Shown: piece by piece, positions 1 to 64,000 of the stretch | Layout of the letters: the number at the start of each line of letters is the position of its first letter | Numbering within the stretch: the stretch's first letter is position 1 | Origin: an uncultured Gammaproteobacteria bacterium | Lineage (GTDB): Bacteria > Patescibacteriota > Patescibacteriia > VMEV01 > CAZAJQ01 | Reading direction: 5' to 3' | Assembly (NCBI GenBank): GCA_964485795.1 | Contig: CAZAJQ010000001.1 | Location: 142,014-206,013 of the forward strand | Length of the DNA: 64,000 bases | Notes under the pieces: generated by a model | Databases searched by the model: none | Told to the model about the DNA's origin: nothing | Seen by the model: the letters and a program-made list of their open reading frames with translations, nothing else | Position numbers and translations under genes: made by a program

Positions 1-155
1 GCAATATACATTGTTTGCATTTTTTTTCATTTCTGTTCTATACTTGCTTCATTCCCCAACCCTTATCTCTAAAACCCCCTTGATCGCACGCGGGGTTTTG
101 TTTTTTTTCTCAATCAATATTTTATGGCTTTTCCATGCTACAATGACGAAACTCT

Positions 156-2021
156 ATGCAAAACACGCTGAAAAAATATTTTGGATACGATGCGTTTCGG
201 CCGCTTCAAAAGGATATTATCGACTGTGTCATGTCGGGGCGTGACGCGGTGGCGCTGATGCCGACCGGTGGCGGGAAATCACTTTGTTTTCAGCTTCCGG
301 CGATTTTGCTTCCGGGAATGGCCGTGGTTATTTCTCCTTTGATTTCATTGATGAAAGATCAGGTCGATGCTTTGCGCGCCAACGGGATCGCCGCGGATTT
401 TATCAATAGTTCGATTTCTCCGAGTGAACGTGAGCGGGTTGCGAACGCCGCCAAAGCCGGTCAATTAAAATTGCTCTACGTCGCGCCGGAACGATTTGGA
501 GTCTCGGGTTTTGAAAATTTGCTGCGAGAGTTGAAAATAAGCTTGATCGCCATTGACGAGGCGCATTGCATCTCCGAGTGGGGACACGATTTTCGTCCGG
601 ATTATCGAAATTTGAAACAATTGCGCCCAAACTTTCCGGGAATACCGATACTTGCCCTCACGGCAACCGCAACCCACAAAGTTCGCGAGGATATCATTTC
701 GCAACTTGCTTTGGATTTTCCGAAATTGTTTCTCGCGAGTTTTAATCGACAGAATCTTCGTTACGAGGTTTTATCCAAAAAGGATTCTTTCCGAACCGTG
801 GTGGCCTTGTTGACCCGGCACCGCAACGAAAGCGCGATTATTTATTGTTTTTCGCGCAAGGATACTGAAGTTTTGGTGCAAAATCTCAATCTCAATGGCT
901 TTCCTTCCTTACCGTATCACGCGGGACTCGATGCCAACACTCGAAAAGAAAATCAAGAGAGGTTTATCCGAGACGAAGTCGGGATTATGGTGGCCACAAT
1001 CGCGTTTGGCATGGGCATAGATAAACCGGACGTGCGACTTGTTATTCATCACAGTCTGCCGAAATCCATTGAAGGTTATTATCAAGAAACCGGACGCGCG
1101 GGTCGAGACGGTTTGCCGAGCCGTTGCGTATTGCTGTACACCTTCGCGGACAAATTCAAACACGACTATTTTCTTCGCGAGATAGTGGATAGCGAGGAAC
1201 GAAGGAACGCGGAAATCAAGCTGGATCAAGTTCTACGATACGGGACATTGACTGCCTGTCGGCGAAAATACTTGTTGAGCTATTTCCACGAAAGTTACCC
1301 GAAGCAAAATTGTGAAAATTGCGATGTTTGCTCCCCGTCTCAGCAACTGGAAATTGCAAGCGTTTCTATTGGACATTCCCGATCGCGACAGGACGACGCA
1401 CAGCGGTTTGGAGACGCTTGCGATCAGGGGTTATTTGAAGAGTTGCGTGAATTGAGAAGGCAAGAAGCTTTCAAACGCGGTGTTCCTCCGTATATCATCT
1501 TCGGCGATAAAGCGCTCCGCGAAATGGCAACGGTTTTCCCGCGAAACGATGACGCTTTATTGAAAATATCCGGAGTCGGTCAAAAAAAACTTGCGCAGTT
1601 TGGCGTGCAATTTTTATCCGTGATTGCTCGTTATGCCGAGATTCATAATATCCCGAATAAAGTTGAGATTCAGCCACGCGTTGTGCACATAAAAAAAGCC
1701 GTGATGGTCGGTTCCACGGTGGATGAGACCAAGGATTTGGTTTTGCAAAAAAAATCCATTGAAGAAATGGCGAAGATTCGCGGGATGACCGTTGGTACGA
1801 TATTTTCTCATCTGGAAAAAATCGTCGCGGTTGATTCAAACATCGATATCGAACATTTGAGGCCGAAAAAAGAACGATTCGAAAAAATCGCCGCCGCGTT
1901 TCAAAAATCCGGAGGTGTATTGCTCACTCCGGTTCGTGAAATCCTGGGAGAGGAGTATTCATTCGACGAATTGAGGCTCGCGAGGATGTTTTTGGGGAGG
2001 GTTTCCGGACTGCCCGATTGA
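156..2021 (+). CDS. recQ: ATP-dependent DNA helicase RecQ (helicase core, RQC zinc region, HRDC, plus a C-terminal HTH-like extension)
   Basis: Walker A MPTGGGKSLCFQLPA, DEAH box IDEAHCISEWGHDFRPDY, arginine finger region QETGRAGRDG, C-terminal cysteine cluster CENCDVC, and an HRDC-like segment (ALREMATVF...ISGVGQKKL). Full-length 621 aa ORF. Confidence 0.9.
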   Translation: MQNTLKKYFGYDAFRPLQKDIIDCVMSGRDAVALMPTGGGKSLCFQLPAILLPGMAVVISPLISLMKDQVDALRANGIAADFINSSISPSERERVANAAKAGQLKLLYVAPERFGVSGFENLLRELKISLIAIDEAHCISEWGHDFRPDYRNLKQLRPNFPGIPILALTATATHKVREDIISQLALDFPKLFLASFNRQNLRYEVLSKKDSFRTVVALLTRHRNESAIIYCFSRKDTEVLVQNLNLNGFPSLPYHAGLDANTRKENQERFIRDEVGIMVATIAFGMGIDKPDVRLVIHHSLPKSIEGYYQETGRAGRDGLPSRCVLLYTFADKFKHDYFLREIVDSEERRNAEIKLDQVLRYGTLTACRRKYLLSYFHESYPKQNCENCDVCSPSQQLEIASVSIGHSRSRQDDAQRFGDACDQGLFEELRELRRQEAFKRGVPPYIIFGDKALREMATVFPRNDDALLKISGVGQKKLAQFGVQFLSVIARYAEIHNIPNKVEIQPRVVHIKKAVMVGSTVDETKDLVLQKKSIEEMAKIRGMTVGTIFSHLEKIVAVDSNIDIEHLRPKKERFEKIAAAFQKSGGVLLTPVREILGEEYSFDELRLARMFLGRVSGLPD

Positions 2022-2252
2022 TAAAAACAAAAATCTGACAATGTCATGTCGCTGCGAAAATATATTTCGAATTCACCGCGGATAGGTAAATATAAAATAT
2101 AACCGACCACGAGCGATTGCGATTTTTCAGTGACTGTTGCACAATGAAGTTAGAATTGTTATTTCGTAATGGGAATCTCCCGAAAGAGGTATTGAGAAGA
2201 GTTGCGTCATTGGACTCGTTGAAAAAATTGAGATTATAATTTTTTTTACTCT

Positions 2253-2435
2253 ATGCAACAGAGGCACGATCAAAATCTTAAAGATTCGCAAGGGAGCATG
2301 TACACCTGCCCCAAATGCGGTTATCGCTATGCGGAAAAAGCATGGGCGGAAAAATGCGAGGAGTGGTGCGAGAAACACTCGTCTTGTAATCTGGAGATTA
2401 TTGCTCATGGGTTTCCGCCGCAAAGCGAAAACTGA
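2253..2435 (+). CDS. small zinc-ribbon protein (CxxC...CxxxC)
   Basis: 60 aa ORF with CPKC and CEEWC motifs. Its stop lies 5 nt before the ATG of the downstream VIT transporter, consistent with translational coupling. Too short to confirm by homology from sequence alone. Confidence 0.4.
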
Positions 2436-2439
2436 TTTT

Positions 2440-3195
2440 ATGCATTCCACTCGTGAAAAAATGCAGCATGATGAGGCTTCATTGCATTCCTCTGTCCAAT
2501 CCTCATGGCAAAAATATCTCTCGGAATTTGTCTACGGCGGAATCGACGGATGCGTGACGACGTTTGCGGTTGTTGCGGGCGCGGTGGGAGCGGGTTTGGA
2601 TTCCTCGGTGATCATCATTTTGGGTCTTGCGAACCTTTTCGCGGACGGTTTTTCCATGTCGGTCGGGAGTTACCTGTCCTCGAAGTCCGAATGGCAAAAT
2701 TATCTCAAGCACGAAGGCATAGAACGTTGGGAAGTTGATCATGTCCCCGAGAAGGAACGGCAAGAAATACGTGACATTTATTCGCGCAAAGGTTTTCAAG
2801 GGAAAGCGTTGGAATCGGTGGTGGATACTATTTGTTCGGACAAGGAACGCTGGATCGATGTCATGATGAAAGAAGAGTTGCTTTTGCAAAAGCCGGATAA
2901 AAAACCCGTTATGCGAGGTTTGGTCACCTTCATTTCGTTCCTCGTCGTGGGTATGGTGCCATTGTCCGTTTACCTCGTGGATTTTTTAGCGCCCATTGCC
3001 ACAGGTTTTCAATCGCGATTTTCACTTGCCATCATTTTGACCACATTGGCGTTTGCTTTAATAGGGTTTCTAAAATCTTCAGTAACGCACAGCAACACAT
3101 GGAGAGGCGTGATCGAAACCGTACTTTTGGGTTCCCTTGCAGCCGCAATATCTTACGGAGTCGGCTCGGGGTTGGAACGAGTGATTGGTTCGTGA
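2440..3195 (+). CDS. VIT1/CCC1-family iron/manganese transporter
   Basis: [15 protein letters not shown] and [15 protein letters not shown] motifs typical of the VIT family, with C-terminal transmembrane helices. Start placed at the internal ATG at 2440; the ORF track extends to 2329. Confidence 0.75.
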
Positions 3196-3254
3196 AGCTT
3201 GCACCGTTTGTAGTTTCGTTCTCTTCATTGTGAACGTTCACTGGGGGCTTTCAT

Positions 3255-4037
3255 TTGTTTATTGATCAATATATGGGTCGAATACAAAATATCTTTTTTG
3301 CGACAGGTATTTTTTTTGTATCTATTGCATTGGTCGGTTGTGCGGCGATCCGGCCGAGCCAACTATCATTGTCACTCAACATGGATGCTCTCGCTTACGT
3401 TGGGCAATCGTTACCCATAAGCTATGAAATCGTGAACACTTTGAAAAAAAATCCCGATGGAGACTTCGTCGTGAATATCATGTATAAAAAATCGGGTGAT
3501 ATCGGTTATGTTGTTTTGCATGAATTTTCCGTCTCGTTTGTGCCAAATCAAGCTGTCCGAGGCAATTACATTTTTGATACAGCCAAAGTTTCGACAGGAA
3601 AATACGAGGTTAAAATGATCGTTTTCGAACGGAAATCCGGGAGTAACGTTGCGATTACTGATACTTCGAAGTTTGTTTCGATCTCGACCGTTCCGGAGGG
3701 AGTCAGCCTCGAACTTGATTTATCGAGTGAAGTTGCAAGGGACGGGAGGCCATTGAAAATTCGCGCGAAGGTTGCGAATGGAGGGCAAGAGGATTTGACC
3801 GACTTTATTCTTGAGATTGCGTATTCGAAATTCGGCATGGAAAATGAGAGATACCCAATAAAAGAATTCCCAGTGAATCTTAAGAAGGGGGATACTTTTG
3901 AAACGACCTACAACTACGTTTCACTTGGAATTCCGATCGGTGAAAAGAGTCATGAAATGATTCTTCTTTTTCACCACAAAAACGTTGCGGATCCGCGATC
4001 GTTTATGAATATTCGTAAACCGTTTCGCTTTGAATAG
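3255..4037 (+). CDS. hypothetical lipoprotein
   Basis: N-terminal signal peptide with a lipobox-like LVGC|A. No recognisable catalytic motif. Confidence 0.5.
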   Translation: MFIDQYMGRIQNIFFATGIFFVSIALVGCAAIRPSQLSLSLNMDALAYVGQSLPISYEIVNTLKKNPDGDFVVNIMYKKSGDIGYVVLHEFSVSFVPNQAVRGNYIFDTAKVSTGKYEVKMIVFERKSGSNVAITDTSKFVSISTVPEGVSLELDLSSEVARDGRPLKIRAKVANGGQEDLTDFILEIAYSKFGMENERYPIKEFPVNLKKGDTFETTYNYVSLGIPIGEKSHEMILLFHHKNVADPRSFMNIRKPFRFE

Positions 4038-4290
4038 GCGCTCGGTCAAGCACGCGGTTGTCGCTTCATGAAAAATTTTTCATGAGTATTGGGACGGGAA
4101 AATCGTTTGCATACCGATTCACTTCGCTTGCCAATGTTTTCAAAATACACAACCCGTTACTTTTAAAAATGAAGTCTTGCGGATTCGGAAAAAATGCAAG
4201 ATCCGTTTGTTTTGATCATGAGGAAAAATGATTCAACCAACGGAAAAGAGGCTTTCAAGCCTCTTTTTTCATGAATGGAGGATAACGATT

Positions 4291-4755
4291 TTATCGAATG
4301 ATGCTGATCGTTTCTCCGAGTTCGGCACCGCTCGCCGAGATGGTGATCTGACTCGTCGTGGCGTTTCGAACGATCGAATATTTGCTGTCATAATCGGTCG
4401 TGGATGTCCAATGCGCACCGGAAACGGACGGATCAAACGGCATGGTGGAAATGTAGTTTGGCACCAAACAAGGCGCAATGTCATACTCGCCCACGGTATT
4501 GGACATATTCGTCGCAGTCGCGGGTATCGCTCCCGCGGCGCAGGTAAATGTCCCGTTGTTGCGCGCTATATTGGCGCTGATGCCGTTTGCGATCGTATTG
4601 AGATGCGATTTTCTTTGCGAATTTCTGGCGTTTGCAAATTGCTGTCCCGGATTGATCACGGCAATCAGGATACCCGCAAGAATGGCTATCAGCGCAATGA
4701 CGATAAGCACTTCGATAAGCGTAAACCCGCGCCGAAACGATTGATAATGATGCAT
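4291..4755 (-). CDS. type IV pilin / pseudopilin (prepilin-type N-terminal cleavage/methylation domain)
   Basis: N-terminus MHHYQSFRRGFTLIEVLIVIALIAILAGI, i.e. a G|FTLIE class III signal with E at +5 and a hydrophobic helix. It is divergent from the pilus ATPase operon. Confidence 0.8.
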   Translation of the reverse strand: MHHYQSFRRGFTLIEVLIVIALIAILAGILIAVINPGQQFANARNSQRKSHLNTIANGISANIARNNGTFTCAAGAIPATATNMSNTVGEYDIAPCLVPNYISTMPFDPSVSGAHWTSTTDYDSKYSIVRNATTSQITISASGAELGETISIIR

Positions 4756-4834
4756 AAATAAAATTACTGTTGATATGTTATAATTATATCAGATTCAATA
4801 CATTTTCTCAAAAAAAATTTTCAAAAAAAATGCT

Positions 4835-6118
4835 ATGGCCACAGCCGAAGAAAAAAATTATCTTGAAGAAATGCTTCGCCAGCAAATCTTGGCCAATGCC
4901 GAAAAATCTTCCGCGATAGCGGATATCGGTGCCATTCGATCTCTGACCGGATCGACTCCCGTCACGGAAATCGTGGATAGGCTCATTGAAACCGCAATGA
5001 AAGTACGGGTTTCGGACATTCATTTCGATCCCACGGAATACCACCTCATCATACGATATCGTATCGATGGAATTCTTTATGATGTTTTATTGTTGCCGGT
5101 GAGACTTCTGGTGGTGATCATCACACGATTGAAAGTTCTCGCGAATTTGAGAACCGATGAACACGCTTCGGCTCAAGACGGACGCATCCAGAGGCAATTC
5201 GGCACGCAAACCATCGATATTCGTCTATCGATCATGCCGGCCTACTACGGTGAAAATGCGGTCATGCGCCTTCTCGTATCCGGAGCGCAATCTTTGAAAC
5301 TTCTGGATCTCGGATTTCGAGAGCAAGACATGGAAAAAATCAACGCGGCGATTCGTCTGCCCTACGGAATGATCCTCACCACAGGACCGACCGGATCCGG
5401 GAAAACCACCACGCTCTACGCCATGATAAATGAAATCAACAAGCGAGAAATGTCCATCATCACGATCGAAGACCCCATCGAATTTTCCATACCGGGAATC
5501 ACGCAAATCCCGGTAAACGTGCAAACCGGACTCACCTTTGCGAAAGGACTTCGCTCGATAGTGCGGCAAGATCCCGACATCATGATGGTCGGAGAAATTC
5601 GCGATTCGGAAACGGCCGGAATCGCGGTCAACTCGGCGATGACCGGACATCTCGTGCTCTCCACTTTGCATACCAATGACGCCGCGGTTACCCTGCCGCG
5701 ATTGCTTGATATGGAAGTCGAAGCTTTTTTGATCGCATCGACCGTGAATCTCGCCATCGGACAAAGACTGGTTCGCAAACTGTGCCAATCGTGCAAAGCG
5801 CCCCATGAAGTGACAAATCCCGAAAAACTCGCTTTCGCTTCTTTTGTGGACGAAAAATGGCTGGACGCTCACAAATTTCACGAACCCGTCGGATGCAACG
5901 ATTGCAACAATAAAGGCTATAAAGGACGCGTGGGGATTTTTGAAATCATGCCCATGAGCGAAAAGATCCGCCATGCCATCATGCAAAACAGCAATGCGCA
6001 GCTCATACGAAGCATCGCCATAGAAGAAGGGATGACCACCATGCTGCAAGACGGTTTGGTAAAAGCCGCGTCCGGAATCACCAGCCTGCAGGAAATTCTC
6101 CGCGTATTTCATGAATAA
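4835..6118 (+). CDS. type IV pilus / competence pseudopilus assembly ATPase (PilB/GspE/ComGA family, short form)
   Basis: Walker A GPTGSGKTT, Asp/His boxes, and a C-terminal tetracysteine CQSC...CNDC. At 427 aa it lacks the long N-terminal GspE domain, as ComGA-type ATPases do. Confidence 0.9.
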   Translation: MATAEEKNYLEEMLRQQILANAEKSSAIADIGAIRSLTGSTPVTEIVDRLIETAMKVRVSDIHFDPTEYHLIIRYRIDGILYDVLLLPVRLLVVIITRLKVLANLRTDEHASAQDGRIQRQFGTQTIDIRLSIMPAYYGENAVMRLLVSGAQSLKLLDLGFREQDMEKINAAIRLPYGMILTTGPTGSGKTTTLYAMINEINKREMSIITIEDPIEFSIPGITQIPVNVQTGLTFAKGLRSIVRQDPDIMMVGEIRDSETAGIAVNSAMTGHLVLSTLHTNDAAVTLPRLLDMEVEAFLIASTVNLAIGQRLVRKLCQSCKAPHEVTNPEKLAFASFVDEKWLDAHKFHEPVGCNDCNNKGYKGRVGIFEIMPMSEKIRHAIMQNSNAQLIRSIAIEEGMTTMLQDGLVKAASGITSLQEILRVFHE

Positions 6119-6126
6119 TTTTTCCC

Positions 6127-7215
6127 ATGAAAACCATCATAAACAATGACCGAAGTTTAAATATTTCTCCCTTCCTCCATATTTCCGAGCGTGAAAAAAT
6201 GTTTTTTGCGCGATATCTTTCCATACTCTTGCGCTCGGGAATCCCGCTCTTAAAATCCGTCGAAAGCATTCGAAAAAACACCCGATCCAAACATTTTCAG
6301 AAAATATTGGATATTGTATTGGTGGATCTCAACAGCGGTCTTTTTTTGGCCACCAGTCTGGATCGTTTCCGAAAAATATTTTCGCGGTCTTTCGTGAGTA
6401 TCGTGAAAGTCGGTGAAGAATCGGGACAACTCGCCGAATCGCTGAATAAGCTCTCTATCCAAATGCAAAAAAACGAAGAACTTCGAGCGAAAGTCGTCAC
6501 GGCCTTCATCTATCCGATGATTCTCATCGTGGCGTCGCTCTCCGTGGCCGGATATCTGGTGGCGTTTGTGATACCAAACCTTCTTCCAGTGTTCACATCT
6601 TTGAATGTCGCCCTGCCTTTCACCACCCGAACCGTCATCTGGGTATCGGATTTTTTCATCACCAAATATTGGTTGGTATTTCTGATCATTTTTTCCATCA
6701 TCGTGACTCTGCGTTTTCTGTTTATGATCGAAAAATTCGCGTATTCCGTGGACGCTTTGCTTCTGAAAACACCGCTGATAGGCAATATTTTAAAAAACGC
6801 GCAGTTGGCTTTTTTCAGTCGCATTTTGAGCATCATGATAACGTCGGGAGTGAATATCGTCGACGCGATAGCTACGACGAGCAACGCACTGTCAAATCGC
6901 GTTTACAAAAAAAGATTGCATGACATGGGACTTTCTCTCAACAAGGGACAATACATCTACTCGGCGCTGGCCGACCAGCCCGATCTTTTTCCGAGCATGG
7001 TACTCCAGATGATCGAAGTCGGAGAAAAAACGGGAAAATTGCCGGATACTTTGCTTTTTGTCTCGGATTTTTCAGAGGAAGAAGCGGAACGATCCATCAG
7101 TCGTCTTTCCATATTCGTCGAGCCGGTCATCCTTCTTTTCATGGGATTTTTGGTCGGATTCATCGCCATTGCGGTCGTAACGCCAATCTATCAGCTCACC
7201 ACCGGCATTCGATGA
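6127..7215 (+). CDS. type IV pilus / T2SS platform protein (PilC/GspF/ComGB family)
   Basis: Two GspF-like repeats, polytopic membrane topology, and a position immediately downstream of the ATPase. Confidence 0.85.
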   Translation: MKTIINNDRSLNISPFLHISEREKMFFARYLSILLRSGIPLLKSVESIRKNTRSKHFQKILDIVLVDLNSGLFLATSLDRFRKIFSRSFVSIVKVGEESGQLAESLNKLSIQMQKNEELRAKVVTAFIYPMILIVASLSVAGYLVAFVIPNLLPVFTSLNVALPFTTRTVIWVSDFFITKYWLVFLIIFSIIVTLRFLFMIEKFAYSVDALLLKTPLIGNILKNAQLAFFSRILSIMITSGVNIVDAIATTSNALSNRVYKKRLHDMGLSLNKGQYIYSALADQPDLFPSMVLQMIEVGEKTGKLPDTLLFVSDFSEEEAERSISRLSIFVEPVILLFMGFLVGFIAIAVVTPIYQLTTGIR

Positions 7216-7273
7216 TGATCGGACGAAAAAAAATCCTCTCGGTGATGGATACTCTCAAGTAAACTGACCTATT

Positions 7274-7738
7274 ATGCGCATCCGACCAAGGGAAAAGGGA
7301 TTTACCCTCATGGAAATGATCATCGGACTTGCTCTCATTCTTCTCACGCTCACGGGAATCGTGGCGATAAGCAACACTTACCTCATCAATCAACAGCTCG
7401 ACAATGCGGCTGAAAGCGCGCTTGAAGAAATACGACGTGCGCAGGGAGATGCGATAGCCGCCACCGGAGATTCCGGTCACGGAATAAAAATCATCGGATC
7501 GACGCTCATTCGTTTTCGAGGAAATTCGTTCGCTACCAGAAACGCGATTTATGACGTCGATTCGACGTTTCCGCCATTTCTCAGCTTTGGCGGAAACGAT
7601 GAAATCATTTTTCCGAAATTAAGCCCGGCCCCTGTCGCCGCAGCTTCCCTCACAATCTCAAACAACATTGAGCTATACACCATTTCAACATCTCTCTATG
7701 GAAATATTTCGCTCTCAAGAGGGTCAGTCGCTCCTTGA
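7274..7738 (+). CDS. prepilin-type pseudopilin (ComGC-like)
   Basis: N-terminus MRIRPREKGFTLMEMIIGLALILLTL, i.e. G|FTLME followed by a hydrophobic helix. Confidence 0.7.
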   Translation: MRIRPREKGFTLMEMIIGLALILLTLTGIVAISNTYLINQQLDNAAESALEEIRRAQGDAIAATGDSGHGIKIIGSTLIRFRGNSFATRNAIYDVDSTFPPFLSFGGNDEIIFPKLSPAPVAAASLTISNNIELYTISTSLYGNISLSRGSVAP

Positions 7739-9080
7739 GGTTTTGATAGCTCTCACCATCATCGTCATCATCATGAGCGGTATTTTCCCGTTGCTGGGGA
7801 CGCAAATACTCGGCATCGTCGACAGTCAAGACAGGATCGAAGCCATGTACCTCGCTCGGGAAGGAGTGCAGGCCAGCCGCGCCATACACAGTCGATCGTT
7901 TCATGAGCTTCTCGACGGCATTCATGGTCTCAGCCTCACGAACGGATCATGGCAATGGTCGGGATCCAGCGATCAATACGACAAATTCACTCGATCCGTC
8001 ACGATCAGCAGCCCCGATCTGGTCACAAAACAAATTTCTTCACAAATTCTCTGGACGGATACCTCGGGGTTGCAGCAAACCCTTGATTTCACCTTTAACG
8101 CTTTATTCACCGACTGGTATCAAATAGACGTTTGGGGCAACTGGACCGATCTGCAGCTTTTGGGGCAAATAGATATAGGAGCGACCGCACAAGGCAATGG
8201 GATCGACACCGACGGCATCACGGCTTTCATCGCGGCAAGCGCGGCAACCGGAAAACCAAAACTCTACAGCTTCAATGTCGCAAACAAATCCGCTCCGGTA
8301 CTGCTGCAATCTTTGGATACCGGAGACTCACTCAACGACGTCGTCATGTACGGCAATTACATTTTTACCGCCGGCACAAAAGACAATGAAGAACTGCGCG
8401 TCTTTGACGCAAGCAATCCCTCATCGATGATACCGGTAACGGTCATCAATCTCTCTTTAGACGCAAAAAAACTTATTATCCAGAACACGTCTCTCTTCGT
8501 GGTGGCGGAGCAGACACTTTTTATCTTTGATATCGGCAATCCCGCCGCCCCGACGCTCCTTTCGTCATCCGCTCTCGCATCAGCCGGCAATGATATCGAT
8601 GTCGTGAATGACAGGGCTTATATCGCGACCGGTGCCGACATATCTGAAGTGCAAATTTTTGACATTTCAAATTTTTCCTCCCCCGTCCTTATCGATTCAA
8701 TCGATATCGTCGGCATCGCCGATGCTCTTTCGCTGAATGCGCAAGAAAACTTCATCATCATCGGCATGGGATCAAACTCGGCGGGAGCTGAGCTTTTTCT
8801 CTATGACATTACGGATCCATTCTCCCCGATTTTGCGGTCAGCCGTGGAACAGTCAAATGATGTAATGGCAATAGAATTTGCGATTCCCTATGTTTTCATA
8901 GGAACCGCGGATGCAAATGAAGAGCTCAAAATCTATGATTTTCGCGACACGCAATCCCCCGTCAAAATCGATTTCATCAATCTTTCGCAGCTGGTAAGAG
9001 ATATGATCATGAAAGACAATACTCTTTACGCGACGGTAAGGAGTCAAGATTCTCTAAAAATTATCGGTCCGTCTTTATGA
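7698..9080 (+). CDS. pilin-like protein with a C-terminal LVIVD-repeat beta-propeller domain (candidate pilus-associated adhesin)
   Basis: Prepilin-like N-terminus MEIFRSQEG|QSLLEVLIALTIIVII. It is followed by at least four LVIVD-type repeats (ELRVFDASNPSS, VQIFDISNFSSP, LFLYDITDPFSP, LKIYDFRDTQSP). Start moved to the internal ATG at 7698; the ORF track starts at 7668 and overlaps the upstream gene. Confidence 0.65.
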   Translation: MEIFRSQEGQSLLEVLIALTIIVIIMSGIFPLLGTQILGIVDSQDRIEAMYLAREGVQASRAIHSRSFHELLDGIHGLSLTNGSWQWSGSSDQYDKFTRSVTISSPDLVTKQISSQILWTDTSGLQQTLDFTFNALFTDWYQIDVWGNWTDLQLLGQIDIGATAQGNGIDTDGITAFIAASAATGKPKLYSFNVANKSAPVLLQSLDTGDSLNDVVMYGNYIFTAGTKDNEELRVFDASNPSSMIPVTVINLSLDAKKLIIQNTSLFVVAEQTLFIFDIGNPAAPTLLSSSALASAGNDIDVVNDRAYIATGADISEVQIFDISNFSSPVLIDSIDIVGIADALSLNAQENFIIIGMGSNSAGAELFLYDITDPFSPILRSAVEQSNDVMAIEFAIPYVFIGTADANEELKIYDFRDTQSPVKIDFINLSQLVRDMIMKDNTLYATVRSQDSLKIIGPSL

Positions 9081-9577
9081 TCTCATCTCCGAGTCAAAAA
9101 GGATTCACGCTCTTGGAATTCATCATCTACACGACGCTGACGACTCTTATCATGGGAATACTCGTGATCATTTCCATTTCGACGCTTCGCTCCCGAGCCT
9201 TATCAAACAACGACCTGATCGTTCAAAGAAACATGACGGTGGCGTTTGAAACGATCATAACAAAAATCGAGAAGGCAAACGCCATCACCGCTCCGACATC
9301 GGGAACCTCGAACACGCTTGAACTCACCGGCGATGATCCGCTCAAGTATCCATCGATTTTCACTTTGAACGCGGGGAAATTGATGCTGTCTGTCGCCGGC
9401 TCCGCGACCGAACCCCTGACATCCGATGACGTTGCGGTTACGGATTTTTCCGTAACAAGAATGAGCGATCCCATAGACGGCGCGCAAATATCCTTGAGCA
9501 TCGAAACGAAAAATCCTCCCACACCCGATCTGTATTCAAAAGAAAATCTCCGGACGACGATAATGCTTTCTTACTGA
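9077..9577 (+). CDS. prepilin-type pseudopilin
   Basis: N-terminus MISSPSQKGFTLLEFIIYTTLTTLIMGIL, i.e. G|FTLLE. The ATGA overlap with the upstream gene suggests translational coupling. Confidence 0.7.
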   Translation: MISSPSQKGFTLLEFIIYTTLTTLIMGILVIISISTLRSRALSNNDLIVQRNMTVAFETIITKIEKANAITAPTSGTSNTLELTGDDPLKYPSIFTLNAGKLMLSVAGSATEPLTSDDVAVTDFSVTRMSDPIDGAQISLSIETKNPPTPDLYSKENLRTTIMLSY

Positions 9578-9578
9578 T

Positions 9579-10046
9579 ATGTCAAAATTTCCTTCACGAA
9601 AAAATCCCACCCCGAAGTTAAGCGAAGCACATACTTCAGGGTTCACCCTAAAGTTAAGCGAAGCGCATACTTCAGGGTTCACCCTCATCGTCGCCGTCAT
9701 CATCATGACGGCCGCGTTCGTATTGATCGTGGTGCTGGGGGCAAAAAGCTTTCGATACACCAGTAGCGTCATCCAAGCTCAGATCGATCAGACGACGACA
9801 AATCTCCTCGCCGAATCATGCGCCCAGAAGGTGCTCCGCATGATCGTGGATAATTCAAATTACCCCGGAAATGAAACAATCACCAATCCCGAAGGAGATT
9901 GCACACTCTACCCGATAGCTCCCGGAGTGCCAGCCGATATCGATATTGAAGCGACAATACGCGATCATACCACGAGATTGCGCGTCACCATCGATTCAAA
10001 AACACCTCCCAATGTCATAAAATGGGAAAAATTGGAAAACTTTTAA
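9579..10046 (+). CDS. pilin-like / small membrane protein whose 5' region is built from a tandem hairpin repeat
   Basis: Its ATG lies 1 nt after the upstream stop. The N-terminal residues KLSEAHTSGFTL KLSEAHTSGFTL are encoded by two tandem copies of the 32 nt hairpin repeat. A hydrophobic helix (IVAVIIMTAAFVLIVVLG) follows but lacks E at +5. An alternative start at ATG 9711 would place the repeats in the intergenic region. Confidence 0.45.
   Translation: MSKFPSRKNPTPKLSEAHTSGFTLKLSEAHTSGFTLIVAVIIMTAAFVLIVVLGAKSFRYTSSVIQAQIDQTTTNLLAESCAQKVLRMIVDNSNYPGNETITNPEGDCTLYPIAPGVPADIDIEATIRDHTTRLRVTIDSKTPPNVIKWEKLENF
9609..9686 (+). repeat. two tandem copies of the 32 nt hairpin repeat CCCTGAAGTTAAGCGAAGCGCATACTTCAGGG (family A)
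   Basis: Near-identical adjacent copies, each able to form a 9 bp stem (CCCTGAAGT/ACTTCAGGG) with a 14 nt loop. The same element recurs at 10727, 20079 and 20521. Confidence 0.8.
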
Positions 10047-10090
10047 GACGCCTCGGCTGCTAAAATTCTTTTCATCAAAAAATCATATTT

Positions 10091-10630
10091 TTGTTCAAAT
10101 CCGCTCTTTGTGATTTAATGATTGATATGGAATCATCGCCATCGTTTGAAACCCAGCTCAAGGGAAAACAACTTCTATCATGGTCATTTCCCGAATATGA
10201 AACGCACGAAAGATCGGATCTTTGGTATATTTTTTTTGGCGTCATCGTCGCTTTTCTCATCATTTACTCGATCGTCAAGTTTAATTGTCTCTTTGCCGTC
10301 ATCGTTATCCTCATCGCCTTCATTCTTTTTATCCAAAACGCCCGAAAATCCGGCACGATTCATTTTTCCGTATATCAGACCGGCATACAACTGGAAGACA
10401 ATTTCCATACATACAAAGAATTTTCTCACTTCTGGATAGCCTTCAATCCTCCGGTCGTAAAACAGCTTTATCTTCGGAAAAAAGGATTTTTCGGTCAAAC
10501 ACTTTCCATTCCCCTGATGGATCACAATATCATGAAAATCAGGAAAATTTTGGAAAAAAATATTCCCGAAAACGTGAATATGGAAAATGAAAGCATTTCA
10601 GACTTTTTGAGCCGAATTTTAAAAATTTGA
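10091..10630 (+). CDS. hypothetical membrane protein (two transmembrane helices)
   Basis: ORF with two hydrophobic helices (FFGVIVAFLIIYSIV and LFAVIVILIAFILFI). The true start may be the internal ATG near 10132. Confidence 0.4.
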   Translation: MFKSALCDLMIDMESSPSFETQLKGKQLLSWSFPEYETHERSDLWYIFFGVIVAFLIIYSIVKFNCLFAVIVILIAFILFIQNARKSGTIHFSVYQTGIQLEDNFHTYKEFSHFWIAFNPPVVKQLYLRKKGFFGQTLSIPLMDHNIMKIRKILEKNIPENVNMENESISDFLSRILKI

Positions 10631-10726
10631 AACGAATTTATACGTTCATGCAAGACGATTTGACCGAAAGCCGTCTTTTTGTCAAAATCCCCCCACAGGC
10701 GATTTTTTTATTTTTTTGACTGAAAT

Positions 10727-10762
10727 CACCCTGAAGTTAAGCGAAGCGCATACTTCAGGGTA
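10727..10762 (+). repeat. single copy of the family A hairpin repeat, immediately upstream of tRNA-Arg
   Basis: ACCCTGAAGTTAAGCGAAGCGCATACTTCAGGGTA is identical to the consensus seen at 9609-9686. Confidence 0.8.
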
Positions 10763-10774
10763 TACCTTCTTTTG

Positions 10775-10846
10775 GCTCCTGTAGTTCAATGGATAGAACA
10801 CGGGTTTGCGGAGCCCGTGATCCAGGTTCGATTCCTGGCGGGAGCA
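10775..10846 (+). tRNA. tRNA-Arg (anticodon GCG, inferred)
   Basis: Manual cloverleaf: acceptor GCTCCTG/CGGGAGC, D-arm GTTC...GAAC, anticodon stem CGGGT/GCCCG with loop TTGCGGA, T-arm CCAGG TTCGATT CCTGG, discriminator A. The anticodon assignment was read by eye. Confidence 0.7.
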
Positions 10847-10974
10847 TGATCAATGTGACGCCCTCATAAACGTGTCAGTATGTGCCTGCGAGCAACAAAT
10901 TTACACAGCTTCATCTCTTGAAAGAAGCGTGTTACGATATCTTTGAGGCACCTCAATCCGATTTTAAACCTTCT

Positions 10975-11433
10975 ATGGAAGCAATGACTCTTTTCCCGGT
11001 GATCGTCAAAGCATGGATACAAAAGGGAAATCGTTTTCTTGTTGCAAAACGCGGTTCCCATGAATCTCATCTGCCCGGAAGCTGGACATTGCCGGGCGGT
11101 AAGGTGGAAGCGTCGGGTGAAACCGAGCATGTCCTCGAAACGACGTTGCAAAAAGAAATCCTGGAAGAAGTCGGCGTGAATATCACGAACGATATCCGAC
11201 TGATCTACGATAATTCCTTCTTTCGATCCGACGGTGTCCATGTCATCAATCTCACTTTTCTTTGCGTCTGGAAATCCGGCGACGCGAAGCCGCTCGAAGA
11301 TACCGACGAAATCCGATGGCTTACGATTGCTGAACTTCAATCATTCGCTCCTCTGCCCGATTTTTTGAAAAAAGAAATCCTTATTTTGCAGACTTTTTTG
11401 AAAAAATACTATCTTGAGAGTATCGGCTCATAA
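10975..11433 (+). CDS. NUDIX hydrolase
   Basis: Nudix box GGKVEASGETEHVLETTLQKEILEEVGV (Gx5Ex7REUxEExGU pattern). Start set at the internal ATG 10975, just upstream of the conserved fold. Confidence 0.8.
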   Translation: MEAMTLFPVIVKAWIQKGNRFLVAKRGSHESHLPGSWTLPGGKVEASGETEHVLETTLQKEILEEVGVNITNDIRLIYDNSFFRSDGVHVINLTFLCVWKSGDAKPLEDTDEIRWLTIAELQSFAPLPDFLKKEILILQTFLKKYYLESIGS

Positions 11434-11461
11434 TCTCTCGTCCACCTCTTCACCGTTTATT

Positions 11462-11866
11462 ATGGATTACCGACTTCACCCCAATCGTTTCTTGCGACAC
11501 TTCATATCCTTTCCGTTCATATGGGGAATGCTCATCCCCACGCTTTTTCTGGATATTTGCATGGAAATTTATCATCGCATCTGTTTTCCGCTGTACGGGC
11601 TTCCGTATGTGAAACGCTCGAACTACATCCTCATCGATCGACATCGATTGCAGTATCTCACTTTTTTGCAAAAAATCGGCTGCGCGTATTGCGGCTACGC
11701 AAACGGCGTTTATAATTACGCCGTCGAAATCGCCGCCCGCACCGAGCAATACTGGTGCGGCATCATGCATGAAAAAAAGAAAGGATTCATACCGCCAAAA
11801 CATCATGCGAATTTTTTGCCTTATGGCGACCGAGAGGCATTTGAAAAACGATACGGAAAGGAATAG
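11462..11866 (+). CDS. hypothetical protein (one hydrophobic segment, Cys/His-rich C-terminal part)
   Basis: ORF in operon-like spacing after the NUDIX gene. No recognisable motif. Confidence 0.4.
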   Translation: MDYRLHPNRFLRHFISFPFIWGMLIPTLFLDICMEIYHRICFPLYGLPYVKRSNYILIDRHRLQYLTFLQKIGCAYCGYANGVYNYAVEIAARTEQYWCGIMHEKKKGFIPPKHHANFLPYGDREAFEKRYGKE

Positions 11867-11907
11867 ACAATTTTTTTCAATTCCATTTTTTCGCTGATGT
11901 TTTTTCT

Positions 11908-12915
11908 ATGGAATATATCCTCGCTTCACTCATCAATATTTTTCTTGCGTTCATCGGCACGCTTATCGCCGGCTATATTTTCGTCAAAAAAAACAATGGC
12001 CACGCGATGGTATGCCCCATGAATATGCATTGCGAACCGGTGCTGACGAGCGAATATGCAAGGACTTTCGGCATCCCAAATGAACTTATGGGAATCGCTT
12101 ATTATTCTTTCATAGCCCTCTGGTACGCCATGACTTTACTTTTCACTTCCTTGGTGACGGAAACGACGATGCTCCTCACGGTCATCGTTTCCGGGGGCGC
12201 GTTTCTTTTTTCCACCTATCTCATCGGCATTCAAGCCTTTGTCCTGAAAAACTGGTGTTCGTGGTGCATCATTTCGGCGGCGCTGAGCACGGCTATTTTT
12301 TTTGTCACGCTTTTGTCCTTGCCGTTTCCTTTGGCTCCGATACTCGTCAGATACGAGTTCCTCTTTGTCCTCATGCATCTCATCGCCGTGGGGCTTGGTG
12401 TGGGCGGAGCCACCATCGGGGATATACTTTTTTTCAAATTTTTAAAAGATTTTCGCATCTCACGATTTGAAGCCGACGTGTTGCGCACGCTGTCGCAGAT
12501 CATCTGGACGGCTCTCGGTATTTTTTTCATCAGCGGCGCGGCCATCTACCTCACGGATATGGCAAAATACAACGAATCATCAAAATTCCTTGTCAAAATG
12601 TTCATCGTGCTCGTCATCACCATCAACGGATTTTTTCTCAATCTCGTCATCGCTCCCAAACTCATGAAAATTTCCTTTCACAAAAAACACGATCACAAAG
12701 CCAGAGAGCTCGCGAAATATCGCAAACTCGCCTTTTCCCTTGGCGCCATTTCTCTTACCTCTTGGTATACGGCGCTTATTTTGGGTTCAATGCACCAAAT
12801 CCCATTTGATGTGGAAACGGGCATCCTTGCCTATCTACTCATATTGCTCATGGCCGTCTCCATCAGCCAAATACTCGAACATCGGTTTTCCAATCAACGC
12901 AAAGCTGAGCACTGA
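11908..12915 (+). CDS. vitamin K epoxide reductase (VKOR)-family membrane protein with a C-terminal polytopic extension
   Basis: N-terminal VKOR-like helices with the active-site CxxC (NWCSWCIISA) and a loop cysteine pair (VCPMNMHC), followed by additional transmembrane helices. Confidence 0.7.
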   Translation: MEYILASLINIFLAFIGTLIAGYIFVKKNNGHAMVCPMNMHCEPVLTSEYARTFGIPNELMGIAYYSFIALWYAMTLLFTSLVTETTMLLTVIVSGGAFLFSTYLIGIQAFVLKNWCSWCIISAALSTAIFFVTLLSLPFPLAPILVRYEFLFVLMHLIAVGLGVGGATIGDILFFKFLKDFRISRFEADVLRTLSQIIWTALGIFFISGAAIYLTDMAKYNESSKFLVKMFIVLVITINGFFLNLVIAPKLMKISFHKKHDHKARELAKYRKLAFSLGAISLTSWYTALILGSMHQIPFDVETGILAYLLILLMAVSISQILEHRFSNQRKAEH

Positions 12916-12931
12916 CCCCTTAATTGAGTTC

Positions 12932-13747
12932 ATGTTCACCGTAAATTTTGATCCAATCCTTTTTTCCGTCGGAAGCCTACCCGTCTATTGGTACGGCTTT
13001 TTGTATTTTGTGAGTTTCGCGCTCGCCGCATGGTATACGTTCAGAAAAATTGCGCATGACGAGGATACGACTCTCCGCAATGACGAAATTTGGGATTTGC
13101 TTTTTTGGGTATTTCTGGGAATCATTGTCGGAGGAAGGCTCGGTTTCGTATTTTTTTATGATCCGGACTATTATGTCGCATTTCCTTTGGAAATTTTCCA
13201 GCTGTACAAAGGCGGAATGTCTTTTCACGGCGGATTGCTGGGAGCGGCTATCGCGGGATGGCTCTTCTGCAAGAGCAAAAAAATATCCTTTCTTTCCTTG
13301 GCCGACAAACTCATCATCATGGCACCCGTGGGAATCATGCTGGGAAGAATCGGAAATTTCATAAACGGAGAGCTCTTCGGAAAACCTGCGGATTTCTTTT
13401 TCTCAATGAAATTTCCTCGACTGGGCGGAGATGTGCAGCGGCATCCTTCACAGCTTTACGAAGCCTTTTTTGAAGGATTGGTACTTTTTTTCATTTTGCT
13501 TTTTTTCCAAAAACGTTCACATAAGCATTCTCAAAAGCCCGGAACGCTTTTCTGGATATTCGTGTTTTGCTATGGCAGCTTCCGATTTTTCCTCGAGTTT
13601 TTCCGCGAACCCGACAAGTACTGGGACAACGCTTACCTTTTTTCGATGACGGCCGGACAATGGCTCTCGATCCCGATGATTGGACTCGCCGCGGTATTTC
13701 TCCTGAAAGGAAAATCGGCGCCGATCGTTGACGTTGCAAAGAAATGA
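12932..13747 (+). CDS. lgt: prolipoprotein diacylglyceryl transferase
   Basis: Lgt signature regions (FSVGSLPVYWYG, GGRLGFVFFY, HGGLLGAAIAGW, GRIGNFINGELFG). Start at the internal ATG 12932, which avoids the overlap with VKOR. Confidence 0.85.
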   Translation: MFTVNFDPILFSVGSLPVYWYGFLYFVSFALAAWYTFRKIAHDEDTTLRNDEIWDLLFWVFLGIIVGGRLGFVFFYDPDYYVAFPLEIFQLYKGGMSFHGGLLGAAIAGWLFCKSKKISFLSLADKLIIMAPVGIMLGRIGNFINGELFGKPADFFFSMKFPRLGGDVQRHPSQLYEAFFEGLVLFFILLFFQKRSHKHSQKPGTLFWIFVFCYGSFRFFLEFFREPDKYWDNAYLFSMTAGQWLSIPMIGLAAVFLLKGKSAPIVDVAKK

Positions 13748-13820
13748 CGTCGCTCAAACCTCTCTCCCCCGAAATCTTCTCAAGTTTTTAAACCTATGGT
13801 ATCCTAACCGACGAAAAAAT

Positions 13821-14336
13821 ATGCTTATCAATTTCCTCCTCATCATCTCGGCTATACTGCTGATCATTTTTCTGATCATCTTCGTCGCCGGATATTTCAC
13901 TCCGGAAAAATACCATTGCTCCGTTCAAGGGGCGGTGAACGTTCCGCAAAACGATCTATGGATTTTTCTCAATGACATCGGGAGCTTTCCGAAAAATCGC
14001 CCGGAAATAGACTCCATCAGCATGCTCGGGAAAAACGCCAAAAACCTGCCGACATGGAAAATCATCTCCAAAGATGGTAGATTTATCGTATGCGAATGGC
14101 TGGAAAGGACTCCACAAGCCGCTTTGATTTTGTCTGTCAAAGAAAGTTCCTACGGCATCACCGGCCTATGGAAATACGAGTTGCATTTTGAAAACGGGAA
14201 TACCTTGGTACGACTTACAGAAGACAGCGTGTCAAAAAACATTTGGTATCGGGGACTCCAGAGAATTCTCGGATCAGATCTTCACATCCGGCATGAGCTG
14301 AGTTTTTTGCAAAAACATTTTCTTGCGCAACATTAA
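13821..14336 (+). CDS. hypothetical membrane-anchored protein (possible SRPBCC/START-like fold)
   Basis: N-terminal transmembrane helix LINFLLIISAILLIIFLIIFVAGYF. The soluble domain's pattern loosely resembles polyketide-cyclase/SRPBCC proteins. Low specificity. Confidence 0.4.
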   Translation: MLINFLLIISAILLIIFLIIFVAGYFTPEKYHCSVQGAVNVPQNDLWIFLNDIGSFPKNRPEIDSISMLGKNAKNLPTWKIISKDGRFIVCEWLERTPQAALILSVKESSYGITGLWKYELHFENGNTLVRLTEDSVSKNIWYRGLQRILGSDLHIRHELSFLQKHFLAQH

Positions 14337-14355
14337 TTCATCAATACTTTTTCGT

Positions 14356-14748
14356 ATGAAAAAAACATTGCTTCTCATCAGCGCTTTTCTGCTTCTGGGC
14401 GCAGCTTGTTCAAAGCAAACGGCGCCTCAAACACAGACTCCGACGGGAAAAAAGAATGCAATCGTATTTGAAAACAACGCGTTCACGCCCGCTGAAATCA
14501 CCGTAAAAAAAGGTGATGCCGTCTCTTTCCTCAATAAAACCGAACAAAATCTCTGGCCCGCGAGCGGCGTCCACCCCACGCATGCGCTGTACCCGACCAC
14601 CGGAGGATGCCTTGGCAGCACTTTTGACGCCTGCCGCGCTCTCAAAACGGGCGAAGAATTCACTTTTACCTTTGATATCGTAGGTACATGGCCGTTTCAT
14701 GATCATCTCCATCCCGACAAAAGAGGGAAGGTCATCGTTACGGAGTAA
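14356..14748 (+). CDS. hypothetical lipoprotein, possibly cupredoxin-like
   Basis: Signal peptide with lipobox (LLGAAC|S) and a beta-rich domain with a His cluster (FHDHLHP). The cupredoxin assignment is weak. Confidence 0.4.
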   Translation: MKKTLLLISAFLLLGAACSKQTAPQTQTPTGKKNAIVFENNAFTPAEITVKKGDAVSFLNKTEQNLWPASGVHPTHALYPTTGGCLGSTFDACRALKTGEEFTFTFDIVGTWPFHDHLHPDKRGKVIVTE

Positions 14749-14771
14749 AAGGAATCAGAAATTTGAGTGCC

Positions 14772-14800
14772 AAAAAAGCGAGAATTCCTCGCTTTTTTTG
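14772..14800 (+). terminator. rho-independent terminator
   Basis: GCGAG AATTC CTCGC hairpin followed by TTTTTTT directly after the stop of the 14356..14748 gene. Confidence 0.6.
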
Positions 14801-14977
14801 TGTATCAGATACTGACTCTGAGTCATCTCTCGAAAAAAAATTCCCGCAAGGGCGATTAGATTTTTTTAAAAAAAATCGCCAACCGTTATTTTTCTCTGCC
14901 CTGATTCTCCACTTACATTTTCGAAGAATTTCATTCTCATTTTCCCTCTTGATGCGGTATTGCGGTAAAAAAAGAAT

Positions 14978-16342
14978 TCACAAATGTTGATCGCGAAAAG
15001 CCATTATCTCTTCATAAAGAAGTCGCAGATACCATATCCCCTCCCGGTTTGGATCGGCGGCGTATTTTTCTCCCATGAATCGCGCAAACTCGGTTTGGAT
15101 ATCGGCTTCGAGAATGTCGCGATTTTTCAAATATCTATCGACCTTGTTTTGATCCTTGTTTTTTTGGGCCGTCAGGCGAAGTTTTTCGACCTTTGCCAGC
15201 TGCTCCACACGATGACGCAGACGATCCATCGCATCACCGAAAAGCTCCTTCCATACGCCGATAAACGCGTCCCAAAGACGCGTCAAAACCCCCACTTCTA
15301 CGGAAATTGCGGCCGTCGGACAAACATGCAGGTCGTTTTGATATTCTGAATTCGCGTCGATACGTTTCTTTGCCGCACTCTCAAAAGTCTTTTGCAAAGA
15401 CAGCAAGCGTTGTTCCTGCCCCCGATATCGCTTCTCGGCGTCGGCTATCGATGCAACTTCATTCCATCCCAAAAATGATTGATCCAAAAACGCGGAAAGC
15501 AATGCGACGCTTGTATCTTCCTCGGCAATCGTTTGCGAAAAACGTTTCCTGTTTTGCGCAAGCGATTCTTTGCACCCCCTGTCCGCCGAAAAGTCCGAAT
15601 CGAGAATAATGGCAGAAGAAAAATTTTCGAATTCTTTTGCGAATCGATCCAACGATTCCTTCACCACCGCATCTTCGATGATTTCCGTCTCAAGCGGACA
15701 AGCACGAGCGCAAGAGAGGTAATCTTGAAACTTTGTCTCGATATCGCGCTCGAGCAATTTTTGATTGATGATGTCCCCTGCCATAAAAAGTTCATTTTTT
15801 GCCGCGGCAACGATCGACGGAAGCGATTGAGTCTCCTCAGCAGTTGCTTTCGCCTTTTCATTCATTCTCTTTTCAAGTCGAGTTCCGATTTCATCATGAT
15901 AGCCCTGAAACGATTCCCATGCGTTTTTTTCTTCAAAACATCCGCATACCTTGGATTCTCGCTCCATGAGACGTTTTGTCTCGACCGCAACGTCTTTTGA
16001 GACTCTTTCATCTTTTGGCTGCAAAGACTCGACGGTCAATGTTTCCAAAATCTCCTTCGTATCATGCGTCTTGGATCCATCGGTCAATCTTGACGCGAGA
16101 GCGTACCAATCCTTGGAAAATTTCTCCGTCGATGGCACCGCGGATATTTTCGGATCGTCGTGGCTGATGGCGTCGATTGAAGTCGCTTCATGCTTTGACA
16201 GATCGATCAATTCCACACCACGCGACGTCGTTTGCGGCTGCTTCACTTCGGAAACCGGAACGAACACGACGAAAAGAATGGCGGAAACTCCGGTGATTGC
16301 AGTCATGATCGCAAAGAAAATCAATATTTTTTTTATGGTCAT
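14978..16342 (-). CDS. hypothetical membrane-anchored protein (N-terminal transmembrane helix, alpha-helical ectodomain)
   Basis: 454 aa ORF with the N-terminal helix ILIFFAIMTAITGVSAILFVVFV. No known motifs. It lies downstream of, and in the same orientation as, 16433..18403. Confidence 0.5.
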   Translation of the reverse strand: MTIKKILIFFAIMTAITGVSAILFVVFVPVSEVKQPQTTSRGVELIDLSKHEATSIDAISHDDPKISAVPSTEKFSKDWYALASRLTDGSKTHDTKEILETLTVESLQPKDERVSKDVAVETKRLMERESKVCGCFEEKNAWESFQGYHDEIGTRLEKRMNEKAKATAEETQSLPSIVAAAKNELFMAGDIINQKLLERDIETKFQDYLSCARACPLETEIIEDAVVKESLDRFAKEFENFSSAIILDSDFSADRGCKESLAQNRKRFSQTIAEEDTSVALLSAFLDQSFLGWNEVASIADAEKRYRGQEQRLLSLQKTFESAAKKRIDANSEYQNDLHVCPTAAISVEVGVLTRLWDAFIGVWKELFGDAMDRLRHRVEQLAKVEKLRLTAQKNKDQNKVDRYLKNRDILEADIQTEFARFMGEKYAADPNREGIWYLRLLYEEIMAFRDQHL

Positions 16343-16432
16343 ACATGAAGCGTCACTCCGACATGTTCATCACAAAAACCTATATTCGGCGACATAAAAA
16401 TAGGAATCGTAAAAGGATACCGGACCAAGCCA

Positions 16433-18403
16433 TCATATCCCCTCCAGATCCGCTATTGCTCCGTCGGGATGGATGACGACTCCCCGAGTAAGACTCGGAT
16501 CAATCGTACCGACCGAATCAATGAGAAACGACAGATGCACGATATCATTGCAATTCTGTGAACTCAGCACGAGCATAAGATGTCGGGCTTTGGCATCAAA
16601 CAGATAGGCGATGAAACGATCCTGACCCGGTTGATCGCATTGAGGAGCATCATCTCCTTGCGTCACAAAACCTTGCGCTATTCCCATGACCACTCCATCG
16701 GTTTGCAGCTTTCTCTGCAAAGCTTCGATGTTTCCACGTAAAAGCGTCAACGTATCCATACTCATATTTCCAGATGCGCCGATTTTGTTTTCAAGATTGG
16801 ATCGTATCCATGCCGAAGTCGCACTCCTTTTCACCAAAGAAACCATTGCGTCTCCGAAAACGCTCGCCAAAATCGTTTTCTGCGCATCCGGTACGTTCAT
16901 ACGATCGAAATTTTCAAGCAAACCGCCGGTCAACGCCTGACCGACTTGTCCGTTTATCGAAGCCGGGAAAATTTCCGTTCCGTGCACTGAAACGGGCGCC
17001 AGCCCGAAATTCCACATGTTGACACCGAGCTTTTCTCCCCCGAGGATGTTCATCCCGGAAAAAATCAGTGTAAAAGGACACTGACATTCGCTCACTATCG
17101 CTTTCGAAGCGACGGAAGCCAAAATTCCTTTCACTTGCTCGGGTATTGTTTCCCCTTGATAGGGTAAAGATACCGCATTTTTTGGAGCCTCGCTTCGAAC
17201 GACCATATCTTCTTTCCATCGCTTCAAATTTTTCCCAGCTTCGCTTATGCCTCTCAAACATTGGAATTTCTCTTCCGAAACACCGCTGAAACTTTGCGTC
17301 ACTTGGGTCTGCAACGACGCATATCGGTCGGACAGCATTCCCAAATCCGTAACGCCGCGAAAAAATTCTTCCCGCGAGACATTCCCCTCGCCGCCGGATT
17401 CGTTCATTCGCTCCCAAACGCCGTACTGATTGCGATAGCCGGAAAAAAAATCCTTCCTCAATGTCACCAGTTCACCGTATCGCTCCAAAACCGCATTTTG
17501 TTTTTGCATCAGATCCCCTTCGGCGCATGACAAGCGCGTCTCGTGGTTTGCGGACACCAGATATCCGGAGTCATTTTCAAAGGTTCGTCGCGCAACATCA
17601 AGACCGCTCAATTCCTTTTCAAGCGTTTGCGTCAGCATATTCATGATCGACTCGCGATACAGCACGCTCGCCAAGGCGCGATGAAGCGTCTCTCCGGATT
17701 TTTCCAAGATCTGCTCCGTCGGGATGCAAAGACCGGATCCTTTTTTGAGAATTTCAAGCTTTGTGATCAAATTCACCTTTTTTTTCTCGCAATCTTGCAA
17801 TTGTTCCTCAAGTTTGCGAATATCAATCTCCAGCCTCCGAGCTGCGACCTCGACATCTTTTTGCAGCCTCATGAATTTTTCATAGTTTTGCGCACTTTCA
17901 TCAATATTTTTTTTCAAAAAATCAACATATTTCCCGAAATCCTGAAGAAAAAGGAAACTTTCCGAAACATTTTTTTCATCCAATCTCACCCAAAAATCCA
18001 AACCGTATTTTTGATAACCGATATGACCATAGTCCGAAAGATTTTCCTTTGGAGCTTCAAACAGCCATGATGAAGCAAATTTTTTTTTCAAAAATGAAAC
18101 GTATGCATTGACGTCGTCTCGATAATCTTTTTGATAACTTTCTTTTTGAATTTGAATTTTCGCGGAAATGTCTGTCAGCCGATGTACGGTTTCCTGTTTT
18201 TGCGCGATCATCAATCGAATTTTCTCGCAAGAAACGGCGTTCACCTGTTCGGAAACACTTTCATACTCGCTTTGAGAGTTCCCGCAATCATCGCCGCGTG
18301 TTCCATTTTCCGAATCGCTTTGTGAAAAAACAAACGATGGCGCCAAAATTGCGATCGCAAACGCAACGACACACAGGCTTGCCAACGTACGATTTTCTTT
18401 CAT
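16433..18403 (-). CDS. hypothetical secreted protein (signal peptide, coiled-coil region)
   Basis: 656 aa ORF with a signal peptide (ASLCVVAFAIAILAPSFVFSQ). No recognisable catalytic motif. Confidence 0.5.
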   Translation of the reverse strand: MKENRTLASLCVVAFAIAILAPSFVFSQSDSENGTRGDDCGNSQSEYESVSEQVNAVSCEKIRLMIAQKQETVHRLTDISAKIQIQKESYQKDYRDDVNAYVSFLKKKFASSWLFEAPKENLSDYGHIGYQKYGLDFWVRLDEKNVSESFLFLQDFGKYVDFLKKNIDESAQNYEKFMRLQKDVEVAARRLEIDIRKLEEQLQDCEKKKVNLITKLEILKKGSGLCIPTEQILEKSGETLHRALASVLYRESIMNMLTQTLEKELSGLDVARRTFENDSGYLVSANHETRLSCAEGDLMQKQNAVLERYGELVTLRKDFFSGYRNQYGVWERMNESGGEGNVSREEFFRGVTDLGMLSDRYASLQTQVTQSFSGVSEEKFQCLRGISEAGKNLKRWKEDMVVRSEAPKNAVSLPYQGETIPEQVKGILASVASKAIVSECQCPFTLIFSGMNILGGEKLGVNMWNFGLAPVSVHGTEIFPASINGQVGQALTGGLLENFDRMNVPDAQKTILASVFGDAMVSLVKRSATSAWIRSNLENKIGASGNMSMDTLTLLRGNIEALQRKLQTDGVVMGIAQGFVTQGDDAPQCDQPGQDRFIAYLFDAKARHLMLVLSSQNCNDIVHLSFLIDSVGTIDPSLTRGVVIHPDGAIADLEGI

Positions 18404-18532
18404 AGCTATTTTCCTAAACTTTCTTTTTCCAGTATAAATATATCATAGATGTTCCATCTGCAGGAATCGGACAGCTTGATCGGATTTCCGTTTCACAAAC
18501 CATCTGTTTTATAATCACATCATGACTTTTCT

Positions 18533-19630
18533 ATGAACCAAGAACTCTATCATTTTGTCAAAAATTCCATCGATCGCGGAATTGAAAAAAAATCCATCGA
18601 AACCGTTCTCAAAAAAGCCGGATGGAGCCCGGATGACGTCAAAAACGCTTTTGATCGCTTTTATCTGACGGATTATCCGATCGCCATTCCCAAACGAAGC
18701 CCCTATCTCAACGCAAGGGAAGCTTTCCTCCTTTTGATCGTATTCACTACGCTCTACATCAGCGCCATCAATTTTGGCATACTCATCTTCCAGTACATCA
18801 ACTACTGGTTTTTTGATCCGATTTCCTTTCCCGAAGGCGACTTCTCGACCATAACCGTCCGATCGGCTTTGGCGTCGCTGATCATTGCCTTTCCGATTTT
18901 TTTGCTCGTTTCGCGCGCCGTGGAACAATCTTTTGCCGCCATTCTCGAAAAAAAAGAATCAAAAATATACAAATGGCTCACTTACATCACTCTTTTCGTC
19001 ACAACGATCGTGATGATCGTGGATCTCATCATGCTCATGAACAATCTCTTGGCAGGCGAATTGACCTGGCGGTTTTCCTTGAAAGTTCTGACCGTGCTCA
19101 TCATTGCCGGTACGGTTTTCACCTATTATCTTCTCGACCTGCGCCGCGGAGAAAAAGGGATGAAAGATTCCCAGTCCAAAACTCCGTTTCGATTTTTTCT
19201 CGCGCTTCTTATCGCTGCCGTCGTCACGGTGGTAACTGGCGGCATTTTCCTTTCGGGAAAACCATCTTCGCAAAGGGATATTTTACTTGATGATCAAAGA
19301 GTGTCGCATCTGCAGAGCATCAGCTTTGCCATCGACCGGTATTGGGAAAACCATGATAAAAAACTTCCCGCCGATTTTGAATCGTTGGGGAATGAACGGG
19401 ATATTTATGTGAACTCTTTTTCGGATCCGCAAACGAACGCCACTTACGAGTATTCCCAAACCGACGAAACATCCTATCGCCTCTGCGCCACGTTTGCGAG
19501 AGCATCCGAAGACACCTCCCTCCAGACAAAACCAAGAGCACTCGCTCCATCGACGTTTGAAAATCGATTTTGGGATCACCCGAGCGGGTATCATTGCTAT
19601 GATTTCACGGCGAGGCCGTCAATAAAATGA
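18533..19630 (+). CDS. polytopic membrane protein with a C-terminal pseudopilin(GspG)-like globular domain
   Basis: N-terminal soluble segment, about five transmembrane helices, then a C-terminal approximately 120 aa region (DDQRVSHLQSISFAIDRYWENHDKKLPADFESLGNE...DPQTNATYEYSQ...YRLCATF). This region resembles the alpha-beta fold motif of T2SS/T4P pseudopilins. Confidence 0.5.
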   Translation: MNQELYHFVKNSIDRGIEKKSIETVLKKAGWSPDDVKNAFDRFYLTDYPIAIPKRSPYLNAREAFLLLIVFTTLYISAINFGILIFQYINYWFFDPISFPEGDFSTITVRSALASLIIAFPIFLLVSRAVEQSFAAILEKKESKIYKWLTYITLFVTTIVMIVDLIMLMNNLLAGELTWRFSLKVLTVLIIAGTVFTYYLLDLRRGEKGMKDSQSKTPFRFFLALLIAAVVTVVTGGIFLSGKPSSQRDILLDDQRVSHLQSISFAIDRYWENHDKKLPADFESLGNERDIYVNSFSDPQTNATYEYSQTDETSYRLCATFARASEDTSLQTKPRALAPSTFENRFWDHPSGYHCYDFTARPSIK

Positions 19631-19660
19631 CAGGGCCGATTGAAAAGCATCAAAAAAACG

Positions 19661-19692
19661 AAAGAAGCGAAATCATATCGCTTCTTTTGTTT
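19661..19692. terminator. bidirectional terminator hairpin between convergent genes
   Basis: GAAGCGA AATCATA TCGCTTC with an A-run upstream and TTTTGTTTG downstream. The loop contains the stop codon of the minus-strand gene 19673..20071. Confidence 0.5.
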
Positions 19693-20071
19693 GCGACGGA
19701 GAGGATTGCCGCGTAAAAAAAATTTCCAAAACGACGCACGCGAAAAAAAGGGCGAAAAAATTGATGGCGTTGAGAAGACTGTTGGCCATCAAATACAGTG
19801 ACACGACTATCATTCCCGAATAAAAAAAAGCCTGCCGCAACGAAGGATATGTGATGGCTTTATAATGGGTTTTTTTGAAAAAAAAAGTTCTCACCCCCAT
19901 TCCGCACAAGGAAAAAAAACCAAGTGAAGAAAGAAACAACGTCACATAAAAAAGAATCAGCTCCGCTGGAGTTGCAAAAAAAGGGTCGGTACGAAATACG
20001 ATCACCGACCAACCGATAAACGAAATGAGCGTACCGGTCATCATGAAAATGATAAACTTTTTATACGTCAT
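19673..20071 (-). CDS. hypothetical small membrane protein (4 transmembrane helices)
   Basis: 132 aa hydrophobic ORF. Confidence 0.45.
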   Translation of the reverse strand: MTYKKFIIFMMTGTLISFIGWSVIVFRTDPFFATPAELILFYVTLFLSSLGFFSLCGMGVRTFFFKKTHYKAITYPSLRQAFFYSGMIVVSLYLMANSLLNAINFFALFFACVVLEIFFTRQSSPSQTKEAI

Positions 20072-20078
20072 AAACGTT

Positions 20079-20150
20079 ACCCCTGCAGTAGAACGAAGCG
20101 CACACTGCAGGGTAAACCCCTGCAGTTAAACGATGCGCATACTGCAGGAT
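20079..20150 (+). repeat. two tandem variant copies of the family A hairpin repeat (CTGCAG variant)
   Basis: CCCTGCAGTAGAACGAAGCGCACACTGCAGGG and CCCTGCAGTTAAACGATGCGCATACTGCAGGA. The A-to-C change in the 5' arm is matched by a T-to-G change in the 3' arm, so the stem pairing is preserved. Confidence 0.75.
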
Positions 20151-20151
20151 T

Positions 20152-20475
20152 TCATGCGACAAATCTTAACCTCAAAACCAATCGAGACCCTGTTTTCTCA
20201 TGCAAATGAGCCAAAACTTCCGCTTCGCGCATTTTGATCTCCGAGGCGATCGACGAATTCTTCACGGATATCGCGAGACTTTGCTGACGGATATACCGCG
20301 CTTCGGCTTCTTTCGTCGCTTCTTGACCAAAAGTCTTGGCCAGCCATTTTTGAAAAACGTCCATCACCAGAAGCTTTTCCATATCTTCGCCAAGGGCATC
20401 GGTTTTCATCTTGCGCTTCAAAATATTTTTCAGAGAATCCATAGTCTTTGTTGCCAAGATGATTTCAGGTCTCAT
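20152..20475 (-). CDS. DUF721/DciA-like protein
   Basis: About 100 aa protein whose pattern (EKLLVMDVFQKW...SLAISVKNSSIASEIKMREAEVLAHL...RLVLRLRF) matches the DUF721 family usually found near replication/repair genes. Assigned from memory of the family pattern. Confidence 0.45.
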   Translation of the reverse strand: MRPEIILATKTMDSLKNILKRKMKTDALGEDMEKLLVMDVFQKWLAKTFGQEATKEAEARYIRQQSLAISVKNSSIASEIKMREAEVLAHLHEKTGSRLVLRLRFVA

Positions 20476-20520
20476 TTTGAGACTGTAAAAAAATTATGAA
20501 ATACGAAGCTCTGGAGCGAG

Positions 20521-20551
20521 CCCTAAGTATGCGCTTTGCTTAACTTCAGGG
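20521..20551 (-). repeat. reverse-orientation copy of the family A hairpin repeat
   Basis: Reverse complement of CCCTAAGTATGCGCTTTGCTTAACTTCAGGG matches the consensus with two mismatches. Confidence 0.7.
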
Positions 20552-20604
20552 TGAGTAGTTCGCATTTTGCTACTGTCTCATTTTTGATTTTTTTTCAAAT
20601 GTCT

Positions 20605-23568
20605 CTACAACTTTCGATACTCGCATATTTCTTTGTAGTCGCAATATTTGCACTTTTGCGGAGCCGGATCCGGATGAAATACGCCTTTTCGAATTTCAGC
20701 CACGAGCTGCATGATTTTTTCTTTCAATTGTTCTAAATCTTTTTCTTTTCCCAAAAAAGAAAGAGGCTTGTTTTCATTGAGGTAATAAAATTCCAACTCC
20801 GCGACTTTTCTTCCCATGCACTCGGAAGCAGCGAGCTGATAGAGCAAGAGCTGATCCTTTTCAACCGTTTTTTCGGTCTTTACTCCGCCGGTTTTATAAT
20901 CCACGATCTTGACGCTTCCGTCTCCGACATTATCCACCCTATCCATGACTCCCCGCAAGGTAACGTCTCCGATTTTGAGATGAAACCCTTTTTCGACAAA
21001 GAGCACGTCCGGCCAAGCGTCGCGATGCTTTTCAAAAAATCCCCGCAAAATTTCCCTTCCTTTTTTTCGGTAATTTTCTTTTTGAACAGCGTTTTCATAC
21101 CATTCGTCAATCCACGATTCCTCATAATATCTCATCAGATCCTCAAGTGACGGCGGTGTAAGCGGTTTTTCGCTCGCATCCGAAAAAAGAGATCCTTGCC
21201 GCCGATCTTTCGCGACGACCAAGATGGAAAAAAACTTCTGCAGACACGAATGCAAGGTTTTTCCGAAGCTGAACGCCGCTTTTCCGGCTACGGGAATTTT
21301 CACGATAAAGGCGTAACGATATTGCCACGGGCAGGTTTCAAAAGATTTGATCTGCGTAAAACTCAAATGCTTGGGAATCTCGGCCGGCACAAGCGCGTTT
21401 TTTTCGCTCCGTTTCGTTTTTGGAAATCCGAGCATGACGCCGCCGAAAACATGCGTCGGAATCTCTTTGACCGTGTCGGATTCGTTCACCAAACCGGCCT
21501 CATGCAAGAATCTTGAAAGTTTCTTTTTCCTTTTTCCTCCGTAATTTTCCGCCGAGGTGAAGAACAAGCTTGCCTTCGCGCGGGTGATGGCGACATAAAA
21601 CAAACGTCTTTCTTCTTCGAGATGAGTATCTCCCTCGGGGATAATCTCCTTGATCAAAGCCGAAGGTATCAAAATCGCATCTTTTCGCTCGCTTGTCGGG
21701 AAACGCCGGTCGACCATGTTGACGACAAACACATGTTCGAATTCGAGCCCCTTGGCGCCATGCACCGTCATGATTTTGACGCTGTCGGGACCGTCATCCG
21801 GCTTTGCCCCCAAAGCTCCTTCGTCTCCGGCCTCAAGATAAAATTTTTGATGCGACAAAAACGCTTTCAAGGAACGATCCTTGGAAGTTTCTTCAAATCT
21901 CTTTATAAATAGATACAATTGATTGAGGTGATCAAAATGTTCCAAAGACTCGGCTTCCGGCAATTTCTGCAATCCGCGAATGACTCCAATATCCGATACC
22001 GCTTCCAAAAAAATGTTGCTCGCGTTCGTCGCTCGAGATTTTTGACCGTGTTTTTTGATAAGCGACACGATTCTTTCCGCGTTTTTGCAAAACTCGGGGG
22101 AAAAACCCAAGGCGCTTGCCCGAAGAAACACTTCGTGAAGCGACCATGCTTTTTTGCGGGCGACCTGCATTGCCGCCATGACTTCCTCTCGCGAAAATCC
22201 CACGGAATCCATGTTGATCACCCGATACATGGCGCCGCTCTCGTGATAATCGTCAAGCAACTTCAGATACGAAAGCAAATCCATGATGAGCGGCTTCAAA
22301 AAAAGTCCGGATGACGCATAATACGTAAAGGGAATCATCGCAGCTTCAAAAGCGGCCACAAAAGGATCGGCGGCTCGGTTTGAGCGTATCAAAATGGCGA
22401 AATCCGACCATGCGCAAGATGTTTTTTCCCGCATTTCAACGATCTTTTGGATCACTCCCGTCACTTCATCATCCCCGGTGGCGAAATGAAGATATTCGAC
22501 GGTGCCGGTCTTGCGGTCATGCGCCAATAGCTTTTTTTCGATATGCAGTCGTTCTTCGAGACGATTGGGATTGTTGTGCACGATGCACCGGTACGCCAGA
22601 TCCAAAATGTTTTGCGATGAACGATAATTTTGCGTCAAAACGATTTCTTTCGCGTCCGGATAATCCTTTTTGAACGTCAGAATATTGCTGATCGATGCCC
22701 CGCGAAATTTATAAATGGCTTGATCATCGTCCCCCACGACCACAAGGTTGTTGTGCGGAGATGAAAGCATTTTTACGATCTCATATTGCGCAAAATTCGT
22801 GTCTTGAAATTCGTCCACGAGAATGTATTTGAATTGCTTGAGATACAGTCCCAAAATATGATTGCGTTTGGAAAAAAGGCGCAGCGTATCGGTAATCAAA
22901 TCGCCAAAATCCAAAGCCGAATTTTCGAGTAAAACGTTTTGGTACGTATGATAGGCGTCGGCGATTTCAGAGACGCGATCCGTCTCGTTTCGGTCGGCGC
23001 TTCCTTCGGCGATTGGTCCGTTTTTGACGTCCAAAGCCGTATCGGCGTCAAGCTTTAAACTTTTCGCGTACTCCACATAGCTTTCCGGAAAAATGGCTTC
23101 GTCCTTGCATTTGGAAAAATGGTTCAGCATCGCGACGATAAACTTGGTGGGATTTCCCAAGGGACGATAATAATCGAGCCGAAAACGCGCGAAATTCTCA
23201 AAAACCAGCTTCCAGCGTTCGGTGTCGGAAAGGATGCGAAAATCGTTTGGCAATCCGATATCCATGCCGTTGCGTTGCAATACGCGTTCGCAAAACGCAT
23301 GAAACGTCATGATCCACAAATCAAAATATCCATAAGGAAGCAAACGATCCACCCGTTCTTCCATCTCTTCCGCCGCCTTGTCGGTAAATGTCAGCGCAAG
23401 GATTTCTTCGGGTTTCGCCAGTCCGCTGTCAATGAGATAGGCGATGCGGGAGGTGATCACGGTCGTTTTCCCGGTACCCGCGCCGGCGACGATCAAAAGC
23501 GGCCCCGCCCCGTGCATGGCCGCTTCTTTTTGAGCTTGGTTGAGCGTATCCAAGTATGAAAATGCCAT
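20605..23568 (-). CDS. UvrD/PcrA-family helicase fused to a C-terminal PD-(D/E)xK Cas4/AddB-like Fe-S nuclease domain
   Basis: Walker A AGAGTGKTT and UvrD motifs (YILVDEFQDTN, VVGDDDQAIYKFRGA, TVHGAKGLEF). C-terminal domain with conserved Cys (ETCPWQYRY ... CKYCDYKEIC) and nuclease motifs (IVDYKTG). Confidence 0.85.
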   Translation of the reverse strand: MAFSYLDTLNQAQKEAAMHGAGPLLIVAGAGTGKTTVITSRIAYLIDSGLAKPEEILALTFTDKAAEEMEERVDRLLPYGYFDLWIMTFHAFCERVLQRNGMDIGLPNDFRILSDTERWKLVFENFARFRLDYYRPLGNPTKFIVAMLNHFSKCKDEAIFPESYVEYAKSLKLDADTALDVKNGPIAEGSADRNETDRVSEIADAYHTYQNVLLENSALDFGDLITDTLRLFSKRNHILGLYLKQFKYILVDEFQDTNFAQYEIVKMLSSPHNNLVVVGDDDQAIYKFRGASISNILTFKKDYPDAKEIVLTQNYRSSQNILDLAYRCIVHNNPNRLEERLHIEKKLLAHDRKTGTVEYLHFATGDDEVTGVIQKIVEMREKTSCAWSDFAILIRSNRAADPFVAAFEAAMIPFTYYASSGLFLKPLIMDLLSYLKLLDDYHESGAMYRVINMDSVGFSREEVMAAMQVARKKAWSLHEVFLRASALGFSPEFCKNAERIVSLIKKHGQKSRATNASNIFLEAVSDIGVIRGLQKLPEAESLEHFDHLNQLYLFIKRFEETSKDRSLKAFLSHQKFYLEAGDEGALGAKPDDGPDSVKIMTVHGAKGLEFEHVFVVNMVDRRFPTSERKDAILIPSALIKEIIPEGDTHLEEERRLFYVAITRAKASLFFTSAENYGGKRKKKLSRFLHEAGLVNESDTVKEIPTHVFGGVMLGFPKTKRSEKNALVPAEIPKHLSFTQIKSFETCPWQYRYAFIVKIPVAGKAAFSFGKTLHSCLQKFFSILVVAKDRRQGSLFSDASEKPLTPPSLEDLMRYYEESWIDEWYENAVQKENYRKKGREILRGFFEKHRDAWPDVLFVEKGFHLKIGDVTLRGVMDRVDNVGDGSVKIVDYKTGGVKTEKTVEKDQLLLYQLAASECMGRKVAELEFYYLNENKPLSFLGKEKDLEQLKEKIMQLVAEIRKGVFHPDPAPQKCKYCDYKEICEYRKL

Positions 23569-23582
23569 ATGGTATTCCGTTT

Positions 23583-23617
23583 AAAAAACAAAAGGCGAAA
23601 CTCGCCTTTATGTTTTT
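23583..23617 (-). terminator. rho-independent terminator (bidirectional in form)
   Basis: GGCGA AAC TCGCC hairpin flanked by an A-run and a T-run, immediately downstream of the minus-strand gene 23635..23880. Confidence 0.5.
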
Positions 23618-23634
23618 GTGTTTTTGGCTTTCTT

Positions 23635-23880
23635 CTATCGATTTTTTTCCAATGCCTCGATTTTTGAGTTCAAAACTTCTATCTGAATTTGGAGATCCGA
23701 AATTTGCTCCTGATACCCTTCTTTAATGCTCGTATCTTTGTAGTCCATATCGCCGGAAATGTCCGTCAGCTTGATCAGAAAAAAAAGCACTATCAAAGCC
23801 CCCAACAAAATGCAAATAAAAGGGAAAATGTGGTCGCACCCGATCTGTTCGCACAATGAATCGTTTTTGTTGTTTTTCAT
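23635..23880 (-). CDS. small bitopic coiled-coil membrane protein (FtsB/DivIC-like topology)
   Basis: Transmembrane helix followed by a heptad coiled coil (LQIQIEVLNSKIEALEKNR). The family assignment is tentative. Confidence 0.35.
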   Translation of the reverse strand: MKNNKNDSLCEQIGCDHIFPFICILLGALIVLFFLIKLTDISGDMDYKDTSIKEGYQEQISDLQIQIEVLNSKIEALEKNR

Positions 23881-24092
23881 ATGACGATGCTCAAGGCATT
23901 CATTTTTTTATAAAATCATTTTTTCTTGTCGGGCATCATGGATGCGACGGCGAAACCAGCGGCCACCAAAGCGATGCTGTTGGAATTGTTCACCACGCGA
24001 TCATAGTCGGTCTGCACTGCAGACATGACCGTCAAAAGACCGAGAACAAGCGCCAGATAAAAATACACTTTACTGATATACATAGAAAAAAA

Positions 24093-24920
24093 TTAATTAT
24101 TTGCTTTTGATTTTTGAGCTTCGGATTTTTGAGCCTCGCATAGCGTCACCTTTTCTTTTTCAGCCGCAGCCCGATCGGCGGAAAGGACATAGTGTTCATC
24201 GGAAATCAGACTTCCGGCATTGAGCAGATCTTTCGTGAGGGTAATCGTTTTCAGATCTTTTTCATAGGTAAGCAAAAAACTTTCGCAATCTTTGAGCGTA
24301 TCGACCGGATCCTTTTCCAGGAAAACAATGCTCTTGTCCGTAACCTCGTAAACGGCCAATACATTTCCGGAAGACACTTTTTTCTGATACAGTCTTTTTT
24401 GAGCGCCAAGGATGTCAAAAGCTTTGGATTGAGCGTATTGCGCGTCTTTTTCGGCGTCGTAGAGCCACAAAGAAAATGTGCCCTTTTTCTCGGTCACATA
24501 CACATACCGATTGCTCTCTCCGGGCATCTTTTGAGCTTCGGAAATTCCCAATGCTTCATTCAGCGCCAAAATAAACTTCGCATACCACAATTCTTCGGAC
24601 AATTTTTGGATTTCATCGCTGATTTTCGATATCTCGCCGCTTGCCTTGTCTTTTGCCTGTCCCTCAAGCGTCGACAGCTTTCCGGTAAGCTCCGAAATTT
24701 GCGATTCGAGCTCCATACGCAGCTTGGATATTTCCGCGTCTTTTTTCAGCTGCTGAGAAGCGCTTTGCCAAATGAACAAACCAAAAACGATGACGATGAC
24801 GATCAAAACAAAAACAAATCCAAAATTTTTCGATTTCTTTTCCTCATGCGCGATCCTTTTGTCGGGTTCGCTTTTCGCATCTTCATCGGGATCGATAAAC
24901 GTTTTTTTGAGTCGAGGCAT
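24093..24920 (-). CDS. hypothetical membrane-anchored coiled-coil protein
   Basis: Transmembrane helix (FVFVLIVIVIVFGLFIW), then a coiled coil, then a C-terminal globular domain. Confidence 0.45.
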   Translation of the reverse strand: MPRLKKTFIDPDEDAKSEPDKRIAHEEKKSKNFGFVFVLIVIVIVFGLFIWQSASQQLKKDAEISKLRMELESQISELTGKLSTLEGQAKDKASGEISKISDEIQKLSEELWYAKFILALNEALGISEAQKMPGESNRYVYVTEKKGTFSLWLYDAEKDAQYAQSKAFDILGAQKRLYQKKVSSGNVLAVYEVTDKSIVFLEKDPVDTLKDCESFLLTYEKDLKTITLTKDLLNAGSLISDEHYVLSADRAAAEKEKVTLCEAQKSEAQKSKANN

Positions 24921-24971
24921 AAAAAATATTATTCAAATGTCTTCCTTGAGTATAGCACATGTTTCGACTTT

Positions 24972-25814
24972 TCACGGAGAAATTTTTTTGAAAAAAGAAA
25001 GGGCGTTTTCAAAAAGTCTTTTCTCGACTTCCTCCGCATCCATTCTCTTTATTTCCGCGATGCGCGCGACAACGTATTTCACGAAGCTGGGCTCATTGCG
25101 CTTCCCGCGATGCGGCACGGGAGTAAGATACGGAGCATCGGTTTCCGAAAGGATATGCGCGATGTCGGTCTTTTCGATGATATCATCCCAATCATGGCAA
25201 AAGGTGATCAGCCCGGTAAACGAGATACGCATGCCGCACGAGATGTAATATTTTGCATCGTCTTCCTTTGCCGTGAAACAATGCACGACCGCTCCCACTT
25301 TTTGCATTTCCTTGCGATGATCCGCGACAAAACGTTTCAGGTCCGAGTGAGCGTCGCGGCAATGGATGATAAGCGGGAGATCAAATTCCAAAGCGAGCTT
25401 CAGGTGCTCTAGAAGATTCTCGATTTGTGTATTTCTCAGCTCAAAAATTTCGCTTTTTTTTCTCTTGTAATAGTCCAGCCCCACTTCTCCCACCGCCACC
25501 ACGCGAGGATGTTTGGCGAGATTGGCATAATAATCGTAATCAAACCGCTCCCGTCGCACTTTGAATTCGGATTTTTTGCCATCCGCGAAATACTCTTCAT
25601 ACCTGTCCCCGTCGAGATGTACTGGATGCAAACCGATGGAGGCATACACGCCTTTTTCAAAGCGTGATGCAAGCTCCACGCTTTTTTTTGACGTGTCTTT
25701 TTGCGTGCCCACATTCACGAGCCATGTACCCTGCTGATATGCGCGCTTCAACACGACTTCGTCATCATCTTTGTACGCGATGAAATTGACATGAGTATGC
25801 GTATCAAAAAACAT
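24972..25814 (-). CDS. tatD: TatD-family metal-dependent DNase/hydrolase
   Basis: N-terminal FFDTHTHVNF and the conserved His/Asp/Glu pattern of the TatD/YcfH family. Downstream of metG, as in many bacteria. Confidence 0.85.
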   Translation of the reverse strand: MFFDTHTHVNFIAYKDDDEVVLKRAYQQGTWLVNVGTQKDTSKKSVELASRFEKGVYASIGLHPVHLDGDRYEEYFADGKKSEFKVRRERFDYDYYANLAKHPRVVAVGEVGLDYYKRKKSEIFELRNTQIENLLEHLKLALEFDLPLIIHCRDAHSDLKRFVADHRKEMQKVGAVVHCFTAKEDDAKYYISCGMRISFTGLITFCHDWDDIIEKTDIAHILSETDAPYLTPVPHRGKRNEPSFVKYVVARIAEIKRMDAEEVEKRLFENALSFFKKISP

Positions 25815-25909
25815 AACATGATTTCTCTTAAAACTTTTCGAAACCGCAAGAAATATTTCTTTTTATAAAAAAAAATCCGAATGACCGTCGCTAAGACATC
25901 GGAGTCGTC

Positions 25910-26425
25910 TCACTTTGAAACCCAGGAAATGACTCCGGGAATATCGGGAACCCAAGCGGTAGCAAAAGACGATATCCAGAATATCGCGCTCGGAACCGTG
26001 GAAAGTCGAATAATTTCACGGAAAGGTTGAGAGAGAGGAAATCTCGACAATGCGAAAAAAATCACTCCAAGGAGCAGGATGCCTTCGCAAAAACCCAAAG
26101 CCGCGCCCGCCAAACGATTGACGCTTTTTGCGAACGGAATGATCGAAAGAATGCGAAAAATCCTGTCGATCACCATGAAAATGATATGGATGATTTTGCT
26201 GGATACCGCGAATACGAGAAAAAAAACGATGGCGTATCCGTATCGAGATCCGTCGAGAAAATCGATGCTTTTGTAAACCACCGCCGTGAATTTTCCTGCG
26301 ATGATCATGCCACCGAATACTCCGATCAAAGCTCCCAACGTGCGGATCAATCCGCGCGCAAATCCGGCGACGGCAAAGCACAAAAGAATACCAAAAAGGA
26401 GAATGTCAAAATAAGTCATGTGCAT
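25910..26425 (-). CDS. cvpA: CvpA-family membrane protein
   Basis: About 170 aa 4-transmembrane protein with a CvpA-like N-terminus (FDILLFGILLCFAVAGFARGLIRTL). Overlaps the metG stop. Confidence 0.65.
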   Translation of the reverse strand: MHMTYFDILLFGILLCFAVAGFARGLIRTLGALIGVFGGMIIAGKFTAVVYKSIDFLDGSRYGYAIVFFLVFAVSSKIIHIIFMVIDRIFRILSIIPFAKSVNRLAGAALGFCEGILLLGVIFFALSRFPLSQPFREIIRLSTVPSAIFWISSFATAWVPDIPGVISWVSK

Positions 26426-27942
26426 TATTGTTTTGTTTCAAGCATGGGAAAAAGCGCGGGAAACTTTTGCGCGCGAATTTCACCTGAAATTGTACCCCAC
26501 TTTCTCAAATTCGCATAAGGCGATTTTTTTTCGCGATCGAAAACTCCCATAGCCGCGAGCATGGTTTCAGAAACTTCAGGCATAAAAGGAAAAAGCATCC
26601 AAGCGATATGACGCAAGCATTCCATGAGTGAGGTCAAGACTTGGGAAAAACGAACCGCGTCGCTTTTTGCGAGCTGCCAAGGCTTCTCACACTCGATAAG
26701 CAAGTCGCAGCTTGAAACGATGTCCCAAACAACGGTGAGTATTTCATGGAATCGCAATTCGGACATCCGTGCGTCGTATTGGTCCCATGCCGCGCATACG
26801 ATTGTGGAAATATCTTCGAAACCTCCGCCGTAATCGGCGTTGAAGGGGCGTTTTTCCGCCAAAGCGAATACCCGACTGACAAGGTTTCCGAGACCGTGGG
26901 AAAGATCGGACGTGTAACGCTCTTTCATACGTTTTTCGGAAATATCTCCGTCTTGACCGAAAGTCACTTCGCGAAAGAGAAAATATCGCAAGGCATCGTT
27001 TCCATATCGCCTCGCCCAATCCGTGGGATCGATCACATTGCCCAAGGTCTTTGACATTTTTTGCCCCTCGATGGTGAAAAAACCGTGCGCATAGAGTTTT
27101 TTTGGCACACGCAAACCCAATGCCATGAGCATGGAAGGCCAGATGACGGCATGAAAAGTCTTGAGAATGTCTTTGGCCATCAGCTGCACATCGGCGGGCC
27201 AAAATTTTTGAAAATGTTCCTCGTTTTCGTACACATCCAAAGCCGTAATGTAATTCATCAACGCTTCAATCCACACATAGCAGGTTTGTTCGCGGTCAAA
27301 GGGCAATACGATTCCCCACGGAACATCCTTGCGGGAAATGGGGATATCTTTGACTCCCTGCTCCAAAAAGCTCAAGACTTCGTTGCGTCTCGCCTCGGGT
27401 TCGATGCGCATTTCCTTTGACAGTATCTTTTCCTTGATTCGAGGCGTAAAATCCGAAAGCCGGAAAAACCAATTTTCTTCGGACAGCGGTATGGGGGCTT
27501 TTTTATGAAAGGGACACAGTCCATCCACCAATTCGCTTTCAGCCTTGTACGCTTCGCATCCGACGCAATACAGCCCTTCATAAGAACCCTTGTAGAGAAA
27601 CCCGTCGTCATAAAGCTTTTGCAAAAGCATGCTGGCGATCCTTTCATGTCGGCTTTCAGTGGTGCGTATGAAAAAGTCGTGGCTTAGCCCAAGCGTATCC
27701 CATGCTTCCATGAAGGTTGCTGACCATTCGTCGACAAACGTTTGCGGAGATTGTCCACGCTTCTCGGCCTCTTGGGCGATTTTTTTTCCGTGTTCATCCG
27801 TGCCGGTAAGGAAAAAGACGTCGTCTCCCTTCATGCGATGAAATCGAGCCAATATGTCGGCCGCTATCGTCGTGTACGCATGCCCGATATGGGGTTTGTC
27901 GTTCACGTAGTAAATTGGGGTGGTGATGTAAAATTTTGCCAT
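26425..27942 (-). CDS. metG: methionine--tRNA ligase (short form)
   Basis: HIGH motif (PHIGHAYT), KMSKS (KMSKTLGN) and a zinc knuckle (CVGCEAY...CPFHK). Confidence 0.9.
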   Translation of the reverse strand: MAKFYITTPIYYVNDKPHIGHAYTTIAADILARFHRMKGDDVFFLTGTDEHGKKIAQEAEKRGQSPQTFVDEWSATFMEAWDTLGLSHDFFIRTTESRHERIASMLLQKLYDDGFLYKGSYEGLYCVGCEAYKAESELVDGLCPFHKKAPIPLSEENWFFRLSDFTPRIKEKILSKEMRIEPEARRNEVLSFLEQGVKDIPISRKDVPWGIVLPFDREQTCYVWIEALMNYITALDVYENEEHFQKFWPADVQLMAKDILKTFHAVIWPSMLMALGLRVPKKLYAHGFFTIEGQKMSKTLGNVIDPTDWARRYGNDALRYFLFREVTFGQDGDISEKRMKERYTSDLSHGLGNLVSRVFALAEKRPFNADYGGGFEDISTIVCAAWDQYDARMSELRFHEILTVVWDIVSSCDLLIECEKPWQLAKSDAVRFSQVLTSLMECLRHIAWMLFPFMPEVSETMLAAMGVFDREKKSPYANLRKWGTISGEIRAQKFPALFPMLETKQ

Positions 27943-28067
27943 AATAAACGATCATCAACATGCTCAAAAACAATGGTGCACACAAACAGTATCAAAAAAA
28001 ATGCCCCCTGAAAAGAAACAAAGGTGCTTGTGACACCTTTGTGTGATTTTTCCTTTTTTAAAAAAAA

Positions 28068-28964
28068 TTACTGTGTATCGGTTAGAAAGCTGTACTTGAG
28101 CTTTCTTTTCATTTCTTGGGGAAAATTCAGCTTTTCCACCCCTTCAAAAAACACCCATGTCTGAACCAGCGCCACGATTGAGATAAGCTGCCTTTTTGAA
28201 GGTTTAACGTACCCGATTATTTTTGCAATATGAAGAATTTCTTCCAAAGAAATGTACCGCAAGACATTTTTCCCGGAAATTTCACCGTTGATCTTTTTTC
28301 CTATCGTCCGCAGGATGAACTCAATTTTTTTTTCGTGCATCACGTTCATAAGTTCCTGCATATGAACGGCAATAAAAAACAGATCATCGGCGTTCAGGGT
28401 CCCGTGTCGGATTCCACTTTTATCAAAGGCCAAAAATCTCTCGGCCAATTTCGCGTAGATCATGGCGCAAAGCATTTTCACCGATCCTTTGACGGGCTCG
28501 ATAAAGATTTTTTTCGCTGACATATCGAGTAAGGAATAAGTCATTTTTCCTTCCGAAATCATCATTTTCCCTCCTCCCATCGAAGACTTGCTCATCCATA
28601 CGATACGAAACGACTCTCCTTCCCGCTTGATCGAGAGAATTTCCGAGAAAAGTTCATTGCCTCCTTCGGCGCGGTAAAAATCAAAAAATCCAAGACGAGC
28701 ATACACTTGCCTCGTCAAATCATTGGTATCTCGATACTCGACGAAAATCTTCACCAGTTCCCGATTCAGGGCGCTCACTTCATCGGGCTTGCTTTCTTCG
28801 GTCACATACAGAGTATCTTCACCCTCCGGATAGCTTTTCAAAATAGCTTCCCAATCCGAAGTTTCCACTTTCTTTTTTTCTTTTCCTCCAAAAATCAAAC
28901 AGAGCAACGCAAGAACCGCTAACATCCCCATCACCCCCTGTTTCTGAGCTTCGTTTTGAAACAT
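28068..28964 (-). CDS. hypothetical membrane-anchored protein
   Basis: N-terminal transmembrane helix. No motifs. Confidence 0.45.
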   Translation of the reverse strand: MFQNEAQKQGVMGMLAVLALLCLIFGGKEKKKVETSDWEAILKSYPEGEDTLYVTEESKPDEVSALNRELVKIFVEYRDTNDLTRQVYARLGFFDFYRAEGGNELFSEILSIKREGESFRIVWMSKSSMGGGKMMISEGKMTYSLLDMSAKKIFIEPVKGSVKMLCAMIYAKLAERFLAFDKSGIRHGTLNADDLFFIAVHMQELMNVMHEKKIEFILRTIGKKINGEISGKNVLRYISLEEILHIAKIIGYVKPSKRQLISIVALVQTWVFFEGVEKLNFPQEMKRKLKYSFLTDTQ

Positions 28965-29120
28965 TAAAAAAATCCTTTTGCTGAAAAGATTCTAAAAAAG
29001 AGAACGAACATCGACAAAGAATCCATCTTTTTACCACACCATCAAATATGATGCAATAAACCGTCACGTCGTCGGCCGTAAATGGAAAACGTTTTGCGCA
29101 TCCATCGTCATCAGACCCTT

Positions 29121-30473
29121 TCAATAAATCAACGAAGGCATCTCCAATTTCAGTTTCTTGTGTATGAGAATTTCTTCGATATTGTAGGTTCCCATTTTGG
29201 GCGCGTAGAGGAAGCCTTCAAATGCGGCCTTGGCGAGCCAGCCGGAATCAAGCCAATCCATGAGCCATTCATCAGCATAGGTGGGGTCCTTTTGCGTGAT
29301 GCCCGCTCCCACGGCCTTGAGCCATTCGCGATTGAAATTTTCCTGAGCTCCGATGGATGGCGCCATGATGATGGGAATGCCCAGCCCCGAGTAAAATGAG
29401 AGCTCGGAAGGTTTCGTCCACAAAATATCGGTTTTTCGCAAAAGCGCGTTAAAAGCCGCAAAATACTTTTCCTTATCCGTGGCATAAAGAATATCCGCAC
29501 AATTTCCAAAGCACTTTTTCAACCCAGCGAATTCAAACGATTCGCGGAAAAAATGATACACTTCGTTTTTCACACCCGCCACAAGCACCAGTTTCATTTT
29601 TCCTTTGGCTATCAAATGCCGAAAACGATACACGAGCTCCCGACCCAATTCTCGCTGGGCTCCGGCTCCTCCGACCGCAAACGTCACGGTGAGGGGACGA
29701 TCGGGTTTTTTCATAAAAGAAGACAATCCAAGCTCGGTGGCCACCGTGTCTTTGTATTTGGAGAGAAACCTTTTTTGCGGATCGATGAGAAAGAGTCTTT
29801 CGGCAAGATCTTTTTTGAGTATCCGAAGATTTTTACCTCCGATATTTTCTTTTGGCAAGGGAAATCCGGTCAAAAAAATCTTGTTTCTCGGAACTCCATA
29901 CAGCTGCAAGCGCTTGACAACTCTTTCGGTGGGTGCAAAATACTGGATTCTGCTGCGTTTGGGATCCAAAGCCACCCATGCTCGGCTCATATCCGTATCG
30001 GTGACGATGCAATAGATCTCGCCCTGATACCCGAAATAATCGGCGGCCAAAGCCGTGACGAAAAACGTGGTGATCATCGGCAACGGCCGACGATTCATTT
30101 TTTCGACGAGACTTTTGAGCCAGCCTTTTTTCAGCAACCTATAAATGGCTCTCACCTGCATATTGGGTGCGGACAGGTCGCGCTGGGGATAAAAAGACGG
30201 TATGGACTGCAATCGGTCGAAAGCGTCAAACATCATTTCTCCGAAAAAAGGAACGCGTTTGAAACGCGATACAAATTCATAAAAACCGCGGCTTTGACGC
30301 CACAGCTTTTCATCCTTGGCGGTGATGCCTTCGTAATTGTTTGCGGTCAAGACTTCATCGAGCGCAAGGTAACGCAGCGGGTGTGCGGCTCTTTCATGCC
30401 CGTACCCCATATCCGCCGAAACGATCCATGCGAGATTTTTTTTTGTTTTGACAGTGGTGTGCGCACCGGACAT
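29121..30473 (-). CDS. GT-B glycosyltransferase, MGDG-synthase/UgtP-like (GT28 family)
   Basis: N-terminal (S)ADMGYGHERAA resembles the GxGH motif of UgtP/MGD. The C-terminal half carries a nucleotide-sugar-binding motif (FAVGGAGAQ). Confidence 0.5.
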   Translation of the reverse strand: MSGAHTTVKTKKNLAWIVSADMGYGHERAAHPLRYLALDEVLTANNYEGITAKDEKLWRQSRGFYEFVSRFKRVPFFGEMMFDAFDRLQSIPSFYPQRDLSAPNMQVRAIYRLLKKGWLKSLVEKMNRRPLPMITTFFVTALAADYFGYQGEIYCIVTDTDMSRAWVALDPKRSRIQYFAPTERVVKRLQLYGVPRNKIFLTGFPLPKENIGGKNLRILKKDLAERLFLIDPQKRFLSKYKDTVATELGLSSFMKKPDRPLTVTFAVGGAGAQRELGRELVYRFRHLIAKGKMKLVLVAGVKNEVYHFFRESFEFAGLKKCFGNCADILYATDKEKYFAAFNALLRKTDILWTKPSELSFYSGLGIPIIMAPSIGAQENFNREWLKAVGAGITQKDPTYADEWLMDWLDSGWLAKAAFEGFLYAPKMGTYNIEEILIHKKLKLEMPSLIY

Positions 30474-30508
30474 ACGTTCACTTTTTTTCTTAGTATAACA
30501 CAGAAGAT

Positions 30509-30538
30509 AGTACTCAGTACTCAGTGCTCAGTAGTCAG
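30509..30538 (+). repeat. heptamer tandem repeat (TACTCAG)x4
   Basis: AGTACTCAGTACTCAGTGCTCAGTAGTCAG between the glycosyltransferase start and the glyS stop. The same heptamer array occurs at 40077 and 51313. Confidence 0.75.
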
Positions 30539-30540
30539 CA

Positions 30541-30571
30541 AAAAAAAACGACCTTTTTAGATCGTTTTTTT
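30541..30571 (-). terminator. putative bidirectional terminator downstream of glyS
   Basis: A-run, then an AACGA...TCGTT hairpin, then a T-run (AAAAAAAACGACCTTTTTAGATCGTTTTTTT). Confidence 0.4.
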
Positions 30572-30600
30572 CAAAATTCATGTTCCATCGTCTCCTCCGC

Positions 30601-31968
30601 TCATATCCCAAACTTCTCGTCAAAATACTTTCCTATTTCCGCGACGTTCACACGTTCCTGTTTCATGGAATCTCGCTCACGGACGGTCATGGCATGATCA
30701 TCGAGGCTTTCAAAATCCACGGTGATGCAATAGGGCGTGCCGATCTCGTCTTGTCGCCGATAACGTTTTCCGATCGATCCGGTTTCGTCGTAAACCGTCA
30801 TAAATCCGGATTTCAAAGAGTCAAAAATATCTTTCGCGAGTTTTTGGAGAGCCGGTTTCTTTGAAAGGGGTAAAACGGCCGCCTTCACCGGCGCCAAGGC
30901 GGGGTGAAGCCGCAAAACGACTTCCGACTCTTTGACCGCATCCTCACCCCGACCGCCGGAAATTTCTTCATAGGCGTTCATGAGATGAAAAAGAACGGCG
31001 CGATCCACGCCGACGGAAGTCTCTATGATCCATGGAATATATTTTTCGCCGGTCCGCTGGTCGCGATACGAAAGGTCTTTGCCAGAATATTGCGAATGTC
31101 GCGACAGATCCCAATCTCCACGGTTGTGTATGCCTTCAAATTCCTTCCATCCAAACGACGATGAAAATTCGATATCGCAAGCGGCCTTTGCATAATGCGC
31201 CCTTTCATTGGGAGCATGATCGCGAAAACGAATCGACTCCGGTTTGAATCCCAAAACTTTATGCCATCGCATCCTTTTTTCTTTCCAAAGTTCAAAAAAT
31301 TTCTGCGCCTCATCCGGATGCACGAAATATTGCATTTCCATTTGTTCGAATTCTCTCATGCGAAAGATGAAGTTGCCCGGGGTGATTTCATTGCGAAACG
31401 CTTTGCCGACTTGCGCGATGCCAAAAGGGAGCGATTTATGCGTGGTATCCACAATGTTTTGAAAATTTACATAGATTCCCTGACAGGTTTCTCCGCGCAA
31501 ATACGCAAGCGAAGCCGTATCTTCCACCGGACCCACCGATGTTCTCATCAGCAGATTAAAATCGCGCGGAACGCCGAAATCTCCCCCGCATTCGGGGCAT
31601 GATATTTTTTTCACGGCTTCTTTCGGATCCGACGCAAGCATCTCGGGATCCATGCCCTGTTTTTCGAGCAAATGATCCGCTCGGAATCTTTTATGGCATT
31701 TTTTGCACTCCACCAGCGGATCGGAAAAATTCTCGACATGTCCGGACGCTTCCCATACCTTGGGATGCATCAGAATGGATGCGTCCAACCCGACGATGTC
31801 GGCGTTTTCATACACCATCGAGCGCCACCAAAGTTTTTTCAAATTATTCTTCAGCTCCACCCCCAAAGGCCCGAAATCATAACACGAAGCAAAGCCTCCA
31901 TAAATTTCGGAAGACGGAAATACAAATCCGCGCCTTTTGGCAAGATTGACTATTTTTTCTAGAGACAT
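30601..31968 (-). CDS. glyQS: glycine--tRNA ligase (dimeric class II, GlyQS type)
   Basis: N-terminus RRGFVFPSSEIYGGFASCYDFGPLG, class II motifs and a C-terminal anticodon-binding domain. 455 aa. Confidence 0.9.
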   Translation of the reverse strand: MSLEKIVNLAKRRGFVFPSSEIYGGFASCYDFGPLGVELKNNLKKLWWRSMVYENADIVGLDASILMHPKVWEASGHVENFSDPLVECKKCHKRFRADHLLEKQGMDPEMLASDPKEAVKKISCPECGGDFGVPRDFNLLMRTSVGPVEDTASLAYLRGETCQGIYVNFQNIVDTTHKSLPFGIAQVGKAFRNEITPGNFIFRMREFEQMEMQYFVHPDEAQKFFELWKEKRMRWHKVLGFKPESIRFRDHAPNERAHYAKAACDIEFSSSFGWKEFEGIHNRGDWDLSRHSQYSGKDLSYRDQRTGEKYIPWIIETSVGVDRAVLFHLMNAYEEISGGRGEDAVKESEVVLRLHPALAPVKAAVLPLSKKPALQKLAKDIFDSLKSGFMTVYDETGSIGKRYRRQDEIGTPYCITVDFESLDDHAMTVRERDSMKQERVNVAEIGKYFDEKFGI

Positions 31969-32014
31969 ACACGATCGATATTTGAGATGAAAAAAAATTC
32001 CCCGCGAGGGCGGC

Positions 32015-33946
32015 TCACATCCTTTCCGGAGCTTCTATGCCAAGGATGGCAAGCCCGTTTTTGAGCACTTGAGCCGCTCCGGCGATAAGAAGCGTTCTCG
32101 ATTTTCGAACCTTGACATCCGGCGCTTTCAGAATCGCACAACGATCATAAAACGTATTCAGAGCCGACGCAAGGTCTATCAAATAGGCGTACACCAGATG
32201 CGGATGCACCTTTTCGCAGGACGACGCCACGACTTCCGGAAAAAGACGCAGTTTCCGAAGCACATTTTTCTCGAAAATGTCGGAGCAAACGAAATCCGAC
32301 TTCACGTCTGAAGAGGAAAAACGTTCTTTTGATTTTTTTAAAATACCATGAATCCTTGCATGAGTATATTGAATATAAGGCCCGGAATCGCCGGTCATCT
32401 GCAAGGCTTCTTCGGTGTCAAAAACCACCTCTTGCCGAGGATTGGCCTTGAGCATATAGGCTCGCAAAGCCGCATTGGCTATCGAAAATGAAGAAGCACT
32501 TTCGCCTTCGACAGATTCGCCTGTCGATTTTTTGTGTTCGACGGTCTTGATCAGCAAATCAAAGAGATCATCCACTTTCACGCCGATGCCCTTTCGCCCG
32601 GACATGGTATAGGCCTTCTTTTCGTCGGTGATATCCATGCCGATTTTTTTGAGAGTCGCTTGCGAAAGCGTCACCACTCCATAGGAAACATGGTGCAAAG
32701 CCGCGGCCTCTTTTTCATATCCCATTTTCATCAACGCCGAACGGATGACCGATTGCGGATATGCTTGCCGCTCATCAACGACCGTAAAGGCAATGTCGGC
32801 ATTTCCCCATTCGGACATGGTTTCACCCTTTGCGGAAGTTTTATAAATGTATTTACCGTTTTTTTGTTTCAAGAACGGTTCATAACGAAAATCCGCTTTC
32901 GCCAAACCGAATTTCCAGAGATGGTAGGCCAGATCTTTGGCCGTATAGACGATATTCCCGCCCGAAGTGACCAAAACCTTATCGGGATTTTCCATGTTTT
33001 CCGCGTTCTTCATTTCAATGTTTTTCATCACCCAGCATCCCTTGTTTTTCCCTTCGGTTTCGAGACTGATATGACCATCTTTTTTCAATATTTCAAAAAC
33101 GATTTCCCAAAGCCCGGTACGTAAAATCGCGCTTTCGCAGAAAAAAACATCATAGAAAACATCAAAATTCGACAATGTTTGCTCATGATCGAAAAGAATC
33201 TTTTTCACCACGTTTTCGGCATATTCGGCCGTCGCATCGCTCCCCCGCTCCAGAGACGCAAGGATTTCTCTTTGTTCTTTTTTCAAATCCGGATTTTCTT
33301 CATACGCTTTCTGAATGGCCGTGTACAGATCCCAGCAATAATGGTCAAACTTCTGATGCGCTTTTGGGGGGCGATCAGCAAAATGTCTGAGTGCCAAAAC
33401 AATATCCGCCACTTGAACGCCGGTGTCGTCAATATAATTATGAACTTCCACGGTATACCCGTTTTTTCGCAACAGATGAGACAGGGAATCACCCAAAAAG
33501 GCATTCCGTATATGCCCGACATGCATGGCCTTGTTCGGATTCACCGAGGTATGCTCGACGATGGCCTTTTTTCCTTTTCCAAAATCATTGTCTCCGTATT
33601 GATCTTTGGCTTCAAGGATACGGTGCAGCTCACGAACAAGATAGCCGTCCGAAAGCGTAAAATTGATGAATCCGGGGCGTTTGGCTTCGATGCTGGAAAA
33701 TATGGCATCGAAGTCTTCACCCTTGAGCGCCTTCATACTGGCGATAAGTATATCGGCTATTTCCATTGCAGGTTTTTTTGCTTTTTCCACGCAAACCATG
33801 GCAATATTGGAAGCATAGTCGCCGAAATCTCCCACATTGGGTCTTTCCACGGTGATCGGTAAAGCATCAAAATCCGGCAACCTCTGCTCCTTTTGCGCCG
33901 ATAATAAAGCTTTCAGCAGATATTCTCGTATTTTTCCTCGAATCAT
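32015..33946 (-). CDS. argS: arginine--tRNA ligase
   Basis: N-terminal Arg_tRNA_synt_N-like region (GDYASNIAM, GFINFTL), HIGH-type motif (AMHVGHIRNAFLGD) and a C-terminal DALR-like anticodon-binding domain. Confidence 0.85.
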   Translation of the reverse strand: MIRGKIREYLLKALLSAQKEQRLPDFDALPITVERPNVGDFGDYASNIAMVCVEKAKKPAMEIADILIASMKALKGEDFDAIFSSIEAKRPGFINFTLSDGYLVRELHRILEAKDQYGDNDFGKGKKAIVEHTSVNPNKAMHVGHIRNAFLGDSLSHLLRKNGYTVEVHNYIDDTGVQVADIVLALRHFADRPPKAHQKFDHYCWDLYTAIQKAYEENPDLKKEQREILASLERGSDATAEYAENVVKKILFDHEQTLSNFDVFYDVFFCESAILRTGLWEIVFEILKKDGHISLETEGKNKGCWVMKNIEMKNAENMENPDKVLVTSGGNIVYTAKDLAYHLWKFGLAKADFRYEPFLKQKNGKYIYKTSAKGETMSEWGNADIAFTVVDERQAYPQSVIRSALMKMGYEKEAAALHHVSYGVVTLSQATLKKIGMDITDEKKAYTMSGRKGIGVKVDDLFDLLIKTVEHKKSTGESVEGESASSFSIANAALRAYMLKANPRQEVVFDTEEALQMTGDSGPYIQYTHARIHGILKKSKERFSSSDVKSDFVCSDIFEKNVLRKLRLFPEVVASSCEKVHPHLVYAYLIDLASALNTFYDRCAILKAPDVKVRKSRTLLIAGAAQVLKNGLAILGIEAPERM

Positions 33947-34018
33947 AGAAAAACTTCAAAGCCGTTCGTATCATCAACGTACACAATCTTTCCATGCCTT
34001 GGCAAGCCTCCTTACCCT

Positions 34019-34471
34019 ATGTCCATTCTCGCGGTCAACAAAAGAGCCCGTTATGATTATGAAATCCTTGAAACTCTTCAGGCCGGTTTGGCATTGCTCG
34101 GCCACGAGGTGAAATCAGCAAAATTGGGGCAAGTGAGTCTGAAAGGATCATATGTGACGATCCGAAACAACGAAGCCTATCTTCTCAATGCCCATATCGC
34201 GGCATATCGTTTTGCGTCACCCCTTGTCTCCTTGGATCCGGTGCGTACGAGAAAGCTCCTGCTCAAAAAATCCGAAATAAAAAAACTCATCGGCAAACAA
34301 AAAGAAAAAGGTCTTTCGCTTATTCCGATAAAGCTTTACACAAAAAAAAACCTTATCAAACTAGAGTACGGAGTCGGAAAGGGAATGAAAAAAAGCGATA
34401 AAAGCGAACGCAGCAAAAAAAGAAAAACCAACAACAACATCCGCCGGGAGATGAGTGTACGGAGGCGGTAA
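34019..34471 (+). CDS. smpB: SsrA-binding protein SmpB
   Basis: Strong match to the SmpB fold (ARYDYEILETLQAGLALLGHEVKS ... LLNAHIAAY ... RTRKLLLKKSEI) and a basic C-terminal tail. Confidence 0.9.
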   Translation: MSILAVNKRARYDYEILETLQAGLALLGHEVKSAKLGQVSLKGSYVTIRNNEAYLLNAHIAAYRFASPLVSLDPVRTRKLLLKKSEIKKLIGKQKEKGLSLIPIKLYTKKNLIKLEYGVGKGMKKSDKSERSKKRKTNNNIRREMSVRRR

Positions 34472-34785
34472 AAAGAGCCCGCCCTCCGTCATCCTCCGCT
34501 TACCGCCAAAGCCCTCCCCCCTTCTACGAATACGTGCGCTTGCCGCGAAGCCCCCCCCTCCGTCATCCTCCGCTGCGCTACGGATGACACCTCCCCTTGT
34601 CCAAGGGGAGGATAGAGTACGAAAGAGTTTCCTCCCCTTACACAAGGGGAGGTGCCCGAAGGGCGGAGGGGTGAGCTCCGTCGATAGGTGAAGCAGTTCC
34701 GCGAAGAGCGGAGGCCTGCCATCCAAAGTCTGCCTCAGACAGGGACAGTCTTGGGATGGTTGACTTTCCTCCCCTCTCCCTGTAT
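34472..34785 (+). repeat. GC-rich structured repeat cluster (family G), copy 1, between smpB and ssrA
   Basis: Contains hairpins CTCCCCTT(GTCC/ACAC)AAGGGGAG and GCCCGAAGGGC, and the GGAGGGGTGAGCTCCG module shared with loci at 55.4 kb and 61.4 kb. GC content is far above the local average. Confidence 0.8.
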
Positions 34786-34841
34786 AGTTTCCTTAATAAG
34801 CGCTGTGCTTATTGTTTTTTTTCGTTTCCTTGGAAACATTC

Positions 34842-35238
34842 GGGGATGTTTGGATTTGACGGAATGACTCGATAGGTTTCTATGCAAGACGAGCTCGCCA
34901 TGATGCTCGCAAATCTCCGTGGCACATTATAAGTGCAAACTTATTCGCAAAAGCAAAAGATGCCGTGAAAACTTTTTTTGCGGTACCAAGCTTCAGCATG
35001 GCTATTGCCTAAACGCATCGGCCCATCGCGGCTTTTGAGGATTCATAAGGAGCCCGCGGTGCAATATTCATGAATCTCAGGAAATATGTTCGTCACGCCA
35101 TATTCTCCGAAAATTTTGTGACTGTGATGCGGTCGTTTTGCTTTCTTTCTCAGATCGCATCAAGAATGAAAGAAAGCTACTCTTGAAGAAATAGAATTCT
35201 ATCCATTCCAGACGCGGGTTCGATTCCCGCCATCTCCA
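34842..35238 (+). ncRNA. ssrA: tmRNA (ssrA)
   Basis: 5' end GGGGATGTTTGGATTTGACGG closely parallels E. coli GGGGCTGATTCTGGATTCGACGG. 3' tRNA-like domain GGACGCGGGTTCGATTCCCGCCATCTCCA (T-arm plus acceptor 3' strand pairing with the 5' GGGGATG). Candidate tag frame from resume codon GCA at 34935 (preceded by AUAAGU, like E. coli AUAGUC) to TAA at 35010: ANLFAKAKDAVKTFFAVPSFSMAIA. A shorter tag AVPSFSMAIA is an alternative. Confidence 0.8.
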
Positions 35239-35282
35239 TTTTTCGCTCTTCGACGAAGAAGGGCTTTATAAATACTTTATCC

Positions 35283-35852
35283 ATGCGAAAAACTTTCCGT
35301 CGAAAAAAATTTGAAAAAATCGACTTGGAATACCGCGCCAATGAACAGATTCGCGTACCTGAAGTGCGCGTGATCGACGACAAAAACGAAATGATCGGCG
35401 TGATGGACACCAAGAAAGCCATTGAGATGGCTTATGATCGTCAAATGGATCTCGTGGAAGTGTTTCCCAAAGCGGTTCCTCCGGTGGTGAAATTTTTGGA
35501 TTACGGGAGCTTCAAATACAAAAGGGAAAAACTCAAACAAAAACAAAAGCAAAAGATGAAAAAGATTGACATCAAAAGCATCCGTCTCACCATACGCATG
35601 AGCGAGCATGATGAAAATATCCGACTGGATCAGGCCATCAAGTTCATCGAAAAAGGACAAAAAGTAAAGGTTGAAATTGCGCTCAAAGGTCGAGAACATA
35701 TGCTGTCAGCGCAAGCCGCAGAAAAAATCAATCGTTTTATGGATAAACTCAAAAAATCCAACGAAGTCTTTGACATCGTCATCGAGTCACCGCTCAAAAA
35801 AATGGGAGGCAAATTCACCGTCGTATTTTACAACAAGGATTCAACCGTTTAA
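35283..35852 (+). CDS. infC: translation initiation factor IF-3
   Basis: Clear IF3 N- and C-domain similarity (IRVPEVRVIDDKNEMIGVM ... KIDIKSIRLTIRMSEHD ... VKVEIALKGRE). The true start may be a non-ATG codon upstream. Confidence 0.85.
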   Translation: MRKTFRRKKFEKIDLEYRANEQIRVPEVRVIDDKNEMIGVMDTKKAIEMAYDRQMDLVEVFPKAVPPVVKFLDYGSFKYKREKLKQKQKQKMKKIDIKSIRLTIRMSEHDENIRLDQAIKFIEKGQKVKVEIALKGREHMLSAQAAEKINRFMDKLKKSNEVFDIVIESPLKKMGGKFTVVFYNKDSTV

Positions 35853-35868
35853 TATTTTATTCACGCGT

Positions 35869-36063
35869 ATGGGAAAATTGAAATCGAAAAAAACCATTAC
35901 CGGAAGATTCCGCGTCACCAAAACCGGAAAATTGATGAAAAAAGTCGCTGGACAAAGTCATTTTAACGCCCGAGAGAGCGGAAAAGTCGGTCGCGCCAAA
36001 CGCCGTGATTTTGCCATAGCGGCGGTGGAGCAAAAGCAGCTCAAAAGATTCATTCATCTTTAA
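35869..36063 (+). CDS. rpmI: 50S ribosomal protein L35
   Basis: MGKLKSKKTITGRFRVTKTGKLMKK... is the canonical L35 sequence. Position in the infC-rpmI-rplT operon. Confidence 0.85.
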   Translation: MGKLKSKKTITGRFRVTKTGKLMKKVAGQSHFNARESGKVGRAKRRDFAIAAVEQKQLKRFIHL

Positions 36064-36103
36064 AAATCCGGATTATTTTTTTTACCGTCAATCTATCAAT
36101 CAT

Positions 36104-36454
36104 ATGCCTCGAGTCAAACGTGGAAAGACACATGTCAAAAGACGCCGAAATATCCTCAAAGCCGCCAAAGGCTTCAAATGGGGACGTAAAAAGCTTATTC
36201 GTCAGGCAAAAACCGCCATTACCAAGGCCGGCGTCTATGCTTACAAGGATCGCAGAAAGAAAAAGCGCAATTTCAAAAATCTTTGGTTGATACGCATCAA
36301 TGCCGCATTGCGAGAAAAGCATGATTTGAATTATTCAAAATTCATGCATTTGCTCAAACAAAAAAATATCAGCCTCAACAAAAAAATGCTTGCGGAATGC
36401 GCCTTGGAGCATCCGGCCGTTTTTGATAAGATTGTGGAGAAGGCCAAGTCGTAA
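36104..36454 (+). CDS. rplT: 50S ribosomal protein L20
   Basis: MPRVKRGKTHVKRRRNILKAAKGF... is the canonical L20 sequence. Confidence 0.9.
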   Translation: MPRVKRGKTHVKRRRNILKAAKGFKWGRKKLIRQAKTAITKAGVYAYKDRRKKKRNFKNLWLIRINAALREKHDLNYSKFMHLLKQKNISLNKKMLAECALEHPAVFDKIVEKAKS

Positions 36455-36466
36455 AAGGATAGTCTC

Positions 36467-36490
36467 GGGGCGTTTGTACGCCCCTTTTTT
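36467..36490 (+). terminator. rho-independent terminator after rplT
   Basis: GGGGCG TTTGTA CGCCCC followed by TTTTTT. Confidence 0.7.
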
Positions 36491-36514
36491 CCATACTTTT
36501 TTTCTCACCACATC

Positions 36515-36588
36515 GGGCCGGTAGTTCAATTGGTTAGAGCGCCGCCCTGTCACGGCGGAGGTTGCGGGTTCGATCCCCGTCCGGCCCG
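36515..36588 (+). tRNA. tRNA-Asp (anticodon GTC)
   Basis: Cloverleaf: acceptor GGGCCGG/CCGGCCC, D-arm GTTC..GAGC, anticodon loop CTGTCAC, T-arm GCGGG TTCGATC CCCGT, discriminator G. Confidence 0.85.
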
Positions 36589-36658
36589 ATGTGGTTGAGA
36601 AGGATCGCTGAAGCAAGCAGCTGTGCCCTCCGAAGCCTCAATACATAAAGATGATTCC

Positions 36659-37375
36659 TCATTCCCCGCGGCACAAGGCCAATCCCATAACGGATTTTGC
36701 TCCGACTTTTTTGAGGACTTTGGCGGCCTCCTGCATGGTGGCACCCGTGGAATAAACGTCATCCACGAGCATTATATTTCGACCGCGAACGGATGACGAA
36801 TCAACGCAAGCAAATACCCCATGAACGCTTATTTCGCGTTCTTTTTTTATTTTCGTCACCTGTGAGCTTCGGTAGTGCGTGCGGATCAACGCCAGAGTAT
36901 TGATTTGTGCGGGTACATGACATTGGATCAAGGCAAGGGCAAGACGTTCGGATTGGTTGAATCCCCGATCTCTCAATCGCTGCCGATGAAGCGGGATTGG
37001 GATGAGGATGGCGTCGCAATGACGCAACGAAACCTTGTGAGCCAAGAGTCGCTGTCGCATATACAAAGCCAGCACGGTAGCGATCTCTTCCACGTATTCA
37101 TATTTGAATGCCAAGAGAAGTTTTTTCACCAAAGCCTGTTCATACGACACGGCGACGAGGAGTCTATCGAGATGGCTTGTTTTCTCGCATGCGCGACACG
37201 GTACGCCATCGGTATTCTGCTGATAGCAGACCGGGCATATCTGATACGGAAGAAGCGAGACGGTGTCGATGCAATCCGTGCAACAAAAATCGACTTCCCG
37301 ATTGCACCCCAAACACACCTTTGGAAAAAGGCTATCCAAAAAAATCTGTCGCATGTGAAATAAAAAATCCTCCAT
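36659..37375 (-). CDS. comF: ComF-family phosphoribosyltransferase (competence protein ComFC-like)
   Basis: N-terminal double zinc-finger cysteines (CLGCNREVDFCCTDC ... CPVCY) and a C-terminal PRTase motif (IMLVDDVYSTGATM). Confidence 0.75.
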   Translation of the reverse strand: MEDFLFHMRQIFLDSLFPKVCLGCNREVDFCCTDCIDTVSLLPYQICPVCYQQNTDGVPCRACEKTSHLDRLLVAVSYEQALVKKLLLAFKYEYVEEIATVLALYMRQRLLAHKVSLRHCDAILIPIPLHRQRLRDRGFNQSERLALALIQCHVPAQINTLALIRTHYRSSQVTKIKKEREISVHGVFACVDSSSVRGRNIMLVDDVYSTGATMQEAAKVLKKVGAKSVMGLALCRGE

Positions 37376-37444
37376 AGAAATGTGGGGGATTTTTTATGAA
37401 ACCGATCGATCATATCAGCACGCTGATAGGCTACGAGACGCATT

Positions 37445-38026
37445 TTACAACCAAAATGCTCCGCTGACAAGCCAATGACCGTCGAGTTTTTGAAGCTCGA
37501 TTTTGAGGTCTTTGAGCTTTGCCGCTAAAACGACCTCGCCGGCTTTGGATTCAAGCGTTTGAACCTTGGCGGTAACGACGGCTTTTTCCGCGTCAAGCGC
37601 ACTTTCCAGTGAAATGACTTTGGCGCTGATACCCTGATAGACTTCGGTACCGGCGGCATAGGTGTCTCGTATCGTCGACTGATACGTCGTAAGCCATTCC
37701 TGCATTTTTGGAGTGGATAATGTTTTCAAATCCGAAAACCCGGAAAACTCGGTTTGATTTGAGTAGCTGCCGTATTTTTCCGCGAAAATGCGGGCAATCA
37801 CTTCCACTTCCGATTCATCGCGACTGGGCTTTGCTTCCGGGGAGGTCAGCGCTTCTTCCGGCGTTTGCGGAGTGCTGTCCAGCCGCGAGGCGGTATCCAA
37901 AGCCGGAGGAAGCGCGCCGCTGAGATTTTCGGAAACCTGTTGCGTTCCCCCGTTTCGCGTCGCAAACCAATACCATGCGAGCGCAAGAACCGCGAGGATC
38001 CCCAAAAAGGCAAAAATTTTTTTCAT
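37445..38026 (-). CDS. hypothetical bitopic membrane protein (possible VirB8-like NTF2-fold component)
   Basis: N-terminal transmembrane helix, a proline/serine-rich linker, and a C-terminal approximately 110 aa domain with an NTF2-like hydrophobic pattern. Sits immediately downstream of the VirB4-like gene. The VirB8 assignment is inference only. Confidence 0.35.
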   Translation of the reverse strand: MKKIFAFLGILAVLALAWYWFATRNGGTQQVSENLSGALPPALDTASRLDSTPQTPEEALTSPEAKPSRDESEVEVIARIFAEKYGSYSNQTEFSGFSDLKTLSTPKMQEWLTTYQSTIRDTYAAGTEVYQGISAKVISLESALDAEKAVVTAKVQTLESKAGEVVLAAKLKDLKIELQKLDGHWLVSGAFWL

Positions 38027-38166
38027 AGTTTCTCCCTCTGTTTAGAAAACGTCTTCATAAACACGAAATGGAACTTTTTTTTCAAAATTCTCTCTGCTCG
38101 AGATGCCGTTTTCACTCATTCGTCGAAAACTCCGCCCCGATGGTGACCGTATCAAAGTGAAGCGGG

Positions 38167-40065
38167 CTATTTCTCTTTCTCGAGAGCTTTCGCAAACTCC
38201 GCTTTTGCGTCTTCGAGCTCGAGGATTTGTCTCGGATCGGAGGTGATGATCTGATCTTCGGTGTAAGAAGCGACGATCTTAATGGCCGCGTGTTTGGCAC
38301 CCGCAAAGAAAATGCCTTCGCCCACACCGCCTTCAAGGAGCAAGTACTTTTCCCCTTCGGTGAGTAAAAAAGTTTTTTGCACGAGGTCTATGGCCGCCGG
38401 AGACTGCTTGAGCAAAAGCTGCAGGGAGGAATTATTGAGGATCGCCTGTCCGTACGGTGAAGAAAGAAAATCATTGACGTCTTGGGTGATGGTCGTCACG
38501 CCAAGATAGTATTTTCTGCAGCGCTTCACCAGCGCATAGATGAATTTCGCGGAATCCTCCCGCTGCATCAGCCACCAAGCTTCGTCGATCACGAGAATGC
38601 GTTTTTTCAGCTCGGAACGGACCACATTCCAGATGTAATTGACGATCGTGTAAATGGCGATAGGGCGAAGCTCGTCTTCAAGATCGCGCACGGAAAACAC
38701 CACAAGCTGATTTCTCATATCCACGTTTGTCGGACTATTGAACAGCCCCGAAAACGTGCCTTGCGTGAATTTGCGCAGCCGCATGGCCAAGTCTTCGCCT
38801 CCGGCCATACCTTCGAGAACGTCTTCAAAATCCTGCATCAGCGGCGCTTCGACACGGCTCAAGTCCGAATCCGCGGTGATATCTTTTTTCGCGTACGTTT
38901 CAAGCAAAGCCCGATCCACGATGGAGTCATCCTTATGCGAAAGATGCCCGATCATGAGGCGAACCAAGCCTTTCAAAGTGATGACCGCCGAGCGAATGAT
39001 GTCCGATGTCTTGACTTCGGATCCGATGGGACGAGGCAGATCAAAAGGATTGATTTTCGCTTCGGAAGCGAGGGAAATATTGATATAGGTGCCGCCCACC
39101 GCATCGGAAAGGTGCTTGTACTCCATCTCCGGATCGATGATGATGATTTCCACGCCCATCATGAGCGAACGCAACACTTCGAGCTTGATCGCATAGCTTT
39201 TTCCGGCTCCGGATGTGGCGAAAATGGAAAAATTGGCGTTTTGCAATGAAAAACGATCAAAAAGAATTAAGCTGTTGTTATGCCGATTGATGCCGTACAA
39301 AATGCCGTTATCGGAAGTGAGCTCCGAAGAAATGAAAGGAAACGAGGATGCGCATGGGGATGAATTCATGTTAAACGACACCATGAGCTCATCGTTGCCC
39401 AAAGGCAAGGTGGAATTGAACCCTTGCTCGGCTTGATAGAGCACCCTTCGCGAATAAATCAATTTGGAACCGAAAACCAGCTCGATGTCATTGGAAATTT
39501 TATCGAGTTCTTCTTTATTTTCCGCATAGGCGGTGACATAAAGAGCGAATTGAAAAAACTTTTCCACGCCCTGCGTCAGACGATCGCGCAATTCCTCGAT
39601 ATCGCGCAAGGCCGTCTCTCGTATCGGGTCTCGGGGAGCGCCTTTTTCGGAATCGCTGATGATCTGCGCTTCGACATAGCCGACTTTTTTTTGCAGCTGT
39701 TTGAGCACGATATGCGCCGGAACCGGATAAAAAAACATGGCGATATCAAGCGTCACGCTCATATTGATCACCGGCGCAAACCAGCCCACGGATATATAGC
39801 GCGGATAGGTGACAACAAAATGGGTACGGACGATTTTCGTGCCCAAAACCACATGATCGGGATTCACTTTGAACGCCGCGGGCGATATCAAATCGCGCAC
39901 CGAAATGGCGCCCCTGCGATACACTCGTTCGGCTTCGACGATTTCCTTTTGACGATTTTGCTCGGCCAGCTTTGCGATACGAGTCGCTTCTTTTTCCGAA
40001 ACGGACACCTCGTCTTTCAGAGGAGAAACGTCTATGGGCGAGATGGATTGTGGGGTGATGGGCAT
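38167..40065 (-). CDS. VirB4/TrbE/PrgJ-family type IV secretion ATPase (C-terminal approximately 630 aa: domain linker plus ATPase)
   Basis: Walker A FATSGAGKSYAIK, Walker B LVIDEAWWLM, and conserved VirB4 regions (VTYPRYISVGWFAPVINM, IIIDPEMEY). Confidence 0.75.
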   Translation of the reverse strand: MPITPQSISPIDVSPLKDEVSVSEKEATRIAKLAEQNRQKEIVEAERVYRRGAISVRDLISPAAFKVNPDHVVLGTKIVRTHFVVTYPRYISVGWFAPVINMSVTLDIAMFFYPVPAHIVLKQLQKKVGYVEAQIISDSEKGAPRDPIRETALRDIEELRDRLTQGVEKFFQFALYVTAYAENKEELDKISNDIELVFGSKLIYSRRVLYQAEQGFNSTLPLGNDELMVSFNMNSSPCASSFPFISSELTSDNGILYGINRHNNSLILFDRFSLQNANFSIFATSGAGKSYAIKLEVLRSLMMGVEIIIIDPEMEYKHLSDAVGGTYINISLASEAKINPFDLPRPIGSEVKTSDIIRSAVITLKGLVRLMIGHLSHKDDSIVDRALLETYAKKDITADSDLSRVEAPLMQDFEDVLEGMAGGEDLAMRLRKFTQGTFSGLFNSPTNVDMRNQLVVFSVRDLEDELRPIAIYTIVNYIWNVVRSELKKRILVIDEAWWLMQREDSAKFIYALVKRCRKYYLGVTTITQDVNDFLSSPYGQAILNNSSLQLLLKQSPAAIDLVQKTFLLTEGEKYLLLEGGVGEGIFFAGAKHAAIKIVASYTEDQIITSDPRQILELEDAKAEFAKALEKEK

Positions 40066-40076
40066 AGGTTGGAAGT

Positions 40077-40106
40077 AAGTTCTCAGCAGTCAGTACTCAG
40101 TTCTCA
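40077..40106 (+). repeat. heptamer (TACTCAG-type) repeat in the gap between the two VirB4 ORFs
   Basis: AAGTTCTCAGCAGTCAGTACTCAGTTCTCAG. The same short intergenic segment also contains the GAGAACTTA direct repeats. Confidence 0.6.
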
Positions 40107-40148
40107 GAAATAAGTTCTCAATGCTCGGCAGTGAGCTTGAAGATGGGG

Positions 40149-40826
40149 TCAGTCGACTTGAATTTTGCTGGTCTCAACGAGTTTTTGATTTTGAGAAACG
40201 ACGGGATTGTAACTATTATAGTACAATTCGATGAGATTTTGTGTATTGAGCATTACCGAATTCAGCCCCATGCTGTTCAGCCCCTGTCGGATAAGGCTGA
40301 CCCGCTGCATGAGATCTTTTTTGCGAGAGACGAAACGTTTTCGGTCGAGCGTCACGGCCGCAGCCGGTCGCAAACTTTCGGACAATCGGGAAAAAAATCC
40401 CTTTTGTTTGTTTGACAGCGGATCATAGGGAACGGTGAGGTAAAATTTTTTGCTCATGATTTGCCCCAAGGAAACCAGCTCCTGGATATATTGACGATAT
40501 TCGATGGTCTGCATGCGCAGAAGCTCGTTGGTTTGCTCCTTTTCCATTGATTTGAGACGCTCGATGTAATTGTCGATGTTGAGCTTGCGTGATTGCACCA
40601 CGATCTGTATGGGAAATTCAAAGGAATTGATGAAACTCACATACGAAGAAATCACGGCGTTTTGTTCGTCTTCGGACTTCAGAGCAAAATTTATGGACGA
40701 TACCAAAAGCACGGCGCGCAAAGTGCCGTCATTGAGCACCACCGCATCGTCACGGATCTCATAAATGTCAAGGTATTTTTGCGTGGACTGACGGGTGATT
40801 TTTTTTGCGAGTTTTTTGTTTTGCAT
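40149..40826 (-). CDS. VirB4 N-terminal domain protein (separate ORF)
   Basis: Pattern typical of the VirB4 N-terminal domain (DGTLRAVLLVSSINFALKSEDEQNAVISSYVSFINSFEFPIQIVVQSRKLNIDNYIERL). Its frame differs from the downstream ATPase ORF and it ends 84 nt before that ORF's ATG. Confidence 0.55.
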   Translation of the reverse strand: MQNKKLAKKITRQSTQKYLDIYEIRDDAVVLNDGTLRAVLLVSSINFALKSEDEQNAVISSYVSFINSFEFPIQIVVQSRKLNIDNYIERLKSMEKEQTNELLRMQTIEYRQYIQELVSLGQIMSKKFYLTVPYDPLSNKQKGFFSRLSESLRPAAAVTLDRKRFVSRKKDLMQRVSLIRQGLNSMGLNSVMLNTQNLIELYYNSYNPVVSQNQKLVETSKIQVD

Positions 40827-40859
40827 AGGAAAATTTCAACGAATGTCGGACATTCCCCT

Positions 40860-41333
40860 TTATGAAGGGGGGGCTTTCTGGTTTAAAATGCCCTCCCCCC
40901 GATACTCTCCTCCGGTGTCGACGATGAGAGCGATTTCGGAGAGCGAAGATGAGCCGAGCGGACGCTTGAGCGGGACGGGATCTTCTCCGGCGACCACGGA
41001 TTCGGTTTCGCGTTTCAGGATGGCCGAAACTTCGGCATCCGTGAGGCTTTTGTCCCAGACGCGAAGCTTGGGCTTTCGAAACGTCTGGATGATATTGAGG
41101 ATGAAATAATGAAACGGCATGCCATTGACCCTGAAAAACGCGAAAAGCGCGGTAACTCCCACATCCACTATCGCGGATATGACAAAGTAAACGAAGTATC
41201 GGGTGGAAAGAAGCTTGAAAAGTATGAAAAGAATCAATCCTCCGACGATGAGCAGGACAAATTGTCGCGTGGTGATGGGTCCGAAAATCTTGTCCTCCAC
41301 GTCAATGAATTGCGGAACCGTGAATTGCTGCAT
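40860..41333 (-). CDS. VirB3/PrgI-like small membrane protein
   Basis: N-terminus FTVPQFIDVEDKIFGPITTRQFVLLIVGG with two transmembrane helices, resembling the PrgI/VirB3 family, and placed immediately upstream of VirB4. Confidence 0.5.
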   Translation of the reverse strand: MQQFTVPQFIDVEDKIFGPITTRQFVLLIVGGLILFILFKLLSTRYFVYFVISAIVDVGVTALFAFFRVNGMPFHYFILNIIQTFRKPKLRVWDKSLTDAEVSAILKRETESVVAGEDPVPLKRPLGSSSLSEIALIVDTGGEYRGEGILNQKAPPS

Positions 41334-41349
41334 AGGATTCTTTCAAAGG

Positions 41350-43047
41350 CTAATGGGAAAATCGCAATCGACCCGACAGTTTCAAGATCGACAGGCATTC
41401 TTCATAGGTCAAAGTTTCCTTTTTCGCTTTTTGCCTTTGCGCTATAGCTTCCTTGATACTTTGACCGCCTTGCAAACATTCCCAGAGAATCGTCTTGTAC
41501 TGCGAAAAAACTTCCGATCGTCGGAAAGCCTCGATCGCAAGGATATAATTGGAAAAAGATTCCTGTCGCAAAAAATAAATCTTATCGTAAATCTTCTGGC
41601 ATATGTCTTTTGGCTTTGACGCCAAACGGCGGAAATCCGTCAAAGAATATTCCAGCTCGGTAACGGGTGAACGAAGCTTGAACTTGTCCGCATCTTTGGA
41701 CACCGGAGATATCGTTTCGGCGGATTTTTCGTATATGACCTCGGTAATCTTTGATGCATTCCCTTTCTTTTCTTCATTCATTTCAGGTTGAACCTTCCGT
41801 GTTGTATCGATCGCGGGCACAATGGAATCTTCGACTGCCGGAAGCTTGAGAACATTGCTCTTTTCCGTGCCCTCCTTTGCCGAGATCGGCTCTATGGCTT
41901 CAAAGGGGTGATTCATCTCGCTCGCATGAACCGATTCTTTTTTTGTATTCTCTTGAAGCTTCGTCGATAAAGTAGATGGAGTTTGAAGTGTTTGTTTCGT
42001 TCCTGCCAACAGCTCTGCAACCGGTTTTGTCATCTCGCTTTTCTTCCTCAGCTGAGGAACCGCCGGCTCTTGCATCTTTTTCTGCGAACCGGCCGATAAA
42101 CTTTTATGAAATTGCTCCTTGTCTTTGTCGGTAACTTCGGAGTAAATATCCGCGAGAATTTTTTGCGTCAGCTCTTCGGCTTCTTTTTTCACGTCAAAAG
42201 GCGTTTCTTTTTTGACTTCCGTGGAGCTTGGAAACGGTTCTTCGACCGGTGAAGACATAATTTCCCGTTTCGGGGGCACCAAAATTTCAACCTCCGAAAC
42301 GACCGGTAGAGGTCTTGACGCTCCCGCCTTGAGTTCCGCTTTTTCTTTGAGCGACATCGGTCTTATGGGAGACGGCATGGAAGATTTCATCTCCGCGGGC
42401 TTTGGCGATTGTTTGCTTCCCGACGCCGATTTGAACTCGATTTTTTTTGGCAATGGCGGCAAAATCTTATGATCCGCCCCGCTAAAAGATTTTTGCACCG
42501 AGGCCTGAAACCCTTCAAAAGGAAGCTGCATGGCTTCGGCCGTCAAGCGCAATAAAATATCGGCCTGATGAGCGAGAAGCGACACTCCGCCGGAAGCGAT
42601 ATCGGAAACGAGCATTTTTTTGAAATCGTAATTTTTTCTGACGTTTTTCAGACGGCTGACAACGAGGGACACGAGCCTCCGGCGCAAATCCTTGCTCATG
42701 ACGAGAATTCCGCTTTTCTTGATGATTTCATGCGCCTTGACTTCATCGTGATTGCCGCTTTGAGCGGGCATTAGCGATTTGAAACGCTCGATCTCGCGAT
42801 CTTGCCCGACAGAGTCGAGCGGATCGTCTTTGAGAATGTCCCCTCTCGTCAAAGGCTCGTCGGTGGTTATCGTTTTTTGCAAGGTTTCCGCTGAAACCGT
42901 TTCGGACGCGCGATCCAGGACGACTGCCGGATACTGATCCAAGGGTATCAATTTCCCCCGCGACAGCACTTTGAAGCTCCCATCATTGTCTTTGATGAGC
43001 ATATCGTCGTCATGGAGCTCGATGTCGGGGAAGTTGTTGTCGGACAT
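41350..43047 (-). CDS. hypothetical protein (565 aa, low-complexity central region)
   Basis: Long ORF with operon spacing inside the T4SS-like cluster. No known motif. Confidence 0.5.
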   Translation of the reverse strand: MSDNNFPDIELHDDDMLIKDNDGSFKVLSRGKLIPLDQYPAVVLDRASETVSAETLQKTITTDEPLTRGDILKDDPLDSVGQDREIERFKSLMPAQSGNHDEVKAHEIIKKSGILVMSKDLRRRLVSLVVSRLKNVRKNYDFKKMLVSDIASGGVSLLAHQADILLRLTAEAMQLPFEGFQASVQKSFSGADHKILPPLPKKIEFKSASGSKQSPKPAEMKSSMPSPIRPMSLKEKAELKAGASRPLPVVSEVEILVPPKREIMSSPVEEPFPSSTEVKKETPFDVKKEAEELTQKILADIYSEVTDKDKEQFHKSLSAGSQKKMQEPAVPQLRKKSEMTKPVAELLAGTKQTLQTPSTLSTKLQENTKKESVHASEMNHPFEAIEPISAKEGTEKSNVLKLPAVEDSIVPAIDTTRKVQPEMNEEKKGNASKITEVIYEKSAETISPVSKDADKFKLRSPVTELEYSLTDFRRLASKPKDICQKIYDKIYFLRQESFSNYILAIEAFRRSEVFSQYKTILWECLQGGQSIKEAIAQRQKAKKETLTYEECLSILKLSGRLRFSH

Positions 43048-43125
43048 AATATCGCATTAGCGCACTCTGAAAAAGAATGGTTCGTCAAATCTGCGAACGA
43101 GTACTCGGTTGTAAATTCTCAGCTC

Positions 43126-44508
43126 TTATTTTTTCATCCACACAAAAGCATTGGTTTGCATGTCGAAAAAAGAAAGCTGGGCGTATTTTTTTATTCCGGA
43201 TTTCTGTGAAATTTTTGAAATTTGCATGCCCACCATGCACGCTTGGGGCACCGATTGCTTGAGCCGATGCACAAAAAGGTATTCAAGGAATATCTGAAGA
43301 TTTCGCGGAGTTCCCGGGAGGATGGTATAGCTTTGCAAAGCGTCCGCGTCTTTTTTGACCTCGCGCAAATATTTTTCAAATTCACGGGCGATTTTGACCT
43401 CGCGAAGCATATCATCCAACCAGCCGTTTTTCGCCAAAAGCCGCAACGAAGCGATCGTTTTGATCATGTTTGGATTATAGCCTGTTTTGGGATTCATTGC
43501 ATCAAAAACATAGTTCATCAAAGCGTGTTTCAGATCATGGGCATCGCCCAAAATTTCATTTTCGGATTCGGCGATGAGCGTTTGCTCTTCCGCGCTGCCC
43601 CGATAATCCGTCACATTGCCGGAAAAATTCACTGCGCTTGTTTTGAAAGTCGGCGCCGTAGGCAAACTCGGCAATCCGGCGGGGAGTTTCGGTTTTTGGG
43701 GTGATGCAACGCCACCGTTTTTTTTCAGCTTCTGCGCGATATCGTATACGGTCGTCACATCGACTTTTTCGCCGGTTTCGATGTCATACATTTCTCCGCG
43801 ATCATAATCATAGGCCTTGTCTCCGACGATGAGTATGCCCTCTTCATCGAGCCCCTGCGGAGTGAACGAAGGCATCTTCAGATAAAGGTAAAGGTTGAAC
43901 AGGTTCAGAATCTTTTTTTTCTCATCGGACAGTAGACGATTGAACGCTCGATCCTGCGTTTTAAACTTGGAAATTTCCAATGCGCTGACGACCGGAAAAA
44001 CGTTGAATTTTGCGATGAGATACCGCATCCAATCGCCCAAACTCCCCTCGATCTCTCCGTCGTCGCGGAGAATATTTTGCGTGATCACTTCTTTGTTGCG
44101 GGTCAACGAGTCCAAAAAACGCTTTTTGACGGCGTCGCGATCTTCCCAGTCCACGATATTGCCGCGTATGAAGGTGCGAAGGTTCAAGATGAGGTCAAAA
44201 CCTTCGCGGTCGAATTCGAGAACCGACCCGAGATGGCTTTCGAGGAGGCGGAGGATATCATTGATCGTCAAGGTTCGTATCATTCGGAAACGAAGCTTCA
44301 TGAGCAGCAAACGAAGCTCTTTTTCATTGGCTGAGCCGACATTGACGTCAAAGGGATTTTGAAGCTTCCCTTCGAGAGTTTCGATGAATTTTGAAGTTTG
44401 CCCGTTCGCATCTGCAAGCAAATCCAAACCTTCCCGATACACTTCTTCAAACGTGTCCGGGACGAGGATTTCAGGGAGGGTGAGGGATTGGATGTCGGGC
44501 ATAGGCAT
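43126..44508 (-). CDS. hypothetical protein (460 aa)
   Basis: Long ORF with operon spacing inside the T4SS-like cluster. No known motif. Confidence 0.5.
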   Translation of the reverse strand: MPMPDIQSLTLPEILVPDTFEEVYREGLDLLADANGQTSKFIETLEGKLQNPFDVNVGSANEKELRLLLMKLRFRMIRTLTINDILRLLESHLGSVLEFDREGFDLILNLRTFIRGNIVDWEDRDAVKKRFLDSLTRNKEVITQNILRDDGEIEGSLGDWMRYLIAKFNVFPVVSALEISKFKTQDRAFNRLLSDEKKKILNLFNLYLYLKMPSFTPQGLDEEGILIVGDKAYDYDRGEMYDIETGEKVDVTTVYDIAQKLKKNGGVASPQKPKLPAGLPSLPTAPTFKTSAVNFSGNVTDYRGSAEEQTLIAESENEILGDAHDLKHALMNYVFDAMNPKTGYNPNMIKTIASLRLLAKNGWLDDMLREVKIAREFEKYLREVKKDADALQSYTILPGTPRNLQIFLEYLFVHRLKQSVPQACMVGMQISKISQKSGIKKYAQLSFFDMQTNAFVWMKK

Positions 44509-44517
44509 ACAAAAAGA

Positions 44518-47211
44518 CTAAGTCGTTGGAGGATTGCCCATCTGGCCCCCCCCTTTTTTCTGCATAGGTTTCCGTACCTTTCGCTGATTCGCTTCTCGCT
44601 CTTTTCTTCTCTCAGACTTGGTATGAACATTTTTAAACTCCTCAACAAAAGCATCAATATTTGCTTTCTGACCTTGAGTCAAGTTGTCATATCCCCCTTC
44701 CCCGGTAATATGGCCCTTATCATCAAAGGTCGCATGTTTTCCAAGTTCATTTTTGAGAAGCCTTTCACCGTCCGGCTTTTTCATGATCTCAAGAAGCTTA
44801 TTGGTGATATAAGAATTCAGCTTTGGAATATCACCCGAATTCGCCCATGTGGTGCCGAATTTTTGCAGTCCCATGGTAAACTCCATCTTAATTTTTGCAT
44901 TATAGGCAGAACGTTCATAGGCATTATCTCTCGAGTATCCGGTAATTTGCCTCCGCGTATCCAGCTTCTCCTTATCCGAAATCGCCTTATTGATGCGTTC
45001 CTGATCAGTGGAAAATCGCAGCTTTTTTTCCTTCATGTCATAAACCGTAATGCCGGATAAGGTCGGAAATTTATCAGCCATATTATCAAGCATTTGTGCG
45101 ACTTCCGCGGCCTTGTGTTCATCGCCGTGAAATAAATGTTTGAGCACCGTTTCAGCATTTGACATATTGTCCGCAACTCCATATATTCTTTTTCCATCCT
45201 CTTTTTCAACTCCATTTTCATCTTTCTCTCTCTGTATATATTCCTTCTTAGCGTCATCCTCTAAGCTGTCAAATACATCTGCATCCATTATAGTTCCATT
45301 ATCATGTATATATTGACCCGCATCATTTTTCCTATATTTCGGATCCATTTTGAGGTTTTGCCCCTCCGGTAAGTGTGCATTGACCTGAGCTATAAAATCC
45401 GGAGTCATATCCTTGAGAAAATCGTTAAAATCTCCCTTTTGCGTCATGGCCGCCAACAAAGCTTGTATTTCCAATTCCTTACCGCTGCCAGCAGTAAAAT
45501 CAGGATTCAAATATTCGTACAGCTTGGCCATGAAACGCGGGGCTTCATTTCCTTCCTTTTTCATTTTATCCATTTTTTCAACCAATTCACGACGTTCAGT
45601 CTCTTCACGCTTCCCGAGATCTTCCGGAATTTCCGGCAACCCGATCTTTTGAGTCTGTTTATTGATCCCGCGTATCGCATTATAAAAAACATCCTGCACA
45701 GCCTCTTCCTGATGCTTGGTCATCTCATGCGATACATGATCCCAAACCGCTTTTGCGGCGGCGGGTATAGCGGGTAGCTTTTGAACGCCTCTGCCGACCC
45801 ATGAGGTATAATCTCCCGCGCCCTCCACCGCTTTTCCGAGCCCTCCCGTCCATCCTTCACGCTCCGAACCAAGAATTTTCCCCGCCTTCTCCAGCCCCCC
45901 ACCAACGGCTCTCAAGCCGACTCCGTACATCCGCCCCCCCCACTTCATGGAGCTGAGCGCCAGCTTGCCGCTCGTGATGCTTTCCGCCAGCTTCCCTGCC
46001 CATTGACCTCCGGCCACACCCAGTTCGCCGGTGATCATGAGCCCCGCCACGAGCATGCCGATACCGACGATAAAGGTGGTTAAAGTGTTTGAGTTCAACT
46101 TCGTCAATCCTTGCCCGCCTTGCGGATCATCCTTGGGTTGAAAAGCCGTTCCTCCGTATCCTTCGGTTCTTGTTATCGTCGTGATGGAAAGCCATAGAAA
46201 AAAAGCGAGTACCGGCCCCACGATAAGATACTTGGTGAACATATCCCACCATTTTTTCCCGTACGATTCCCCGCCGGGGATCACCGATAAGACGTACGGC
46301 AAGGGTGACAAAGCCACGAGCAACCACAACATGATGACACGCATGACCAGCACGCCGATGATCACCAACACCAGCCAAAACAAAATAAAAGATGTAAAAA
46401 GAGTGCCAAAAAGAGCGAATAGAGTCGCTGCGATAAAATTGGCGGCTGCTCCGGGAGCCGATCCTACTGCTGGTTCAAAACCATCATTGGAGACCTTCAT
46501 ATCCGAAATGAGAGATATCAAATGAGACGGCCACTTCGGCCCCAGAACATTCAAAAATGTGAGCATGATAACTTGAGAAATGTCAATGAAGAATCCGGCT
46601 ATGGTTCGAGAAAAATTCACGAGTATCGCCATCAAGATAAGCTTCGGCAACATTTTTTTGTAATTGTACGCTTCAATGCGAAGTATGGTGCTGAAGGCGA
46701 TAATCAAAAGCGCCACGACAAAAAAACTGTTCGCCACGTCTCTCGCGGCGATCCAGCCGAGCGTTACGGCCGTGGAAGATAAAAAATCGTTGTATGAGGC
46801 AACGGTTGTCAGCACGGGAATCAAAAGGTTTGACAACGCGCCTCCTATCAAACGAGTCACCACCCATATGAGCCAACCGAAAATGGTCAATACCACATTA
46901 GCGATCGAACCGAGCTGCGCATGACCGGCGAACGGCACAAACAAAAACACCATCGCAAAAAAACCTACGATGATGGAGTGTTTTGAATTCAAAATCTTTG
47001 GTATCCGAAACAATCGCGAAAACAGAAGTGACATGCGAATATTCCACGCAAAAAGCACTTCAAAAAGTATTTCATGGAAGCGACGGAACATAATCCCTGC
47101 GTTTTTGTTTGAAGAAAACTTCCGAATGAAGAAAAAAATCTCACCACGAGAGAGGAAGATGAAATAATAATACCATAAGACCGCGTTCATGCCATAGCTT
47201 TGCGGCAACAC
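44518..47211 (-). CDS. large polytopic membrane protein, VirB6/TrbL-like candidate, with a charged C-terminal domain
   Basis: Signal-like N-terminus, at least eight hydrophobic helices in the first 450 aa, and a K/E-rich C-terminal approximately 400 aa. Heads the minus-strand operon that contains VirB3/VirB4. The family assignment comes from topology and context only. Confidence 0.45.
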   Translation of the reverse strand: MLPQSYGMNAVLWYYYFIFLSRGEIFFFIRKFSSNKNAGIMFRRFHEILFEVLFAWNIRMSLLFSRLFRIPKILNSKHSIIVGFFAMVFLFVPFAGHAQLGSIANVVLTIFGWLIWVVTRLIGGALSNLLIPVLTTVASYNDFLSSTAVTLGWIAARDVANSFFVVALLIIAFSTILRIEAYNYKKMLPKLILMAILVNFSRTIAGFFIDISQVIMLTFLNVLGPKWPSHLISLISDMKVSNDGFEPAVGSAPGAAANFIAATLFALFGTLFTSFILFWLVLVIIGVLVMRVIMLWLLVALSPLPYVLSVIPGGESYGKKWWDMFTKYLIVGPVLAFFLWLSITTITRTEGYGGTAFQPKDDPQGGQGLTKLNSNTLTTFIVGIGMLVAGLMITGELGVAGGQWAGKLAESITSGKLALSSMKWGGRMYGVGLRAVGGGLEKAGKILGSEREGWTGGLGKAVEGAGDYTSWVGRGVQKLPAIPAAAKAVWDHVSHEMTKHQEEAVQDVFYNAIRGINKQTQKIGLPEIPEDLGKREETERRELVEKMDKMKKEGNEAPRFMAKLYEYLNPDFTAGSGKELEIQALLAAMTQKGDFNDFLKDMTPDFIAQVNAHLPEGQNLKMDPKYRKNDAGQYIHDNGTIMDADVFDSLEDDAKKEYIQREKDENGVEKEDGKRIYGVADNMSNAETVLKHLFHGDEHKAAEVAQMLDNMADKFPTLSGITVYDMKEKKLRFSTDQERINKAISDKEKLDTRRQITGYSRDNAYERSAYNAKIKMEFTMGLQKFGTTWANSGDIPKLNSYITNKLLEIMKKPDGERLLKNELGKHATFDDKGHITGEGGYDNLTQGQKANIDAFVEEFKNVHTKSERRKEREANQRKVRKPMQKKGGGQMGNPPTT

Positions 47212-47280
47212 CAGAAGCGACGCATCAAATCTCTATGAAGACTTTTAAAAAAATATCAAAAGTTGATCTCATAAAAAGCG

Positions 47281-48714
47281 TTATATCAACAAGAAGTAGT
47301 CTAACGGAACTTTGACCACATTGGCGTCATCCAGTAAAGTGAGCGAATTTTTGCAGATCACGACGCCATACTTGGCCGATCCGACTTTCTTCATAGATTT
47401 TCTTACCTGAGTGCCAAGCTTTTCACCCACACCCACTTCAATCGGAATAATGCTCTTCCCTGCGACAGTGAGTATAAAATCCGCGCCGGCTTTTGAGCTG
47501 TCGTAATTCAAAGCACCTCGGCTATTGGCGACGTATTCCCGATACAAGGTCATCGCGACGATATCTTCCATAAGACGGCCTTTCTGTCCCGCGAAAATTT
47601 GCTCATTGCCCGCGATGGAAAGAAATGCCGAACGGAATGCGCTAGACATGAATTGGTAACGAGACGGCTTCCTAACTTTTTTGGCGTTTGAGCCGTATGG
47701 CATCACACGTATGAGCAATTCGGTCTGCTCCAATACTTCAAGAATATTGGAAACGGTGTTGACGCTCGTCTCAAGCGTTTTGGCGAGTTTCTGAATACTC
47801 ACTACGTCAGACTCCGCCAACAAAAACAATACCCTTTTGATATGAATGAGAGTCGAGGCATCAAAACGACCAAGATTTTGTACGTCCTGATTAATTACTT
47901 TGTCCAAAAGCAAAGTGATCGTCTGATAGACACGCGCTTCGTCTTTCATCCGGATGGCGAACGGCAAAGTGCCGATTTTCAAATACTCATCGACATAATT
48001 GCGATCGATAGAAGCCCACGTACTTGCCACAATCGGCTCATGTTTTTTTAGCTTTTCATAAGCATCTCGAGCCGATTCGGCGCCAAATAATGCATCCTTT
48101 ATATTTTGCTTCAACCCCTTCGCAGGCAGTTTTCCATCGCGGATCATTAAAAATTCAGAGAAACTGGTCGGAAAAAGTTTTTGAAAAACGGATCTACGTA
48201 TCACATCAGGGTTGGTCTGCAGAGAAACAGCCGACGAACCACTGCACGCAATAAAAACTCTATTTGACCGGTCATATACAGACTTTAATACCGACGCCCA
48301 CCATGGATCGTATTGCGCTTCGTCTATAAATATAAAAATCGGCTTGGTGAGCTTTTCAAAGCTTTCACCGATTACCTTTTCGTATGCACTCAAGACATCC
48401 TTCAAAGACGAGCCGAGTACATTCACCACTTCATCCAGCGAAACGTAAAGCATTCTCCGATCATCGACGTCTTGGCGATGATTGAAAAAAAGCTGTGCCA
48501 GAATGGTGGTCTTACCGACACCGCGAAGTCCCGGAATTATGATCCAGCGATCTCGAGCGTTTGGGTTATGTAAAAAATCTCGAAAATATTTATCCATTTT
48601 GACATAAATATTCCTTTGCGGATATTTTTTACCCTGCTCATCATGGATGTAGGATTTAAGGCGAAAAGGGGCTTGAACAAGCTGGTTTTGTACATACTTG
48701 AGGATTTCTTCCAT
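47281..48714 (-). CDS. AAA+ ATPase with a C-terminal DUF4143-like domain
   Basis: Walker A PGLRGVGKTT and Walker B IFIDEAQY. The overall architecture matches the widespread AAA_14/DUF4143 ATP-binding proteins. Confidence 0.8.
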   Translation of the reverse strand: MEEILKYVQNQLVQAPFRLKSYIHDEQGKKYPQRNIYVKMDKYFRDFLHNPNARDRWIIIPGLRGVGKTTILAQLFFNHRQDVDDRRMLYVSLDEVVNVLGSSLKDVLSAYEKVIGESFEKLTKPIFIFIDEAQYDPWWASVLKSVYDRSNRVFIACSGSSAVSLQTNPDVIRRSVFQKLFPTSFSEFLMIRDGKLPAKGLKQNIKDALFGAESARDAYEKLKKHEPIVASTWASIDRNYVDEYLKIGTLPFAIRMKDEARVYQTITLLLDKVINQDVQNLGRFDASTLIHIKRVLFLLAESDVVSIQKLAKTLETSVNTVSNILEVLEQTELLIRVMPYGSNAKKVRKPSRYQFMSSAFRSAFLSIAGNEQIFAGQKGRLMEDIVAMTLYREYVANSRGALNYDSSKAGADFILTVAGKSIIPIEVGVGEKLGTQVRKSMKKVGSAKYGVVICKNSLTLLDDANVVKVPLDYFLLI

Positions 48715-48735
48715 ATTTTTTATATACTTTCAAAA

Positions 48736-48760
48736 TACATAGTATTGATATTTACTATGT
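48736..48760. promoter_or_regulatory. inverted repeat ACATAGTA-N9-TACTATGT in the divergent promoter region between the AAA+ ATPase gene and recQ-2
   Basis: Perfect 8 bp arms in an AT-rich divergent intergenic region. A candidate operator; no function is known. Confidence 0.25.
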
Positions 48761-49025
48761 TAATCTATTAACACAGAGATGTCAAACACGCTTTTTTTGC
48801 CTGTAGTTAAGGCTTTTTCAGAGCATTTACTAAACAGATTTAAAACATTTTCATAATTTTGCAGCGCCGAAAAACTTTTCTCTCCTCTCTGACATATCAT
48901 TCCCCATATAATAAAATTCAAGATAAAAAAATAAGCGAGTCACGTGAGGTTTCTCTTCGCATCTGATACAATAAGGCAACATTCTCTTTTCCCTTCATGT
49001 ATGAAGATTTGGAATGGAGGAATCT

Positions 49026-50801
49026 ATGCACACCGCCACAGTCAACGCCATTCCGAACACGACGCAAAAAAGCTCGCTGCTTGAGCTTCTTTCGCGTCAC
49101 TTCGGCTATACGATGTTTCGGCAAAACCAGCAAGATATCATCGAGAGCATCCTCGCGGGAAAAAACACGGCGGTGATCATGCCCACGGGTGCCGGGAAAT
49201 CCCTGTGTTATCAGCTTCCGGCCATGATTTTGCCGCATCTCACCGTCGTCGTTTCTCCCCTCATCTCGCTGATGAAGGATCAGGTGGACAGTCTCAACGC
49301 ACGGGGAAATCGATCGACGTTTATCAACAGTTCCCTTTCGTATGCCGAACAAACGGCTCGACTCGACGCGACTCGGAGCGGATCGTTCAAGCTTCTCTAT
49401 GTCGCTCCCGAGCGATTCGGCAATCAAGAATTCCTCGCATCGCTCAAAACCATTCCCCTATCGCTTTTTGTGATCGACGAAGCGCATTGCATCTCCGAAT
49501 GGGGACATGATTTTCGCCCCTCCTATCTGCGGATCAAAGACGCCATCGGCGAACTGAAAACCGCGGGGCAGTCGTTTCCCGTCAGCGCATTGACGGCCAC
49601 CGCCACACCGGAAGTGAAGCGTGACATCATCAAACAGCTGGCTCTGGAAACCCCCCGCATCTTCGTGTCGGGATTTCGCCGCGACAATCTCCGGCTGGAA
49701 GTGAAGCGCACGTCGGCTTTCCAAAAAATCGATTATCTTCTGCCGGCTTTGCGAAGCGCGCAGGCCGACGGAAGCGCCATCATCTATGCCGGAACGCGAA
49801 AAAAAGTCGAGGAAACCGTCATGGTTTTGCGGGAATACGGCATACCAAGCGACGGATACCATGCCGGCATGGAAAACGAAGAACGAAAAAAAGTTCAAGA
49901 AGATTTTCTTACGGGAAAAACGAAGGTCATGGTGGCGACCAACGCTTTCGGCATGGGCATCGACAAGCCGGACATACGACTCGTCATACACCACGATATG
50001 CCCGGAACTCTCGAAAATTATTATCAGGAAATCGGACGCGCCGGTCGAGACGGGAAGCCGAGTCGATGCATCTTGCTCTCCAGCGCCGGAGATCGTTACC
50101 TGCGCGAATTTTTTCTTGCCGGAGAAAATCCCTCCCCTCAAACGATCAAAGAAGTGTACCATTTTCTCATCCGCGAACACAGCCGCCACAATCACGCTGC
50201 GACCGGCGAATCGACTCTCTACGTGACGGGCACGGACATAGCCGGCAGCGTATCCGATGAAATCAATGAAATGGCCATTTCCACGGCTCTCAAAATACTT
50301 GAAAAGGAAGGATATATCGAACGTCTCAGCGAAAAAGACAATCCCGCTTCCGCGACGCTACTCCGTCAACCCGAAGAAATCCTCGCGGCCGTCGGCAATC
50401 GCGCCAAAAAACAAATCGAAGCGATCCGCATTTTCGTCTCCAGCTACGGAGCGGCAAAAAGTCGAGAAATCCGATTTTCACTCGATGATGTCGCCTCACT
50501 CATGAACGTGAAAAAAAACTCCGTGCAAGCCGCGCTCAACGCCATGAAAAAAAATCATCTCATCGCGTATGAACCTCCCTTCCGAGGACGCGGCATCAAA
50601 ATGCTCAAAACCTCGGGGCTCAACATGAACTTTGAAGCTCTAGAAGAAAAACGCAAACGCGACTACGGCAAACTCGATCTCATGGAAGCCTACGCCCATC
50701 ACTCCGGCTGCCGGCACGCTTATATCCTCGAATATTTCGATGAAAAAAATATTCTGAGATCGTGCGGAAGCTGTGATAATTGTCTCATGAAATCGCTATG
50801 A
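49026..50801 (+). CDS. recQ: second RecQ-family helicase (helicase core plus RQC zinc/winged-helix region, no HRDC)
   Basis: MPTGAGKSLCYQLPA, VIDEAHCISEWGHDFRPSY, QEIGRAGRDG and a C-terminal Cys cluster (CRHAY...CGSCDNC). Start moved to the internal ATG 49026. Confidence 0.9.
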   Translation: MHTATVNAIPNTTQKSSLLELLSRHFGYTMFRQNQQDIIESILAGKNTAVIMPTGAGKSLCYQLPAMILPHLTVVVSPLISLMKDQVDSLNARGNRSTFINSSLSYAEQTARLDATRSGSFKLLYVAPERFGNQEFLASLKTIPLSLFVIDEAHCISEWGHDFRPSYLRIKDAIGELKTAGQSFPVSALTATATPEVKRDIIKQLALETPRIFVSGFRRDNLRLEVKRTSAFQKIDYLLPALRSAQADGSAIIYAGTRKKVEETVMVLREYGIPSDGYHAGMENEERKKVQEDFLTGKTKVMVATNAFGMGIDKPDIRLVIHHDMPGTLENYYQEIGRAGRDGKPSRCILLSSAGDRYLREFFLAGENPSPQTIKEVYHFLIREHSRHNHAATGESTLYVTGTDIAGSVSDEINEMAISTALKILEKEGYIERLSEKDNPASATLLRQPEEILAAVGNRAKKQIEAIRIFVSSYGAAKSREIRFSLDDVASLMNVKKNSVQAALNAMKKNHLIAYEPPFRGRGIKMLKTSGLNMNFEALEEKRKRDYGKLDLMEAYAHHSGCRHAYILEYFDEKNILRSCGSCDNCLMKSL

Positions 50802-51316
50802 ACCTCTCCACCACTCCGCTCGTATTTTTCGACATCGAGACCACCGGACTTTCTCCGAAAAACGAAGGAATCATCGAAATCGCCGGACAAAAAGTCCTCG
50901 ACGGGGTGATCATCGGGAAATATGAAAACTTCGTGAATCCCGGGATACCGATATCGTCGGGAGCCGAGGCCGTGCACGGCATTTCCAATGATTTTATCGA
51001 AAAAAACGGCATTCCCGTCGAAGTCGTGATACCGGAATTTTTGACGTTTTGCCGGGATTCCGTGCTCGTGGGACACAATATCATAAAATTTGATTTTCCT
51101 TTCATAAAAAAACATGCCCACGGTTTGGGCATGACGCAAATCGACAATATGCTTCTGGACACTTTACTTCTCGCTCGAAGAACTTTGCGACTTCCTCGCT
51201 ACAATTTGGGAAGCATTGCATCGTATTTTGGCATCAGCTACGAAGGCGCCCACCGCGCCATGACGGACGTGAACATCACCAGGCAAGTGTTTTACAAATT
51301 GATGGGTAATCGCTGA
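50798..51316 (+). CDS. DnaQ-like 3'-5' exonuclease (DEDDh)
   Basis: Exo I FFDIETTGL, Exo II HNIIKFDFPF and Exo III HRAMTDV. The start overlaps the recQ-2 stop (ATGA). Confidence 0.8.
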   Translation: MNLSTTPLVFFDIETTGLSPKNEGIIEIAGQKVLDGVIIGKYENFVNPGIPISSGAEAVHGISNDFIEKNGIPVEVVIPEFLTFCRDSVLVGHNIIKFDFPFIKKHAHGLGMTQIDNMLLDTLLLARRTLRLPRYNLGSIASYFGISYEGAHRAMTDVNITRQVFYKLMGNR

Positions 51317-51347
51317 GTACTGAACACAAGTACTCAGTACTCAGTAC
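51313..51347 (+). repeat. heptamer (TACTCAG) repeat forming a 9 bp hairpin, overlapping the exonuclease stop codon
   Basis: CTGAGTACT GAACACA AGTACTCAG TACTCAGTACG. Confidence 0.7.
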
Positions 51348-51371
51348 GCTGGAATCATTATCCGCCACTTC

Positions 51372-53111
51372 TCACTCCAAAACGGACAACACGTCATTAC
51401 CCTCACCGCGGATATCCTCACCCGTGAAACGATCTTTGGCGATGATTGTGACGTCTTCTACAAGCGGAAAAGGTTTATTGACTTGCGAGACTTTTTCGGG
51501 AGAAAACTCCACTTCAAAGGCCAGTCCCACGCGCGAACCGAAATTCACGTTTGGGAGGCTCCAGACGAGTTGACGGCTTTGCGCGTCAAAACGAATCTCA
51601 CCCCCGCCGGCCTTGCTTTGCCCCGTAAAACTCACCTGCGGCACCAACGTCGAACTTACCGCGACATTTTCAATGTCATTGGGAAACGATTCAAGCTCAA
51701 AGAATATCCAATACTTGGTCTTTTTCCCGACCTCGGGAGGCAATGCGCCGCGCCCGAGCTGTTCTCCGTTCAGGCTGAAATATCGGGCATTCCCAAGGAT
51801 GCCGACCACACTGCTAAGCTTGAAAAAAATCGGCGTCGCCGGAATCTTCCACCGTGCGGGTTCTCCTTCCTTCGAATACGACACATGGCTTGAAAGCCCA
51901 ATCTCCTTTCCCGAAAATCGTAAAACCTCATCGGCTTTGAATGTTCCCGTATTCAAGGTGAACGCACCGGAAATTGTCTCGCCGACGGCCACATCTCGCA
52001 ATACAAACACTGATTTCGCCGCATCGCTTCGCAATGCGACACCTTCCGGCGTTTCAAAACTCATCAACGGATGGGAATCAAAAGAGATTTCAACGTTTTT
52101 CAGCGTTTTATTTTCATTGTTTCGCAAGGTAAAATTGAGAATTTGACTTTGACCGGAACTCAAAGTGCGAGTTTGCGGAAACAATTCAAACACCACGTTC
52201 GGATACCGTATGGGAACCGTAAAAACTTTTTCTTCCTGCTTTTGATTGCGGCCGTTTTCAAAAATCAAGCTTTGAAAAATAAACTGTTTTTCTTTATCGC
52301 CTTGGGCGTCCATGCGACCCCGTATGCGAATTTCACCTTTTTCGCGCTGATCAAGCGCGTCGATGATCCATCCTTCATCCGTGAGAAGCGGCTCGGAATG
52401 CAACACTTCAAAGGCCGGCGGGAAAACGGGGAAAATGCGGAAATTTTTTTGCGAAAATTGAGACGAAGTGTTTTCATAGCCGATGGAAATGTCAAACTCC
52501 TGCTTATCCACCAATTCCGAAGGCATGTTCACGTCAAAGGAAAACACGGAAGACGTCAGAGAAAAAATGACGAAGAAAAGTTTTTTTTCAAAATGAATGG
52601 AGCGCGGATCGGTTTTGTAATTCAAAAAAGCTCGCAAATGCTGATCCTTGCCGACATCGCCGATCATTTTCCCGGAAATCGTGAATTGCCCTCGCTGCCC
52701 GGGATCAAGCGTTCCGAGAGGGTAGCTGTTTTTTTCGCCGATAACCGATTCCGGCGCGGAGCGAATCGAAGTAAAGCCTTCAGGAAATAAAAATTCAATA
52801 AACGCGTCATGCAAGATCGTATCGGCGTTTTCATTGGCATATGAAACTTCAAACGCCACTTCTCCCCCGCTTTGCGCTTCGGAGGTCAAAAGTCGCAAGG
52901 ACGCATCCACGCGCTCGGCCACGAGAGCCCGGCCGTACCAGCCGAAAAGAAAAACGATAAACGCCGACAACAGCACGATGATGGTCAATAAAAAAACATC
53001 CGCAAAAAGATGCTTGGATCCGTGGATGTGATCCGGATGATAATGCCGATGATATCTTTTTTTGAAGTAGGCTTTCGAAAATGCAAACATAAAAAATAAT
53101 CTTTCTCTCAC
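51372..53111 (-). CDS. hypothetical membrane-anchored extracellular protein (579 aa)
   Basis: Basic N-terminus, one transmembrane helix (VFLLTIIVLLSAFIVFLFGWY), then beta-rich repeats. No catalytic motif. Confidence 0.5.
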   Translation of the reverse strand: MRERLFFMFAFSKAYFKKRYHRHYHPDHIHGSKHLFADVFLLTIIVLLSAFIVFLFGWYGRALVAERVDASLRLLTSEAQSGGEVAFEVSYANENADTILHDAFIEFLFPEGFTSIRSAPESVIGEKNSYPLGTLDPGQRGQFTISGKMIGDVGKDQHLRAFLNYKTDPRSIHFEKKLFFVIFSLTSSVFSFDVNMPSELVDKQEFDISIGYENTSSQFSQKNFRIFPVFPPAFEVLHSEPLLTDEGWIIDALDQREKGEIRIRGRMDAQGDKEKQFIFQSLIFENGRNQKQEEKVFTVPIRYPNVVFELFPQTRTLSSGQSQILNFTLRNNENKTLKNVEISFDSHPLMSFETPEGVALRSDAAKSVFVLRDVAVGETISGAFTLNTGTFKADEVLRFSGKEIGLSSHVSYSKEGEPARWKIPATPIFFKLSSVVGILGNARYFSLNGEQLGRGALPPEVGKKTKYWIFFELESFPNDIENVAVSSTLVPQVSFTGQSKAGGGEIRFDAQSRQLVWSLPNVNFGSRVGLAFEVEFSPEKVSQVNKPFPLVEDVTIIAKDRFTGEDIRGEGNDVLSVLE

Positions 53112-55243
53112 TTCCCCTCGATCCGAAACACGTCTCTGGTCATGACGACGATATCCAGCATACCGTCATGATCCATATCCGACAAGGCCAAAGTGATTTC
53201 TGACGTGCCGTTGTTTCCAAAAGCTTGAAAGGATTCGCCGCGATGGCCGTCCATGTCAAAAACCGCGACTTGGGAATCGCCTCCGAGAACGGGACTGGCG
53301 ACGATTTCATCACGGCCGTCGCCGTCAAGATCGCCGGACACGACATGCACTCCGCCGCGAAACGTCGAGTCAAACGCGAAAAATCCGGCGTTCACCGCGC
53401 GTCCGTCCGGTCTGAACATGCGCACATGAGGCCCGCCCCCGACACCCGCGCCCGTGATGATTTCTTTTTGCCCGTCGCCGTCAACGTCTCCCACGGCGAC
53501 ATTCACCCCTCCGCGGAAATTTTTCTCATACGCGAAAAAACCGTCCGAAAGCAATTTTCCGCCGGTATTGAAAATCCTCACATGCGGGCCGCCGCCCTCA
53601 CCCGCGCCGGTAACGATCTCAAGGGTTCCGTCTCCTTCAAGATCGGCGACCACAAAATGCACCTCGCCGGTATAAGCTTCTCCGTACGGAAAAAATCGAA
53701 GCGTCAGCTCCCCGTTTTCTTCAAAGATGCTGATGGCGCCGTTTTGCGCCGTGAGGATTTCTTTGATGCCGTCAAAATCAATGTCCTGCTTGAGCACGGC
53801 TTCGTCTTCTTTTTGCGTCGATTCATAGGCGAAAAAACCGTTGCGAATCACCTCTCCGGACGCGTCGAACACTCTGGCAAAGGCGCCGTTTTCAAACACC
53901 GATGACGCGATTTCATTGAGAGGGTGCAAAAGCAGTATGCCGTCTTGGCCGTTGAGCGTCAGCTCGGAAACGATGCGTCCGTCATTGATATCCGGATCTT
54001 GACCGCCTCGTAATTTTTCATGGTCATAGGGCAAGGCGATGACGCGTTCGTCATAGGTGGAATTCACGAAAACGCTTCCATAGTCAAAATCGCGTCCCCA
54101 TACCCCCCTGCCAGAGGCAGGCAGGCTTCCGGAGGCATCCTTGCCGAGTGGAAACATGTTTTTCGCATCCGTTGTCGGAAATCCCAAATTCGCGTCATAC
54201 TCGTCATACCGCCACACATAGGTGCGGTCTTTGGGTCCGTTGTCAAAATTAAAATACGCATTTCCGAGCAAGGAGCTGCCCAAGGCGTATCTCATGGCGC
54301 GATAATCGTCGAATTTTCCGGAATCATTGACATCAGCGTTGAAAAAAACGGCTCTGGGACTTTTTCCAAAGCTGTCTTTTTCGATCTCTCGATAATTTTT
54401 CATGGCGCCGTTCCAACCGCCGCGCTCAAGATAGGGAAAATCCTCAAAACCTCGGCCATTGAGATGATCGGTGTAATAATTTCCAATGGTATTGCCGATG
54501 AGCAGGTATTCGTCTCCCACGATTTCGCGCATTTTCTTGAAAAAACCTTGATGACCTTCTTGCCAACGCCGGTCGATGAATGCGGCTTCATCGGCTTTTC
54601 CGTCATGGTCGATATCGATGCCTGCGGCCGACCACGATATCGAGTCCCATACCACGTCAAAAAAGATGCCGTCCCACAGCCCGCTTCCAAGCATTTGAAC
54701 CGCAAGATAGGTCGCGAGAAAATCGCCGTAAGTTTGTCCCTCCTTGTTTTTTCCGCTGAGATTCATAACCACGTTTTTTGGCCAAAGGCTGATTTCCTTA
54801 TTTTCCGCCGTGTTCAGATACCACTCCTCCGACATTTTTGAAGCCAAATCATGGTAGATTCCCTCGCGATCGATTTCGACGTCTTTGAGCCCGTACTTGG
54901 GAAACTCGGTGAGATTGAAATACGCCAAGAGTATGATATCGGGGTTTTTCTTCCGAAGCGCGGTCAAAAGATCCTTTCCCACTTCTTGGGCGGCGGGATG
55001 GAAAATCGCCACATCATATTTTGAAAATTCATCGGCAAGGTCGGCTCCGAGGTGATACTGGGAGCTGGAAAGGTACATCATGCCCGTACGTGGAAAATCG
55101 TGTTTTACTATCGACTCTTTCCAGTTTTGCGCAAACGCTGGGGCCATTCCCTGCGGGAAACTCGCGGAAACGAAAAAAACGCCCAGAAAAATGGGGCGAA
55201 GGAGTTTCATGAAAAGGCTGTTTTCACGGAAAAAAGAGATCAT
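53108..55243 (-). CDS. secreted protein with C-terminal FG-GAP/VCBS-type repeats and an N-terminal putative glycoside-hydrolase-like domain
   Basis: Signal peptide and four calcium-binding-type repeats (DGDGTLEIVTGAGEGGGPHVRIF, DGDGQKEIITGAGVGGGPHVRMF, DGDGRDEIVASPV, DHDGMLDIVV). The N-terminal approximately 400 aa are TIM-barrel-like; that assignment is weak. Confidence 0.6.
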   Translation of the reverse strand: MISFFRENSLFMKLLRPIFLGVFFVSASFPQGMAPAFAQNWKESIVKHDFPRTGMMYLSSSQYHLGADLADEFSKYDVAIFHPAAQEVGKDLLTALRKKNPDIILLAYFNLTEFPKYGLKDVEIDREGIYHDLASKMSEEWYLNTAENKEISLWPKNVVMNLSGKNKEGQTYGDFLATYLAVQMLGSGLWDGIFFDVVWDSISWSAAGIDIDHDGKADEAAFIDRRWQEGHQGFFKKMREIVGDEYLLIGNTIGNYYTDHLNGRGFEDFPYLERGGWNGAMKNYREIEKDSFGKSPRAVFFNADVNDSGKFDDYRAMRYALGSSLLGNAYFNFDNGPKDRTYVWRYDEYDANLGFPTTDAKNMFPLGKDASGSLPASGRGVWGRDFDYGSVFVNSTYDERVIALPYDHEKLRGGQDPDINDGRIVSELTLNGQDGILLLHPLNEIASSVFENGAFARVFDASGEVIRNGFFAYESTQKEDEAVLKQDIDFDGIKEILTAQNGAISIFEENGELTLRFFPYGEAYTGEVHFVVADLEGDGTLEIVTGAGEGGGPHVRIFNTGGKLLSDGFFAYEKNFRGGVNVAVGDVDGDGQKEIITGAGVGGGPHVRMFRPDGRAVNAGFFAFDSTFRGGVHVVSGDLDGDGRDEIVASPVLGGDSQVAVFDMDGHRGESFQAFGNNGTSEITLALSDMDHDGMLDIVVMTRDVFRIEGK

Positions 55244-55406
55244 ATCTAAACCTAAGGCAAGGGAAATTTAATGCAAAATTGAAAATAAATTATACAATAA
55301 AATAATAAAAAAAGCAACACTCTTCGAAAATATACAAAAATAACTGAAAAAAAGAAGGATATTGAAAGAAAATTATACCATAGAAATGAGGTTTTCATTA
55401 TTTCAC

Positions 55407-55690
55407 CGCTTACAAACGATGCCGCCACTCCGCCTACCGACGAAGCACCACCCCTGCCAGAGGCAGGCCTCCGTAAAGGAGCGCTCGTTTCGAAGCAAGG
55501 TATATGCCGCTTATCGCCGAAGCACTACCCCTCTGCCCTTCGGGCATCTCCCCTTGTCCAAGGGGAGGTGGCCGGAGGCCGGAGGGGTGAGCTCCGTGAA
55601 CATGGAGCTTACCTTGTCCGAACCGGAGGCCTGCCTCTGGCAGGGGTGAGGCTTCGTCGATAAACGGGGAGTGTCCCGTCGATACGCGGA
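55407..55690 (+). repeat. GC-rich structured repeat element (family G), copy 2, bounded by 33 bp terminal inverted repeats
   Basis: Left arm CGAAGCACCACCCCTGCCAGAGGCAGGCCTCCG. Right arm is the reverse complement of CGAAGCCTCACCCCTGCCAGAGGCAGGCCTCCG. Internal module CGAAGCACTACCCCTCTGCCCTTCGGGCATCTCCCCTTGTCCAAGGGGAGGTGGCCGGAGGCCGGAGGGGTGAGCTCCGTGAACATGGAGCTTAC. Confidence 0.8.
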
Positions 55691-55718
55691 AAAAAAATAA
55701 AAGCCCATACGAGTATGG
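55691..55718 (-). terminator. putative rho-independent terminator downstream of the minus-strand gene 55743..56798
   Basis: CCATAC GA GTATGG hairpin preceded by an A-run, which is a T-run on the minus strand. Confidence 0.45.
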
Positions 55719-55742
55719 ACTTTTATAATGAACGAAATTGAA

Positions 55743-56798
55743 TTATTTCTTGCACTTTTCATGCACTCTCTTCAGAGTGCAAAACTCTTTGACTACTTCA
55801 ATGAGAGCCGACACAAACTGGAGACATATCTCCTTTTCTTGTCTTAACATTAACTTGGTCAGCTCATGCGCATCTGATATTTCTTTTTTTTCGCGATTAA
55901 AAGATATCTGAAGCGTCTTTTCCTGCGCGTTCAAGGCTATTGTTTTGTCTTGTGCAGCCTTCTGCTCAAGCTCATTTTTTTGCTTCACAAGAGCCTCGTT
56001 TTGACCTTGTTCAAGTACCCTTTTTTGCGCTAACAGAATCTCACCATGATTTTTTTCGAGAGCCTTTTTTTGAGCCTCGAGAGCTGAAGATTTTTCTTTT
56101 TCAAGATCACTCTTCTGCTTTTGAAGTGCAACGGATTGTTTCGTGCTGAACTTTTTGTGAAGCCAATGATCGGTATTATCAAAGACTCCATTCAGTTCAA
56201 GTTTGAAAGCAGCTTCTAATTGATTTTTTTGCTCGGTCAAAGCATCTTTCTTCTTTTCGAGAAAGAAAGCTTGAACTTGATGTCCGGGATCAGACACGAC
56301 CTTTTTCAGCTCATCTTTTACAGCTTTCGTTACGGCATCCTGCTTTTCATCGGAAATTTTTTTCGACAAAGCATGGGAGGGATCAGCAAGTATCTTTCTA
56401 AATTCGACATCGGCATCAAATTTCGCCTTGATACTTTCTAACTTCTTCACCACCTCTTCTCTTTTTGCAATATCCTTTTCTCGATCCCCAAGCTTCACCT
56501 CTTTAAGCTCCACCGAGGCTTCACGTTCTGCGAGGATATTGTCCTGATTTTTTTTCTGAGCTTCAAGAAACTCCAGAACAAGCTTCTTGACGTCCGCATG
56601 CTCGGAATTCGTGTCAAAAATCTTCAATTGCTTCATGACTTTTTCAAGGTTTGCATTCTGATCTTTCAAAAACTTCACCTTATTTTCAGCAGCAATCCTT
56701 AACTTTTTTTCGTTTTCCAAGATTTTAGTCTCTTCATTCCCGAAAATACTTGAAAAACACCACAACACAGCACAAAAACTAAATACAACCTTTTTCAT
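55743..56798 (-). CDS. secreted K/E-rich coiled-coil protein
   Basis: Signal peptide (FSFCAVLWCFSSIFG), then heptad-rich charged sequence throughout. Confidence 0.5.
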   Translation of the reverse strand: MKKVVFSFCAVLWCFSSIFGNEETKILENEKKLRIAAENKVKFLKDQNANLEKVMKQLKIFDTNSEHADVKKLVLEFLEAQKKNQDNILAEREASVELKEVKLGDREKDIAKREEVVKKLESIKAKFDADVEFRKILADPSHALSKKISDEKQDAVTKAVKDELKKVVSDPGHQVQAFFLEKKKDALTEQKNQLEAAFKLELNGVFDNTDHWLHKKFSTKQSVALQKQKSDLEKEKSSALEAQKKALEKNHGEILLAQKRVLEQGQNEALVKQKNELEQKAAQDKTIALNAQEKTLQISFNREKKEISDAHELTKLMLRQEKEICLQFVSALIEVVKEFCTLKRVHEKCKK

Positions 56799-57034
56799 GA
56801 CAAAAACTCCTTTTCAGAAAATTAACCACTATTATAAAGAAACAATACGTTTTTTGAATAATATAAATTATCACAAAATAGTATATTGGTCAATATTGAC
56901 AGTATTGTATAAATATGGCAATTTATGAGATTGGTTTTTTATGGACCGTTGTTTACAATTCAATGATTTTTTTGATGAAAAAATAGTTATTTGAAGAGAA
57001 TTTTTTGTTTTTGAAAACAGAGAGGAAGAAAAAA

Positions 57035-60000
57035 ATGAATTTGGATGAACTGAAAATGTTTCTGCCGAAACAGGCAGCTATTATGGGGATCAAAGACATT
57101 CATACGAAAAACTTCAAAGTTCTATTCGCTGAAGTGTATGAAAGATTGGGACAATTCTTGAGGCTCTGCACACAAGAAAAGATTCCATTTTCGGATTATC
57201 TCTTGCAATTTGTCCGAGGCACGGAGTGCGGCTATCGGTACACGCCGGCTCATATTCTTGAACATGTTCTCAAACAAAGGGCATGTTATACGAATTGCCA
57301 AGACTTGATGGAGGATTATCCGGGGTTGAAGGATAAAATTGAATTACCGGCTTGCTCAAAATGCGGACTGCCAAAGCTTCCCTGTTACTGCGGTAATTTT
57401 CATTTTTGCCATTACTGCAAGACGGAAGAGATATTTCTTGTAGCATTGATAGCGAAGCTGGGACTCAATGTTGACCTCAACACAGCGGAAACAATTGAAA
57501 ATTTCAAGCATTATCTTTTCTATCAGTATGTCGCGAATATGCTTGAAATACTCGACGGGTGGAATTTTTTACCCCCCAGAGGAGGAATTCGCTCCTTGAT
57601 GGAGGACAAAATGAAACTCACCTGCTGCACATGGGGAAGACCTGATCTTTCGAAACTCACTCGCGCTCGCTGCGGAGGGCATGACTGCAACGGTGGAAAA
57701 GGATGTCTCATCATCACTTGCAAACCCTGTAATCAAAGTCGCGGAAGTCGCTGCGGACGCATCATCGGAGGCGTGACGACGATCGCGGTGGACACTCAAA
57801 GCGCCACTCCGATTGAAAACAGAGCTACGCAAATTGCAATCCCGATCGTTTCGCAACAGTCTCCACCGCAGCAGTCGCAACAAAAAAGCGAGGAAGCATT
57901 ACTCGAAGCCATGCTTGGAGATGATATGATCACGGGAAATGAAAACGAAAATCCCGAATTGTATCAAAGCGGTGAATTCGATGTTGACCCTACCCTTTTT
58001 CGGGAACCAACCGAAGAAGAAGGAGAAGAAAAGAAAACATCCAAAAATGAAGAACAAAAGGCTATCGTCTTCGATGAAATGCCTTTTTGGATGCAAGCGT
58101 TTTCCGTTTCGACGCACGATTTCAAACGAAAGTATCCGATACTTTCAAATGCGATCTTCATCGGGTTGATCTGCTCCATGTCTTATTTTATCATCAGGAT
58201 TCCGAGTATCATGGCCGTCATCGACTTTCCGGCATGGTTTGGGTATGCGATCATGGTGCTCTTCGGCATTCTCAATGTCGGCTTTGCCTTGGCGGTCTTT
58301 TCGCACTCGATGGCCGTTTTTTTTCAAACCGGGTTGCTCATTATGTGGAAAATAATGCCATGGAGTCTCTGGGACGCTTTTTGCGCATGGAGGCTGAAAA
58401 ACGCCTATCTTGCAAAAGAAGCCAAGCTCAAAGAGGAAATGGTGTATCTTCGGAAGGGAAAAGAAAAACTTGAAAAACGAAAAACGTTTTTCAAGATGGC
58501 AATGGTGCAGCCGCTCGCTTCAAAGAGGAGAATAAAGCTCTCTGAAGCGAACAAAAAACTCAATGCCGTGATCGCCTGCAATGCCGCTACGAATGAAGTC
58601 GTATCGCTTTTTGAACTGCTTTTGAAATGGTCATCGTCAAAGACCTATCAGATCTTCGGGGACATGCTTGTGCAAGCGCATGAAAGATTCAAAAGCATGA
58701 ATCTCGAAACTCAAACCGGGAAACTTCAAGTATTGGCCGAACGGCTCAATACCGCCATTTCCTGCGCCGAGATGGAAAAAACTTTTTCGGATTGGAAAGA
58801 AACGATCAAAGATAATGTGAACGAATTCTCCGACAACACTGAGTTGGTGGAAAGAAGCAGGAAATGTTACAAAGATTGGGAGGCGGAAGGAATAGACGAG
58901 AAGCGGCTTGCCGAGCGATTTGCGACGATGAGAAAGCTCATCGCTGAAACGCGAAGTATCTCCGCCGATATTCAAAAGCATGCTCGCGAAAAAGAGCGAG
59001 AAAAGTTGAATGATGGAAAAAAGGCTGAAAGAGAAAAATTCAAAGAAACGAAAAAGCGTCTCAAGCAAGAGCACGCTCTTCGCTGGAAGGAGAAAAAAAT
59101 GAATAGAGCTGGATATCTGTTTTGCACGCTCTATGCTCTCTTTGTACTCTTCGCAGTGATCAAACTCGAAGAGAAAAAAGAGGCGGAATCGGAAAAAATG
59201 AAACTCAGCATCCAAAAGGATGCGGAAAAACTTTTTCTCACGGCCGTCGAAAACCGTGATGCCGAGCTGACTCGGGCAAACGAAATTATCGACGGAAAAT
59301 TTTCCAATGATCAGGTTTATAAAAACTTGAAAGAAGTCGTCAAATGGCAACTGAAAAAGCTTGAAGAAAGCGGCCAAAAAATTGATGCTTTGGAAAAAGA
59401 AAGCGACAGTCTCAATGAAAAGCTCAAGGAAGAAAAAGTGAGTAAAGATAGGCTTGCCGCTCTCCTCAAAGATCAGAAAAAACTTGAAGAGCAAATTTCC
59501 AAACTTCAAAAGAAATATTCCGGACTCGAAAATTCCCACAAAGAGTTACAGGGAAAATTGGGAGACCAGAATACTCTCAAAAGCAAGCTTAAAACTTCGG
59601 AAGAGGAAAAGAAAAAGTTCAAAGAGCAGAATGAAGCTCTTACCAAGACCGTGGAGGATATTCGTCAGAGGCTTGGTGATCAAAAGAAACTCAATGACGA
59701 AATGGTTTCTCTGAAGTCGAAGAATGCAACGCTTGACGGAAAATTCAATACGCTTACCGGAGAGCACAATCTTCTCCTCGATAAGCTCAAGAATCAAGAA
59801 GCCCTCCTCAAACGCATTTCCGAGCTTGAAGCTGAAATCCGAAGTCAAAAGGTTCAAATCGCGGAGTTGGAAAAAGCTCTCAAAGAAGCACAAAACGCAA
59901 CGACCCTCGCTTCTCTGAAAGTTCCAGCACTCGAAGCTTCTTCCGAAGAAGCCAAGAGCAGGATCAAGGCTTATGAAACTCAACGGAAATTGATCGCCCT

Positions 60001-60112
60001 GAAGTACAAAAAAGAGCTTGAGGAAAAGCTCAAAAAGCTTCAACCTCAAGACGCAGACGGAAAAAAGAAGCTGGAAAGCAAAATCCAGCTACTACAAAAA
60101 ATCATTGAATAA
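57035..60112 (+). CDS. giant protein: N-terminal Cys-rich domain, central transmembrane block, C-terminal approximately 330 aa coiled coil
   Basis: 1025 aa from ATG 57035, which has a good AGAGGAAG Shine-Dalgarno sequence 7 nt upstream; the ORF track starts at 57005. Multiple CxxC-like clusters (CSKCGLPKLPCYCGNFHFCHYC, CGGHDCNGGKGCLIITCKPC), at least four hydrophobic helices, and a K/E/L heptad coiled coil to the C-terminus. Confidence 0.55.
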   Translation: MNLDELKMFLPKQAAIMGIKDIHTKNFKVLFAEVYERLGQFLRLCTQEKIPFSDYLLQFVRGTECGYRYTPAHILEHVLKQRACYTNCQDLMEDYPGLKDKIELPACSKCGLPKLPCYCGNFHFCHYCKTEEIFLVALIAKLGLNVDLNTAETIENFKHYLFYQYVANMLEILDGWNFLPPRGGIRSLMEDKMKLTCCTWGRPDLSKLTRARCGGHDCNGGKGCLIITCKPCNQSRGSRCGRIIGGVTTIAVDTQSATPIENRATQIAIPIVSQQSPPQQSQQKSEEALLEAMLGDDMITGNENENPELYQSGEFDVDPTLFREPTEEEGEEKKTSKNEEQKAIVFDEMPFWMQAFSVSTHDFKRKYPILSNAIFIGLICSMSYFIIRIPSIMAVIDFPAWFGYAIMVLFGILNVGFALAVFSHSMAVFFQTGLLIMWKIMPWSLWDAFCAWRLKNAYLAKEAKLKEEMVYLRKGKEKLEKRKTFFKMAMVQPLASKRRIKLSEANKKLNAVIACNAATNEVVSLFELLLKWSSSKTYQIFGDMLVQAHERFKSMNLETQTGKLQVLAERLNTAISCAEMEKTFSDWKETIKDNVNEFSDNTELVERSRKCYKDWEAEGIDEKRLAERFATMRKLIAETRSISADIQKHAREKEREKLNDGKKAEREKFKETKKRLKQEHALRWKEKKMNRAGYLFCTLYALFVLFAVIKLEEKKEAESEKMKLSIQKDAEKLFLTAVENRDAELTRANEIIDGKFSNDQVYKNLKEVVKWQLKKLEESGQKIDALEKESDSLNEKLKEEKVSKDRLAALLKDQKKLEEQISKLQKKYSGLENSHKELQGKLGDQNTLKSKLKTSEEEKKKFKEQNEALTKTVEDIRQRLGDQKKLNDEMVSLKSKNATLDGKFNTLTGEHNLLLDKLKNQEALLKRISELEAEIRSQKVQIAELEKALKEAQNATTLASLKVPALEASSEEAKSRIKAYETQRKLIALKYKKELEEKLKKLQPQDADGKKKLESKIQLLQKIIE

Positions 60113-60197
60113 AAAATGATCCGCGCTACTCGCGAGATCATGAAACGAAAAAGCTCTGTAAATTGTATACAGAGCTTTTCTTTTTTTCCTTCTCTTT

Positions 60198-60656
60198 TCA
60201 AGACATTCTCTTCTCCGCAAATACGGCTTTCTCAAGCACCACGACTCGCCTCTCAAGCTTCGCAACATCATGATACACCGCCACATCGTCCTCATTGGTA
60301 CGCTTATCAAGCCTGACGAGATTATCTTCGACCCTCTCGAGACGATCATCAATTTTATCAAGACGGTCTTCGATCCTATCAAGACGATTCTCGATGTCGG
60401 AAACCTCTTTCTGAAGGCTCTTGACAGCTGATTCAAGACCGTCCATGCGATGTTCCAGATTTTCCATGCGAACTTCCAATGCATCTATTCGCTTATTCAG
60501 GCTACGTATTTGCTCGCTCACGTCATCAAAAGAGCGCTTGATGATAAGCATTATCTCTTCGATCTTTTGGTCAAGCTTCTGATCGAGTTTTTTCTCAAAT
60601 CGGACTTCAAACTCATCAAACATGGAGCGCAGGACTTGCACGGTTTCATTATCCAT
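60198..60656 (-). CDS. coiled-coil protein with DRLxxIxDRL heptad repeats
   Basis: Repeating units (IENRLDRIEDRLDKIDDRLERVEDNLVRLDKR). No transmembrane helix. Confidence 0.45.
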   Translation of the reverse strand: MDNETVQVLRSMFDEFEVRFEKKLDQKLDQKIEEIMLIIKRSFDDVSEQIRSLNKRIDALEVRMENLEHRMDGLESAVKSLQKEVSDIENRLDRIEDRLDKIDDRLERVEDNLVRLDKRTNEDDVAVYHDVAKLERRVVVLEKAVFAEKRMS

Positions 60657-60796
60657 AGGCGTAGGAGGTTAAGATGAAATAAAAACCTACGTTTCGTACC
60701 TTTCGACCTTTGCTGGGAGTAGGAGCAGTATAGCATGGGGATGACGAGAAAAAAAGAACGCCGGAATCGGTGATTCCGGCGTGGATGGTTGGGAGG

Positions 60797-61315
60797 TTAC
60801 TTGTTATTTTTTTTTTGAAGCTCCTCAAAAGCCCTTTTGGCGGCTTTGTTTTCATCCACCAAACGTTGGAACTCTTCTTTCCAGTAAATCTTATCCTTTA
60901 TTAACTCATTTCTATCCTTGATCAACTCGTTGATTTTCATAGTGTTATTCAACGACTCATTCTCATAGAGTACCTGATGGGGAACCAGCACATGAAAATA
61001 ATACCAATACATCAGGCAAATAAGAATCGGAAGAAAAAGAAAAAAAAGGATTTTCCAGTCTATTAAAGTGATTTCCTCATGCGGAGGCATGAAAATGATC
61101 CTTCCATCATCTTTCTTTTGAAATTCCTCCAAGAAATCATCGAAGGCTTGCTGAGTGATCTGAATCACCGCCTTTTCCTGTTTCTTGAAAAACCCAGATT
61201 TTTCAAGAGCTTTTCTTTCAACGCTTGAGAGGCTCGCTTCTGTCCTAGAACCGATTTTTAGAAGATACTTCAGCTCTTCCAGAGCTTTTTTATCCATTTT
61301 TTTTTGTCCTTCCAA
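60797..61315 (-). CDS. hypothetical membrane protein with a coiled-coil C-terminus
   Basis: One transmembrane helix (LFFLFLPILICLMYWYYFHVL). Confidence 0.45.
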   Translation of the reverse strand: MEGQKKMDKKALEELKYLLKIGSRTEASLSSVERKALEKSGFFKKQEKAVIQITQQAFDDFLEEFQKKDDGRIIFMPPHEEITLIDWKILFFLFLPILICLMYWYYFHVLVPHQVLYENESLNNTMKINELIKDRNELIKDKIYWKEEFQRLVDENKAAKRAFEELQKKNNK

Positions 61316-61420
61316 AATAGATTTTTTTTATAAAATGAACATTTACAAACTTTTGAACTATGCTTTTTATCATATTTTTATGATTTCGTCAAATTCAGCT
61401 CGTCTAAGATCATCTATCGG

Positions 61421-61852
61421 TGAAGCAACACACTGCTTACCATCGAAGCCCCACCCCTCTGCCTTTCAGGCATCTCCCCTTACACAAGGGGAGGTGGCCG
61501 CAGGCCGGAGGGGTGAGTTTCGTGAACATGGGAGCTTAACGTATCCAGGCCGGAGGGGTGAGTTTCGTGAACATGGGAGCTTAACGTGTCCCGAGGTTGC
61601 GCTCCATGGATGAGTGCCTTTTCAACGTTCACTCCCCTGCTTGCCACCGAAGCCCTACCCCTCTGCCTTTCAGGCATCTCCCCTTGTCCAAGGGGAGAAA
61701 TTCATAGTGGTACGGGTTTCCTCCCCTTACACAAGGGGAGGTGGCCGCAGGCCCGGAGGGGTGAGTTTCGTAAACATGGGAGCTTAACGTATCCAGGCCG
61801 GAGGGGTGAGTTTCGTGAACATGGGGATTACCATGTCCCCGGAGGGGTGTGC
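61421..61852 (+). repeat. GC-rich structured repeat cluster (family G), copy 3, containing an internal approximately 200 bp segmental duplication and 43 nt tandem sub-repeats
   Basis: Two consecutive copies of the module CGAAGCCC(C/T)ACCCCTCTGCCTTTCAGGCATCTCCCCTT(ACAC/GTCC)AAGGGGAG...GGCCGCAGGCC GGAGGGGTGAGTTTCGTGAACATGGGAGCTTAACGT, each followed by a second GGCCGGAGGGGTGAGTTTCGTGAACATGG unit. Confidence 0.8.
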
Positions 61853-61951
61853 TAAACATTTACATGTTTCCTCGTAGTCGTGACTCGTCCTAAATAAAAA
61901 CACCGATATTCCTCCAAATACCGGTGCTAATGATTTTACTCAAAAAAAAAT

Positions 61952-62704
61952 TTAAAGACCAAGGAATCTGCGAACCCACTCTAGCGCATCCTTCACATAA
62001 AGGGATGTGAGTACTCCGAGTACAAAGAAACCGAAGAGGATAACAAAACAGAGCGCGAAGAGCCAAAACCCGAGCTTGTTTTCAACAACCGGGGCGGGCA
62101 TATAGCTCGTTTGAACAGTTACTGTTGAAGGGTTAATCACTGGCTGCTGAAGTTTCTCAAGCTGCACGATGATGGGATGATCATAGGTGAAAGTAGTATC
62201 ACTTTCTCCTATTTCTTCTGGAGTTTTCTTCTTAGTAGAAGAAGCAGAAATTTTTTTCTTTTTCTCAGCTTCCTCCTTAATCGCACCTCTATCCATCAAT
62301 TCGTTATAACTCTCCGCGGAAATCTCATTCACATTGATTATTTTTTTTCCTTCCCTCTCTACAAGGATGCCTTCTTTTTGCATCTCGGAGAATTCGCTAG
62401 CTGAAATTTTATTGATGTCAATCGACACCCATTTTTCCTCCTTGGCTGGAATCTTCTCCCGCACTTTCTTTTCTGCGCCTCCGTCTTTTTTAACATCTTC
62501 TTTTTGCACAGAGTTTTTAACTTCCGGGTTCTCTTTCTCCTTTATCACAATAGCCCCGGAACTCACCATTGATTCGATCTCCTCCTTTGAAAGAGAGGTA
62601 ATATTAATGCTGTCCCCATCTTGTCCCTGAGTGATCAAACGATTTGTAATACATTTCACTAGGAGGGCATTTAAACCCTCCATTTTTTTTAGCTCGATTT
62701 TCAT
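61952..62704 (-). CDS. hypothetical protein with a C-terminal membrane anchor
   Basis: 250 aa, K/E-rich, with a C-terminal transmembrane helix (FWLFALCFVILFGFFVLGVL). Confidence 0.45.
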   Translation of the reverse strand: MKIELKKMEGLNALLVKCITNRLITQGQDGDSINITSLSKEEIESMVSSGAIVIKEKENPEVKNSVQKEDVKKDGGAEKKVREKIPAKEEKWVSIDINKISASEFSEMQKEGILVEREGKKIINVNEISAESYNELMDRGAIKEEAEKKKKISASSTKKKTPEEIGESDTTFTYDHPIIVQLEKLQQPVINPSTVTVQTSYMPAPVVENKLGFWLFALCFVILFGFFVLGVLTSLYVKDALEWVRRFLGL

Positions 62705-62915
62705 GAGAAAATCCTTTCTTTAAAAAATAAAAAAAATAGAACCAAACAATTCAAGAACAAATATTTTTATCATATTTACTTACAAAAGTCAATATTTACG
62801 GTTCTCGACTTTTTATCATTTCGCTTATTTGAAAGAAAATACAATCATCGTATCAAAAAAAATAAACTCCCTTCATGTTTGAACATGGGGAGTTTATGTA
62901 TTGAGAAAAAAATTA

Positions 62916-63782
62916 TTATTCCGGATAATGGTGGACATCCTTCCACCATTGAGAATTTTTCCCATTTTTTCCTTCAAATATCTTCTTTTCCGAAGACAAT
63001 TTTGAAGGTTGGGGTACGATGGGAGAGATATATTGGTAAGTGATTTCCCCCCAGCGCTTATGAGCCATTTTGAGCAGCTTGATTCGATATTCCCTAGAAC
63101 GATTGGGAACATAGAGAACTACCCCATCTCCTGCTACTCTGATGAATGTGAACAGCTGTGCCCATGGCTCCTCTCCAAGGCCATATTTCTGACTTGCAAG
63201 TTTCTCGCCTTTGTAAGCACCCCCTGCAAGCCATTTCTTTCCCCTCTCGGAATGGAGCTGCTTGAGATTCTGAGGAGCTTTTTCAAAAAAGCAATAAGCA
63301 TAGTGGCATTCTCCGAAGATTGAAGCGGCCAACCTGATCTTGGCATTTCTATCTTCATAACCTTTGTTTTGAAGATGGAACCCAATTGCCTCCTCGCCAT
63401 TTTTTCCGTTACTGATGACTAAATACGGATAGTCATCAGCCCCCTTTTCAGCTCCCGGATTCTTCACATATTGATCCTCATTATTTGTCTCTGAAGGATC
63501 CGTTTCTTTTTTTTCAGCAACGGGCGCAGCATCTTTTTTGAATTCAGGCTTTGAAATTTCGGAAGATTTTTTGCCTTCAGTGGAACCTTCTTTTTTTGCT
63601 GCAATCGTTGGAGCGGCTTCTTTTTCAGGAGCTTTCAGTGGTTCAGGCTTTTTTTCTAAAACCTTTTCTTCCTTCTTGACTACAGGAGCATCTTTTTTTT
63701 CTTCTTGCTTTGCTACAACAGGAATATCTTTTTTTTTTTTTTTCTTGACTTCATTCGAAGCTTCCTGTTTTTTTGAACCCAC
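62916..63782 (-). CDS. hypothetical protein (K/E-rich low-complexity N-terminus, globular C-terminal domain)
   Basis: 288 aa ORF. The N-terminal approximately 110 aa are lysine/glutamate-rich. Confidence 0.45.
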   Translation of the reverse strand: MGSKKQEASNEVKKKKKKDIPVVAKQEEKKDAPVVKKEEKVLEKKPEPLKAPEKEAAPTIAAKKEGSTEGKKSSEISKPEFKKDAAPVAEKKETDPSETNNEDQYVKNPGAEKGADDYPYLVISNGKNGEEAIGFHLQNKGYEDRNAKIRLAASIFGECHYAYCFFEKAPQNLKQLHSERGKKWLAGGAYKGEKLASQKYGLGEEPWAQLFTFIRVAGDGVVLYVPNRSREYRIKLLKMAHKRWGEITYQYISPIVPQPSKLSSEKKIFEGKNGKNSQWWKDVHHYPE

Positions 63783-64000
63783 TCCCGAATAGAATACTCC
63801 TTATTTTTCAGGAGTAACGCCGCCGACAAAAGTACCGAGCACCAACAGAACCAGCACAAAAATGTTTTTCGTCATGGAAAAACCCTTTCCAAAATAAAAA
63901 TAAAATAAGGACAATCACTATATCCCAACCATTCAGCAAAAGCATTTCGCTTTGCTGAAAATATCGGGAAGAGATCAAATCCTTTTAACATATTTTATCA

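Follow-up and report, generated by a model that had tools for sequence, protein, structure and literature searches.

Gene content and order of the locus

Within the window, the whole 64-kb stretch of DNA analysed here, the list of open reading frames (ORFs) with translations places eight genes in one shared orientation on the minus strand between positions 36659 and 47211. The original prediction, made from the letters of the DNA, had described this co-oriented run, and the limits of all eight ORFs are the coordinates that it gave. A tRNA-Asp gene adjoins the cluster, again as claimed, and a ninth co-oriented gene lies upstream of the VirB6-like gene:

47281-48714, minus strand: AAA_14/DUF4143 ATPase, ninth gene
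44518-47211, minus strand: VirB6-like polytopic protein (maximal ORF 897 aa; likely 857 aa)
43126-44508, minus strand: p460, putative cytoplasmic accessory protein of 460 aa, no known family
41350-43047, minus strand: p565, putative cytoplasmic accessory protein of 565 aa, no known family
40860-41333, minus strand: PrgI/VirB3-like small membrane protein, 157 aa (Pfam PF12666)
40149-40826, minus strand: TrsD-like VirB4 N-terminal domain protein, 225 aa (VirB4/TrsD profiles)
38167-40065, minus strand: VirB4-family ATPase, 632 aa (NF045971)
37445-38026, minus strand: bitopic protein, candidate VirB8 analogue (NTF2-like), 193 aa (weak matches in relatives)
36659-37375, minus strand: ComF(C)-family protein, 238 aa (TIGR00201 and Pribosyltran), last gene of the co-oriented run
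36514-36589, plus strand: tRNA-Asp, 69 nt from comF

Read from 47211 down to 36659, the eight genes are separated by 9, 78, 16, 33, 83, 140 and 69 nt. The spacers had all been put at 9-80 nt, a range that two of them (83 and 140 nt) exceed, the longest lying immediately 5′ of the 193-aa gene. Synteny across related genomes, a check named in the original prediction, was compared in 80 related loci, each from a different species, 48 of them with enough upstream DNA. The order VirB6-like, p460, p565, PrgI, TrsD, VirB4, p193 is kept across these loci, which argues that the arrangement did not arise by chance. The AAA_14/DUF4143 ATPase gene is missing from 79 of the 80; we therefore ruled it out as a member of the system and place it outside the T4SS.

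Core T4SS components

The 632-aa ATPase matches NF045971 (conju_CD1110) at 1.8e-103 (347 bits; cut-off 325), and so bears out its earlier assignment as the VirB4 ATPase. It covers positions 173-729 of the 752 in that profile and is the counterpart of the middle domain plus the C-terminal domain in a full-length VirB4. Pfam adds P-loop_TraG (5.6e-29) as well as AAA_10 and DUF87, and the translation reads GAGKS at Walker A and VIDEAWW at Walker B. The VirB4 profiles NF045975 (1.2e-10) and NF045971 (6.3e-5) and the TrsD profile NF041427 (1.2e-5) match the 225-aa protein through their N-terminal parts, with all three scores under the family cut-offs; the public annotation of this ORF is PF26593 TraC-like. 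These matches agree with the proposal that it encodes the VirB4 N-terminal domain. Since a separate TrsD-like gene of ~226 aa stands free in 79 of the 80 loci, the split of VirB4 into a TrsD-like ORF and an ATPase ORF reads as ancestral, not as a frameshift. VirB4 proteins 70-80% identical to this one occur in >590 species, Patescibacteria without exception (Falkowbacteria, Uhrbacteria, Parcubacteria), and the window itself corresponds to the Patescibacteria MAG GCA_016204025.1.

The PrgI protein, likewise recognized correctly at the outset, passes the gathering score of PF12666 (4.6e-11, 43.6 bits versus a cut-off of 27). A hydrophobicity scan places two hydrophobic helices within residues 16-69, followed by an acidic tail of ~65 aa, and the gene holds an unchanged position in 77 of the 80 loci.

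The length of 897 aa given for the VirB6-like protein holds for the maximal ORF, which begins at a GTG, but an AGGGA site and the public annotation point to an ATG at 47091 as the likely start, which would yield 857 aa. The same kind of scan shows ~7-8 hydrophobic segments in ORF residues 73-400; the C-terminal region of ~500 aa is charged and weakly conserved, and the family alignment (A2) shows a conserved transmembrane core and a variable tail. Relatives lend weak support to the VirB6-like identity, in that 4 of 41 match PF04610 (TrbL/VirB6; best E 4.6e-5), whereas the window's own protein has no match in Pfam or NCBIfam and hhalign of the family against pCF10 PrgH gave no significant match. 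Members of the family occur in 36 of the 48 loci with enough upstream DNA.

In the 193-aa protein, an acidic linker connects an N-terminal transmembrane helix (residues 1-23) to an alpha+beta domain of ~120 aa at the C terminus. The gene has a strong ribosome-binding site, AGGGAG, and the family lies directly 3′ of virB4 in 68-78 of the 80 loci. The suggestion that the protein is VirB8-like with an NTF2-like domain is supported only indirectly, by weak Pfam matches in a few relatives (NTF2_YvbJ in two at 4e-5, SnoaL_4 in one, TcpC in one), but the window protein itself matched nothing in Pfam, NCBIfam or a PDB sequence search, and hhalign of the family with pCF10 PrgL reached a non-significant 4% probability. 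We treat it as a candidate VirB8 analogue.

Two conserved families without known folds

The two large proteins had been described as lacking recognizable domains. They do, and they are also conserved and linked to the T4SS. Neither has a transmembrane segment in the hydrophobicity scan, which would make them cytoplasmic components and not parts of the channel. p460 has two helical domains, residues 1-265 and 299-460, with a disordered linker rich in Pro between them; its family comprises 463 representative clusters at E ≤ 1e-3. It is found in 31 of the 48 informative loci, as a rule flanked by the VirB6-like gene on one side and p565 on the other. p565 contains a small N-terminal beta element (residues 10-40), a helical module (residues 100-180) and a conserved C-terminal domain of six helices (residues 460-560), with a variable, disordered linker of ~270 aa. 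The family consensus of the helical module, TYLRGxR...GGLGL, has diverged to SRLKNVR...GGVSL in the window protein, and that of the C-terminal domain, NFRRL...AWR, reads DFRRL...AFR. The p565 gene is directly 5′ of prgI in 75 of the 80 loci and in all 48 with enough upstream DNA.

Structure prediction, which had been proposed for both proteins, gave confident helical domains and no fold match. AlphaFold2 models p460 with a mean pLDDT of 89.6 and the three ordered parts of p565 at ~95, the linker falling below 50. Foldseek searches with p460 against PDB and BFVD returned nothing at E ≤ 1e-3 and only generic helical solenoids (TM<0.22); with p565 against PDB the best E was 0.34, not a match. PDB sequence profile searches returned nothing for either protein, and Pfam and NCBIfam matched neither p460, nor 111 of its relatives, nor p565 itself. 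No structural similarity supporting a role thus came from Foldseek, PDB sequence profiles or Pfam/NCBIfam searches in relatives. Natural fusions of the p460 N-domain to p565 do exist (in L031, L060 and 6 of 150 representatives), one of them in a T4SS context (L084). Position, co-inheritance and these fusions, the sole grounds for assigning a role, suggest that within the T4SS p460 and p565 probably make up a cytoplasmic module specific to the lineage.

Chromosomal setting and alternative explanations

Pfam scans of ORFs of at least ~130 aa found no VirD4/T4CP, relaxase, integrase or VirB1-type hydrolase in the 64-kb window, as predicted, nor was a VirB2-like pilin found there; the system of Saccharibacteria is considered to include both such a pilin and a VirB1-type hydrolase. 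An ICE that decayed beside tRNA-Asp, losing its relaxase, coupling protein and integrase, would account for core genes derived from Gram-positive conjugation machinery and for the tRNA gene so close to comF, tRNA genes being common ICE integration sites. The flanks nevertheless hold housekeeping genes (ArgRS, SmpB, tmRNA, IF3, L20/L35, tRNA-Asp, RecQ), those of core translation among them, GC content is even with no anomaly at the cluster, and no att-like repeat, including a direct repeat of the tRNA-Asp end, was found. The VirB4 identity of 70-80% and the order kept in the chromosomes of 80 species fit vertical inheritance under purifying selection. A decayed ICE is thus largely refuted and in our judgement extremely improbable, in keeping with the earlier view that this is no ordinary ICE remnant. 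Functional conjugation or export of chromosomal DNA, using a coupling protein and an unrecognized relaxase elsewhere in the genome, would be compatible with a search that covered one 64-kb window, and one survey records VirD4-like genes, most of them distant from virB4, in 2,918 genomes of Patescibacteria (PMC12102498). The survey also reports relaxases in only 103 Patescibacteria genomes, rarely linked to virB4, and a distant T4CP that is dispensable in S. epibionticum; near our locus neither an oriT nor a relaxosome gene was found, and we consider this explanation very unlikely.

The predicted ComF phosphoribosyltransferase has the expected architecture, N-terminal Cys-rich zinc ribbons (DZR_2, 2e-4) and a C-terminal phosphoribosyltransferase domain (Pfam Pribosyltran, 9.4e-9, cut-off passed); TIGR00201 comF (7.1e-27) and GntX (8.6e-27) both score under their equivalog cut-offs. 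The gene directly after the 193-aa gene is comF in 21 of 61 informative loci and radA in 15, the spacer to comF is often a few nucleotides or an overlap, and radA lies one gene further on in several more loci (nine terminals, by hand count). CPR genomes are gene-dense, and co-orientation is therefore weak evidence; going by orientation and spacing, comF is a clade-conserved neighbour that is probably co-transcribed.

The adjacent comF hints at a link to the handling of incoming single-stranded DNA, and RecQ-type helicases recur nearby. This setting would suit a dedicated DNA-import machine like archaeal Ced or Helicobacter ComB with ComFC, in which a T4SS-like translocon imports DNA from the host or the environment, single-stranded DNA is passed to ComF, or in sister clades to RadA, to be used in recombination or in salvage of nucleotides, and p460 and p565 serve as a cytoplasmic hand-over module. 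Import requires neither of the absent relaxase and coupling protein. The same hypothesis is raised in PMC12102498, and DNA uptake or cell-to-cell transfer, as suggested in the original prediction, is a reasonable, previously published hypothesis. However, the comF and radA states track the VirB4 tree, indicating a few ancestral arrangements and not repeated independent recruitment, and a third clade carries T4SS-pilin-domain, PD40 and DsbA-like genes in the same place. In other Patescibacteria classes the T4SS lies near dnaA/dnaN (PMC12102498). The S. epibionticum T4SS is essential but ComEC, ComF and DprA are dispensable, and transformation there depends on ComEC (PMC10633639), which speaks against a simple role in competence. 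At 45.7 bits, the match to the CedB model falls far short of its cut-off of 700, and the domains of p565 are not consistently basic across the family. On balance, we regard dedicated DNA import as unlikely.

A probable chromosomal Patescibacteria T4SS

We think it probable that the cluster is the known chromosomal T4SS of ultra-small Patescibacteria (CPR), its genes arranged as is typical for class ABY1 and its relatives. That system has already been published in papers of 2023-2025. Its clade was catalogued by Quinonero-Coronel (2025, PMC12102498), whose survey gives the distribution of TrsD, PrgI, VirB6 and VirB8, finds relaxase lacking, notes comF, radA and recG adjoining the T4SS in ABY1 and suggests that DNA or other macromolecules are imported; a review is also available (PMC12857230). 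The T4SS is essential in Southlakia epibionticum (Wang 2023, PMC10633639), essentiality having been demonstrated in Saccharimonadia only, a class distant from the present locus.

The analysis shows the gene identities, their conservation, the chromosomal context, the fusions and the absence of known folds; how such a machine would be assembled we infer by homology with Gram-positive T4SSs. The TrsD-like protein and the 632-aa ATPase would together form the VirB4 ATPase that energizes the channel, PrgI/VirB3 would be its membrane dock, the extended VirB6-like polytopic protein would build the channel, and the bitopic 193-aa protein may act as a VirB8-like scaffold on the outer face of the membrane. 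Lacking membrane segments, inherited with the cluster and sometimes fused together, p460 and p565 would most likely form a lineage-specific cytoplasmic module at the machine's base, with a role such as assembly or the recruiting of substrates without a linked coupling protein. Macromolecules would most likely be moved between epibiont and host cell, as proposed for Southlakia epibionticum.

Comparison with known systems

Helicobacter pylori ComB with ComFC and archaeal Ced are DNA-uptake T4SSs. They share with our locus a T4SS-derived translocon, a VirB4-type ATPase, the lack of relaxase and coupling protein, and a genetic association with ComF(C). Unlike the present locus, ComB, a system of diderms, includes homologues of VirB7/9/10, and the Ced proteins, judged by the CedB score above, are not homologous beyond the P-loop. 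To our knowledge, a DNA-uptake function has been demonstrated for no Patescibacteria T4SS.

The prototype of the MPF-FATA class, Prg/Pcf of Enterococcus faecalis pCF10, runs PrgH(VirB6)-PrgI(VirB3)-PrgJ(VirB4)-...-PrgL(VirB8-like), in parallel with p897-PrgI-VirB4-p193, and the best NCBIfam model for the 632-aa ATPase, the CD1110 family, points to the same class. pCF10 differs in its single-chain VirB4, PrgK hydrolase, PcfC coupling protein, relaxase and adhesins, none of which is present here, and when the four unassigned families were compared with 14 pCF10 proteins by hhalign, no probability exceeded 5%.

The T4SS of Southlakia epibionticum ML1 (SEML1_0006-0019, PMC10633639) shares the core order VirB6-like, PrgI, TrsD-like, VirB4, extended VirB6-like proteins of ~1000 aa, an NTF2-like (TraM-like) protein and the absence of relaxase and coupling protein from the cluster. 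In the Southlakia cluster, by contrast, there are two VirB6-like proteins, which carry ARM repeats in their tails, PrgI is 300 aa long, VirB2-like pilins form an essential array, and peptidase/lysozyme genes lie downstream; nothing of the p460/p565 type separates VirB6 from PrgI, and comF is not a neighbour. The ABY1 arrangement described in PMC12102498 resembles our locus in its VirB4, which belongs to the MPF-FATA-related clade, in having TrsD as a separate protein, and in its PrgI/VirB3, its VirB6-like protein and its candidate for VirB8; it too is chromosomal, with comF adjacent and no relaxase or linked T4CP. Many genomes in that survey have a VirB2-like pilin near virB4, whereas none was found in our window. 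As far as its text shows, the two proteins between VirB6 and PrgI are not assigned there; what the present analysis adds to published work is p460 and p565 as two defined families, with their fusions and predicted structures.

Gene layout of the T4SS cluster

[quoted passage not shown]

44518–47211, minus strand: VirB6-like candidate, 897 aa
43126–44508, minus strand: p460, 460-aa protein
41350–43047, minus strand: p565, 565-aa protein
40860–41333, minus strand: PrgI/VirB3-like protein
40149–40826, minus strand: TrsD-like protein, 225 aa
38167–40065, minus strand: VirB4 ATPase
37445–38026, minus strand: bitopic protein and VirB8-like candidate, 193 aa
36659–37375, minus strand: ComF
36514–36589, plus strand: tRNA-Asp

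Spacers were predicted at 9–80 nt and measured 9, 78, 16, 33, 83, 140 and 69 nt, so that most but not all lie in that range. The length of 897 aa given for the large membrane protein is that of the longest possible ORF, which starts at a GTG; the likelier start is an ATG at 47091 (857 aa), which is preceded by AGGGA and is used in the public annotation, that of MAG GCA_016204025.1. A hydrophobicity scan placed about 7–8 membrane segments within the first 400 residues of the 897-aa protein and a single segment at the N-terminus of the 193-aa protein, and found none in p460 or p565. A scan for promoters and terminators returned counts at chance level. We considered as a ninth cluster gene the co-oriented gene for an AAA_14 and DUF4143 ATPase with a MarR-like HTH (47281–48714, minus strand), which lies 69 nt upstream of the longest form of the VirB6-like ORF. 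Because it is found in just 1 of 80 related loci, we reject it as a system component; it is likely an unrelated insertion.

A split VirB4 and a conserved gene order

The best-supported components bear out the original calls. The PrgI/VirB3-like protein matches PF12666 (4.6e-11, above the gathering score), contains two hydrophobic helices and is encoded next to the virB4 genes. The VirB4 ATPase matches the CD1110 family model NF045971 (1.8e-103; 347 bits, cut-off 325) over profile positions 173–729, as well as P-loop_TraG (5.6e-29). Its closest profile is thus of the monoderm CD1110 type, and its Walker motifs are intact in the translation (Walker A GAGKS, Walker B VIDEAWW). The ORF predicted to encode a separate VirB4 N-terminal domain specifies a 225-aa TrsD-like protein whose matches to VirB4/TrsD profiles are confined to their N-terminal parts; the public annotation lists it as PF26593 TraC-like. 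TrsD is encoded as its own gene in 79 of 80 loci, and the split of VirB4 is therefore ancestral rather than a frameshift. Scored against archaeal Ced models, the cluster proteins reached 45.7 bits for CedB (cut-off 700) and 22.5 bits for CedD (cut-off 600), a resemblance that is P-loop similarity only.

A search with the VirB4 ATPase, using one genome for each species, recovered more than 590 relatives, the best 80 of which are 70–80% identical to it. Many of these 80 have titles that are merely generic or clearly wrong; wherever a title specifies a lineage, it is a Patescibacteria group (Falkowbacteria, Uhrbacteria, Parcubacteria and one Saccharimonadales). The cross-genome comparison proposed in the original prediction revealed that cluster order is kept in 80 related loci: a VirB6-like protein (744–1439 aa), a protein of about 300–460 aa, another of about 400–660 aa, PrgI (about 145 aa), TrsD (about 226 aa), VirB4 (about 632 aa) and a bitopic protein of about 200 aa. 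Gene families were traced through these loci with iterated local HMMs. The p565 family is present in 75 of the 80, directly upstream of prgI in nearly all cases, and in every one of the 48 loci whose sequence extends 6 kb or more upstream of prgI; in the same 48, the VirB6-like family occurs in 36 and the p460 family in 31.

Some loci carry other genes within the cluster. One (L007, 6041–7450) has riboflavin synthase, lumazine synthase and flavokinase genes between the VirB6-like gene and p565, and four others (L013, L015, L039 and L045) have ORFs at the same position that resemble these genes by size alone. Another (L001) has two genes for 23S rRNA-intervening-sequence proteins interleaved in its T4SS cluster.

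Candidate VirB6-like and VirB8-like proteins

The topology and position of the polytopic 897-aa protein fit the proposed VirB6-like identity, and those of the bitopic 193-aa protein fit the proposed VirB8/NTF2-like one, but neither protein has a Pfam or NCBIfam match of its own. Matches are found among relatives: TrbL/VirB6 (PF04610) in 4 of 41 relatives of the 897-aa protein (best 4.6e-5), and NTF2_YvbJ (two), SnoaL_4 (one) and TcpC (one) among 67 relatives of the 193-aa protein. Profile searches of PDB sequences with the 897-, 460-, 565- and 193-aa families yielded coiled-coil or transmembrane noise only. With hhalign, the same four families were compared with 14 Prg/Pcf proteins of the Enterococcus faecalis conjugation system pCF10, including PrgF, PrgH and PrgL; these templates were single sequences of low sensitivity, and no probability exceeded 5% (2.5% for the 897-aa family with PrgH and 4% for the 193-aa family with PrgL, neither significant). 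Both assignments are nonetheless likely, given topology, position and the statement, in Quinonero-Coronel et al. 2025 (PMC12102498), that Patescibacteria VirB8 homologues are almost confined to the class ABY1.

p460 and p565 are accessory families without a known fold

The two large proteins described as lacking recognisable domains are indeed unmatched in Pfam and NCBIfam, and structure prediction, also proposed originally, gave confident helical domains with no fold match in Foldseek. For p460, 463 representative clusters were found at E ≤ 1e-3 among 1.84 billion proteins, most of them 420–470 aa long, and Pfam scans of 111 relatives were empty. AlphaFold2 modelled it from a 111-sequence alignment as two mostly helical domains (aa 1–265 and 299–460; mean pLDDT 89.6), which had generic helical-repeat matches only in PDB and BFVD (E ≥ 0.04, TM < 0.22). 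p565 is identical to HY453_00755 of MAG GCA_016204025.1 (Parcubacteria group bacterium). It is conserved at aa 100–180 and 460–565, around a variable, low-complexity middle of about 270 residues. AlphaFold2, using a 23-sequence alignment, predicted three ordered parts at pLDDT about 95, namely a small beta element (aa 10–40), a helical module (100–180) and a six-helix C-terminal domain (460–560), with the linker below 50; the model had no PDB match in Foldseek (best E 0.34). Because this linker is low-complexity, hardly any matches came from a word-index homology search with the single p565 sequence; alignment searches with trimmed domains gave 21 matches for p565 and 4 for p460.

The two families also occur joined. 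Fusions of the p460 N-domain to an entire p565 occur in two related loci (L031 and L060) and in 6 of 150 representatives; one of these fusions, in L084, was confirmed to have PrgI/TrsD/VirB4 on one side and, in the VirB6-like position on the other, a large protein without annotation. In L066 (6174–7475), the p565 helical module is joined to the p460 C-domain, and the 586-aa protein P0002 carries that module, with its GGLGL motif, in tandem duplicate. The last two arrangements show that modules have been shuffled between the p460 and p565 families. The net charge of p565 domains, considered as a hint of DNA binding, was inconsistent across the family. p460 and p565 are inherited together, shuffle domains and have no membrane segments, which points to a cytoplasmic complex of the two that belongs to the T4SS machine, a role that we infer from these features. 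The family definition, the fusions and the absence of a known fold appear to be unpublished, judging from the accessible portions of the literature. These widespread accessory families are in none of the annotation libraries searched, and are concrete targets for interaction, localization and structural work.

The comF and radA neighbourhood

The predicted ComF holds up: it matches TIGR00201 over its full length (7e-27; 94.6 bits, under the 233-bit cut-off), contains Pribosyltran and DZR_2 domains, and displays Cys clusters and a VDDVYSTGAT motif (PRPP loop) in translation. Downstream DNA sufficed for this comparison in 61 related loci. In 21 of them comF is the very next gene after the bitopic one, frequently separated from it by a few nucleotides or apparently overlapping it. 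The gene radA, whose product comprises a zinc ribbon, a RecA-like ATPase and a Lon/ChlI C-domain, takes this place in 15 of the 61 and sits one position further along in several others (a hand count gives nine terminals). The comF, radA and pilin states track the VirB4 neighbour-joining tree; these neighbourhoods are a few ancestral arrangements, with no repeated independent recruitment.

In a third clade, with neither comF nor radA at this site, the members scanned encode T4SS_pilin (PF18895) proteins two genes past the bitopic gene. At 350–420 aa they are much longer than ordinary VirB2 pilins, and in L005 genes for a PD40-repeat and a DsbA-like protein come next. The third-clade members scanned have:

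L005, 13090–14358: T4SS_pilin-domain protein
L060, 13358–14494: T4SS_pilin-domain protein
L035, 13519–14562: T4SS_pilin-domain protein

Searching the window by tblastn with the pilin-domain, radA and DsbA-like genes of related loci gave no match. Nor did any window ORF scanned match PF18895 as a VirB2-like pilin, a search that small divergent pilins could escape. One 132-aa ORF (19673–20071, minus strand), 17 kb from the T4SS genes, has a VirB2-reminiscent topology of a signal-like segment and two helices; it was rejected as a pilin, having no family match even at E ≤ 1.

Other features of the window

4835–10630, plus strand: type IV pilus cluster with PilB-type ATPase (T2SSE, 5e-124) and PilC (T2SSF)
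34842–35241, plus strand: tmRNA (Rfam 111 bits), predicted tag peptide AKAKDAVKTFFAVPSFSMAIA
34019–34471: smpB, adjoining tmRNA
156–2021 and 49014–50801, plus strand: two RecQ-family helicases
20605–23568, minus strand: AddA-like UvrD helicase with PD-(D/E)XK nuclease domain
24972–25814, minus strand: TatD DNase
57005–60112, plus strand: 1035-aa protein, Pfam-unmatched
16433–18403, minus strand: 656-aa protein, Pfam-unmatched
14978–16342, minus strand: 454-aa protein, Pfam-unmatched
55743–56798, minus strand: 351-aa protein, Pfam-unmatched
51372–55243, minus strand: two neighbouring large proteins of secreted type, a DUF11-repeat protein and a GHL15 glycosyl-hydrolase-like protein with FG-GAP repeats

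Type IV pili are, in Saccharibacteria, a known organelle of DNA uptake and host adhesion. The pilus cluster here, about 26 kb from comF, encodes two or more N_methyl-motif prepilins, one bearing LVIVD/beta-propeller repeats, followed by three small single-transmembrane ORFs. In 14 of 80 related loci, a RecQ gene again lies a few kilobases from virB4. Hydrophobic segments, N-terminal or internal, are present in the 1035-, 656- and 454-aa proteins, and the DUF11 and GHL15/FG-GAP proteins are possible surface or host-contact proteins.

A probable non-conjugative T4SS and its possible service

We are highly confident that the locus encodes a Patescibacteria-clade T4SS. The fuller statement, which adds the inferred assembly, we consider probable: the products would form a non-conjugative envelope translocon powered by the two-piece VirB4 and anchored by PrgI, with a channel formed from the extended VirB6-like protein, the VirB8-like bitopic protein as scaffold and p460/p565 as a cytoplasmic accessory module, and it would serve to exchange macromolecules with a host cell. 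A large part of bacterial diversity belongs to the Patescibacteria, which apparently live on other cells; to our knowledge, theirs is the sole T4SS known to be essential to its owner.

As predicted, no VirD4, relaxase, integrase or VirB1-type hydrolase turned up when the larger ORFs of the window were scanned with Pfam, and none of the marks of an ICE (relaxase, coupling protein (T4CP), integrase or att repeats) was found within the 64-kb window. Core genes flank the cluster on one side (ArgRS, a class II aminoacyl-tRNA synthetase, SmpB, tmRNA, IF3, L35, L20 and tRNA-Asp) and RecQ on the other, GC content is even throughout, and a window search found no direct repeat of the tRNA end. Because of these flanks, the even GC, the missing repeat and the lack of mobility genes in the window, we reject an ICE remnant, and a decayed element is scarcely credible. 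Conjugation by way of distant T4CP and relaxase genes is very unlikely: PMC12102498 has Patescibacteria T4CP genes distant from virB4 and relaxases nearly absent.

DNA import coupled to ComF/RadA is a different proposition, one that we consider unlikely. The signal from its gene neighbourhood is genuine, though it follows clade structure, and the sole genetic data oppose a Com-dependent essential role: by Tn-seq, the T4SS of Southlakia epibionticum is essential, whereas ComEC, ComF and DprA are dispensable (Wang et al. 2023, PMC10633639). More doubtful still is a stronger version, in which p460/p565 would be an undescribed cytoplasmic module, peculiar to ABY1-type Patescibacteria T4SSs, replacing the coupling protein and linking the VirB4/VirB6 translocon to the ssDNA-handling proteins encoded just downstream (ComF, or RadA in sister clades), and the locus a host-DNA importer, analogous in function to Ced/ComB and of independent origin. 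The recurring ComF/RadA neighbourhood nevertheless offers a testable handle on the published DNA-import idea.

Comparison with described systems

Both the observation and the main interpretation of the original prediction are already in print. PMC12102498 describes Patescibacteria VirB4 as a monophyletic clade related to MPF-FATA, of which pCF10 is the prototype, reports TrsD, PrgI/VirB3, VirB6 and VirB2-like proteins as abundant, notes that ABY1 T4SS loci commonly contain comF, recG and radA, and concludes that the T4SS may serve to bring in DNA or other host macromolecules; its supplementary tables, in text form, do not mention GCA_016204025.1. A 2025 review treats the Patescibacteria systems as a new T4SS group (PMC12857230). 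Like these systems, the one in the window is chromosomal, with no linked relaxase or T4CP; VirB2-like pilin genes near virB4 are frequent but not universal among them, and none was found here. In S. epibionticum, the only species for which a T4SS requirement for epibiotic growth is reported (PMC10633639), a structure-based table lists two extended VirB6-like proteins, an NTF2-like protein, PrgI, a TrsD-like protein, VirB4 and pilins. That system has no p460/p565-type protein between VirB6 and PrgI, unlike the window. The locus is a conserved Patescibacteria T4SS of an ordinary, previously described sort, in which p460 and p565 are modestly new; it is no new kind of system, and serves as a clean example of the ABY1 type.

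What the first reader, a model, noticed from the sequence alone, without database searches (positions are those of the whole stretch)
55407..55690. Copy 2 of the GC-rich element has 33 bp terminal inverted repeats (MITE-like architecture)
CGAAGCACCACCCCTGCCAGAGGCAGGCCTCCG at 55438-55470 and its near-exact reverse complement at 55618-55650 bracket about 150 bp of the shared GC-rich module. Each arm is itself internally palindromic (CCTGCC AGA GGCAGG). This is the architecture of a non-autonomous transposable element or of a very long RNA hairpin. It lies between two convergently terminated minus-strand envelope-protein genes.
Basis: seen in the sequence. Interest (0 to 1): 0.6.

Follow-up and report, generated by a model that had tools for sequence, protein, structure and literature searches.

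The report
Nested palindromic repeat with triplex-motif core
The inverted repeat is real, but it is the outer shell of a nested palindromic, non-coding GC-rich repeat in a Parcubacteria genome; the repeat's centre is a BoxC/PIT-like sequence able to fold into a DNA triple helix, a motif found here in several bacterial phyla, and nothing tested shows a classical transposon.

Summary
The 33-nt inverted repeat exists, at 55441-55473 and 55624-55656 (2 mismatches). It extends to 44 nt, and the whole 55404-55690 island folds as one long nested hairpin.

The arms are not transposon-style termini:
- Palindromic symmetry continues outside and inside them.
- No target-site duplication is present at any boundary.
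- The full 33-mer has no other copy in the window, 87 fetched loci or JGI metagenome contigs.
- No transposase was found.

The arms align with the 5' and 3' halves of the family's ordinary unit. Copy 2 is therefore a unit nested inside a degenerate unit.

The unit core (55526-55589) matches the design of a class II intrastrand purine-motif triplex, as in E. coli BoxC/PIT/TM_ECO. It has a pyrimidine strand, a loop, a purine strand, a hairpin linker, and a third strand that mirrors the purine strand.

The same architecture recurs in Flavobacteriaceae, Rhodothermales, Clostridia, Patescibacteria and Gammaproteobacteria. The linker hairpins vary freely, and the third strand co-varies with the duplex in the mirror sense.

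It is mostly intergenic, shows no orientation bias in a small sample, and is absent from viral contigs and Rfam. I rate it a new variant of a known kind. Function and mode of spread are inferred, not shown.

The parts
55404..55690 (.). Whole copy 2: a GC-rich (64%) nested palindromic intergenic element that folds as one long hairpin
   Evidence: GC island; DNA and RNA folds, z = -10.4 and -14.3
55430..55473 (+). Left arm (33-mer at 55441-55473). It comprises the unit head GCCTACCGACGAAGC, then CACCCCT, then the small hairpin CCTGCC-AGA-GGCAGG, then CCTCCG. It is homologous to the 5' half of an ordinary unit.
   Evidence: alignment A3
55624..55667 (+). Right arm (33-mer at 55624-55656, 2 mismatches): the inverted copy of the left arm. 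It is homologous to the 3' half of an ordinary unit (GGAGG, hairpin, GGGGTGAG, GCTTCGTCGATA).
   Evidence: alignment A4
55489..55502 (+). Inner palindrome layer, left half (TTCGAAGCAAGGTA). It pairs with 55610-55623.
   Evidence: sequence; fold
55610..55623 (+). Inner palindrome layer, right half (TACCTTGTCCGAAC)
   Evidence: sequence; fold
55509..55525 (+). Head of the inner unit (GCTTATCGCCGAAGCAC), the family's conserved end motif
55526..55533 (-). Third-strand segment for the minus strand (reads GAGGGGTA on the minus strand; 8/8 mirror match to AAGGGGAG). On the plus strand it is the Watson-Crick partner of 55582-55589.
55534..55546 (+). Small linker hairpin TGCCC-TTC-GGGCA. It is loop 2 of the minus-strand motif.
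55548..55567 (+). Central pyrimidine/purine hairpin: Y = CTCCCCTT, loop = GTCC, R = AAGGGGAG
   Evidence: All six hairpins of this kind in the 64 kb lie in the three islands.
55569..55580 (+). Loop 2 of the plus-strand motif: T plus the hairpin GGCC-GGA-GGCC
55581..55589 (+). Plus-strand third-strand segment GGAGGGGTG, the mirror image of the purine strand AAGGGGAGG (8 of 9 allowed triplets)
55589..55610 (+). Side hairpin GAGCTCC-GTGAACAT-GGAGCTT, a module also present in copy 3
55697..55726 (-). Intrinsic-terminator-like hairpin (13 pairs plus a T run) of the upstream minus-strand gene 55743-56798. It lies 7 nt beyond the element's right end.
34440..34790 (+). Copy 1 of the family, between the smpB stop and the tmRNA promoter-like site. 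It has two Y/R hairpins (34590, 34631) and head/tail inverted ends at 34546-34562 / 34664-34680.
61420..61860 (+). Copy 3 of the family. It has three Y/R hairpins (61474, 61677, 61720) and a 45-nt tandem duplication carrying the third-strand segment.

Best explanation
Copy 2 is a non-coding DNA repeat built as a nested palindrome. It belongs to a GC-rich mosaic family specific to this Parcubacteria lineage, with three islands in the 64 kb.

The family's unit has a central pyrimidine/purine hairpin (CTCCCCTT-loop-AAGGGGAG). On each side of it lies a small linker hairpin, then a segment (ACCCCTC on the left, GGAGGGGT on the right) that is the mirror image of the hairpin's stem strands, then a clamp (GCTTAYC..CGAAGC and its complement).

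Read 5' to 3' on either strand, this is the design of a class II intrastrand purine-motif triple helix: Y, loop, R, linker, third strand. When the DNA is single-stranded, the G-rich tail can lie antiparallel to the purine strand, forming G*G-C, A*A-T and T*A-T triplets. This is the architecture of E. coli BoxC / PIT / TM_ECO, but with a different sequence and a hairpin in place of the 3-nt second loop.

The 33-nt 'arms' are the two halves of an outer, degenerate unit of the same family. A complete unit sits at its apex.

Inferred, not shown: transiently single-stranded DNA (at replication or transcription, or by cruciform extrusion) folds into hairpin or triplex; polymerases stall and switch template; this creates and reshuffles inverted, nested and tandem copies. 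The elements persist in the dead space between a terminator and the next promoter.
For: Shown here:
1. Arm anatomy. The arms align with the 5' and 3' halves of ordinary units (A3 and A4). The head/tail motif CGAAGC-N2-3-CACCCCT occurs only in the three islands, 5 times forward and 7 times reverse. Copy 1 has the same inverted ends.
2. Palindromy extends inside and outside the arms.
3. All 6 Y/R hairpins of the window lie in the islands. Of the 12 hairpin-strand instances, 9 have a perfect 7-nt mirror third strand within 60 nt. Forty dinucleotide shuffles gave means of 0.6 hairpins and 0.05 such motifs.
4. Cross-genome recurrence. A scan of 185,579 species genomes used only CTCCCCTTNNNCAAGGGGAGGTG. 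It gave 83 instances in 75 loci from Flavobacteriaceae, Rhodothermales, Oscillospiraceae, Patescibacteria, Gammaproteobacteria and others. Of these, 67 carry GGAGGGGT (at most 1 mismatch) within 70 nt downstream. Conservation ends sharply at the motif's borders.
5. Mirror covariation. Variants with other duplex sequences carry the matching mirror tail, for example CCTCTCCTT/AAGGAGAGG/GGAGAGGTT, CCTCCTCTT/AAGAGGAGG/GGAGGAGTT, CCTTTCCCT/AGGGAAAGG/GGAAAGGGT and CCTCCTTT/AAAGGAGG/GGAGGATT. In a permutation test, 18 of 60 instances had a perfect mirror tail. The null mean was 2.9 (maximum 6 in 300 permutations), and the direct-repeat rule gave 5.
6. Third-strand composition. Opposite duplex G it is G in 97% of cases. 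Opposite duplex A it is A 136, T 191, C 21, G 17, as the purine motif allows (instances were pre-selected for at most 1 mismatch).
7. Loop 2. There are 93 distinct sequences of at least 10 nt. They start with TG in 74 and end with C in 73 of the loops of at least 8 nt, and 76% fold better than 95% of their shuffles. This is free sequence with conserved pairing.
8. Context. Motif centres are depleted from long open frames: 32/83 against 86% background, P = 2e-23. There is no orientation bias relative to flanking genes (11 same, 10 opposite). They favour convergent gaps over divergent ones, 7 to 1.
9. In copies 2 and 3 the element lies beyond the intrinsic terminator of the upstream gene.

From the literature (PMC4666352):
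- BoxC/PIT/TM_ECO is 5'-CCCTCNCCC N3-6 GGGNGAGGG N3 GGGNGAGGG.
- It is intergenic, has no strand bias and has no associated transposase.
- It forms a stable triplex in vitro (CD, NMR).
- It also occurs in palindromic configuration.
- It marks variable loci.
- Purine-motif triplexes form in DNA, not RNA.
Against: - No triplex was demonstrated here. For TM_ECO itself, double-stranded DNA and in vivo DMS footprinting gave no triplex signal.
- In this genome the third-strand segments on the two sides are Watson-Crick complementary to each other. An ordinary long hairpin or cruciform therefore explains the local sequence without a triplex. The triplex argument rests mainly on the other taxa, where no such partner is seen within 150 nt for most copies.
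- The loci were collected with one fixed duplex sequence. The variants tested are by-catch from the same genomes and are not phylogenetically independent.
- The mirror tail keeps a 5-7 bp shifted Watson-Crick match to the pyrimidine strand, so a weak alternative-pairing model is not fully excluded.
- How copies spread is unknown. Conserved inverted unit ends would also suit a trans-acting enzyme.
Confidence: 0.6

Rival explanations
1. It is a non-autonomous mobile element (MITE, or a REPIN/PATE-like element) whose inverted ends are recognised by a transposase encoded elsewhere. This could be a TIR transposase or, more plausibly, a TSD-less HUH/Y1 enzyme of the RAYT or IS200/IS605 type that acts on hairpins in single-stranded DNA. 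Copy 2 would then be one element inserted into another.
For: - Multiple diverged copies (87-90% over 50-97 nt) sit in three intergenic gaps.
- All units share conserved inverted ends, CGAAGC-N-CACCCCT.
- The nested unit-in-unit arrangement is typical of self-targeting mobile repeats.
- The two arms are more alike (31/33) than paralogous units are.
- Short-read assemblies break at the arm (Logan contigs end at 55621).
- REPINs and IS200/IS605 derivatives make no target-site duplication, so its absence does not count against that subtype.
Against: - No TSD.
- The 18-nt inner part of the arm has no other intergenic copy.
- The unit head is absent from JGI metagenome contigs.
- No transposase in the window or in 10 kb upstream.
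- The core motif is absent from 2.9 million viral contigs.
- Across genomes the constraint is on structure (free hairpin sequence, mirror covariation), not on sequence identity as recent transposition would give.
- For BoxC/TM_ECO no mobility genes were ever found.
Confidence: 0.22
2. It is a structured RNA: a long hairpin transcribed from the intergenic region that acts as an sRNA, an mRNA 3'-end stabiliser like REP sequences, or an RNase III substrate.
For: - Very stable RNA fold (-181 kcal/mol, z = -14.3).
- Conserved pairing with free sequence in the linker hairpins.
- Location at the 3' ends of genes, with convergent gaps preferred over divergent ones.
- Copy 1 lies between the smpB stop and the next promoter-like site, so it may be in the smpB 3' UTR.
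Against: - No Rfam family reaches threshold in the window or in 8 carrier loci. The best sub-threshold hits are chance microRNA hairpins.
- In copies 2 and 3 the element lies downstream of a strong intrinsic terminator.
- No orientation bias relative to transcription: 11 same against 10 opposite.
- The conserved 3' tail has no Watson-Crick partner in most taxa. It follows a purine-motif rule that, according to the literature cited, does not form in RNA.
Confidence: 0.1
3. The mirror-related G-rich segments are binding sites for a host protein (a nucleoid, replication or repair factor). The hairpins only space them, and no triplex is involved.
For: Conservation is sharply bounded to two G-rich blocks. 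REP/BIME elements are known (own knowledge) to bind gyrase, IHF and Pol I.
Against: The third strand co-varies with the duplex sequence in different genomes. A fixed protein site would not do that. A and T are used interchangeably opposite A. Distribution over five or more phyla with different sequences argues against one protein specificity.
Confidence: 0.05

Closest known systems
BoxC / PIT (potential intrastrand triplex) / TM_ECO elements of E. coli and other Proteobacteria and Cyanobacteria (Hoyne et al. 2000, as cited in PMC4666352; Holder et al. 2015, PMC4666352)
   Same: - Class II order on one strand: pyrimidine strand, short loop, purine strand, second loop, G-rich reverse-Hoogsteen strand, with 8-9-nt stems.
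- G/C-rich, multi-copy and strictly intergenic.
- No strand bias and no associated mobility genes.
- Also occurs as inverted (palindromic) pairs.
   Different: - Different sequence: CCTCCCCTT/AAGGGGAGG/GGAGGGGTT against CCCTCNCCC/GGGNGAGGG/GGGNGAGGG. The TM_ECO pattern has 0 matches in the window, and blastn finds no match in 5,426 E. coli genomes.
- The second loop is usually 'T' plus a 10-40-nt G...C-closed hairpin instead of 3 nt. That is beyond the loop limits of the published searches (1-6 and 0-10 nt).
- Found here in Parcubacteria and other Patescibacteria, Flavobacteriaceae, Rhodothermales and Clostridia.
- In this genome it is two-sided and embedded in extra palindromic layers.
REP / BIME / REPIN elements with RAYT transposases (own knowledge)
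   Same: Short GC-rich extragenic palindromes; mosaic and inverted-pair arrangements; location at 3' ends of genes; no target-site duplication.
   Different: No conserved GTAG-type head. No RAYT or Y1 transposase was detected (weak). REPs have no mirror-repeat third strand.
Bacterial MITEs (e.g. Correia, ERIC, RUP, BrickBuilt; own knowledge)
   Same: Under 300 bp, non-coding, with inverted ends, able to fold into a long hairpin, multi-copy and intergenic.
   Different: No TSD. The arms are not terminal and the full arm is single-copy. No autonomous partner was found. The units are modular and nested rather than discrete.
H-DNA-forming mirror repeats (intramolecular triplex in duplex DNA; described in PMC4666352)
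   Same: Homopurine/homopyrimidine mirror symmetry; purine-motif triplets.
   Different: Here the three segments lie on one strand, separated by loops, and the duplex part is a hairpin. Folding needs single-stranded DNA rather than supercoil-driven strand dissociation.

Membership tests
Class II intrastrand purine-motif triplex motif (PIT / BoxC / TM class) | 5' pyrimidine tract, loop, then complementary purine tract forming a Watson-Crick hairpin of at least 7-8 bp | tested here: met
   CTCCCCTT-GTCC-AAGGGGAG at 55548-55567. Six such hairpins in the window, all in the three islands.
Class II intrastrand purine-motif triplex motif (PIT / BoxC / TM class) | 3' third strand antiparallel to the purine strand, obeying G*G-C, A*A-T and T*A-T (mirror rule) | tested here: met
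   GGAGGGGTG at 55581-55589 (8/9); minus strand GAGGGGTA (8/8). Excess over shuffles. Mirror covariation across variants.
Class II intrastrand purine-motif triplex motif (PIT / BoxC / TM class) | Short second loop (3 nt in TM_ECO; at most 6-10 nt in published searches) | tested here: not met
   Loop 2 is 12-14 nt here and 8-60 nt in most relatives, folded as a hairpin. Only some Patescibacteria copies have a 3-nt loop, TGA.
Class II intrastrand purine-motif triplex motif (PIT / BoxC / TM class) | Actual triplex formation by the single strand (CD, NMR, melting) | not testable with these tools
   Shown in vitro only for TM_ECO, and not seen there in vivo.
E. coli BoxC / TM_ECO sequence family | Consensus CCCTCNCCC N3-6 GGGNGAGGG N3 GGGNGAGGG | tested here: not met
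   0 matches in the window. No blastn match of 55509-55612 in E. coli genomes.
MITE | Terminal inverted repeats at the element's ends | tested here: inconclusive
   The inverted repeat exists, but palindromy continues beyond it on both sides. The outer 15 nt is shared by all units.
MITE | Target-site duplication flanking the element | tested here: not met
   No direct repeat at boundaries 55441/55656, 55430/55667 or 55404-6/55690.
MITE | Several copies with the same ends, with filled and empty sites among strains | tested here: inconclusive
   The full arm is unique in the window, the loci and the JGI metagenomes. Only 64 kb plus 10 kb of the genome was accessible. No syntenic relative exists: the nearest homologue of the flanking gene is 44% identical. 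The sister MAG's contig ends at window position 48703.
MITE | Autonomous partner (a transposase gene with the same ends) | tested here: not met
   None among the window's annotated or scanned ORFs, nor in the loci.
REP / REPIN (RAYT-mobilised) | Conserved 5' tetranucleotide (GTAG-like) plus imperfect palindrome, with a RAYT gene flanked by REPs | tested here: not met
   No such head in the units.
Described structured RNA family (Rfam 15) | Match at or above a family's gathering score | tested here: not met
   Only tmRNA and two tRNAs in the window. Sub-threshold chance hits in the element. Nothing but one tRNA in 8 carrier loci.

The most novel reading that the evidence does not exclude
The hairpin-linked Y-R-R* motif is a previously unrecognised, cross-phylum class of genomic DNA element. 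Its third strand co-varies with its duplex in the mirror sense. That would be comparative-genomic evidence that an intramolecular DNA triple helix is itself under selection in bacteria, including CPR/Patescibacteria. The fold might also drive the element's own propagation by stalling replication and causing template switching, which would generate the nested, inverted and tandem copies seen here.
Probability: 0.25. Interest if true: 0.75.

Novelty: new variant of a known kind. Interest (0 to 1): 0.5.

Why it matters
Potential intrastrand triplex repeats (BoxC/PIT/TM) have been known since the 1990s, but their function is unresolved and there is no in vivo proof of folding.

If the mirror covariation holds in an unbiased survey, it gives triplex DNA the kind of evolutionary evidence that base-pair covariation gives RNA helices. 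It would also extend the class to phyla and loop architectures that the published searches (loops of at most 6-10 nt) could not see.

Practically, these GC-rich nested palindromes break short-read assemblies of CPR genomes (Logan contigs end at the arm). They should not be annotated as ORFs, MITEs or sRNAs without further evidence.

Tried and rejected
- Rfam, at gathering and permissive thresholds, on the element and on 8 carrier loci: nothing relevant.
- Arm 22-mer and unit-head pattern in JGI metagenome contigs: 0 hits each, and both scans are now used.
- Core pattern in IMG/VR viral contigs: 0 hits.
- E. coli genomes by blastn, and the TM_ECO pattern in the window: no match.
- Strain presence/absence comparison: failed.
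  - The sister MAG GCA_016204025.1 (99.9% identical) has its contig end at window position 48703.
  - Logan contigs carrying neighbouring genes are short and stop in or before the repeats.
  - Exact look-ups of the flanking GHL15 protein found no contig on record. One further look-up, of the 288-aa protein at 62916-63782 near the window's end, tried to extend past that end and also found nothing.
  - The closest homologue of the flanking GHL15 protein is only 44% identical.
- Ten kb upstream of the window, taken from the sister MAG, holds no further copy.
- Coding potential was rejected. Linker lengths are not multiples of three, and the element is palindromic.
- An SD/anti-SD translational switch was considered and dropped. 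No start codon follows the motif, it occurs in Bacteroidota, it lies beyond terminators, and it has no orientation bias.
- Alternative Watson-Crick pairing of the tail with the pyrimidine strand explains only 5-6 of the 8-9 conserved positions.
- A pyrimidine-motif (class IV) reading of the complementary strand was rejected. Only 136 of 365 positions opposite A would fit it.
Full report
OBSERVATION

The 33-mer CGAAGCACCACCCCTGCCAGAGGCAGGCCTCCG is at 55441-55473. Its reverse complement, with two mismatches, is at 55624-55656. None of 100 dinucleotide shuffles of the window gave any match.

The pair extends to 44 nt at 89% complementarity, with exactly 150 nt between the arms. Each arm contains CCTGCC-AGA-GGCAGG. 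The island 55404-55690 is 64% G+C in a window of about 46%.

The two neighbouring genes are both on the minus strand, so they are not convergent. One is a GHL15 + FG-GAP putative glycoside hydrolase at 53108-55243. The other is a coiled-coil protein without Pfam hits at 55743-56798.

SOURCE

Exact-protein look-ups place the window in a groundwater MAG labelled 'Parcubacteria group bacterium'.
- The flanking protein is on an NCBI contig of 210,515 bp.
- A sister MAG, GCA_016204025.1, is 99.9% identical over 22 kb, but its contig stops at window position 48703.
- Independent Logan assemblies are 100% identical and end at 55621, three bases before the right arm. De Bruijn graphs are expected to break at inverted repeats (own knowledge). 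This also argues against an artefact of a single assembly.

THE ARMS ARE PART OF A NESTED PALINDROME, NOT TERMINI

As single-stranded DNA or RNA, the 305 nt around the element fold into one long hairpin: -93.8 kcal/mol (z = -10.4) and -181.1 kcal/mol (z = -14.3). Pairing continues outside the arms, to about 55406/55690. It also continues inside them (55489-55502 with 55610-55623, then the core).

The same family occupies two other intergenic gaps, 34440-34790 and 61420-61860.
- Every unit begins with GCTTAYC-NN-CGAAGC-N2-3-CACCCCT and ends with its complement.
- There are 5 such heads and 7 tails, all inside the three islands and none elsewhere in the 64 kb.
- Copy 1 shows the same inverted ends.

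Alignments A3 and A4 show that the left arm, and the reverse complement of the right arm, align with the 5' halves of ordinary units. The right arm aligns with their 3' halves, down to the CGTCGATA that follows copy 1. Copy 2 is therefore a complete unit sitting at the apex of an outer, degenerate unit.

Only the inner 18 nt of the arm (the CCTGCCAGAGGCAGG hairpin plus its flank) is peculiar to it.

TESTS OF THE MITE READING
- No direct repeat is present at any candidate boundary.
- No second copy of the 33-mer (up to 6 mismatches) or of its 25-nt inner part (up to 4 mismatches) exists in the window or in the 87 fetched loci. The only other matches are Logan contigs of this same locus.
- The 22-nt arm core and a degenerate unit-head pattern are both absent from JGI metagenome contigs.
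- No transposase was found among the scanned or annotated ORFs of the window or in 10 kb upstream.
- tblastn with two Y1 transposases found nothing in about 650 kb.
- A strain presence/absence test was not possible.

THE CORE

The unit centre reads ACCCCTC | TGCCC-TTC-GGGCA | T | CTCCCCTT-GTCC-AAGGGGAG | GT | GGCC-GGA-GGCC | GGAGGGGTG (55527-55589).

I scanned one genome for each of 185,579 species with CTCCCCTTNNNCAAGGGGAGGTG only. This gave 75 loci (83 instances). They come from Flavobacteriaceae (Maribacter, Aurantibacter, Croceitalea, Eudoraea and others), Rhodothermales, Oscillospiraceae, several Patescibacteria lineages, Gammaproteobacteria MAGs, and Bradyrhizobium and Rahnella.
- In 67 of the 83 instances, GGAGGGGT (at most 1 mismatch) follows within 70 nt. 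The chance expectation is about 0.02 per instance.
- It is separated from the hairpin by a stretch of 1 to 48 nt that is different in almost every copy.
- Conservation stops sharply at (T)C before the hairpin and at GGAGGGGT(T/C) after it.

The tail is not the complement of anything nearby in most taxa. It is the mirror image of the purine strand: AAGGGGAGG reversed is GGAGGGGAA, and the tail reads GGAGGGGTT. That is exactly the purine-motif rule G*G-C, A*A-T / T*A-T, with the third strand antiparallel to the purine strand.

LITERATURE

This architecture is the 'class II intrastrand triplex' of Hoyne et al. (2000) and Holder et al. (2015, PMC4666352). Its best-studied case is E. coli BoxC / PIT / TM_ECO, 5'-CCCTCNCCC N3-6 GGGNGAGGG N3 GGGNGAGGG. 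According to that paper:
- The motif is intergenic and shows no strand bias.
- It has no mobility genes nearby.
- It has no promoter or terminator activity.
- It blocks polymerase in vitro.
- It forms a stable triplex as an isolated strand (CD, NMR), but no triplex was detected in duplex DNA or by in vivo DMS footprinting.
- It also occurs as palindromic pairs.
- It marks loci of elevated variability.
- Purine-motif triplexes do not form in RNA.

They would have missed the hairpin-linked form. Our sequences are not in that paper's text or in its held supplements. No later paper on such elements turned up in the library.

TESTS OF THE TRIPLEX-TYPE CONSTRAINT

1. Mirror covariation. In the fetched loci, hairpins with other stems carry the matching mirror tail:
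   - CCTCTCCTT / AAGGAGAGG / GGAGAGGTT
   - CCTCCTCTT / AAGAGGAGG / GGAGGAGTT
   - CCTTTCCCT / AGGGAAAGG / GGAAAGGGT
   - CCTCCTTT / AAAGGAGG / GGAGGATT
   - CCCCTCCT / AGGAGGGG / GGGGTGGT
   With at most 3 instances per distinct purine strand, 18 of 60 hairpin-strand instances have a perfect mirror tail. When tails were permuted among different hairpins the mean was 2.9 (maximum 6 of 300). A direct-repeat rule gave 5.

2. Third-strand composition. Among 121 unique instances, the third strand opposite G is G in 688/706. Opposite A it is A 136, T 191, C 21, G 17. The free A/T choice fits the purine motif. It does not fit a pyrimidine-motif reading of the complementary strand. These instances were pre-selected for at most one mismatch.

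3. Loop 2. It begins with TG (74) and ends with C (73). The 93 distinct sequences of at least 10 nt form G...C-closed hairpins, and 76% are more stable than 95% of their shuffles.

4. The window itself. It holds 12 hairpin-strand instances, 9 with perfect mirror tails. Dinucleotide shuffles gave means of 0.6 and 0.05.

5. Genomic context. Motif centres avoid long open frames: 32/83 against 86% background, P = 2e-23. Among the 29 intergenic instances that could be classified, there is no orientation preference relative to flanking genes (11 against 10). Convergent gaps are preferred over divergent ones, 7 to 1.

6. Position relative to terminators. In the window, copies 2 and 3 lie just beyond the intrinsic terminators of the upstream minus-strand genes (55726-55697 and 61928-61899). 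Copy 1 lies between the smpB stop and a promoter-like site before tmRNA.

7. Other libraries. The core is absent from 2.9 million viral contigs and from Rfam.

WHAT IS SHOWN AND WHAT IS INFERRED

Shown:
- The inverted repeat.
- The nested modular anatomy.
- The homology of the arms to the unit halves.
- The class II triplex design on both strands.
- Its recurrence across phyla, with mirror covariation and free linker hairpins.
- The intergenic, orientation-neutral placement.

Inferred:
- That a triplex actually forms.
- That hairpin or triplex folding on single-stranded DNA stalls replication and promotes template switching.
- That such events produced the inverted outer shell, the 45-nt tandem duplication in copy 3, and possibly the stray 18-mer in the neighbouring gene.

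In this genome the two third-strand segments also pair with each other. A plain cruciform is therefore a sufficient local explanation, and the triplex argument leans on the one-sided relatives in other taxa.

VERDICT

The 'MITE with 33-bp TIRs' interpretation is only partly supported. The element is best described as a nested palindromic member of a lineage-specific mosaic repeat family. Its core is a hairpin-linked variant of the known BoxC/PIT class of potential intrastrand triplex motifs.

A REPIN-like, TSD-less mobilisation remains the main rival (about 0.2). A functional RNA is less likely (about 0.1).

Noticed in passing
window 54105-54122 (+), inside the minus-strand gene 53108-55243: An exact 18-mer of the arm's inner hairpin (CCCCTGCCAGAGGCAGGC) lies in the coding region of the adjacent GHL15/FG-GAP gene, and the similarity continues after a 4-nt indel. 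My estimate of the chance expectation is about 1e-5. It encodes ...SLPASGRG... in a variable loop where this protein is about 6 residues longer than its homologues. This suggests copying between gene and repeat, for example by template switching.
   Followed up: partly
window 9607-9686, 10726-10769, 20078-20158: A second palindromic repeat family: ACCCTGAAGT-TAAGCGAAGCGCAT-ACTTCAGGGT, as 36-nt tandem copies. It also carries CGAAGC. One copy abuts the tRNA at 10775-10846. The Logan contig L083 diverges from the window at 10760, inside that copy, and continues into a Fic gene.
   Followed up: partly
window 61501-61591 and 61753-61825: A 45-nt unit carrying the third-strand segment (CAGGCCGGAGGGGTGAGTTTCGTGAACATGGGAGCTTAACGTATC) is tandemly duplicated (2 copies, 97%) in copy 3 and recurs 250 nt downstream. 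One Y/R hairpin therefore has several candidate third strands.
   Followed up: no
window 34440-34790: Copy 1 fills the gap between smpB (34019-34471) and the tmRNA gene (34842-35241). A promoter-like TTGACT-17-TATAGT site at 34760-34788 sits at the element's 3' edge.
   Followed up: partly
L048 1454-1520 and 2161-2215 (Parcubacteria MAG DAIBYH010000001.1): Triplex-type motifs nested inside the second loop of other triplex-type motifs. For example, TCCTCCCCT-aagata-AGGGGAGGA-[CTCCTCCCT-ttca-AGGGAGGAG]-AGGAGGGGT. Nesting therefore recurs in another CPR genome.
   Followed up: no
L011 4200-5100 (Maribacter sp. 2307ULW6-5): Three tandem GC-rich units of about 340-400 nt, downstream of a gene end. 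Each carries the hairpin-linked motif with an identical 25-nt linker. At least 9 copies of the motif were fetched from this one genome.
   Followed up: partly
L009, L010, L023, L058, L071 (Bradyrhizobium and an alphaproteobacterial MAG): The same CTCCCCTTTTTCAAGGGGAGGTG hairpin occurs without the mirror tail. It is preceded by a different conserved hairpin (GGTTTGCGC...GCGCAAACC) and by ATCCCCAC. This is apparently a different repeat family sharing the hairpin.
   Followed up: no
L030 5435-5560 (Rahnella woolbedingensis): A BoxC/TM_ECO-like motif with a 3-nt second loop (CCCTCCCCT-gcga-AGGGGAGGG-ttg-GGGTGGGGT) lies about 100 nt from the hairpin matched by the scan.
   Followed up: no
window 30495-30538, 40078-40135, 51329-51358: Short runs of a 7-nt repeat (CAGTACT / AGTWCTC) at three separate sites (family D5).
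   Followed up: no
window 156-2021 and 49014-50801: Two RecQ-family helicase genes in one 64-kb window, sharing a 47-nt stretch at 89% DNA identity (552-598 / 49473-49519).
   Followed up: no
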